DNA of 32,000 bases, from contig NC_022093.1 of assembly GCF_000446015.1 (NCBI RefSeq), positions 1,444,806-1,476,805 on the forward strand. Reading direction: 5' to 3'. A model generated the notes under the pieces. The model was given only the letters and a program-made list of their open reading frames with translations. It was not told the DNA's origin and ran no database searches. The stretch's first letter is position 1; each line of letters opens with the position of its first letter. Of the stretch, positions 1 through 32,000 are shown in pieces. A program made the position numbers and the translations under genes. This DNA comes from Thermofilum adornatum. Its GTDB lineage: Archaea > Thermoproteota > Thermoprotei > Thermofilales > Thermofilaceae.

Positions 1-554
1 ATGGTGCGCGGCTTTTATATTATCTCTAGCGCGCTAGCCACGCTATCCTCGTGTTGCTCTTACTGTTTAACTCTTGTAAGGGTTCTGATTTTAGGTTGGT
101 GCGTCTCTTGGCACGATGAATGCGTGTGTGTACAGGACGTTCCCCAACTCTGTTTGCCCCTCAGTGCTCAGCTTGCGCCGAGTACCCGGTGTCTGGGGGC
201 ATAGGACGAGAAGCTGAGTTGCCTAGGGACGCCGCCCTTTAGGGGGCAGAGGCCTTAGCGCATGCTTCCAATAACTACAGCTACTAGAGCCCCAAAACAA
301 TCTAAAAAGCCTGCTACAGCATCTTCACTAAACAAAAAGCCAAGAGGCTAGACGAGTACAGCACAAGCCATTGAAGTGCACGTCTCGACCTAATAGCTAC
401 TCGACAAAAAGCTACGATTTCGAGGTGCTGGCAGTGATCGTCAATTACAACTCGAAGCCCTTCCTAGCAATTGAAAGAATGTTGCTCAAGGGGCTCGCCG
501 ATCTAGAGCGCTACAGCGCACCGGCTTTTGGTTGCTGTTTGATGCTGATAGGTC

Positions 555-1076
555 TTGGTTTGGAAGCTCGTTGAAGAGAAGCCTCTGGACGAGGCTGATG
601 AGGCTAATTTGAGGGAGTTGGCTTGGGCTACGGGCTGGAGTGTTGATGATGTTGTAGATGATTTGAGGAATGGGTGGGGGGATCCTTTGGGTAGGGTTGA
701 TAGGTATAGGGAGATGTTTGAGAGGTACTATAGGGAAGCCTTGGAGCTGGTTGATAGAGATGCTCGGCAGGCGGCTGAAAAGCTTTGGGGCGCTGTGACG
801 GCTCTGGTGAAGCTCCACGCGTCCCTGAAGAGGGTATTTTTTGCGTGGTGGGACCACGGCAAGCTCTACAACTACGTTACCCATAATGTCGAGGAGGAGC
901 ATAGGGAACTCTTCTATCATCTTCTGATGACGGGCAGGGAGTTGCATAGATACTTCTATGAAGGGGACCTGGACAGAGATACCTTCATTAATTTCTGGAA
1001 TAAGGCTGTTAAGCTCCTAGAGGAGGCAAAGGAGGTGGTCTACAGGCTCTCTGCCAAGGCAGTACAAAAAGAGTAA
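555..1076 (+). CDS. PaREP1-family protein, divergent copy 1
   Basis: Central motif AAEKLWGAVTALVKLHA and C-terminal ELHRYFYEGDL parallel the SEKAWGAAAQ...LHQNFYE pattern of the other copies. N-terminal LRELAWATGWSVDDVVDDL looks like RHH helices. The TTG start is uncertain. Confidence 0.55.
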   Translation: MVWKLVEEKPLDEADEANLRELAWATGWSVDDVVDDLRNGWGDPLGRVDRYREMFERYYREALELVDRDARQAAEKLWGAVTALVKLHASLKRVFFAWWDHGKLYNYVTHNVEEEHRELFYHLLMTGRELHRYFYEGDLDRDTFINFWNKAVKLLEEAKEVVYRLSAKAVQKE

Positions 1077-1229
1077 GCAAGTGTCGCTTGTTCAAAGTGT
1101 CTTCAGCGATCCCTCGGGCGTCTCCTGGAGATGGGGAAAACGTATTAGTGTTTAGTGTCGATGGGGGTTTGAATGTTGGTGACGGGTAGAGGTTTTAGGA
1201 GTGTGAGAGCTCTTTGATTATGGTGGCGT

Positions 1230-1598
1230 GTGAGGTGGGCGGGGAGTGGGCACGTAGGGGTTGAGGCTGTTGTTCGGAACCCGTTTACGGGTAGGGGCGC
1301 GCCTGTTAGGGCTCTTGTGGATGCGGGGGCTATGGACACTGTTATCTCTAGGAAGATTGCTGGAGAGCTTGAACTTCCTGTGACTGGGAAGAGCGTTGTG
1401 TTGACAGCTAGGGGCTCTATGGAGCTTGATGAGTGTATAGGGGTTCTAGAGGTTATGGGTAAGAGGAGGGCAGTGCCTATGTTGGTGTCGGATGAGATGG
1501 ATTTTGCACTTTTAGGTGTTACAACGCTTGAGTTGCTGCGTCTCGAAGTAGACCCTACTACGGGTAAGCTTAAGGAAAGCGTGGCGTTTCTGCTCTAA
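1230..1598 (+). CDS. retropepsin-like (clan AA) aspartic protease, AF_0612-like small archaeal type
   Basis: ALVDAGAMDTVIS carries the D-[AST]-G catalytic triad context. About 120 aa, ending LGVTTLELLRLEVDPTTGKL, which is typical of single-domain retropepsin-like proteins. GTG start. Confidence 0.6.
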   Translation: MRWAGSGHVGVEAVVRNPFTGRGAPVRALVDAGAMDTVISRKIAGELELPVTGKSVVLTARGSMELDECIGVLEVMGKRRAVPMLVSDEMDFALLGVTTLELLRLEVDPTTGKLKESVAFLL

Positions 1599-2042
1599 AA
1601 CAGATTTAAAGGTAGTATGTCTGAGAGTTTGTGTGCTCTTTGGGGGCCGCTTTGAATTGAATGCTTCTTTATGGTGACGCTAGCAAGTAACAAGAGAGCT
1701 TTGACTTTATCTCTGTGTGTTTGTGCAATGTTTGAGACTCGGTTCAGGCTCTTTGAAGCTTCCGAGGTTCGTTGTATATTCTGTATCAAGTGGGCTACGC
1801 TAGTAGCACTTCATTTGTAAATTCATTTATTGAGGGGGTAGCGCGGATGTGGATATATATGATGTGTTTTCCATTTGGGAAGAGTCGTATAGGAGCTTGT
1901 ACCGGAATTTTTCCTTTTTGCCGTCTAGCCTGACATGATTATGGGTAGGAGTAGCGTGGATAGTACTTTGTGCGTATATTTGTTGTAGTGCTCCGCAAGG
2001 TTTATAGCACAGGTGTCACTGGGAATATAATAGGGGTTTTCT

Positions 2043-2525
2043 TTGATTGTTCTGCCTAAGAGGATTGCGGAGAAATTGAGGAGGGAATCAGAGAAGGCTG
2101 GCGTTTCCGAGGAGGAATTGGTGGTTGAGGCTTTGTCGAGGATGTTAAATGAGCCGCTCGACCCGGAGGCTAGGTTTGAGGTGCACTTGAAGCTGTCGGA
2201 GAAGTATCTGAGGGATGCAGAGGAGTTGCTGGCTAGGGGTGACTATGTGCAGGCATCTGAGAAGGCCTGGGGCGCCGCGGCCCAGATTGTTAAAGCTGTG
2301 GCGGCAAAGGAGGGGAGGGAGCTCAGGAGTCATGCTGAGCTGTGGGGTTATATGGATGAGCTGGCCGAGAGGGCGGGGGACGTGATGTTGAGGTATCTTT
2401 GGAGGACCGCGAATGCTCTTCACCAGAACTTTTATGAGGGCTGGATGCCGCCTAGGGAGGTTGAGCTCGCGGTGAGGGATGTTAAAGTGTTTGTTGAGAA
2501 GCTTAGGGCGATAGCGCGCCTGTAG
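2043..2525 (+). CDS. RHH-like N-terminus fused to PaREP1 domain (copy 2)
   Basis: LPKRIAEKLRRESEKAGVSEEELVVEALSRML matches the strand-helix-G-x-S-helix RHH pattern. HLKLSEKYLRDAEELLARGDYVQASEKAWGAAAQIVKAVA...LHQNFYEGW is the PaREP1 signature. A TTTATAGC TATA-like box lies about 35 nt upstream. Confidence 0.8.
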   Translation: MIVLPKRIAEKLRRESEKAGVSEEELVVEALSRMLNEPLDPEARFEVHLKLSEKYLRDAEELLARGDYVQASEKAWGAAAQIVKAVAAKEGRELRSHAELWGYMDELAERAGDVMLRYLWRTANALHQNFYEGWMPPREVELAVRDVKVFVEKLRAIARL

Positions 2526-2762
2526 GGGTAATGGCGGTTTTAGGTGGGTTGGTCAGTTTGTGCTTATAGAAGGTGCTTCTTCCCTCTTTTGGACTAGGGG
2601 CAATTTGTTTTGGGTGAATTGTTGTTTTAGTGTTTCCCACAAGAACCACTGTTTGAGACGCGTGGCGAAAATAGTAGAGTGGAATGAGGGTGTGCTTCGA
2701 CTGAGAAGTGGACATGTTTTGCAGGGTGTGCCCCATGACAAGCTTTTAGGGGCGCTATGTGT

Positions 2763-3173
2763 TTAGTCGTTGTTGCCATAAATGATTTTCCTTGTTTCAG
2801 AGATCATCCTTTCTATGTCTGGCATTCTCTCCTTTACGGCTTCTGAGTCTAGCTTGGCCTCGTGGAAACCCCAGACGTGTAGGTAGTTTGCCCTGTCCCA
2901 TGTCGCGCTGAACCAGTCGCCTAGCTTCTTGGATATTCTTGAGACTGCCTTCTCGAGTTCTGTAACTGTCCACCTGCCCCTCTCATCAACAGTTTTGAGG
3001 ATGTCTTCCATGTTGAAGCTTATAGCGAGCATCTTGACGGCTTCCTCGGCGGCCTTGTAGAGCTTCTCCGAAGCCTGAACAGGGTCTTTCTCGATTAGTG
3101 TCTTCCCCTCTTCCAGGTATCTCAATGCGAGGGCGAGGTGGTGCTCAGCTCCAGGCAAGCTTAGTACCCCCAT
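2763..3173 (-). CDS. PaREP1-family protein (copy 3, no RHH extension)
   Basis: LALALRYLEEGKTLIEKDPVQASEKLYKAAEEAVKMLA ... ANYLHVWGFHE has the same helix pattern as the other copies. Confidence 0.7.
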   Translation of the reverse strand: MGVLSLPGAEHHLALALRYLEEGKTLIEKDPVQASEKLYKAAEEAVKMLAISFNMEDILKTVDERGRWTVTELEKAVSRISKKLGDWFSATWDRANYLHVWGFHEAKLDSEAVKERMPDIERMISETRKIIYGNND

Positions 3174-3483
3174 GTCCTACCATGTTAATGGCCTAGATAA
3201 ATATAAGCCGATAGAAAGAAGAGTTCATGTCGTCGGCACGTGTTTGAATCCTAGGCATTACCAAAAGTGGGTTCAAAGGGCAGGAGGTTGCGCACTTTTA
3301 GCGAGCACTAAACTTGTTTATAGGGATGGTTTATACCTAAATATATGTAAATTTAAATTTAAATCCATCTTTGTGGTCGAACGCATAAGCTAGATCTAGT
3401 GTTTTGGCGATTGGTCGTCTCTGGCTTTGAAATAGCGCGCTATAACTGACTAATGTTTCTTATGTTGGGGAAGGGCGCGTTCC

Positions 3484-3491
3484 TTATATAT
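3484..3491 (+). promoter_or_regulatory. TATA-box candidate for the RelB-like gene
   Basis: TTATATAT lies about 31 nt upstream of the ATG at 3522, consistent with a leaderless or short-leader archaeal promoter. Confidence 0.35.
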
Positions 3492-3521
3492 TTGTTTTGG
3501 GTGGACGGTTTTAGGAGTATA

Positions 3522-3704
3522 ATGTCCGAGGTTGTGGGATTGTTGCAGGAAATAAGGGATGAGCTTAAAGAGCTGAGGCTCCTATATAAAAGTCTTGTTG
3601 ATAAACTTGTACCAGAGGAGGAGCCTCTTGAGGACGAGAAAGAGACTATTGAGTCTAGTGATGAAGTGGTAGGGGAGGATGAAGTTTTAAGGGTTTTTGG
3701 ATAA
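3522..3704 (+). CDS. small acidic coiled-coil protein, archaeal RelB-like antitoxin candidate
   Basis: MSEVVGLLQEIRDELKELRLLYKSLVDKLVPEEEPLEDEKETIE resembles my recollection of Pyrococcus aRelB (coiled-coil, then an acidic PEE-rich tail). I chose the internal ATG of track ORF 3453..3704 because of the TATA spacing. Confidence 0.45.
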   Translation: MSEVVGLLQEIRDELKELRLLYKSLVDKLVPEEEPLEDEKETIESSDEVVGEDEVLRVFG

Positions 3705-3748
3705 TGTTTCGGCTATAGGCTGAGAGGAGGGTACTGGAATAAATTGAG

Positions 3749-3838
3749 ATGCTTAATCCTTCGGTTAAAGCGAAGATCAAAGAGATACGGCTAACAATTA
3801 AAAAAGACCCTGTGTCTCATAAGAGGTTTGATTTTTAG
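3749..3838 (+). pseudogene. possible RelE/ParE-type toxin remnant (29 codons)
   Basis: MLNPSVKAKIKEIRLTIKKDPVSHKRFDF-stop. The position downstream of the RelB-like gene and the pattern K..I..I..DPV...FD resemble a RelE N-terminus. Far too short to be functional. Confidence 0.2.
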
Positions 3839-3940
3839 ATTAGTTAACGAGAAGGAGTGCCGCCTATTCTTAACGGATTTGAGGCATAAAATTAATTTTC
3901 CAGTACGTGTTATCGCGTTAGGATTGCTGTTTCTTCGTGG

Positions 3941-4399
3941 CTAGAGGTAGCCGTGGGTAGGCGAGTATACGTGTAGTTCTTTTAGGCTGTATCTCGCAGA
4001 TATTTGTCTCCATTTGTTCTTTATTTTCTTCCAGTCTTTTAGGTCTTCAGTGACTATGGTGTCGGCTCCAGAAGATATGGCTAGGGCAGCGTGTAGGGAA
4101 TCATATGTGACGCGCGCAGTGCGAGCTATTTCTCGTGCTAACTCTAGTGCTTCTAGGGAGGGTTCTATTAGCTTTATGGGGAGTGAAAGATATGCGAGTG
4201 AAGTTTCGTATGCTGCATCAACGCTATATTTGGAGAGAGCTCCAAATAACTCGAAGAGTACTAGTTTTGATCCGTAAGCTTCGAAATCTCCTGAGACGAG
4301 AGCTTCGAGTACATCGTGACACTTCGCGTAATAGTCTGGGAGTCTTGTTGCAACATAAATGAAGATGTTTGTGTCAATGTATACCTGCTTCCCTGTCAA
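3941..4399 (-). CDS. vapC: PIN-domain ribonuclease toxin VapC
   Basis: N-terminal VYIDTNIFIYV, then LVLFELF, TYDSLHAA and IVTEDLKD supply the four acidic PIN positions. It overlaps the upstream AbrB antitoxin gene by 26 nt. Confidence 0.85.
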   Translation of the reverse strand: MTGKQVYIDTNIFIYVATRLPDYYAKCHDVLEALVSGDFEAYGSKLVLFELFGALSKYSVDAAYETSLAYLSLPIKLIEPSLEALELAREIARTARVTYDSLHAALAISSGADTIVTEDLKDWKKIKNKWRQISARYSLKELHVYSPTHGYL

Positions 4400-4628
4400 G
4401 GGACTCTTCGACTAGTCTCACCGCGTTTATACGCCTCGGCCCAGCGAGGTAGCGGTCGGCTATGCTTTCGAGCCTTTCCAACGCTTCTCTGTATTTGATG
4501 GGCTGGAGGATTATTGCTCCTTTTTCTATTCTTACCATGAAGCGGTCTCCAGGCTTGATACCTAGTTTCTCTCTCACTTCCTCTGGTATCTCGACTTTGA
4601 AGTCGCTTGTCACTATAACTTCTTTCAC
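4374..4628 (-). CDS. vapB: AbrB/SpoVT-type antitoxin VapB
   Basis: KVEIPEEVREKLGIKPGDRFMVRIEKGAIILQP is the swapped-hairpin AbrB/SpoVT signature. It lies directly upstream of vapC and overlaps it. Confidence 0.8.
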   Translation of the reverse strand: MKEVIVTSDFKVEIPEEVREKLGIKPGDRFMVRIEKGAIILQPIKYREALERLESIADRYLAGPRRINAVRLVEESLDREAGIH

Positions 4629-4757
4629 GATTTGAAACTTGGTTTATTAGCTTACTTAAGTTTTCTCGTAGAAATTCAAAGACTGGGTACACTACTCTTG
4701 TAAAGACTCGATGGAACAGAAGTGCGACAAGAAACGTTGCATGCTTCACATTTCTAT

Positions 4758-4856
4758 ACGCGTTCGGGAAGCACAAGCCGGATATAAGTTGCGAGTCTCA
4801 CTTGAAGCTCTCTGAGAAGTATTTGGGGACCGAAAAATTTCTACCTGGGGAGCGTC
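4758..4856 (+). pseudogene. PaREP1 gene fragment (copy 8, internal ~100 nt only)
   Basis: It translates AFGKHKPDISCESHLKLSEKYLGTEKFLPGER, versus ALGESLDPDTSCELHLKLSEKYLREAEEFLARGDY in copy 7. Nucleotide similarity is visible. There is no start, and homology ends abruptly before hicB. Confidence 0.6.
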
Positions 4857-4923
4857 AGTGTCTCTTTTATTGATTAGCTTCATCACAAAATTATTAAATC
4901 AATTTGCATTCATGATTTTTAGT

Positions 4924-5142
4924 ATGGCTAGAAAGTTGAGGTTTACTATTATTTTGAGGAGGGAGGAGGAGGGCGGGTATTCTGCTCAGTGTTTGGAGTT
5001 GCCTGGATGTATTAGTGAGGGTGAGACTAGGGAGGAGGCACTTGAAAACATAAAGGAAGCTATCAGGGGCTATCTTGAGGCTTTCCCGGAGGAGGCAGAG
5101 AAACTAAAAGAAGAGAAGGAGCTGGTCGAGATAGTTGTCTAG
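4924..5142 (+). CDS. hicB: HicB-family antitoxin
   Basis: RFTIILRREEEGGYSAQCLELPGCISEGETREEALENIKEAIRGYLE is the classic HicB RNase-H-like N-domain motif. I chose the internal ATG of ORF 4858..5142. Confidence 0.8.
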   Translation: MARKLRFTIILRREEEGGYSAQCLELPGCISEGETREEALENIKEAIRGYLEAFPEEAEKLKEEKELVEIVV

Positions 5143-5359
5143 TAAACTCCCAATACTGTCTTGGCGAGAGGTTGTTAAGGCATTAAAGAAGGTTGGTTTT
5201 CGAATAGTCTATCAGAAGGGCAGTCACTTATACTTAACAGATGGTAAGCATAAACTCACTGTTCCTAGGCATGATGCCTTAAAGAGGGGCACCCTTCTCG
5301 CTATCATATATCAAGCTGGCCTAACAAAGGAGGAGTTCCTGAGGCTTTTAAGGGATTAG
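5135..5359 (+). CDS. hicA: HicA-family mRNA interferase toxin
   Basis: SWREVVKALKKVGFRIVYQKGSHLYLTDGKHKLTVPRH matches the HicA/YcfA dsRBD-like motif with the conserved GSH. The TTG start overlaps the hicB stop. Confidence 0.8.
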   Translation: MSSKLPILSWREVVKALKKVGFRIVYQKGSHLYLTDGKHKLTVPRHDALKRGTLLAIIYQAGLTKEEFLRLLRD

Positions 5360-5416
5360 GTTTTTTGTTCCAACTCGATGAGTGTTGTCAATTCATAGAT
5401 TACAAACGGCACGTGC

Positions 5417-5647
5417 TTAGCGCCAAGCTTCCCGTACCTTATCCAGCTCCCTTGTGAGCTCCTCGTAGGCTTCTCGGCCGACCGGCTGGCCGGGTTCTGG
5501 GAGATCGATTTTCTCAAGAATTACTTTGTCGTCTTCTTCCCAGACTGCCAGGATGTCGCCCTCTTTTATTCCTAGGGCTTTGCGGATTGGCAGGGGGATG
5601 GTGACTTGGCCCTTACGTGTGACCTTCACGTGGGTCTTGGGTCTCAT
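5417..5647 (-). CDS. AbrB/SpoVT-type antitoxin, orphan
   Basis: VKVTRKGQVTIPLPIRKALGIKEGDILAVWEEDDKVILEKI. No intact toxin ORF follows it. Confidence 0.75.
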   Translation of the reverse strand: MRPKTHVKVTRKGQVTIPLPIRKALGIKEGDILAVWEEDDKVILEKIDLPEPGQPVGREAYEELTRELDKVREAWR

Positions 5648-5689
5648 CCGCGGGAATAGCTCTTAGTGCTACTTTTTTAACTTTTTGTC

Positions 5690-6063
5690 ATCTTGGTACG
5701 GATCTTGGTCATCGGCGTTTCTGGGTTCTTCACTAGAGCGCTTAGGGAGCCGGCCTTGTCGCGTTGTCGGAGGAACTTGTGCTTCCCGTGATTGGGAAGA
5801 GGCTGTTTTTTGACCGCGGGTGTTCTGCGGAGCTTGATGAATATGTGGGGGTTGTGGAGGTTATAGGTAGGCAGTTTCATACCCATGTGCTTGTTTATGA
5901 CGTGCTAGATGTTGTGTTGATAGGTTTGACGGTCCTCGAGATCCTGAGTTTCGAAGTGGATCCGGTTACGGGGAAGCTTAGAAAAGGAAAGATATACTTG
6001 CCCATAGGGCTGGATAGCTGGGGACCCGCTATTGTTATTGTGGGGCTTCTTGTTCCTGTGTGA
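5690..6063 (+). pseudogene. decayed paralog of the retropepsin-like protease
   Basis: ELVLPVIGKRLFF...ELDEYVGVVEVIGRQ...LIGLTVLEILSFEVDPVTGKL aligns with residues ~45-120 of the 1230..1598 protein. Upstream, the RAL-VDAGA equivalent reads RAL-REPAL with in-frame stops, so the catalytic Asp segment is destroyed. Homology ends near 6000. Confidence 0.55.
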
Positions 6064-6523
6064 GTAGTGTTCTCAGTTTTCCTATGAGTTTGAGGGTTTG
6101 CTGTCTGTGTGCTTCGAAGTTGAGTGGGGATAGGAAGTTGCGGTAGTAGTTTGCGTGTAGGCGTTCTGTGTTTGCGAAGAGTGGCCCGAGGGGCTCTTTT
6201 AGCTGTTCGGAGAGCTTCTCCACAATGTCTGCGTAGTCCCTGTGGCTGTAATGCGGCCATTTTCTCTTCTCGGCGATGGCGTTGAGGAGGGCTGCTGTGG
6301 CTCCCCAGTATTTTTCTCCTGACTGTGGGAGGTAGCCCTTCTTGTAGAGTTCCTCGGCTTCGACGAGATACTTTTCGAAGAGCTCTAGATATTTTCTGGT
6401 TCCAGTTTTCGGAGATGTTGTATTGTTCTCCTTGCTCGCCATGTTTTTCTTAGCGTTATCTCCAGCTTCTCTAGGATGAGTAAAACTCTCTTGTTCTTTA
6501 ATCGTTCTACCATTGACAGCCAT
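6035..6523 (-). CDS. PaREP1-family protein (copy 4)
   Basis: YLELFEKYLVEAEELYKKGYLPQSGEKYWGATAALLNAIA ... ERLHANYYRNFL. A TTTTTATTA TATA-like box lies about 35 nt upstream of the ATG at 6523. The internal Met at 6442 is an alternative start. Confidence 0.65.
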   Translation of the reverse strand: MAVNGRTIKEQESFTHPREAGDNAKKNMASKENNTTSPKTGTRKYLELFEKYLVEAEELYKKGYLPQSGEKYWGATAALLNAIAEKRKWPHYSHRDYADIVEKLSEQLKEPLGPLFANTERLHANYYRNFLSPLNFEAHRQQTLKLIGKLRTLLTQEQEAPQ

Positions 6524-6724
6524 TTTTACGCTCTACAAATTTTGATGTTTCCTCTAATAAAAACCTTTGAGTTATATTTTGGCAATAGGAATATTGCTCT
6601 GCTTGTTGAAATCAATGAATGCATGCATGTGTTAGCGTCGCGCGCCGCCTGTAAGTAAGACACTAGGTACGGCTAGTAAGACTTTTTAAAAGGCTGAGAA
6701 GTTTTTAAATAAGGGGAGTAAAAT

Positions 6725-6961
6725 TTGTCTGAAATACTGGTATTGTTTGATGAGTATGATAAGAACTGGTCATGGTTTATGGAGCACTATGAAGAGCTTG
6801 CCGAAAGGTTTGATGGAGAATTTGTTGCCATATACCAGCAAAGGGTTGTAGACCATGAGAAGGATATTGGCTCTCTGATGAAGAGGATTAGGAAGAAGTA
6901 CCCTTTAGGCCAAGTCCTTGTGGAGTTTGTTAGTAAAGAGAAATTAGCCTTTATAATCTGA
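6725..6961 (+). CDS. small DUF5678-like protein
   Basis: W..F.EHYEELAERFDGEFVAIYQQRVVDHEKDIGSLMKRI matches my recollection of the DUF5678 pattern (W...Y.EL...Y.GkwVAI..g.VV..g.d). TTG start preceded by AGGGGAG. Confidence 0.45.
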   Translation: MSEILVLFDEYDKNWSWFMEHYEELAERFDGEFVAIYQQRVVDHEKDIGSLMKRIRKKYPLGQVLVEFVSKEKLAFII

Positions 6962-7068
6962 GGGTTGTCTGTAGTAGTGTTGCATGATGAACACATAGGC
7001 TCACATGGTGCGAGTTTCGGATTTTAAAAGAGTTTACCGAGATATTTATTTGCTTTCTCCAAGTAATT

Positions 7069-7341
7069 ATGCGTGTGCGGAGGAAGATTAGTGTGTATGT
7101 TGATGTGGAGCTTTGGGAGAGGTTTAAGAAGTACGCTGAGGAGAGAGATGCGGGGGCTAGTAGGCTTTTGGAGGAGCTGATACGGGAGGAGCTCGGGGAC
7201 TATGTTGACGAGGCTCTTGGCGCGCTGGCCGGCTCAGATAGCTACGAGCTAGGCTTTGATCCTGTGGAGCCTAAGGGTCCAGTGAGCCTGTTTGTTAGGG
7301 AGACGAGGGATGAGAGAGAGCGTGGCCTGCTTGGACAATAA
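7069..7341 (+). CDS. ribbon-helix-helix (CopG-like) antitoxin-type protein
   Basis: KISVYVDVELWERFKKYAEERDAGASRLLEELIREEL is an RHH strand-helix-turn-helix pattern. The extended C-terminal tail is typical of VapB-type antitoxins. No intact toxin follows. Confidence 0.7.
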   Translation: MRVRRKISVYVDVELWERFKKYAEERDAGASRLLEELIREELGDYVDEALGALAGSDSYELGFDPVEPKGPVSLFVRETRDERERGLLGQ

Positions 7342-7477
7342 GACAGTGTATTTGGGTTCGGGTCTATGTAGCTGTGACGGCGTTATGTGATTTAAGCCTG
7401 TTTTTGTTAATCTTTATCTTAGGGCTGTTGACTGTGATTCCACAAGTTTTATAAGGGCTTGTGGATTTATATTCCAC

Positions 7478-8713
7478 ATGGGTTTCCTTAGAGAGATAAC
7501 TGAGGAGTACCTGGGGGCGCTTAGGTATGTGAAGGAGGTTCCGAGGGACGTGGAGCTTCCCGTTGGTAGGGATATTGTTGCGCTTGTTGGGCCGAGGAGG
7601 GCTGGAAAGACGTTTTTGATGTTGAGGCATGCTAAGGACTTGCTGGACTCTGGGAAGCAGGCCCTCTACGTTTCGTTTGACGAGTTTCAGTTTCGAGGGA
7701 TTGATGCTAGGAAGCTTGCCGAGATGGCTAGAGAGGAGTATCCTAGTGGCGAGGTCTACTTGTTTCTTGACGAGGTTCAGGAGTGGGAGGGCTGGGACAG
7801 CAAGCTTCGCTGGCTACATGACGTGAAGGATTTCTTTTTGTATGTTACTGGGTCTTCGTCTGTTCTTCAGTCTTCTGAGATTCCGAGCAGGCTTAGGGGG
7901 CGTTATGTTTCTGTTCTTCTTCTCCCTTTTTCGTTTCGGGAGGTTTCTCGACAGGAGAAAGTTGACGTTGTAACTTTTAGGGAGAGGGGTGCTATTAGGG
8001 CACTGCTCAACGATTACATGACGTGGGGAGGCTTTCCTGAGGTTTGGATTTATAGGAGTAGGGAGAAGCTTGTCTCCCTGCTGGAGACGATGTTCTATAG
8101 GGATGTGATGGAGAGGCATAGGGTAAGGGATACCGCTGTTTTCTTGGAGGTTGCACGTCTCGTTATCTCTAGCTATTCGTGTCCTGTGACGTGGCACTCG
8201 ATTCGCAGGGCTTTGAAGTCTTCCGGGGTCAATATTGATGTGAAGACTGTTATGAGCTATGTGGAGTACATGAGGCAGGCCTACCTGGTTTTTCTCGTCA
8301 AGAGGTTCACGTATTCTGATAGGGAGGCCTTGGCGGCGCCTAAAAAGATATACCTCGTGGATCCGGGCATAGCCACGCTCCTAGAGAAGCCAATGGACAA
8401 GGGTAGGAGGGCTGAGAACCTTGTCTTCCTGGAGCTCGTGAGGAGGGGATACGAGCCGTACTACTATGTAACGAGGAGCGGCAAGGAGGTTGACTTCGTA
8501 ACGAAAAAGGAAAAAATGATTGTCGAGGTTGCTCTAGAGGACTGGGAGAAACATGTCGGAAAGGTTGCTGAAGCCGCGAGGGAGCTGGGGGTCAACGAGG
8601 CCACGATAATTACATGGGATGCAGAGGGAGAAGAAAAGGTTGGGAACCGCAGGGTAACAATAGTTCCTCTATGGAAGTGGTTGCTCCAAGAAACAACAAA
8701 AAACAAACCATAG
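7478..8713 (+). CDS. AAA ATPase of the AAA_14/DUF4143 type
   Basis: Walker A is GPRRAGKTF and Walker B is LFLDEVQ. The C-terminal ENLVFLELVRRGYEPYYYVTRSGKEVDFV...IVEVA resembles the nuclease-like tail of this family. Confidence 0.85.
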   Translation: MGFLREITEEYLGALRYVKEVPRDVELPVGRDIVALVGPRRAGKTFLMLRHAKDLLDSGKQALYVSFDEFQFRGIDARKLAEMAREEYPSGEVYLFLDEVQEWEGWDSKLRWLHDVKDFFLYVTGSSSVLQSSEIPSRLRGRYVSVLLLPFSFREVSRQEKVDVVTFRERGAIRALLNDYMTWGGFPEVWIYRSREKLVSLLETMFYRDVMERHRVRDTAVFLEVARLVISSYSCPVTWHSIRRALKSSGVNIDVKTVMSYVEYMRQAYLVFLVKRFTYSDREALAAPKKIYLVDPGIATLLEKPMDKGRRAENLVFLELVRRGYEPYYYVTRSGKEVDFVTKKEKMIVEVALEDWEKHVGKVAEAARELGVNEATIITWDAEGEEKVGNRRVTIVPLWKWLLQETTKNKP

Positions 8714-8827
8714 TTCACAGAACGGTTCTCATTATAGCGCGCGGTTTTGTACGTGTTTGACACACTAGCATGTAAGTACTGTGAAACTCTTGGATAATAC
8801 TAGGTCGACAAGCTTTATAACGAAAGG

Positions 8828-9325
8828 GTGGTGGTATTGGAGCTGGAGCTTGTTTTGTCCAGGGAGATTAAGAAAAAGCTTGGGGAAGTGTCTGTGAAGA
8901 TGGAGATCAGTATTGAGGGGCTCGCCTTGGATGCATTCAAGGGAATGAATGAAGGGATGGATCCTGCCGAGAGGGCAGAACTATATTTAAGGCTCTCTGA
9001 GAAGTATCTCAAGGACGGAGAGGAGCTGTTAGCTAAGGGGGACTGTGTTCAGGCTTCTGAGAAGCTTTGGGGCTCGGCGGCGCTTATGGTTAAGGCTCTT
9101 GCGGCTAGTAGGAGTGTCTCGGTCTCTTCTCATGGCGAGCTATTTAGCTATGTTAGGAGGCTGGGCGAAGAGCTGGGGAGCCCCGAGCTCAGGAGGCTCT
9201 TCTCTGTGGCTAGCACGTTGCACCAGAATTTCTATGAGAATTGGCTGAGTGGGGACGTTGTAAGAGAGTACGCGGAGGACGTGAAGCAGTTAGTTTGGGA
9301 GCTCAAGAAGCTGGTAAGATTCTAG
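8828..9325 (+). CDS. RHH-like + PaREP1 protein (copy 5)
   Basis: LYLRLSEKYLKDGEELLAKGDCVQASEKLWGSAALMVKALA...LHQNFYENW. The CTTTATAA box at 8813-8820 is only 8 nt from the ORF start, so the real start may be the TTG at 8855. Confidence 0.75.
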   Translation: MVVLELELVLSREIKKKLGEVSVKMEISIEGLALDAFKGMNEGMDPAERAELYLRLSEKYLKDGEELLAKGDCVQASEKLWGSAALMVKALAASRSVSVSSHGELFSYVRRLGEELGSPELRRLFSVASTLHQNFYENWLSGDVVREYAEDVKQLVWELKKLVRF

Positions 9326-9443
9326 CGCTGTTTATTCCCGCTGGAAGATATTCTTCGAGCAGTCCTTCCCACATGACTTTAAGATAGACTTTACCCAGTC
9401 CCGAAGCGTTTTTTTGATTGCTATGTATTCATTGAGAATGACT

Positions 9444-9683
9444 TTACTCTCTCTTGGCCCAAAACTTTTCCTCTTCTCTATCCAGTTCTTCCTCTGCTTC
9501 TTCGGCACTGCCCTGACAGCACTTCCATACTCTTCCCCAGAGGTCAAATGGCTCCAGCAGGATTTTGCCGTTTTCGACCCTTAGTTCTAGGAGGGTTCCT
9601 TCATCGATGCTAAGCATTTCTCTTATTCTCTTCGGTATAACAATGATACCCCTTTTATGTACCTTGATTATTGCCTTTTCCAT
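9444..9683 (-). CDS. AbrB/SpoVT-type antitoxin, orphan
   Basis: IKVHKRGIIVIPKRIREMLSIDEGTLLELRVENGKILLEP. Only a 37-codon tail with no PIN motifs follows, before the 3' end of PaREP1 copy 5. Confidence 0.75.
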   Translation of the reverse strand: MEKAIIKVHKRGIIVIPKRIREMLSIDEGTLLELRVENGKILLEPFDLWGRVWKCCQGSAEEAEEELDREEEKFWAKRE

Positions 9684-9935
9684 ATTACATCAACTCGTTG
9701 CTGGGGCTGACTTATAGCTTTAACCCTAAGTTGGATATGCGAGTTACTGGAATGGGTTCAAGCGCTGTTTTTAGATCAGAATTAAGTGGCTCAGTTGGGG
9801 ACGAAAAGTAGGACTCCTTCGGGTTTCCCTTCTCTTTACAAAGTTGATTCTAGTGGTCCCTTTTTTTGGGTTTTTCCTAGGTTAAGTTTTTCGTCAGGAG
9901 GTAGTCGTGGTACCTAGGGATTTATTTGTTTGAAG

Positions 9936-9943
9936 CTTTATAA
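9936..9943 (+). promoter_or_regulatory. TATA box of PaREP1 copy 6
   Basis: The CTTTATAA box ends 24 nt before the GTG at 9967. The same AAGCTTTATAA 11-mer also precedes copy 5 (8810-8820). Confidence 0.4.
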
Positions 9944-9966
9944 GTTAGAGTGATATTTCTATAACT

Positions 9967-10471
9967 GTGGAAAATGTAGTTTCGTTGGAGCTGTTTTTGC
10001 CTAAACGTATTGCTGAAAGGCTGAAAAAGGGAGTCCGAGAGGGTGGGAGCGTCAGAGGAGGAGCTTTTAGTTGAGGTTTTGTCGGAGAGGTTTGGTGAGC
10101 ATATCGACCCAGCATCAGAAGTCGAGATGCATTTGAGGTTGTCAGAAAAGGAGCTCATGGAGGCGGAGGAGCTTCTGAGGAAAGGAGACTATTTACAGGC
10201 GTCCGAAAAGGCATGGGGAGCCGCGGCCCAAATGGTTAAAGCCGTGGCGGCAAGGGAGGGGAGAACGATCAGGAGCCACGGTGAACTGCAACGGGAGGTT
10301 GCGAGGATCGTCAAGGAGACGGGAGACGAGGAGCTGAGAAGGCTTTGGCAGTCCGCCGGGATGCTTCACCAGAACTTCTACGAGAACTGGCTTCCACAAG
10401 AAATGGTTGAAGGGAACATTAGGGACGTAAAAAGGTTTATCGAGAAGCTGAGACAGCTTTTGAATTATTAG
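9967..10471 (+). pseudogene. RHH-like + PaREP1 gene (copy 6) with a frameshift in an A-run
   Basis: The frame from GTG 9967 gives ENVVSLELFLPKRIAERLKK and then runs into nonsense. The +1 frame continues RESERVGASEEELLVEVLSERF...LHQNFYENW (track ORF 10043..10471). One extra A in the A5 run at 10024-10028 would restore LKKRESERVGASEEEL, matching copies 2 and 7. Confidence 0.65.
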
Positions 10472-10487
10472 CGCGCGCTCGCGCTAA
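10468..10487. repeat. GC-rich hairpin/palindrome TTAGCGCG-CGCT-CGCGCTAA overlapping the stop of copy 6
   Basis: Perfect 8-bp arms with a 4-nt loop, read directly. It contains the recurrent 8-mer TAGCGCGC. Confidence 0.6.
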
Positions 10488-10550
10488 CTTGATGCTTAAC
10501 ACTTATATTGGGCTCAGCAGGAACATATACTATGGGTTTTTTTCATTGAT

Positions 10551-11018
10551 TTGCCTAGGAGGCTTGAAGAAAGGATAAGGAAGGAGTCTGAGAAGAGGGG
10601 TGTGTCAGAGGATGAGCTTGTTGTGAAGCTCTTGTCAGAGGCTCTTGGGGAGAGTCTTGATCCCGATACAAGTTGTGAGTTGCATTTGAAGCTCTCTGAG
10701 AAATATTTGAGGGAGGCAGAGGAATTCCTGGCTAGGGGTGACTATATGCAGGCATCTGAGAGGGCTTGGGGTGCAGCAGCTCAGATTGTTAAGGCGCTAG
10801 CCGCTAAGGAAGGGAGAGAGCTTAGGAGTCATGGGGAGTTGCATCGGTATGTCTCGAAGCTTAGCAGTGAGATGGATGATAGGGAGATATCGAGGCTCTG
10901 GCTCTCTGCTGTGTCTCTTCACCAGAATTTTTACGAGAATTGGCTTCCCGGGGAAATTGTTGAGGAGGGAGTAGAGAGTCTCAAGGAGTTTGTGGAAAAG
11001 TTGAGGAAGCTTTTGTAA
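10551..11018 (+). CDS. RHH-like + PaREP1 protein (copy 7)
   Basis: RRLEERIRKESEKRGVSEDELVVKLLSEAL, then HLKLSEKYLREAEEFLARGDYMQASERAWGAAAQIVKALA...LHQNFYENW. Confidence 0.8.
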   Translation: MPRRLEERIRKESEKRGVSEDELVVKLLSEALGESLDPDTSCELHLKLSEKYLREAEEFLARGDYMQASERAWGAAAQIVKALAAKEGRELRSHGELHRYVSKLSSEMDDREISRLWLSAVSLHQNFYENWLPGEIVEEGVESLKEFVEKLRKLL

Positions 11019-11092
11019 GTTCTTTGACGTGTTCTCGTGCCTCCGTAGACATTTGAGTCGAGTGCAACACACATGCTTTGAACTTTCTTGGT

Positions 11093-11193
11093 AGCCTTGT
11101 TCGAAAGGAGGAGCCTCTCGAAGATGAAAGGAAGGCTATAGAGTCTGGAGATGAGCTAGTCGGGAGGATGAGATTTTTAGGGTTCTCAGATAA
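11093..11193 (+). pseudogene. 3'-half remnant of a RelB-like gene paralog
   Basis: SLVRKEEPLEDERKAIESGDELVG aligns with SLVDKLVPEEEPLEDEKETIESSDEVVG of 3522..3704. The nucleotide alignment continues to a shared GATAA end but with a frameshift. It is fused in-frame by the ORF caller to the MNT gene. Confidence 0.4.
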
Positions 11194-11275
11194 AGTTTTG
11201 GCGAGTGGTGGGATGCGGGTTGCTCGGTTTAGCAGAAAACATATATGGATCTCCAAATGTAACTTCTTTGGAAAC

Positions 11276-11575
11276 ATGGAGGACATAAAGAAGATTATTG
11301 TCCCAGTATTGCGGCGCTATGGTGTGAGGAGAGCGGCTGTTTTTGGGTCTTTTGCTCGTGGGGAGGCTAGGGAGGATAGCGACTTGGATATTATTGTTGA
11401 ATTTGAGGAGGGTAGGAGCTTGCTGGACTTGGCTGGCTTAAAGGTTGAGCTAGAGGATGTTCTCGGCAGGAGAGTGGACATTGTTACGTATGGTTCCCTG
11501 CACCCACTTCTTAGGGAAAGAGTTCTTAAGGAGGAAAAGAGGATACTATGGGGAAAGACCCGAAAACAACCTTAG
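11276..11575 (+). CDS. minimal nucleotidyltransferase (MNT/MntA-type antitoxin)
   Basis: AAVFGSFARGEAREDSDLDIIVEF is an exact GSx10DxD motif, followed by RVDIVTY. I chose the internal ATG of ORF 11078..11575. Confidence 0.85.
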   Translation: MEDIKKIIVPVLRRYGVRRAAVFGSFARGEAREDSDLDIIVEFEEGRSLLDLAGLKVELEDVLGRRVDIVTYGSLHPLLRERVLKEEKRILWGKTRKQP

Positions 11576-11629
11576 GGACATACTTGAGAAAATTTGAATT
11601 AGAGAAAATACCTAGGGGATCATATTGGC

Positions 11630-11914
11630 ATGATTAAGAAAAAGCTTGTCTTCACTAAACACGCAAGGGAAGCTATCGTTAAAAGGGAGCTTGATGCAGA
11701 GTCAATACTTAATGCTATTCTAGCTCCAGATGAACTCTTCTGGGATAGGCGTTCAGGTTGCATGGTGGCTATTAAGAAAGACGACCTAGCACTTATTGTT
11801 GTTTATGAGGTGACAAATGAAAAATTCAGAGTGGTTACAGCATTTAAATCATCCAAGTTAGTTAAACTTATTAGGAGCAAGCTTAGCAAAGGATTCTGGG
11901 TAAAGATTCAATGA
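11630..11914 (+). CDS. DUF4258-like small protein (putative toxin)
   Basis: LVFTKHAREAIVKRELDAESILNAI matches the T.HA..R...R.I pattern of DUF4258. It is ATGA-coupled to the downstream DUF2283 gene. Confidence 0.55.
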   Translation: MIKKKLVFTKHAREAIVKRELDAESILNAILAPDELFWDRRSGCMVAIKKDDLALIVVYEVTNEKFRVVTAFKSSKLVKLIRSKLSKGFWVKIQ

Positions 11915-12153
11915 GGGTGAGGTACGACAAAAGACACGATATACTTTATATCGATGTCGCCCCGGGCAAGAAGGCACGCGAGACACAGCCATTGAACGAT
12001 GATATCTTTGTGGATCTCGATGAGGAGGGGAACATTGTGGGTATAGAGATTTGGAACGCCTCCGAGAACATTGTAGAGGCGCTTGCGGAGCCACTGATAG
12101 AGAAGGTGAAGAAATCGCTTGAAAAATCTGTCATGGCAGGAAAAGGTTCATAG
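11911..12153 (+). CDS. DUF2283-family small protein (putative antitoxin)
   Basis: MRVRYDKRHDILYIDV...DDIFVDLDEEGNIVGIEIWNAS is the characteristic DUF2283 pattern (YD...D.LYI......v.vD.d..G.ivGIEi..AS). Confidence 0.7.
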   Translation: MRVRYDKRHDILYIDVAPGKKARETQPLNDDIFVDLDEEGNIVGIEIWNASENIVEALAEPLIEKVKKSLEKSVMAGKGS

Positions 12154-12378
12154 TAATATGTGGGGAATTTTTGGTGTAAGTTTCCCGTTGATAGTTCCGT
12201 CGTGAAATTCAGTCTTTTTCGAAATTGAAGGGTACGTAGAGGCCGGTGTATCTATTCTTAGTATAAGAGAAAGAATTAAGGTAAAAAGAGTGATATTTGA
12301 ACGATAACATAAAAATTGGTTTACAAATTCTTTATTAAAATAAAACAATTTTTGCCAGAATAGGATTGAAAGAACGTT

Positions 12379-12404
12379 GAGTAAATATTTAAATATATTT
12401 ACTC
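12379..12404. promoter_or_regulatory. inverted repeat GAGTAAATAT-TTAAAT-ATATTTACTC enclosing a TTTAAATA TATA box
   Basis: Perfect 10-bp arms read directly. The consensus-like archaeal TATA TTTAAATA (12388-12395) sits in the centre. Confidence 0.4.
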
Positions 12405-12576
12405 GTTTATGTTAAACCAAATAGAAAAATAAATTAAGCTGTGATAGTGATGCAGAGAACCAAAAACTCGGCATCCCTGCTTTTAAAGCTTCTTGAAACA
12501 GACACGGTGAGGTTAGAAGCCGCTGAGAAAAAAATTAGAAAAAATATCGCGTAGTCGTTCAGAAAGTGGGGAGAAG

Positions 12577-13017
12577 TTGTCTTCGGGCTTGGGTAGTTGG
12601 AGGGAGGGCCTCGAAGAGCTCATAAAGTTGCTGGAGGACACGTGTAGCAGTATGGGTAGCCTTAATGCTGACAAGCTCTTGGAAATCCTGGGTCTCGTGG
12701 GTAGGTTGGAGAGAATGCTTGAAACGGGGTCTCAGCAGGCTTTGGGGTCTGGCGGCCCTGCTAAAGGAAGCTTGGAGAGTGACGGCTTGCTTTTGATCAG
12801 GGAATACGTCAAGGAGGCTGTCTATAGGTTTTCGGCTGGCGACGACGCTGGGAGTGTTCTGGCCGAGGCTCTGAGTGTCGCAAATGCTTTGCGGGATCTA
12901 GGCGCGCTTGCTGAGAGGGGGGTAGAAATTATACGTCCCAAGGATCTGGTGGTTGTAGGGTATATCGATGGGAAGCCGGTCTACTCGTTTAGGCAGGGAA
13001 ATAGTCCTAATAGATAA
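12577..13017 (+). CDS. hypothetical protein, no recognisable family
   Basis: 146-codon ORF with a TTG start after GTGGGGAG. The N-half looks helical and the C-terminus strand-like. Codon usage resembles its neighbours. Confidence 0.5.
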   Translation: MSSGLGSWREGLEELIKLLEDTCSSMGSLNADKLLEILGLVGRLERMLETGSQQALGSGGPAKGSLESDGLLLIREYVKEAVYRFSAGDDAGSVLAEALSVANALRDLGALAERGVEIIRPKDLVVVGYIDGKPVYSFRQGNSPNR

Positions 13018-13528
13018 GGAGCCCGAGAAGGTTTTCATCGAGAAAACGGGCGATAGGGAGATACACTATTTTTACTGGAGACTTGACCTATACAAGCCCT
13101 TCGACTATGAGCCTGTCACCTTGCTTGACGGCTTTCTGTGTTCCCGTTACCATTGGAAAGGGCTTGTCCTCTGGACCGAGCCAGTTGTTAGGGACAAACC
13201 TTTGATGACTTTTGCCTTGGGGGTTCACACGCCACTTGTATACTCGAGGAAGTGGCAAGTCTTTGTGGTTTATTGCCTTCCAGAGCTTACTCTTAGTGAG
13301 AGTTTCTGGCTTGGCTTTTACTTGACTATATTTAACGCATTACTTAAGGGTATGATAAAGCTCCCAAGCGATAAGGCTTTCCACGGCTACATGGATAAGG
13401 CTGTGGAGGGCAAGGTTCCAGAGGAATACAGGTTCAGGCTTAAGGAGTGGACCTTTCTCATCATTGTGGGGTCTCTACCAGAGAAACTGCCAAGTGCTGT
13501 GTCGGACAGGCTAAGGGAGTGCGGATAG
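12968..13528 (+). CDS. hypothetical protein, no recognisable family; overlaps the previous ORF by 50 nt
   Basis: 186-codon ORF. There is no alternative start codon in frame until about 13120, so either the overlap is real or the two ORFs are one frameshifted gene. Confidence 0.5.
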   Translation: MGSRSTRLGREIVLIDKEPEKVFIEKTGDREIHYFYWRLDLYKPFDYEPVTLLDGFLCSRYHWKGLVLWTEPVVRDKPLMTFALGVHTPLVYSRKWQVFVVYCLPELTLSESFWLGFYLTIFNALLKGMIKLPSDKAFHGYMDKAVEGKVPEEYRFRLKEWTFLIIVGSLPEKLPSAVSDRLRECG

Positions 13529-13623
13529 GCTCTTCTAACGCTGTTTTGTCTAGCTTAAACAGCCTTGTTTGCTGGATGAGATTGGAGTTGGGTATTGTTT
13601 TCTTATGTTGACAAATTGAGGAT

Positions 13624-14487
13624 ATGTTGCTTTGGGCAAATTTTATTTCTTGTATTCGCAAAGAGCTATGTGTGGAGATTAGGAGCTTGGTGTCGCAGGC
13701 CTGGGAGAGCCTTAACAAGGTGAAAGAGCTAGTTGGTTCTGGAGTTTCCAGTGATCTGGAGGTGGCCGCTTTAAGATGGTATCTTTATTCTCTGCATCAG
13801 AATGTTCTTGACGCTTTAGCTTCTCTGATTTCTGAGGCTGGGCTGAGGAAGCCGGGTTCCTACGCGGAGCTGGCGAAGCCTTTGGCTGAAAAGGGCTTAG
13901 TATCTGAATGGTTTGCTTGTGAGGTGGCGAGGATGGCAAGGACTGGGAATCTGCTTGCGCATGCCTATCGGAGGGTTCCCAGGGAGGAACTCGTAGAGAT
14001 TGGAAACCGGGTCTTTGGGACAGCTCCAGCGCTGCTGGAGACAATAATCAAGCTAGCTGAGAGGCTTGGGGTTGATCCGCCTCATGAGAATGCGTCGAGT
14101 GATATGATAGCAGTTTTTAAGCAGTATCCGGGGATAATTGCTGTTCTGCTTTTTGGCAGTAGGGCTCGGGGCGACTATAGGCCTGACAGCGACTATGATA
14201 TTGCTGTCCTAGCGGAAAAACCGCTGGAACTGAGAGAGCTGGAAGAAATGGCCCTAGAGATGGCTGACTTGCTAGGAGTTCCAGCCGACAGGGTTGACAT
14301 TGTTGACCTGCAGGTTGCCCCTAACGAGTTGCTCTACAAGGTTATTAGGGACTATGTTCCTATATATGTTTCTGACAATGAAAGGTTTAAGAGGTGGGTC
14401 TCTGAAAACTATATAAGGGTTCTCGACGAGGAAGAATCTCTTAAGGAAACCTATTACATTCGCTTAAAGAAGAAGCTCAGGCAATGA
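13624..14487 (+). CDS. single-chain HEPN (DUF86-like) + MNT nucleotidyltransferase fusion
   Basis: The N-half has GSYAELAKPLAEKGLVSEWFACEVARMARTGNLLAHAY, a DUF86 layout with R-x6-H followed by Y. The C-half has AVLLFGSRARGDYRPDSDYDIAVL, an exact GSx10DxD, plus RVDIVDL. Confidence 0.75.
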   Translation: MLLWANFISCIRKELCVEIRSLVSQAWESLNKVKELVGSGVSSDLEVAALRWYLYSLHQNVLDALASLISEAGLRKPGSYAELAKPLAEKGLVSEWFACEVARMARTGNLLAHAYRRVPREELVEIGNRVFGTAPALLETIIKLAERLGVDPPHENASSDMIAVFKQYPGIIAVLLFGSRARGDYRPDSDYDIAVLAEKPLELRELEEMALEMADLLGVPADRVDIVDLQVAPNELLYKVIRDYVPIYVSDNERFKRWVSENYIRVLDEEESLKETYYIRLKKKLRQ

Positions 14488-14661
14488 ATCTCTTAGTCTT
14501 AAAAGTAACAGTGCTGGGTGTATGTAAGGGAAAATATTTTGCGAAAAGTAAATATTTGTTTACGTAGGTTTATTCGCGTAATTTAGGGCGAGGCGTGTAG
14601 GGATGCAGGGATGCAGTGACACGTCAGACATGTTCAATGTTTTTTCTCTGGTGGTAACACT

Positions 14662-15894
14662 ATGCTCGACACCGCTTGCCTGCTAGGGATTGCCAGGTTA
14701 CTGTATGTGCTATTGTCTTCTCTGAGCACCTTTACACTCTTCCTTATACTTCTATGGACTGTTTACCATACTCCTATTGTCCTTGCCGCGGTGTTTTCTA
14801 GGAGGGACAAAGACGACCCGCCCGGAGACAATTATTTGCCTAGGGTCAGCGTGATTATACCCGTCAAGAACGATGTGAGTATTGCTGAGCGTTCTCTAAG
14901 GTCCGTGGCTGTTCAAGATTATCCACGCGACAAGATCGAGGTTGTCGTCGTAGATGGCTCCAGCGATGACGTCTCTGAAAAAATAAAAGCCAGCATTCAA
15001 GGCTTCCCTTTGGACGTCAAATACATAAGGGAGGATACGCCAAACGGGAAGCCCTCAGCGCTCAACCGTGGATTAAGGCATGTTTCAGGAGAGCTGGTGG
15101 CTGTGCTGGACGCAGACAACGTGCTTGAACCAGACGCCTTTAGGAACGCTGTAAAGTACTTCTCTGACCCAACAGTAGGGGCAGTACAGGGGGTCATCGA
15201 CCCCTTGAATGAGAAAGAGTCTATCTGGACGAGGATAGCTTCAAAGGAAGAGAAGCTCTGGAACAGGGTTCTTCTCCTCGGCAGGGCCCGGCTTGGCCTC
15301 TTTACGCCGCTTAGCGGAAGCTGTTATTTTGTCTCGCGCAGGGCTCTTCAAGAGATTGGCGGTTTTCCTAATACCCTAGCGGAAGACCTTGACCTGTCCC
15401 TGAGCCTATTGAAAAAGGGCTACAGGGTTGTATACGCCGAGGATGTGAGGGGCAAGTGGGAGACGCCTAAAACGCTTGGGGCGCTTGTCGTGCAGCGTAG
15501 GAGGTGGTATAGGGGCTACCTTGAGTCGTTTTTTAGGAACTGGAGGATAATTGGGCCAGATAGGAGGCGCTTGGACGCAGAAGTAGTTATGGCTGGACCA
15601 CTTCTTCTCGTTCTAAGCTTTTTAACAATCATGTGGTGGCTTCTCATAACGACGCTCGGCCTCCCGAAACTTAACGGTGATATATCAGCGTATATTGTTA
15701 CCTCTTTGAATTTCTTCACTGTTCTCACAGTGGGATCGGCCTTGTCGTTTGGCGAGAAGCCTCGCCGCTTGACAAACATCGCATGGATACCCATTGTGTA
15801 TGCGTATTGGTTGACAATGATGAGTGTTGCTCTTTGGGCTTTTCTCGGGGTATTGTTCAGGAGGCCTGCCAAGTGGGAGAGGACTCCCAAGTAA
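14662..15894 (+). CDS. membrane-embedded family-2 glycosyltransferase, processive synthase type
   Basis: N-terminal TM pair, then VVVDGSSDD, LDADN (DxD), LAEDLDL (ED) and QRRRW (QxxRW), then three to four C-terminal TM helices. This architecture resembles NodC/PgaC/IcaA/HAS-class synthases. Confidence 0.85.
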   Translation: MLDTACLLGIARLLYVLLSSLSTFTLFLILLWTVYHTPIVLAAVFSRRDKDDPPGDNYLPRVSVIIPVKNDVSIAERSLRSVAVQDYPRDKIEVVVVDGSSDDVSEKIKASIQGFPLDVKYIREDTPNGKPSALNRGLRHVSGELVAVLDADNVLEPDAFRNAVKYFSDPTVGAVQGVIDPLNEKESIWTRIASKEEKLWNRVLLLGRARLGLFTPLSGSCYFVSRRALQEIGGFPNTLAEDLDLSLSLLKKGYRVVYAEDVRGKWETPKTLGALVVQRRRWYRGYLESFFRNWRIIGPDRRRLDAEVVMAGPLLLVLSFLTIMWWLLITTLGLPKLNGDISAYIVTSLNFFTVLTVGSALSFGEKPRRLTNIAWIPIVYAYWLTMMSVALWAFLGVLFRRPAKWERTPK

Positions 15895-15914
15895 AGTTAT
15901 AAATGTTATAGTTT

Positions 15915-17894
15915 TTGGAAAATGTGGCTTGGTGTATGGCACGCGGCCCTACTGAGAAGATGATTGCGGCAATGCTGGTCTTGTTGCTAGTTGTTTACAC
16001 ACAGACGTCGACTGTGACGCATCATGTAGCCGTGGAAGTTAAGGCTGAGCCACTGGTGGACTGGCTTGAGCTTGCTAGGTCTGCTTGGAACTACTTTCAG
16101 CCCGGGGTTGGTCTTAGCAGTCTAGGCTTAAATTATGCCTCTATATCGTGGCACTATTTGACTGACTGGGATCTTGGATGCTATATTTCTGCGATTGTTG
16201 ATGCCGAGGCTCTCGGCTTAGTGGATAAAGAAGGAACAATGGGTAGTGATGCTAGAATAAGGAAAGTGCTGAATTTCCTTGCTACTCGCCCCCTACACCC
16301 AAGCGGGGTCCCCTACGGTGTTTATGATGCAGACACGGGTGAGCCAGGGACAACTAGCCCATCGAACCCCAGCGACGCGGGACGTCTTCTTATAGCTCTT
16401 TACCGGCTGAAGCAACACAGACCGGAGTTTTCAAACTATATCGACTATGTCGTGGAGAGGAATGGTATGTTAAAGTTTGCTGGTGGGGTTCCTAATAACG
16501 GTTTTTACTCTTATTACTATGCTTACGGCTACTACTTGTGGGGTGCGAGAACCAGGCAAGTCAACGATGCTCTGAACGTGCTTTCAACACTTAGGTCTAA
16601 ACAGGTGGTTGACGCTTACGGGGTAAAGCTTCCCTTTGTAGAGATAACGATGGAGCCAATACTCTACTCGATCTTTGAGCTAAGCTTGCCTGAGGATTTC
16701 TTTTACTGGGCGAACCTGACACTCCAGGCACAATTTAACAGGTACAAGGCAACGGGGAAGCTGACAGCGTTTACTGAAGGAAACCTTGCAGTACCACCCT
16801 ACTACATATACGAGTGGATAGTCGACATTTACACTGGGAAAACCTTTACTTTATGGAGTCCTTCTATGGGGCACACCAGCTTGACTCCTGTTGTATTTAC
16901 CAAGGCGGCCATAGGCATGCATGCAATATGGGAAAATGAGTATACGTCACTACTTTTAAACTATGTCATGAAAGCAAAGACACCAAATGGCTTCTATGAG
17001 GGTGTTGACGAGAACGGTAACATAATCTACATTATGACTGATAAAACGAATAGCCTAATTATTAACGCCGCCAGGTACGCACTACAAAAGGCTAAGCCGC
17101 CTTCACTCGTTGTACAGGAGACCTTAGAGACTTTTCCAGGCGAATCTGTGACTCTACCTGTCCTTGTTAACCATTCGCTCTCGCTACCCGTGCATCTAAA
17201 CGTCTCGTCTGGGATAGAAGGTCTCACATTATCCTTACAAAACTCTTCTGGGAAAACCCCTCTAAAAACAAATCTTACAATTACAGTTTACAACATGATT
17301 AGGCCAGGCTCTTATCAAGTAATCATCCTTGCCACTTCCCCACTTGCCAAGCCCGTAAACAGGACTTTGACTGTTATCGTGAAACCTCCAGGATATACAT
17401 TGAAGATAAAAGCTCTCAATGCCTGTGGAGAGCCCGCGTCGAACGTAACCATAGTTCTAGGAGACTTCAAGGGACTCACGGCCCGAGACGGGACACTGAC
17501 ATTTCGACATCTCAACGGCACCTATATGTTGTATGCGTTTCTAGGGAGAGTACAGGTGGCCGACCCAACAACTATAACAATCTCCTCAGACACGGAGCTC
17601 ACACTTAAGCTCAAACTATACAAGGTTCTCATAGATGCCAAGACTACCAAGGGGACACCCGCTGAGGGCATCATTCTTAGGGCTTTTGTTGACGACCAAT
17701 TCTTGTCCTATGCAAAAACCAATAGTAGCGGGCTAGCGGTTCTCAAAAACATTCCGCCAGGAAACATAACAGTAAAGGCTTACTCGAGTGACGGGAAAAT
17801 AGAACTAGGTAGCTGGAGCATAACTGTGCGGGGAGACGTTGACGTGGTCGACCCAGAGATAGTTGTTCCCGAGATAGGAAAAATAGAGGCATAA
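15915..17894 (+). CDS. secreted or anchored sequon-rich protein: aromatic-rich N-domain plus two carboxypeptidase-regulatory-like beta repeats
   Basis: Hydrophobic signal/anchor MIAAMLVLLLVVYTQTS and about ten N-x-S/T sequons. Repeats YTLKIKALNACGEPASNVTIVLGD...DGTLTFRHLNGTYMLYAF and YKVLIDAKTTKGTPAEGIILRAF...SGLAVLKNIPPGNITVKAY fit the CarboxypepD_reg-like pattern. The function of the N-domain was not identified. Confidence 0.6.
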   Translation: MENVAWCMARGPTEKMIAAMLVLLLVVYTQTSTVTHHVAVEVKAEPLVDWLELARSAWNYFQPGVGLSSLGLNYASISWHYLTDWDLGCYISAIVDAEALGLVDKEGTMGSDARIRKVLNFLATRPLHPSGVPYGVYDADTGEPGTTSPSNPSDAGRLLIALYRLKQHRPEFSNYIDYVVERNGMLKFAGGVPNNGFYSYYYAYGYYLWGARTRQVNDALNVLSTLRSKQVVDAYGVKLPFVEITMEPILYSIFELSLPEDFFYWANLTLQAQFNRYKATGKLTAFTEGNLAVPPYYIYEWIVDIYTGKTFTLWSPSMGHTSLTPVVFTKAAIGMHAIWENEYTSLLLNYVMKAKTPNGFYEGVDENGNIIYIMTDKTNSLIINAARYALQKAKPPSLVVQETLETFPGESVTLPVLVNHSLSLPVHLNVSSGIEGLTLSLQNSSGKTPLKTNLTITVYNMIRPGSYQVIILATSPLAKPVNRTLTVIVKPPGYTLKIKALNACGEPASNVTIVLGDFKGLTARDGTLTFRHLNGTYMLYAFLGRVQVADPTTITISSDTELTLKLKLYKVLIDAKTTKGTPAEGIILRAFVDDQFLSYAKTNSSGLAVLKNIPPGNITVKAYSSDGKIELGSWSITVRGDVDVVDPEIVVPEIGKIEA

Positions 17895-17900
17895 TGCCAT

Positions 17901-19370
17901 GTGGTGACAATTATGCGTCTCGGTGAAGATAAGGCAAGGGTGCTCGCGTTTTTCGTTCCCATGTTTGTGAGAGCGATTCCAGAAGTATTGTCCTGGCCTT
18001 ATCCAATTGGGTTCGATACCATTGTCTATGCTGGCTACGCGGTTAGAGGAACATTTGTCAGGATGCCTGTTCTACAAGTGTTTAAGACAACAAGCTTGCT
18101 CTATATCATCTACACGTTGCTATATAAGGCTCTGGAAGACCCCCTTCTCCCTGCAAAGTTATTGGGACCATTGCTAACTGGCCTCGTGGGTTTTACTATT
18201 TATTTGTATGGTAGGGCCGCCGGCTATAAGCCGGGAACATCTCTTCTCGCCTCCCTGCTTGCCACCACATATTTTGTTGGGCTCAGGATTTCCTGGGAGA
18301 TGTATAGGCAGATGCTCGGAACGATCTTCCTCTTCCTGATATTTTACCTCGAGACAAGGCCCCAGACGAAGACGAACAGGCTTGGCCAGGCGGTCTTGTC
18401 GTTCCTCACGGCGTGGAGCCACGAATTCATAACTGTGATACTTCTATCACACAAGGCTATACAGTCGTTGGGAAAAAGGCACCCATACAAAATTATAGAG
18501 GAAGCCCTAACAGCCGTGCCGGCAGGCCTGCTTTTCCTGTACCAAATATACAGCCCCTCCACGGGCGCACTGCAGGTCCCAGTTTTGCAGGTAGCTTCGC
18601 CAACCCCTCTTCACCTCTTTCTATACATAACTGGCTTTGTCTTGTACCTCTATCTTCCGCTCGCACCCCTAATAGTCTTCGGGATAGGTGAGTTGGGCAA
18701 GCCACAGCTCAGGGACTTTGCCATTGTCTGCCTCCTGTTGACCTACTTGCCCCTCCTTAGCATAGGAATCCTCGACATTCTGTGGTTTAGGTGGACTATC
18801 CTCCTCGTCTACCCAGTAGCATTTTTGGCGGCTGGGGGCTTCGAGAGGCTCGTGAAGGGTGAGGCTCCCTTGAGCCGTGAGACTGCTAGGAGGCTAGCAG
18901 TTGCAACCCTCGTGCTGAATGTCGTGTTTACGGCTACTTACCTTGTCCTGCCTCCCGAGGGACAGTTTAACAAGTATTTTGGAGACTGGAACATGTATAA
19001 ACAGTTCATGCAGACATCCATGCTCCAGTCTTGTATCCCCCTGAGAGACATACCCCCAACCATTGAGGCCATTAAATGGGTAGACTCTCTCCCCGGGAAT
19101 AAGACCCTCGTGCTCCACGAGGCCTTCCATAACTGGGCCCAAATATATGCAAAAAACACGAGGCTCGTCAGGATTAACGAGCAGAAGCTTTCTTCTCCAA
19201 TAAGGCAGAACATCTCGCAACTACTAGTAGCCTTGGCAGAAAAACAAAACACCACTGTCTATACCATATGGTGGACAAATACAACGTGGTATAATATGTC
19301 CTCGCCACCTCCACAGTACAAGCTTATAAAAACATTCCATGACATTGCAGTATACGTCTACCAGCCTTAA
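17901..19370 (+). CDS. polytopic membrane protein with extracellular C-terminal domain, possible GT-C-like transferase or polymerase
   Basis: About 10-12 hydrophobic helices. The first loop is PEVLSWPYPIGFDTIVYAG, containing Asp. The last ~110 aa is soluble with five sequons (NKT, NIS, NTT, NTT, NMS). The ATG at 17913 is an alternative start. Confidence 0.55.
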   Translation: MVTIMRLGEDKARVLAFFVPMFVRAIPEVLSWPYPIGFDTIVYAGYAVRGTFVRMPVLQVFKTTSLLYIIYTLLYKALEDPLLPAKLLGPLLTGLVGFTIYLYGRAAGYKPGTSLLASLLATTYFVGLRISWEMYRQMLGTIFLFLIFYLETRPQTKTNRLGQAVLSFLTAWSHEFITVILLSHKAIQSLGKRHPYKIIEEALTAVPAGLLFLYQIYSPSTGALQVPVLQVASPTPLHLFLYITGFVLYLYLPLAPLIVFGIGELGKPQLRDFAIVCLLLTYLPLLSIGILDILWFRWTILLVYPVAFLAAGGFERLVKGEAPLSRETARRLAVATLVLNVVFTATYLVLPPEGQFNKYFGDWNMYKQFMQTSMLQSCIPLRDIPPTIEAIKWVDSLPGNKTLVLHEAFHNWAQIYAKNTRLVRINEQKLSSPIRQNISQLLVALAEKQNTTVYTIWWTNTTWYNMSSPPPQYKLIKTFHDIAVYVYQP

Positions 19371-19489
19371 GGTACTGCAAAGCCCTCGCTTTATTGGAGA
19401 TAATTTCTCAATGTTTTGTTTCTATCTTTAATAAAAATAAATCAACCAAGCTTAAATATTTAGGATCGTTCCAGTAATTCAGGGAATGT

Positions 19490-20524
19490 ATGGGGTATCC
19501 GCGGGTATCCTTAATATGGGTGAACTATAATTCTGGAAGGTTTTTAGAGATTGCAAAGGAGTCTCTTCTGGCACTTACAGAGCTAGATTATCCGAGCTAC
19601 GAGGTTATAGTGGTTGATAATGGTTCCAACGATGCGAGCCGTGAGTACGTACGTGAGATTGCCGAGAAGTATAGGTTCAAATTCATAGGTTTAGCGCGAA
19701 ACCTGGGGTTTACTGGTGGGAACAATGTAGGCTTCAGGGCTCGGGATAAAGAAGCTAAATATGTTGTTCTGATAAATAACGATGCGATAGTTTACAAGGA
19801 TAGTTTACGGGAGTTGGTAGAGTTTATCGAAAACGAGAGAGCTGTGGGAGCTGCTCAGGGAATAATTTTAAGCTCAGACAACACGGTAGATTCAGCCGGC
19901 GTAATTATGGATGAGGTTTTGGCTTCCCATCCACTTTACAGGTACAAATCTCCTGGAATGATTAATAGGCCGCTTGCTGTAACGTATACAAGTGGAGCTT
20001 ATTCTATTTATAGGGTAAGTTCTCTTCTCGATGTATGGCATGGTATGGAAAAGATTTTCTTTGACTTTGGCTTTGGGTACTTTGATGACAATGTGCTTGG
20101 TTTACAAATGTGGAATCATGGATGGAAATGCAGAGTTTACCCAGTAAAAGTGGGCATCCATAAAGCAAGCCTATCTTTCGGCAGGGCAAGCTCCCTAAGA
20201 GCATACCTATCTCTGAGAAACACCTTGTTGTTGAACGAGATCACCAATAGTCGATACAAGTCAGTTATTCCAATTTTTGCGTTCCGAGACGCTTTTCCCA
20301 GAGCTTTTAGGTCGAAGGACAAATTCTATGAAGTTATAGCTTATGCAATAAAAGACTATAAACGTTTTAAGCCCTTTTTAGTTGGTTATAGGCTTGACAT
20401 CTACAAGGCCCCTATTATGAAAATAGAGCCCTGGAACTTGATAAAGTTTCTTGGACTAAGGCGTAGGGTTACACATAAGATAGATGAGGAATTATCTCTA
20501 TTCTTCAAAGACACCAAAAAATAG
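19490..20524 (+). CDS. soluble family-2 glycosyltransferase (rhamnosyltransferase-like)
   Basis: VSLIWVNYNSGRFLEIAKESLLALTELDYPSYEVIVVDNGSNDAS and VLINNDAIV are typical GT2 GT-A motifs. Confidence 0.85.
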   Translation: MGYPRVSLIWVNYNSGRFLEIAKESLLALTELDYPSYEVIVVDNGSNDASREYVREIAEKYRFKFIGLARNLGFTGGNNVGFRARDKEAKYVVLINNDAIVYKDSLRELVEFIENERAVGAAQGIILSSDNTVDSAGVIMDEVLASHPLYRYKSPGMINRPLAVTYTSGAYSIYRVSSLLDVWHGMEKIFFDFGFGYFDDNVLGLQMWNHGWKCRVYPVKVGIHKASLSFGRASSLRAYLSLRNTLLLNEITNSRYKSVIPIFAFRDAFPRAFRSKDKFYEVIAYAIKDYKRFKPFLVGYRLDIYKAPIMKIEPWNLIKFLGLRRRVTHKIDEELSLFFKDTKK

Positions 20525-20665
20525 TATAAACTTGGTTGTATGAAGTTTGTTTTAATTTGATGTTGGATTGTTCCCCTTGGGCAATGTTTCCAGCAAAACT
20601 ACTGTGAATATTTTCCAGCTAAACTCTTTTAAACAGGCAGATGTCGGTATGTAGGTGGGAGCGTT

Positions 20666-21610
20666 ATGATTGCAATGTTTAATGATTGTGCCTATGTTGG
20701 TGAGACGCTTGTTAAGTACTTTCCGAGGGAGCTACCTGTTATACATATAAAAAGGAGTAGAGGTCTATGGAGTAAAACATTTGGTATAGCTTTAAAGATC
20801 CTGAGAACGAAGGCCGAGTTATATCATGTTCATTATCTTCTGCAGGACTGTTATATAGCAGGCAAGCTTGGGAAGAAGCCGCTTGTTGGGCATGCACATG
20901 GAAGTGACTTAAGGAGAACTTTGTTTCATCCTGTGTGGGGCAGAATTGTAAGGTATAACCTAAAAGTTTCTGATAGGGTGCTTGTGAGTACTCCTGATAT
21001 CCTTGGGATAGCTAGGAAGTTTAGAGAAGACGCTGAATATCTGCCTAACCCTGTAGATACGAAAATTTTTTACCCTAAACCTCTCATTGGACGTGAGAAG
21101 AAAAAGGTTCTTATAGCCTCTGACTCCAACTGGAGCGTAAAGGGAACTGATATAGCAATTAGAGCTTTAAGCAGAATAAAGGATAAAGTCGAGGTGAGTA
21201 TCATTAGATATGGTAGGGACTTTGAAAATACTGTTCTACTTGCACAAAAGTTGGGTTTAAAGTTAAATGTTCTTCCAAAGGTTTCCCATGAGAAACTGGT
21301 TGAGTATTTCTGGGAACATGATGTTGTTATTGATAGGTTTAAGCTTGGCTCTCTTGGGATGGTTTCTTTGGAGGCTATCGCTGCTGGCAGACCGGTTTTA
21401 TGCTATGTTTCTTCTGAATTTGAGGAATATAGGGATTTCCCATTGAAAGACGTTCGGGACGAAGAAGAGATTATTGAAGCAGTCATGAACGCAGATGAGG
21501 ATTTATGGAGGAAGCAATATGCTTATTTAATGAAGCATCATGAGCCCAATACGGTAGCAAAAAGGGTATTGGAAATTTACAGGTCTCTAGGCGTCGAAAT
21601 ATCTGTTTAG
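20666..21610 (+). CDS. GT-B glycosyltransferase (GT4/GT1-like)
   Basis: GHAHGSDL in the N-half. The C-half LGMVSLEAIAAGRPVLCYVSSEFEE matches the E-x7-E region of retaining GT4 enzymes. It is short for the family. Confidence 0.7.
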   Translation: MIAMFNDCAYVGETLVKYFPRELPVIHIKRSRGLWSKTFGIALKILRTKAELYHVHYLLQDCYIAGKLGKKPLVGHAHGSDLRRTLFHPVWGRIVRYNLKVSDRVLVSTPDILGIARKFREDAEYLPNPVDTKIFYPKPLIGREKKKVLIASDSNWSVKGTDIAIRALSRIKDKVEVSIIRYGRDFENTVLLAQKLGLKLNVLPKVSHEKLVEYFWEHDVVIDRFKLGSLGMVSLEAIAAGRPVLCYVSSEFEEYRDFPLKDVRDEEEIIEAVMNADEDLWRKQYAYLMKHHEPNTVAKRVLEIYRSLGVEISV

Positions 21611-21706
21611 CTTTGCAAAATATGTGAGGGCATGAAAAACCCCGCATGTCAATAATCCTCTTCATAAAATTTAAATGAAGTAGCCTGGTGTTAACGGTGG
21701 ATCTCC

Positions 21707-22561
21707 ATGATACTTGTCACTTATGTCCCATTTTATCGGATACACGAGGTTTTACTCTACTTTACCAAGAATTGTGAAATAATTTCGCCGAGGGAATGCT
21801 GGGTGTTTGTTGACAATGTTTATCATGAGAAACAGAAAGAGCTTTTGAGAAAAATTTTCCCAGACAGTTACCTGTTGTCTACGGGAAACTGGAGGAATAG
21901 AACGGAGACATGGCTAGAAATTATTAGACATGCTTCTGCTACAGACGACGAATGTGTGGTTGTTGACAGCGATAATTTGTTAGAGGATTCATTCAAGGAA
22001 ATCTATTCAGCTTTAAAGGACGCCCCCTTGTATACACTTATGAACATAGAGGCATGGAGCAATGACCAGACAAGAGCCACATATTTGAGGCGTAGCAGGA
22101 AGATTGGAGAAATAACTATACGAGGAGAAACTAGACCCTTACTGCTTTATAAGGTTTACGAAGGTCCCGGACCAAGTTTATTCCGCGGAGGTTCTCCATT
22201 CTTTATAGGTCCTAAACAAGTAGTGGTTTTCAGAAAATATCCAAGCGAAGAGATCCTGAGGGGCATAGAAAGGGCAATCAGGGAAGTTGATCCTTGGCTT
22301 AGAAACTTTATAAATGACGAGACACCCCTAGGGATAATTGCCTACCTCATGGGGATTAAAGAGGTTTATTGGACTTTTGGCTCGTATCACTTGTATCATG
22401 GGTCAACTCCTTCTAGGCAAACACCTTTTCTGGTGGCTCTTGCCCACGTGCAGTTTGCAAATGGCTTAGCCAAGGTTTTTAGGAAAAAGGAATTTACATA
22501 TTATGGCTTGAAGTATAGGCTAGCATTTTGGAAGAACTTCTTAAACTTGCTGAGCGTTTAA
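21707..22561 (+). CDS. hypothetical protein with GT-A-like strand pattern and a DxD (VVVDSDN)
   Basis: ILVTYVP ... WVFVDN ... ECVVVDSDNLLED suggests a Rossmann-like GT-A layout. I recognise no family. It is the last gene of the glycan cluster. Confidence 0.5.
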   Translation: MILVTYVPFYRIHEVLLYFTKNCEIISPRECWVFVDNVYHEKQKELLRKIFPDSYLLSTGNWRNRTETWLEIIRHASATDDECVVVDSDNLLEDSFKEIYSALKDAPLYTLMNIEAWSNDQTRATYLRRSRKIGEITIRGETRPLLLYKVYEGPGPSLFRGGSPFFIGPKQVVVFRKYPSEEILRGIERAIREVDPWLRNFINDETPLGIIAYLMGIKEVYWTFGSYHLYHGSTPSRQTPFLVALAHVQFANGLAKVFRKKEFTYYGLKYRLAFWKNFLNLLSV

Positions 22562-22582
22562 AGAATACATTAAAACAGCAGT

Positions 22583-22969
22583 CTAGTGCGATTCATCTTC
22601 TTCTCTAGGTCCAGTTGCCTCTTCGGCTTTTCCGGCTAGGAACATTTCCATTGCTTCTTGCAGGGTCATTGTCTTTTTGCCCTGTGGGGGCGTCACGTAG
22701 TAGATTTTTATGCCGAGCTCTCTTAGCCTGTAGTAGGCCCCGTAGCCTGCTCCGAGCGATAGGAGGGTGTTTACCCCCTTCTTTACTAGCTCGTTGACTA
22801 CTCCTACTCCCCTGCCGTGTGAGTGGGTTAGGAAGGGGTTCTGGAATATTTCGACGATTCTGTAGCTGTTTCCGTCTAGGTCGATAATCGCAAAGCTGGG
22901 AGCCCTGCCGAAGTGTGGCACTAGGAGGATTTTGTCCCCGGACTTAACAACTGGAACCGCTATCCTCAT
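22583..22969 (-). CDS. NifX/NifB-C-terminal-like (dinitrogenase FeMo-cofactor-binding fold) small protein
   Basis: MRIAVPV...HFGRAPSFAIIDLDG...HGRGVGVVNELVKKGVNTLLSLGAGYGAYYRLRELGIKIY fits the PF02579-type pattern. Confidence 0.7.
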   Translation of the reverse strand: MRIAVPVVKSGDKILLVPHFGRAPSFAIIDLDGNSYRIVEIFQNPFLTHSHGRGVGVVNELVKKGVNTLLSLGAGYGAYYRLRELGIKIYYVTPPQGKKTMTLQEAMEMFLAGKAEEATGPREEDESH

Positions 22970-23043
22970 GTTTGTCGATGTGTGGTAGTCCTACCTTCAG
23001 AAATATTTTTCTATTGCAGAATCACCAGAGAGAATTTTTGCGT

Positions 23044-23772
23044 CTACAGTTGGCTCGTTATCTGCTTTACCACTTTTTCTAGGTATGGTCGAAGCTTCTC
23101 GGCTAATCTGTCGCGGTCGCCCTCTATGCTGGGCATCTCTTCATGGTATGGGATGCTAGCTATAGGCTCTATGCCTAGGGCTTCTCGGATTCTCTCTGGC
23201 TGGCTACACATGTTTGCAACTACTCCCAATGACTCAACTTTCTCGCTGTCTAGGAATTCGAGGATCCTCTTCGTAGATACTATGCTCATCTTGTCACAGG
23301 TGGAGGCCACTAGGACCCTCACCTTCCTGTGCAGGCGGAGAAGCTCTAGGAGTGTGTCAGAGAGTCCTGGAGGTGTGTCGACAACGAATACCTTGCCGGT
23401 CCACCTTGTTACTGCTAGGAGCTCTCTGAACGCGTCAACGCTTTCTCTTCCACGTAGGGGAAGAGCCCTGTCCTTGCTGTAAAAAGCTATGCTCATGAAT
23501 TCTAGGTTTTCCTCTACTTTTACTGGCAGTACTCCTTTTTCTTCTTCTGGCATCAATTCCTCAACGTCCACGCCGAGAGAGATGTGGGTCGTTGGGTTCG
23601 TGAAGTCTGTGTCTAGGAGGCTTGCCTGGACACCGCTCCTAGCTAGAGCGAGTGCCAGCCCCACAGAAATTGTAGTTTTACCTACTCCCCCCTTGGGACT
23701 AGTAACTGGGACAACTAGCTTGAAGCCTCGGAGTCTCTCCCTTATGAGGGGTACTCGGAAATCCGTCTCCAT
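23044..23772 (-). CDS. Mrp/MinD-family P-loop ATPase, probable archaeal HypB-type nickel-insertion partner of HypA
   Basis: Deviant Walker A SPKGGVGKTT and Walker B FVVDTPPG. Its ATG directly abuts the hypA stop (TAGATG). Confidence 0.8.
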   Translation of the reverse strand: METDFRVPLIRERLRGFKLVVPVTSPKGGVGKTTISVGLALALARSGVQASLLDTDFTNPTTHISLGVDVEELMPEEEKGVLPVKVEENLEFMSIAFYSKDRALPLRGRESVDAFRELLAVTRWTGKVFVVDTPPGLSDTLLELLRLHRKVRVLVASTCDKMSIVSTKRILEFLDSEKVESLGVVANMCSQPERIREALGIEPIASIPYHEEMPSIEGDRDRLAEKLRPYLEKVVKQITSQL

Positions 23773-24177
23773 CTAGTCCACCCTTACCTTTACCCCTCTG
23801 CCTCTAACTATCTCAAAGTCCCGGCTACCACATTTCGGGCAGGAATAGTAAGAGTGAACAACTTCTGGGACAAAGTGTATCGCCTCCCTGAACTCTTCCC
23901 CAATGCTCCAGTCTTTTAGGCTCCATTCGTAGCCGCACACCATGCACTTGAAGACTGCCTCTTCACGTGTAATCTTGAAATCTTGGACGTTGATGCCTTT
24001 CTCTGTCCTGAGCTCTTCCAAAAGCTCTCGTAGCGCCGTCTCGAAGACCCCCTCGTCTACGGCCTGTAGCTCTCCGAGGACAACCTCTATGTGCCTGACG
24101 TCTTTGTTGCTAGTTACAAGCTCTTCAACAGTCTTAACTACTGCCTCTGCAAGCGCCCACTCATGCACAAGGCCCAC
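23773..24177 (-). CDS. hypA: [NiFe]-hydrogenase nickel-insertion protein HypA
   Basis: The N-terminal VHEWALAEAVV corresponds to the MHE nickel site context. Zinc site CMVCGYEW ... CPKCGS. About 134 aa. Confidence 0.85.
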   Translation of the reverse strand: MGLVHEWALAEAVVKTVEELVTSNKDVRHIEVVLGELQAVDEGVFETALRELLEELRTEKGINVQDFKITREEAVFKCMVCGYEWSLKDWSIGEEFREAIHFVPEVVHSYYSCPKCGSRDFEIVRGRGVKVRVD

Positions 24178-24234
24178 CTACCTTACGGATCCTAGATGCA
24201 CGTCTAAGATTGGTTAAGGTTTACATGGTTAATT

Positions 24235-24468
24235 TTAAGCTTGCTGGCTGGGTTGCTTCCTTTTATTGTTACTCTTCACTTGGAACGATGACAGAGATTT
24301 TGGTTCTCTTGAGGCCCTCTTAACTAGGTCCATGTAAGTGTTCTTGAGGAGCTCGAATTCAGGTGTGATATACAGCTCAATACCCTCGCTCAAGGCGGCT
24401 ATAATAAGTGGGTTCCCTTTTTTCAGCATTTTCAGAGCGCGCGCTAAGAAACACGTGCTCCTAGTCAA
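24235..24468 (-). pseudogene. possible C-terminal fragment of a PIN-domain toxin
   Basis: GNPLIIAALSEGIELYITPEFELLKN parallels the PIN C-terminus D.lIAA.A...g..LvT.D.dF with acidic positions replaced. There is no PIN N-half. TAGCGCGC sits at the 5' truncation point. Confidence 0.3.
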
Positions 24469-24599
24469 AATTTTATAGCAGAAATTTGTAGTTTTGTGTT
24501 CGATCAGATAGGCTACAACTCAACCGAAATATTTTTGTATGTCACAGGGAAAAAATAAATAGTTTTTCATATACCAATATATCGTTATAGGGGGTCTAC

Positions 24600-24944
24600 T
24601 TGGACGGCTCAAATATTTCATGGTTGCTTCCTGTTGCCGTCATACTCTATTCTATATATAGGGCCTCCGGCTCATACCAGAAGGGCCCGCAAGACCCGTG
24701 GCTGAAGGTTTCCCTCGCCGTAGCAATGCTGGGCGGAGGACTCACACTGTACTCCTTGCCTTTAATGGTTGTGCAGTTGCTTGGCTGGGATACTTCCATG
24801 CTTGCGCTTCTCTTCATGTTTGGCTTCGTGCTTATTACTTTCTCTATTTTCCTTATGAGTCTATGGAACACTTATATGTGTGAGAGTGGCCAGTTGGAGG
24901 TGGCAGGCGCCCGGGCGGAGTCGATATTTTTGCATGCGACATGA
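24600..24944 (+). CDS. small integral membrane protein (3-4 TM)
   Basis: Hydrophobic helices throughout. TTG start. ATGA overlap with the next gene. Confidence 0.5.
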   Translation: MDGSNISWLLPVAVILYSIYRASGSYQKGPQDPWLKVSLAVAMLGGGLTLYSLPLMVVQLLGWDTSMLALLFMFGFVLITFSIFLMSLWNTYMCESGQLEVAGARAESIFLHAT

Positions 24945-25726
24945 TGTCTGTCGCGTTGACGCTGGTCTCATTCACGTTGAGCTGGGCGGCGATACTCCTG
25001 GTCTCAGATCTTAAGCCCACCATAGTCAAGGGGGCTTCGGGGAAGACCTTCTACGATGTTTCTCCGTTTAACTTTTACATGGTGATTATATCGCTTGCAT
25101 TTTTGCTTTTATCGATTAGGGCTCGGAGAAAACTAGTAACAACACTAATATTAGTGCCGCAAAGGAGCCAGCCCGTTGTTCTACCGCCCCAGAAATCCAC
25201 TGGGGCAAGCTACCAGCAGATAAAAGAGAAAAAAGAGATAAAGGATTCCGGGCTTCTGCTTACAAGTTTTACGGGCTTGGCTCTTTACTTGGTCTTGCTC
25301 TTCGTGATTCCAGCAAGCCTCGACCAGCTGGGCTACAATCTTGCTTTCCTAGTGTGGCTCCTGGTCACGTTTTACTTCGTCAAGCGGTACAGGGAGGCCC
25401 CTATGAGCTATCTTGTCACCATGATGAGTAACCTCCTAAGCTTTTATTGTCCAAGGTGTCAGAAGAAAATCGAGCCTTTCGAGAAGAGCGGCTCGCTTCT
25501 GGAGCACTTCATAAATGGTAGGCTCTCGCTTAAAGGGGCACAGGAAAGGGTCATAGTGGCCCACTACAGGCATGTCCACACAGAATACGAGAAGGAGATA
25601 AGGGACTTACAGAAGGTCAGGAGCCCGCTTCTCAACAAAGAGCAGAGAAGGGAGGAGCTCAAGAGGGAGTACTCTGAGAAGGCTCGCTTTCTCGCCGAAA
25701 AGGACGGCCTACTCAAGGAAAAGTGA
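24941..25726 (+). CDS. membrane protein with cytoplasmic CxxC...H..HxH segment and K/E-rich tail
   Basis: Four to five TM helices, then YCPRCQKKIEPF...HYRHVH and a charged coiled-coil-like C-terminus. Confidence 0.55.
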   Translation: MMSVALTLVSFTLSWAAILLVSDLKPTIVKGASGKTFYDVSPFNFYMVIISLAFLLLSIRARRKLVTTLILVPQRSQPVVLPPQKSTGASYQQIKEKKEIKDSGLLLTSFTGLALYLVLLFVIPASLDQLGYNLAFLVWLLVTFYFVKRYREAPMSYLVTMMSNLLSFYCPRCQKKIEPFEKSGSLLEHFINGRLSLKGAQERVIVAHYRHVHTEYEKEIRDLQKVRSPLLNKEQRREELKREYSEKARFLAEKDGLLKEK

Positions 25727-25832
25727 AAAATTCTAGCTGTAAATATTTCTGGATTCATACAAAAGTATTTGTAAGAAATGTAAAGTTTTCTTCGAATAGA
25801 CGGAAATTCTCTTAAAGAATAGTATTCCTTGG

Positions 25833-26912
25833 ATGCTTATGTCGATAAGGGTGCTCACAGCTCGGGACATTGCAGAGCTTGTACGCCAAGTAGGAATAGA
25901 CAAGTTCATGGATGGTCTAATTGAAAGCCTAGAAACCACATTTAAGAAATGGAAACAGCTAAAGGTGACCCCAAGGGTAAGCTTCCACTATAGGCAAGGC
26001 GTCGTAGAAGCAATGCCAGCCTCAGACGACAAATGGTACACAGTCAAAATAGTAAACGGTCACCCCCTAAACCCCTCCAGGGGCCTCCAGACAGTCGTAG
26101 CCGTAGCAGTGCTAGTAGACGTTGAAACCGGCTACCCCCTGATGTTTATGGATGCAACCCTGCTAACGTCTCTCCGTACAGGTGCAGCCTCGGCACTCGC
26201 CACCAAGTACCTTGCAAGGGAAGACTCTGAGACCCTGGGAGTCATCGGCAACGGGGCGCAGTCAGAGTTCCTGGCCTACGCGATTACACGTGTCGCCAAC
26301 AAGCTCGACAGGATACTCGCCTTCGACATCGACAGGAAGGCCACCGAAAAGTTCACGAGAAACATGTCCCACCTAGGCTACACGGTCGAAAGCGTTGACA
26401 GCCCACGAGAATTAGCCTTGAACTCAGACATCATAGTAACAGCCACAGCTTCGCCCGGGAGAAACAGAGTCATCGAGAAGTCCTGGGTCGAGCCTGGAAC
26501 CCACATCAATGCTGTAGGCGGAGACGCCCCTGGAAAGACAGAGCTTGACCCAGAGCTTGTACGCTCCTCAAAACTCGTAGTGGAGCTTCTAGACCAGGCG
26601 TTAGTAGAGGGAGAGGCCCAAAACGTTGGTAGAGAACATGTCTACGCGGAGCTGTGGGAAGTAGTAGCTGGAATCAAGCCCGGCAGGACAAGCCCACAGG
26701 AGGTAACAATATTTGACTCTGTGGGAATAGCTATAGAGGATCTCGCGGCCATAACCTATGTATATTCACTGGCTAAAGGCGACGATATCGGGACAACGAT
26801 AAAGATTCTGCCTGAGACAAGTAACCCTAAAGACCTGTTCTCGCTTATAGCCAAACCTCTACAAGGAAGAGAAAAAGGCTTCTTGAAGAACATAAAATTA
26901 TACGAGAATTAG
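25833..26912 (+). CDS. ornithine cyclodeaminase / mu-crystallin family NAD(P) enzyme (archaeal alanine dehydrogenase-like)
   Basis: LTSLRTGAASALATKYLAR, the Rossmann LGVIGNGAQSEF, and INAVGGDAPGKTELD are typical OCD_Mu_crystallin family motifs. Confidence 0.8.
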   Translation: MLMSIRVLTARDIAELVRQVGIDKFMDGLIESLETTFKKWKQLKVTPRVSFHYRQGVVEAMPASDDKWYTVKIVNGHPLNPSRGLQTVVAVAVLVDVETGYPLMFMDATLLTSLRTGAASALATKYLAREDSETLGVIGNGAQSEFLAYAITRVANKLDRILAFDIDRKATEKFTRNMSHLGYTVESVDSPRELALNSDIIVTATASPGRNRVIEKSWVEPGTHINAVGGDAPGKTELDPELVRSSKLVVELLDQALVEGEAQNVGREHVYAELWEVVAGIKPGRTSPQEVTIFDSVGIAIEDLAAITYVYSLAKGDDIGTTIKILPETSNPKDLFSLIAKPLQGREKGFLKNIKLYEN

Positions 26913-26935
26913 CGAAGAGAGGGGCTAGTGTATTG

Positions 26936-27225
26936 TTATGGGTCTATATTCTTCGCTTTGCTGGACTCAAGAAGTTTCGCGGCGGCCTCTCTTAGTGTCT
27001 GGATTATGTCTTCCAAGTTGTCATAGATGATTTCTGCATCTATATCGGCGTACATGTGAACAATGATGTTTCTTAGCCCAACAATTTCCTGCAACTTTTT
27101 TCGAGATTTTCATCTATTATACCTTCCTCTCGTACTTTTCTAATGATTTCCCTGTAGGTGTCAGGTACTTCTACTTTTAGCTTGGACAAAATGTAAGAGG
27201 AAAAATCAACTAGAATTCTGTGCAT
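26936..27225 (-). pseudogene. DUF86/HepT-type HEPN toxin gene with a single frameshift
   Basis: The minus strand reads MHRILVDFSSYILSKLKVEVPDTYREIIRKVREEGIIDENLEK, then after a -1 shift (K)LQEIVGLRNIIVHMYADIDAEIIYDNLEDIIQTLREAAAKL. The RNxxxH motif is intact at 27053-27079. The shift lies in the T6 run at 27096-27101. Neither half reaches the 60-aa ORF cut-off. Confidence 0.7.
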
Positions 27226-27329
27226 ACTTGGATATTTCTCTCTGCTATTGATAACAATTTAGGTCCAAAAATCGAAGACTTGAAGGAAAGGATTAGCTCG
27301 CGCTTGGTGGGAATAGACCTCACTTATCC

Positions 27330-28610
27330 TCAAAGATAGACTGCGAGGTATAGGAATGGGAGATATATTGCCATGTTTATGGCTGTGACAATTGTTCCTA
27401 GCTTTGCAAACTCTATGAAGCCAAGGGACTTTGAGTATCTTTCCTCTGCGACCTCCATGATTATGATGTTTGAAGCCGCGCCTAGGAGTGTGAGGTTTCC
27501 AGCGATGGTTGAGCTACAGGCAAGCACTAGCCACGCCCACACGTCGCTAGGGGTATAGCCGATAGTCTTCATGTACTGGATAAAGAACTGTGTAAATGGG
27601 ACGTTTGAAAGGAGCTGGCTTAGAGCCAGGCTCTCGACGCTTATTGCGGCTATTCCTTCTAGGCCATAGAGCTTCTTGTCCATTAGGACGGCTACTAGGG
27701 GCTGGAGAAGGCCACTGGACCAGACGCCCTTCATCGTTATGAACATTGCGATGAAGAAGACTATTGTTCCCCAGTTTACCTTCTCGAGTATACCTCTGGG
27801 GTCGGACACAAAGATGTAAGTTGCCGCGGCAACAATGAATGGGATGAAGCCTATGTTCTCTACGTGTGGGAGGCCAGCTATTGAAAGGGCATCGTTAGCC
27901 AATAGGAGCGCGACGACGCTGGTCAGCCCTATTGCTGCAATCATAGCGTCTCTCCTGTTCCTTATCGCCTCGCCCGGAATAACTAATAGCTCCAGCTTTT
28001 TGTCGCTTATCTTGAACCACTTTAGTAGAACCAGTGGGACCACGAGGAGGTTAATCAGGGACGGAAGTAGCAGAACCCTCAGAAAGCTTAAAAGAGGAGC
28101 CTTCATCCCGCTCTGAACAGCAATTAAGACATTCTGGGGGTTGCCTATAGGCGTAGCTACAGAGCCGATCGTCACGCTGAAGGCGAGCATGAACAGGAAG
28201 GGCTCCAGGCCGAGCCCCGCTACACGGGCAATACTGCCAACCATGACTGTGCCCAAGACTGCGACAGCGTCGTTAACAGTGACGGCCGCAAGTAGCCCAA
28301 ATACAATGGAGAGAACTATAAATAACCTCCATACACTCCCAACCCTCGCTAGAAACCAATATGCGACTGCGTCTAGGAGTCCAGAAGACTCTGCGAGGCT
28401 CACAATGCTAAACATGCCGATCAAGAAGAGAATGACGTCTATGTCGACAGCTTGCCCGAGACCATCGACTGGCACGAGGCCGCCGGCAACAACAATGAAG
28501 GAGGCAAACGCCATCACTGCCCAGAAGGGCAAACTCCGAAACCTTGACCTAGCCAGCAGTCCCCATACAATAACGGCCAGTGATATGCCTGCAACAACGA
28601 GGCTCCACAC
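27330..28610 (-). CDS. ArsB/NhaD (CitMHS-like) superfamily anion permease
   Basis: About 11-12 TM helices, with TPIGNPQNVLIA and a repeated-half architecture typical of this permease superfamily. Confidence 0.75.
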   Translation of the reverse strand: MWSLVVAGISLAVIVWGLLARSRFRSLPFWAVMAFASFIVVAGGLVPVDGLGQAVDIDVILFLIGMFSIVSLAESSGLLDAVAYWFLARVGSVWRLFIVLSIVFGLLAAVTVNDAVAVLGTVMVGSIARVAGLGLEPFLFMLAFSVTIGSVATPIGNPQNVLIAVQSGMKAPLLSFLRVLLLPSLINLLVVPLVLLKWFKISDKKLELLVIPGEAIRNRRDAMIAAIGLTSVVALLLANDALSIAGLPHVENIGFIPFIVAAATYIFVSDPRGILEKVNWGTIVFFIAMFITMKGVWSSGLLQPLVAVLMDKKLYGLEGIAAISVESLALSQLLSNVPFTQFFIQYMKTIGYTPSDVWAWLVLACSSTIAGNLTLLGAASNIIIMEVAEERYSKSLGFIEFAKLGTIVTAINMAIYLPFLYLAVYL

Positions 28611-28634
28611 AAACAGATAGCAAGGCAGAGAAGC

Positions 28635-28646
28635 TTTTTAAATTTA
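28635..28646. promoter_or_regulatory. TATA-like element in divergent intergenic region
   Basis: TTTTTAAATTTA lies about 25 nt upstream of the permease ATG (28610, minus strand), consistent with a leaderless transcript. Confidence 0.35.
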
Positions 28647-28772
28647 CCCCCGTGGACTGTGTAGATGTTAATGTTGTTACGTAGGGGTGATTCTAATCGT
28701 GTGTGAGATTTCTTTACCAAAAATTTTTATTGACATTGTCATTAGGTCTATATTCGAGGGGTCGACACCGAG

Positions 28773-30119
28773 ATGAAACGGCCAATGTACGTGGATTTTC
28801 TCTTAATAGCGTCCTTGCCTGTAATAGTTTTTCTAAGCCTCCTTTCAGGACCTATTGCAGAGTTGGGCTTCAAAGATTTTCTCTTTAAAATTTTTTCCGT
28901 AAAGGCTACCGAGGAGGACTTCGCGGCAAGAGTAATAATGGTCTACCATGTTGCGGCCGCAATTGTAATGGCTGGCACACTATACCTTGCAGTCAAATAT
29001 GTTGATCACGACGAGAAACTGAGGAAGCCTCTTCTCAACCTCGTAACCGCTGGCTGGATAATAACGGTTCTTTCTGCGCTTGTCTTTGCATATTTCTGGA
29101 GAAGCCCGCTTGTCCACGGCGTTTATCTCTTAGGGCTATCATTGATGTTCACGGGGGCTGTGCTTTTTACTTATGCAATGTCACCTGTGAGGATAAGCTG
29201 GAAGGAAAAAACTCTAGAGAAGGTGGCCGCGTTTACAACCGCAGTTGCTTTGCTTGGGGGAGTACTTATGGGGGCCATGTATGCTTCTCATCTAGGCTTT
29301 TCCAAGGAGGCGCACATATACATCATTGAAGAATATTCGACCAGGGAGTACCGTGGCCTTGTGTCTCCGCAGACTTCTCTGCAGTTGCTTGTCACAGCCC
29401 ACGCACATGCGGCTGTTGCAATATGGTCGACGGCTATAATGTTTATAGGGCTTAAATGGTCCCGGCTATCGGAGTGGAAGCCCAGGCTCTACAGGTGGGC
29501 GTTGATTTTCCAAATATTCGGGGTAGCCGTTATGTTCTTTGGGACAACGGTGGTGCCCATTTGGAGATCTATAGCCCACGAGATTATTTTTGTAGGTATA
29601 GCACCTCTGAACATTACACTCCTGATTTTATGGTTACGGCTCGCCGATATGCTTAGGAATGGTGACTGGCGTGACCCGGCAAAGGTGGGGCTGTTTCTTG
29701 TCCCTATCTGGATGACGCTGTTCGTTACATCCACGGGTCCAATCGTTGCTTCAAACCTGAAGACTATAAGAGCCGTTTGGCCTTTGAGGGACGAAATAGC
29801 ATATAACGTGGCGCATTGGCACATGTTGAGTTTTGTGATTGCCTCTGCAATGTTCTTCCTCTATCTCGACGAGTTCACCAACATAGTGAAGGATGTCTCT
29901 GGGTGGCTCCTAGCATTCGGAGGGACGCTCGCCTTGGCAGGAACGTTTGTATATGAGTTGTCTCCAATGTTTGTAATGGGATCCACTGATATAGCTGGGG
30001 CTTCTCTCAGCCTTAAAAAGGCAATTCTACCAGTAATGGAGGTTGGCCTTGCTGCCTCGTTTGCAGGTTTCGCTATCTTTACGCTTTGGCTACTGTATCG
30101 CTGGATTAAAACAAAGTAG
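28773..30119 (+). CDS. 12-TM integral membrane protein with intramembrane histidine pairs; family not recognised
   Basis: About twelve hydrophobic helices. His occur in predicted helices: YHVAAAIV, LLVTAHAHAAVAIW, SIAHEIIF, YNVAHWHMLSF. Confidence 0.6.
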   Translation: MKRPMYVDFLLIASLPVIVFLSLLSGPIAELGFKDFLFKIFSVKATEEDFAARVIMVYHVAAAIVMAGTLYLAVKYVDHDEKLRKPLLNLVTAGWIITVLSALVFAYFWRSPLVHGVYLLGLSLMFTGAVLFTYAMSPVRISWKEKTLEKVAAFTTAVALLGGVLMGAMYASHLGFSKEAHIYIIEEYSTREYRGLVSPQTSLQLLVTAHAHAAVAIWSTAIMFIGLKWSRLSEWKPRLYRWALIFQIFGVAVMFFGTTVVPIWRSIAHEIIFVGIAPLNITLLILWLRLADMLRNGDWRDPAKVGLFLVPIWMTLFVTSTGPIVASNLKTIRAVWPLRDEIAYNVAHWHMLSFVIASAMFFLYLDEFTNIVKDVSGWLLAFGGTLALAGTFVYELSPMFVMGSTDIAGASLSLKKAILPVMEVGLAASFAGFAIFTLWLLYRWIKTK

Positions 30120-30204
30120 ATATTTTTCTTTGAATGTCCATATTTTCAAGTCCAAGGCGAAAACATAAAAAGCATGCAGAACTAGCTTGCGAGTAAAAGG
30201 CTCG

Positions 30205-30225
30205 TAGAGAAAAAAGTTTTCTCTA
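30205..30225. promoter_or_regulatory. perfect inverted repeat TAGAGAAAA-AAG-TTTTCTCTA upstream of csx1
   Basis: 9-bp arms read directly. It lies 50-70 nt upstream of the ATG at 30275 and just upstream of an AAAGATATA TATA-like box. Confidence 0.4.
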
Positions 30226-30274
30226 TGTATGAGAAAAGATATAGGGGTGTTAGACGTATTTTGGCAGGAAAACA

Positions 30275-31684
30275 ATGGGTCAAAGCGGGATCGACACACT
30301 TATAGTGGTACCGTGGGGCCACCCGGCGGGCTGGCGCCAGGTAAGGTATACTACTAAGGGGATATCACTTGATCATTGCACTACTCTCCCTTTACTCTTA
30401 AAAATGTTCCCCAGGTCAGAAGTATTCGTCTTAGTCCTCGATAGCCTTGTAGAGGAAGCCCCTAAGCCACAGTCTCCCAGCAAATGCTGGCAATGCTATG
30501 AAGAGAATATCGAGCATCTTCGATATGCTTCTCAAGCAAAGAGCTACAAAGAACTTAGGGATCAACTTGCAGGTTTCTTGTCCAGCTATGTCAAATGCTT
30601 GCTGGGAGACCAATATAAGCCAGTCATACACCCGGTAATATGTCCAGCCGTGGGACGGCCTGGCGGCAAGTGGATTTTCAGGGGAAACCCAAGAGACTTC
30701 GAGTCAATAGCACTCTACGATCTCGGAAAAACGATAATGGAGAAGCCCTTTAGCAGTATCGTTGTCGACACGACGCACGGCGTAAACTTTATGCCGAGCC
30801 TAACCACGAGGCTTGCCAATAGGCTTGCCAGCCTCTTATTAGCTAGACACGAACACCTCGTGCTTGCAGAACAAAGGGGAGTCAAGATATACATCTACAA
30901 CGCTGACCCGGTGCCCCTAGCGAGCCCCGGACAGCCAGAGATGAGCCTAAACCTCATAGCCGAAGAGACACATTCCTCGATACAGATACCCCCAGTTATA
31001 CCTGAAAACCTTTTGGAGACAATGGAGCCTGGAACACAGCCCTACATAGAATTGAACAAGACTTACTTCGAATATGCAGGCCTCGTGGCGAGCTCCCTCT
31101 ACTATCCACTCCCACTGTTGCTAGTACACGCTGTCTCCCAAGAAACAGCAGCCAAAGCCTGGGAAGCGCTCGAGAAAGCACATGGAGAATGGGAAACCAG
31201 CGTAGAGATCTCGGGCAACACTGTCCAGAGGAGGCTAGCCATCAACCCAGACGCCCTTTACTTGCTTATGCTAACTGTGGCAGTGGCAAGGCGCCTCAAA
31301 GAGAAAGGTCTAAGCTACCCAAGCGACACAAGACAACTAGCTCAAGTTCTACCGCTATATGAGGCTGTAAACGAGGCATATAGATACATTATAGAGGACG
31401 AGCTCGCCAGAATAGAGAAGAAAACCTTCCGAATACAAAGAATCCTGAAAGAAGCAGACTGGACGCCCCTATACCTAATATACATTGAGCCAAACCAGCA
31501 TTTCTCTGCCGTCAAGAAGAGGACAATGATAGCACACGCTGGCCTACAGAAAGAAATAGTCCAAGTTAAACTTTTGGAAAATGGACAAGTTCTCCTCAGA
31601 TACAACAGCGCCTGGGAGAACAGGCCCTTACAGCAACTGAGCTCTTCAGGCCTGCTTCTCCCACAATATAAGGCAACTTATTGA
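30275..31684 (+). CDS. csx1: Csx1-family CRISPR ancillary protein (DxTHG-type CARF domain + HEPN)
   Basis: N-terminal LIVVPWGHPAGWRQVRY, an exact DxTHG motif in VVDTTHGVNFMP, and C-terminal KKRTMIAHAGL, which is R-x4-H in the R..xAHAG context of Csx1 HEPN domains. Confidence 0.75.
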   Translation: MGQSGIDTLIVVPWGHPAGWRQVRYTTKGISLDHCTTLPLLLKMFPRSEVFVLVLDSLVEEAPKPQSPSKCWQCYEENIEHLRYASQAKSYKELRDQLAGFLSSYVKCLLGDQYKPVIHPVICPAVGRPGGKWIFRGNPRDFESIALYDLGKTIMEKPFSSIVVDTTHGVNFMPSLTTRLANRLASLLLARHEHLVLAEQRGVKIYIYNADPVPLASPGQPEMSLNLIAEETHSSIQIPPVIPENLLETMEPGTQPYIELNKTYFEYAGLVASSLYYPLPLLLVHAVSQETAAKAWEALEKAHGEWETSVEISGNTVQRRLAINPDALYLLMLTVAVARRLKEKGLSYPSDTRQLAQVLPLYEAVNEAYRYIIEDELARIEKKTFRIQRILKEADWTPLYLIYIEPNQHFSAVKKRTMIAHAGLQKEIVQVKLLENGQVLLRYNSAWENRPLQQLSSSGLLLPQYKATY

Positions 31685-31722
31685 CGCCCACGAATATATA
31701 GAACGCTAACGGGCTAGCTAAG

Positions 31723-32000
31723 CTAATTGTTGTCTAGCTTCTTCAAGAGCGTGTAGAGTAGCATTGTCTGTACTAGGTATATGGATGCTGTTAGGTAGAG
31801 AGGAGAGTCAAGATTTATGTTCATGAGTGTTCCTCCTATTGCCGAGCCCGTGCCAGTGGCTATCTGTGATGCTAGGATATTCAGCATTGTGTAGCGTGAC
31901 CTCTCCTCGGGGCCTATAGTCTTCATGGTTAGGGACCAGAAGAGGGGGTTGGCGGCATTCATTAGGACTGTTCTAAGGGTAAAGAATGCCGCGGCCATTA
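31723..32000 (-). CDS. MFS-type transporter, C-terminal part (gene runs off the window)
   Basis: Three hydrophobic helices with TGTGSAIGGTLM, typical of MFS C-terminal helices. The ORF is open to the window edge. Confidence 0.5.
   Translation of the reverse strand, partial: MAAAFFTLRTVLMNAANPLFWSLTMKTIGPEERSRYTMLNILASQIATGTGSAIGGTLMNINLDSPLYLTASIYLVQTMLLYTLLKKLDNN

Follow-up and report, generated by a model that had tools for sequence, protein, structure and literature searches.

Two small co-directional genes, the upstream one overlapping the downstream one, form the layout of MazEF and of VapBC with an AbrB-type VapB. The same layout is found for a pair of ORFs, here called A and B, in the stretch of Thermofilum adornatum DNA that we analysed (32,000 nucleotides, referred to throughout as the window). 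In relatives of the pair, the upstream protein A combines a MazE/AbrB or MarR domain with a second domain, as is the case in type II toxin–antitoxin (TA) systems with AbrB/MazE or winged-helix antitoxins, and A–B further resembles type II TA operons in lying among TA and defence genes, in its patchy occurrence and in the frequent decay of its downstream gene. It differs from them in three respects: A and B are unrelated in sequence or predicted fold to known toxins and antitoxins, the proposed neutralising domain of A is large and folded (four helices in a bundle, plus a hairpin), and the two genes overlap by 29–68 nt rather than by 1–4 nt. A different comparison is offered by HepT–MntA (type VII TA), which is present in the same island and on the same strand as A–B. 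Here the likeness ends, as A has no detectable relation to HEPN/PaREP1 (a reading of A as a degenerate HEPN/PaREP1 domain was rejected at an hhalign probability of 0.2%), B is not a nucleotidyltransferase, and the linkage of the two systems is not conserved.

Three further groups of described systems concern the way in which the second gene is translated. In E. coli, infC starts at AUU, and near-cognate start codons limit or regulate expression. Many relatives of A–B are similar to infC-type genes in having a Shine–Dalgarno (SD)-like motif at canonical spacing followed by ATT or ACG, with a dosage of B that probably needs to stay low; the use of ATT or ACG in these relatives is read from sequence alone. 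The programmed frameshift genes (prfB: +1, IS3-family orfA/orfB: −1, and dnaX) also consist of two overlapping frames on one strand, the OrfA of IS3 has a DNA-binding domain as the upstream A sometimes does, and some A–B lineages have a downstream frame with no canonical start. In contrast to these genes, A–B has no conserved slippery site or stimulator, no constant frame relation and no fused homologs, and signals made up of an SD motif plus a start exist for the frame of B. Finally, in the coat–lysis pair of phage fr, the downstream start lies 34 nt inside the upstream gene (PMC10666635, PMC12548453). A–B shares with the fr and MS2 coat–lysis genes a start tens of nucleotides inside the upstream gene and a second gene that is plausibly tied to translation of the first. 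It departs from coupled pairs, most of which naturally overlap by 4 or 1 nt, in that its long overlaps are conserved across phyla and its start varies between ATG, GTG, TTG, ATT and ACG. Over 80% of gene overlaps are under 30 bp, with lengths of 4 or 1 nt dominating (PMC12548453, PMC10666635), and overlaps of 29–68 nt are therefore rare in general. The kind of system is known, a small overlapping two-gene cassette that is probably TA-like; the libraries searched contain no description of the two protein families, of the fold of B, of a conserved overlap this long or of canonical starts being so widely absent.

The two ORFs and the elements of their junction, in positions of the window, are:

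12577–13017, plus strand: ORF A, 146 aa from TTG; a member of the ‘A-domain’ family, proposed antitoxin or adaptor.
12946–12990, plus strand: coding DNA for the conserved C-terminal β-hairpin of A (residues 124–138, DLVVVGYIDGKPVYSF).
12968–13528, plus strand: ORF B, 186 aa from ATG; β-rich, proposed effector or toxin.
12968–13017, plus strand: overlap of A and B, 50 nt.
12998–13015, plus strand: first conserved strand of B, EIVLID (residues 11–16), the anchor for comparing the junction across the family.

The coordinates, the sizes, the 50-nt overlap and the +1 frame of B relative to A were described in an earlier note on this DNA and have been reconfirmed. The frame of B opens at 12959, three codons 5′ of the ATG at 12968, and the two frames are both open over 12959–13014. 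This ATG is the sole canonical start for B in the window and is kept in the window's clade; the statement in the earlier note that B has no other usable start is correct for canonical starts, as the frame opens only at 12959. The termini of the two genes are interleaved. The start codon of B is embedded in the DNA for the hairpin of A (gATGgg, from the Asp-Gly codons of A), and the first 10 codons of B are a shadow of GKPVYSF of A. In the window, the residues of A that follow YSF are merely the shadow of the conserved EIVLIDK of B, read out of frame in the last eight codons of A (RQGNSPNR), and the TAA of A (13015) is formed by the Asp-Lys codons of B (gaTAAg). The residues encoded by the overlap are predicted to be disordered in both proteins (low pLDDT, A: 142–146, B: 1–7).

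Upstream of A, the window has three further features:

12379–12404, plus strand: perfect 10-nt inverted repeat GAGTAAATAT-N6-ATATTTACTC flanking a TATA-like box TTTAAATA; promoter region of a neighbouring 233-aa gene.
12450–12554, plus strand: remnant ORF of 34 codons, which shares its first 29 codons with the 233-aa gene; the related locus L001 retains this gene intact.
12535–12543, no strand assigned: deletion junction, at which some 1.5 kb of DNA present in relatives is absent.

Positions 12340–12535 of the window are identical to positions 2434–2629 of L001, and the two diverge afterwards; past 12535, the sequence of the window resumes at about codon 10 of A, from which we conclude that about 1.5 kb has been deleted. 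Compared with the relatives, the window is missing the rest of the 233-aa gene (whose product in L001 begins MQRTKNSASLLLKLLETDTVRLEAAEKKI), an Asp_protease_2 gene, the promoter of A and the first codons of A, including its ATG. In the relatives, A begins MSVRQKSRRISRSRSESGEK-LSSGLG and starts at an ATG 20 codons upstream of the window's TTG. Since the window has lost this ATG, the start of A is uncertain here; it is probably TTG 12577, which is the first canonical start now left to A and lies 22 nt past the stop of the remnant ORF. The palindromic element at 12379–12404 occurs once in the window, against 0 occurrences expected by chance, and the same element is located upstream of the intact 233-aa gene in L001, L002, L003 and L022. 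The earlier note had placed an operator-caged promoter with a small ORF at this position; the palindrome is real, but together with the ORF it represents the promoter and first 29 codons of another, deleted gene. Following the deletion, the palindrome is the nearest promoter-like element upstream of A–B, and in the window the pair now sits behind the promoter of the neighbour gene and its 34-codon remnant.

The relationship of A to B was evaluated from their homologs, as the earlier note had suggested, and these are always split. A search with the hypothetical joined A+B protein matched 16 proteins, all to the B half only. These close homologs of B (177–205 aa, from Thermofilum, Korarchaeota and Bathyarchaeota) are collinear with B from the N-terminus, and in their contigs B is preceded by an ORF of 134–178 aa that overlaps it by 50, 56 or 38 nt. 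The upstream ORFs are homologs of A (35–37% identity) and have in common with it the motifs LIREYxKEA and GVxII..DLxVVGxIDG(K/R)P(V/I)YS(I/F). A profile search with A found 40 proteins of 81–242 aa; many of them begin with a MarR domain, and B is fused to none. An exhaustive profile search with B found 126 cluster representatives. Among these 126 B representatives and 44 A-family proteins, there is no intact A–B fusion; the sole in-frame join (P0093) is a 145-aa fragment that carries other frame errors too. An A-like upstream ORF that overlaps B recurs in 42 sequence clusters, and the cassette, which many heat-loving archaea carry, is distributed patchily across four lineages of Thermoproteota archaea (Thermofilales, Bathyarchaeia, Korarchaeota and Nitrososphaeria). 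Distant homologs of B begin 2–4 residues ahead of the first conserved strand, and in L085 B is placed 49 nt after the preceding gene. In these genes, AGG appears on reading the sequences to be a frequent codon. No relatives of B were found in the viral contigs of IMG/VR, and a viral origin was rejected on this ground. The description of A and B as family-less in the earlier note is true for the curated libraries, as neither has a match in Pfam, NCBIfam, PADLOC, PHROGs or the PDB sequences, and a Pfam search at E ≤ 1 with 52 members of the B family gave no recurrent family (the lone match, DUF3990 at E 0.0097, is within chance). Both proteins, however, have many unannotated homologs.

Two family-less ORFs that overlap in different frames, the first of which has lost its ATG by deletion, might be taken for a pseudogene or an artefact, one gene having been split by a frameshift mutation or by an error in sequencing. 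This explanation is effectively refuted, and we assign it almost no probability: the junction is identical in more than 10 independent assemblies, each half is a conserved family in its own right and the two are never fused, and B is under purifying selection (dN/dS 0.08–0.28), which we take as evidence that it is expressed. The same junction in more than 10 independent contigs of close relatives, together with the pairing of A then B in 42 sequence clusters, means that the arrangement is neither chance nor assembly error. A disrupted B stands beside an intact A in at least eight independent loci, although some of these may be metagenome assembly errors. The A and B families are thus always encoded separately and almost always together, and we are confident that A and B are two separate genes with a native overlap.

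The earlier note had left three options for the junction: the ORFs may be coupled through an overlap of unusual length, they may be a single frameshifted gene of about 316 aa, or they may be joined by a programmed +1 shift. To the first of these, the separate families and the recurring overlap lend support. The second is not supported, all 126 B representatives and 44 A proteins being separate. The third was evaluated at the junctions themselves, using 8 loci from genomes, 64 from metagenomes and others that were looked up; the analysis set consisted of the 51 loci (33 sequence clusters) in which B is intact and the junction readable. The frame of B with respect to the upstream gene is +1 in 19 clusters, the window included, and −1 (+2) in 14. 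In the −1 clusters, the upstream protein ends ...LGRARVFRVK and its TAG is found inside the first strand of B, in the sequence ATAG. B is clearly homologous in both groups; the upstream proteins of the two groups have a common layout and C-terminal motif, with a homology that is weakly supported (hhalign E 0.0037, probability 9%). The stop of A is located anywhere from −8 to +47 nt relative to the first base of the EIV strand of B, and the spacing between the YS motif of A and EIV varies by 0–6 codons among clusters.

A programmed ribosomal frameshift, +1 in the window, would read A into B and produce a fusion of about 316 aa, either alone or beside free A. Several observations are in its favour: B is in the +1 frame with 59 nt open in both frames, joining the frames at 12988–12997 connects two strand-like segments, a +1 shift at the TGA of A in L006 and in the L018 group would create an exact ...YSI(KRR)-EIV... 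join, and in 12 of the 33 clusters B lacks a canonical start while being under purifying selection. In the end, we concluded that such a shift is very improbable. With 19 clusters in the +1 frame and 14 in the −1 frame, the direction and site of shifting would have to differ between clades. The stop of A is variably placed, and in the window a shift at this stop would delete the first strand of B. No slippery heptamer is common to the junction DNA of the 33 clusters, no stable RNA structure is predicted at 12925–13040 (fold z = 0.20), and Rfam has no match at the junction at E ≤ 1. No intact fused homolog exists, the join in P0093 being in the fragment described above. The clusters that have no canonical start carry GGAGG + 8 nt + ATT or GGAGGTG + 7 nt + ACG in the frame of B, which argues for initiation rather than shifting, and the B of the window has a normal ATG. 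A resemblance of TTT AGG C to the CUU AGG C +1 site of Ty1 was also considered and rejected, as the motif is not kept in other clades.

As a canonical start of B, 16 of the 19 clusters in the +1 group have ATG, GTG or TTG at 4–23 codons before the EIV strand, giving overlaps of 29–68 nt, and the −1 clusters that have GTG arrange stop and start as TAGTG or GTGA. Whereas termination–reinitiation pairs have stop and start at −4 or −1, in the window the start of B lies 47 nt upstream of the stop of A, and its ATG has no good SD-like motif. Unexpectedly, 12 of the 33 clusters have no ATG, GTG or TTG for B at or before the EIV strand. Their first canonical codon comes 11–71 codons later (in most at +32 to +71), and a start as late as +32 to +71 would remove the invariant HYFYW and DYEP motifs of B. 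The stretch upstream of the first canonical start has a pN/pS of 0.06–0.21 in seven of eight pairs and 0.40 in the most divergent pair, and this strong purifying selection indicates that the stretch is translated. GGAGG + 8 nt + ATT is found in the frame of B in 10 of the 14 clusters of the −1 group, and in one subclade of the +1 group a single homologous codon preceded by GGAGGTG + 7 nt is ATG (L035), GTG (L027) or ACG (L028–L032). We suggest that the most economical explanation for the clusters with no canonical start is SD-led initiation at a near-cognate ATT or ACG, possibly aided by ribosomes translating A. The SD-like signals are embedded in the conserved protein motif of A and are not independent evidence of initiation, and recoding is conceivable in the lineages with no canonical B start. 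About 15 of the 126 B representatives are only 124–153 aa long and begin at profile positions 51–70, which is the output expected of a gene caller where the true start is non-canonical. A review of initiation in archaea gives AUG, GUG and UUG as the only start codons (PMC7531240), and the use of ATT or ACG would therefore be unusual.

The model of B, built from 17 sequences, has a pLDDT of 84 and a pTM of 0.82. It predicts eight strands (residues 14–102), a long helix (109–126), a small α/β part and a terminal helix. Structure prediction followed by Foldseek, a check that the earlier note had proposed for both proteins, gave no specific fold match for A; for B, nothing was found in PDB or BFVD (best E 0.2–0.3). 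Across 52 diverse members of the family, D46, E48, P49, R60 and P89 are invariant, and F35, H62, F82, H87 and Y141 are nearly so. A part of these residues makes up one feature of the window:

13103–13234, plus strand: invariant or nearly invariant residues of B, a candidate active site: D46, E48 and P49 (13103–13114), R60 and H62 (13145–13153), H87, T88 and P89 (13226–13234).

This pattern of conservation suggests that B is an enzyme.

The model of A (pLDDT 70.7) has four helices (3–25, 31–55, 61–86 and 91–113) and a C-terminal hairpin (124–130 and 133–138), and a fold search with it found no specific match. Longer proteins in relatives end in the A domain, and its partners there include MarR winged-helix domains in many cases, a MazE_antitoxin/AbrB domain in L032 (E 2.8e-13), other winged-helix-like regions, ankyrin repeats and, once each, a complete thermosome (L038/L087) and the C-terminal domain of FtsZ (L042). 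The window's own A has no DNA-binding domain; in L018, a separate MarR gene is located upstream. A second homolog of B directly follows a thermosome paralog in L085. A search with the thermosome-fused subtype of A found four proteins only, of 209–211 aa, and no further fusion. A link to the thermosome was accordingly dropped as a function, and the fusion in L038/L087 and the paralog beside B in L085 remain unexplained.

On the other side of the pair is the gene on which the earlier note had based a candidate module:

13624–14487, plus strand: HEPN-MNT fusion gene; its product is one polypeptide with a HepT-like domain at the N-terminus and an MNT domain at the C-terminus.

As described there, it follows B on the same strand after 95 nt. 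This proximity, and the order A, B, HepT-MNT that is kept in the close relatives L001, L002 and L021, would fit a single three-gene system. We think this hardly credible. The HEPN-MNT gene follows B only in close Thermofilum relatives; outside this clade, B is followed by unrelated genes, such as a ParE-like one in L004 and various others in further loci, and by nothing relevant in L006, and HepT–MntA is already a complete TA pair by itself. In a survey of two ORFs on each side of A–B in 35 loci, no constant third gene was found among the 133 immediate neighbours. PaREP1, NTP_transf_2/Polbeta, DUF2283 and Asp_protease_2 each occur 4 times in the 133, PIN occurs 3 times, and HepT and Cas3 occur twice each; HepT and NTP_transf_2 are found together in only 2 of the 133, and the co-occurrence with HEPN-MNT genes that the earlier note wished to see checked is not seen outside the Thermofilum relatives. 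Of the undescribed system proposed there, the two-gene cassette A–B survives and the module with HEPN-MNT does not. The neighbours of A–B do include PaREP1/HEPN, MNT, DUF2283, PIN, ParE, Gp49, cas genes and GmrSD; only about one in ten of the immediate neighbours is of a TA type, mostly in Thermofilales loci. A mobile element with terminal inverted repeats was also considered and rejected, as only weak, chance-level pairs of repeats surround A–B.

The best explanation that we can offer is that A–B is a self-contained two-gene cassette of a type II TA-like kind, a view in which our confidence is evenly balanced. The genes are small, adjacent and co-directional (same strand, a 50-nt overlap, pairing in 42 clusters). 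Their spread is patchy, they often lie among TA and defence genes, and the putative toxin is frequently lost (at least eight loci with B disrupted, assembly errors being possible in this count). Searches for A and B in Pfam, NCBIfam, PADLOC, PHROGs, the PDB sequences, the PDB folds and BFVD gave no match, and neither protein is similar, by sequence or by fold, to the toxins, antitoxins and defence proteins that are known. We infer a TA-like function, at the same even level of confidence, from the antitoxin-type DNA-binding domains on A in relatives, the fitting gene order and tight translational linkage, the presence of A–B among TA and defence genes, the repeated loss of the downstream gene and the patchy distribution. 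B is made from the same transcript as A, its start being at a site passed by ribosomes translating A. In our model of the function, A would be the neutralising partner, and also a regulator where it carries a DNA-binding domain. B would be an enzyme-like effector with D46, E48, R60, H62 and H87 forming the active site. Weak or buried initiation signals (in the window an ATG with a poor SD-like motif, in many relatives an SD motif followed by ATT or ACG) would keep the output of B low and tied to A.

The main rival of the TA-like reading places the same two proteins in a non-toxic heteromeric complex, in which the A domain would serve as a portable C-terminal adaptor and bring the enzyme B to the fusion partners of A (transcription factors and ankyrin proteins among them, besides the thermosome and FtsZ), with a regulatory or modifying role rather than one in addiction or defence. 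It is favoured by the diversity of the N-terminal partners of the A domain (MarR, MazE/AbrB, Ank, Cpn60_TCP1 and FtsZ_C), and the fusions to ankyrin, thermosome and the FtsZ C-terminus do fit a general adaptor as well as an antitoxin. The B homolog directly after the thermosome paralog and the strong conservation of B are in keeping with it, and subunits of heteromeric complexes are over-represented among overlapping gene pairs (PMC10666635). Against these points, the thermosome and FtsZ fusions are single cases, the search with the A subtype concerned having found only the four proteins mentioned, whereas the recurrent partners of A are antitoxin-type DNA-binding domains. B has decayed repeatedly while A was kept, and the distribution is patchy and often among TA and defence genes. 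We regard the adaptor complex as possible but doubtful, and retain the TA-like cassette as the better account.

A fuller form of the TA-like reading can be put forward as a tentative proposal, which we would not expect to hold in every part. A–B would be an undescribed TA-like family of the Thermoproteota whose effector combines a new fold with a catalytic centre (D, E, R, H, H) that is likewise new; in about a third of the lineages, this effector would be translated from an SD-led ATT or ACG, with no ATG, GTG or TTG, embedded in the hairpin of its partner.

For annotation, the apparent frameshift resolves into a conserved gene architecture, and ORFs of the A/B type should be neither merged nor discarded. 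Two protein families that are absent from Pfam, NCBIfam, PADLOC, PHROGs and PDB are now defined. The family of B has about 126 representatives; its fold is predicted with confidence and has no relative that could be detected, and its candidate active site is clear. The family also provides archaeal genes that are under purifying selection yet have no canonical start, and that gene callers truncate by 30–70 codons. In archaea, where AUG, GUG and UUG alone are generally accepted as start codons, such genes offer a concrete test bed for translational coupling or for initiation at the near-cognate codons ATT and ACG. If the tentative proposal above is true, the cassette would be a hard-wired means of giving an effector a lower output than its partner, and near-cognate initiation would have a natural example in archaea.

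Upstream of ORF A (12577-13017, + strand), the window lacks about 1.5 kb that is present in the contig L001 of a close Thermofilum relative, as seen when window positions 12340-12554 are compared with L001 2434-4075. The loss removed an Asp_protease_2 gene and the ATG of ORF A. It also cuts short a 233-aa gene, whose promoter and initial 29 codons are now joined, out of frame, to approximately codon 10 of ORF A.

12535-12543, deletion junction in the window

Small retropepsin-like Asp_protease_2 genes are repeated neighbours of the A-B cassettes, accounting for 4 of the 133 neighbouring ORFs (two each side of A-B, in 35 loci). Examples are as follows.

L001 3490-3840, Asp_protease_2 gene
L017 2965-3354, Asp_protease_2 gene
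L018 9331-9654, Asp_protease_2 gene

At L017, the gene occupies the place expected for B, immediately after a MarR-A gene whose C-terminus is damaged.

The product of 13624-14487 carries HepT-like (HEPN) and MntA-like (MNT) domains in one polypeptide, so that both partners of a type VII TA pair, the toxin as well as the antitoxin, share a single chain. Its MntA part scores 77 bits, above the NCBIfam cut-off of 60 bits, and its HepT part 34 bits, below the cut-off of 60 bits. Two more TA-like pairs lie on the same strand immediately before the A-B region (window 10551-12153); the DUF4258 and DUF2283 genes share 4 nt.

10551-11018, PaREP1/HEPN, paired with MNT 11078-11575
11078-11575, MNT, paired with PaREP1/HEPN 10551-11018
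11630-11914, DUF4258, paired with DUF2283 11911-12153
11911-12153, DUF2283, paired with DUF4258 11630-11914
13624-14487, HepT-like (HEPN) and MntA-like (MNT) domains in one 287-aa polypeptide

The GC skew of the + strand is strongly positive over window positions 1-16000 (0.1-0.37 per kb), drops to about 0 past 17 kb, and its positive region matches a run of + strand genes.

At the junction of A and B in the close relative L021, Leu replaces Phe (A C-terminus VYSLRQ). Depending on the Leu codon, this junction could mimic the CUU-AGG-C heptamer of yeast Ty1 +1 frameshifting; such a motif is not conserved at the A/B junction in other clades.

B is damaged next to an intact MarR-A gene at L016 (5001-6070) and likewise at L015, L080, L081, and L083, all of which have a common 4-nt deletion and a truncation. 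The L016 pair lies directly downstream of cas3 and csaX genes. Many database entries for B found by the profile search are 124-153 aa long and begin at profile position 51-70 (including P0070, P0072, P0075, P0078, P0079, P0082, P0087, and P0099); these are probably gene-caller truncations that result from the lack of a canonical start codon.

At L085 (515-3167), the distant B homolog P0105 begins 49 nt past a 641-aa thermosome paralog, in which about 100 aa of helical sequence are inserted and no A domain can be recognised; the opposite strand carries a GmrSD_N gene further downstream. The A domain itself is fused to a thermosome and to FtsZ, in one case each. At L038 1945-4026 (the same as L087 2981-5062), it follows a full-length thermosome (Cpn60_TCP1, E 3.6e-175) in frame at the C-terminus with no intervening stop, the JGI call being 693 aa, and at L042 (1-981), it is fused to an FtsZ C-terminal domain. 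Downstream of each fusion, B follows as an overlapping gene.
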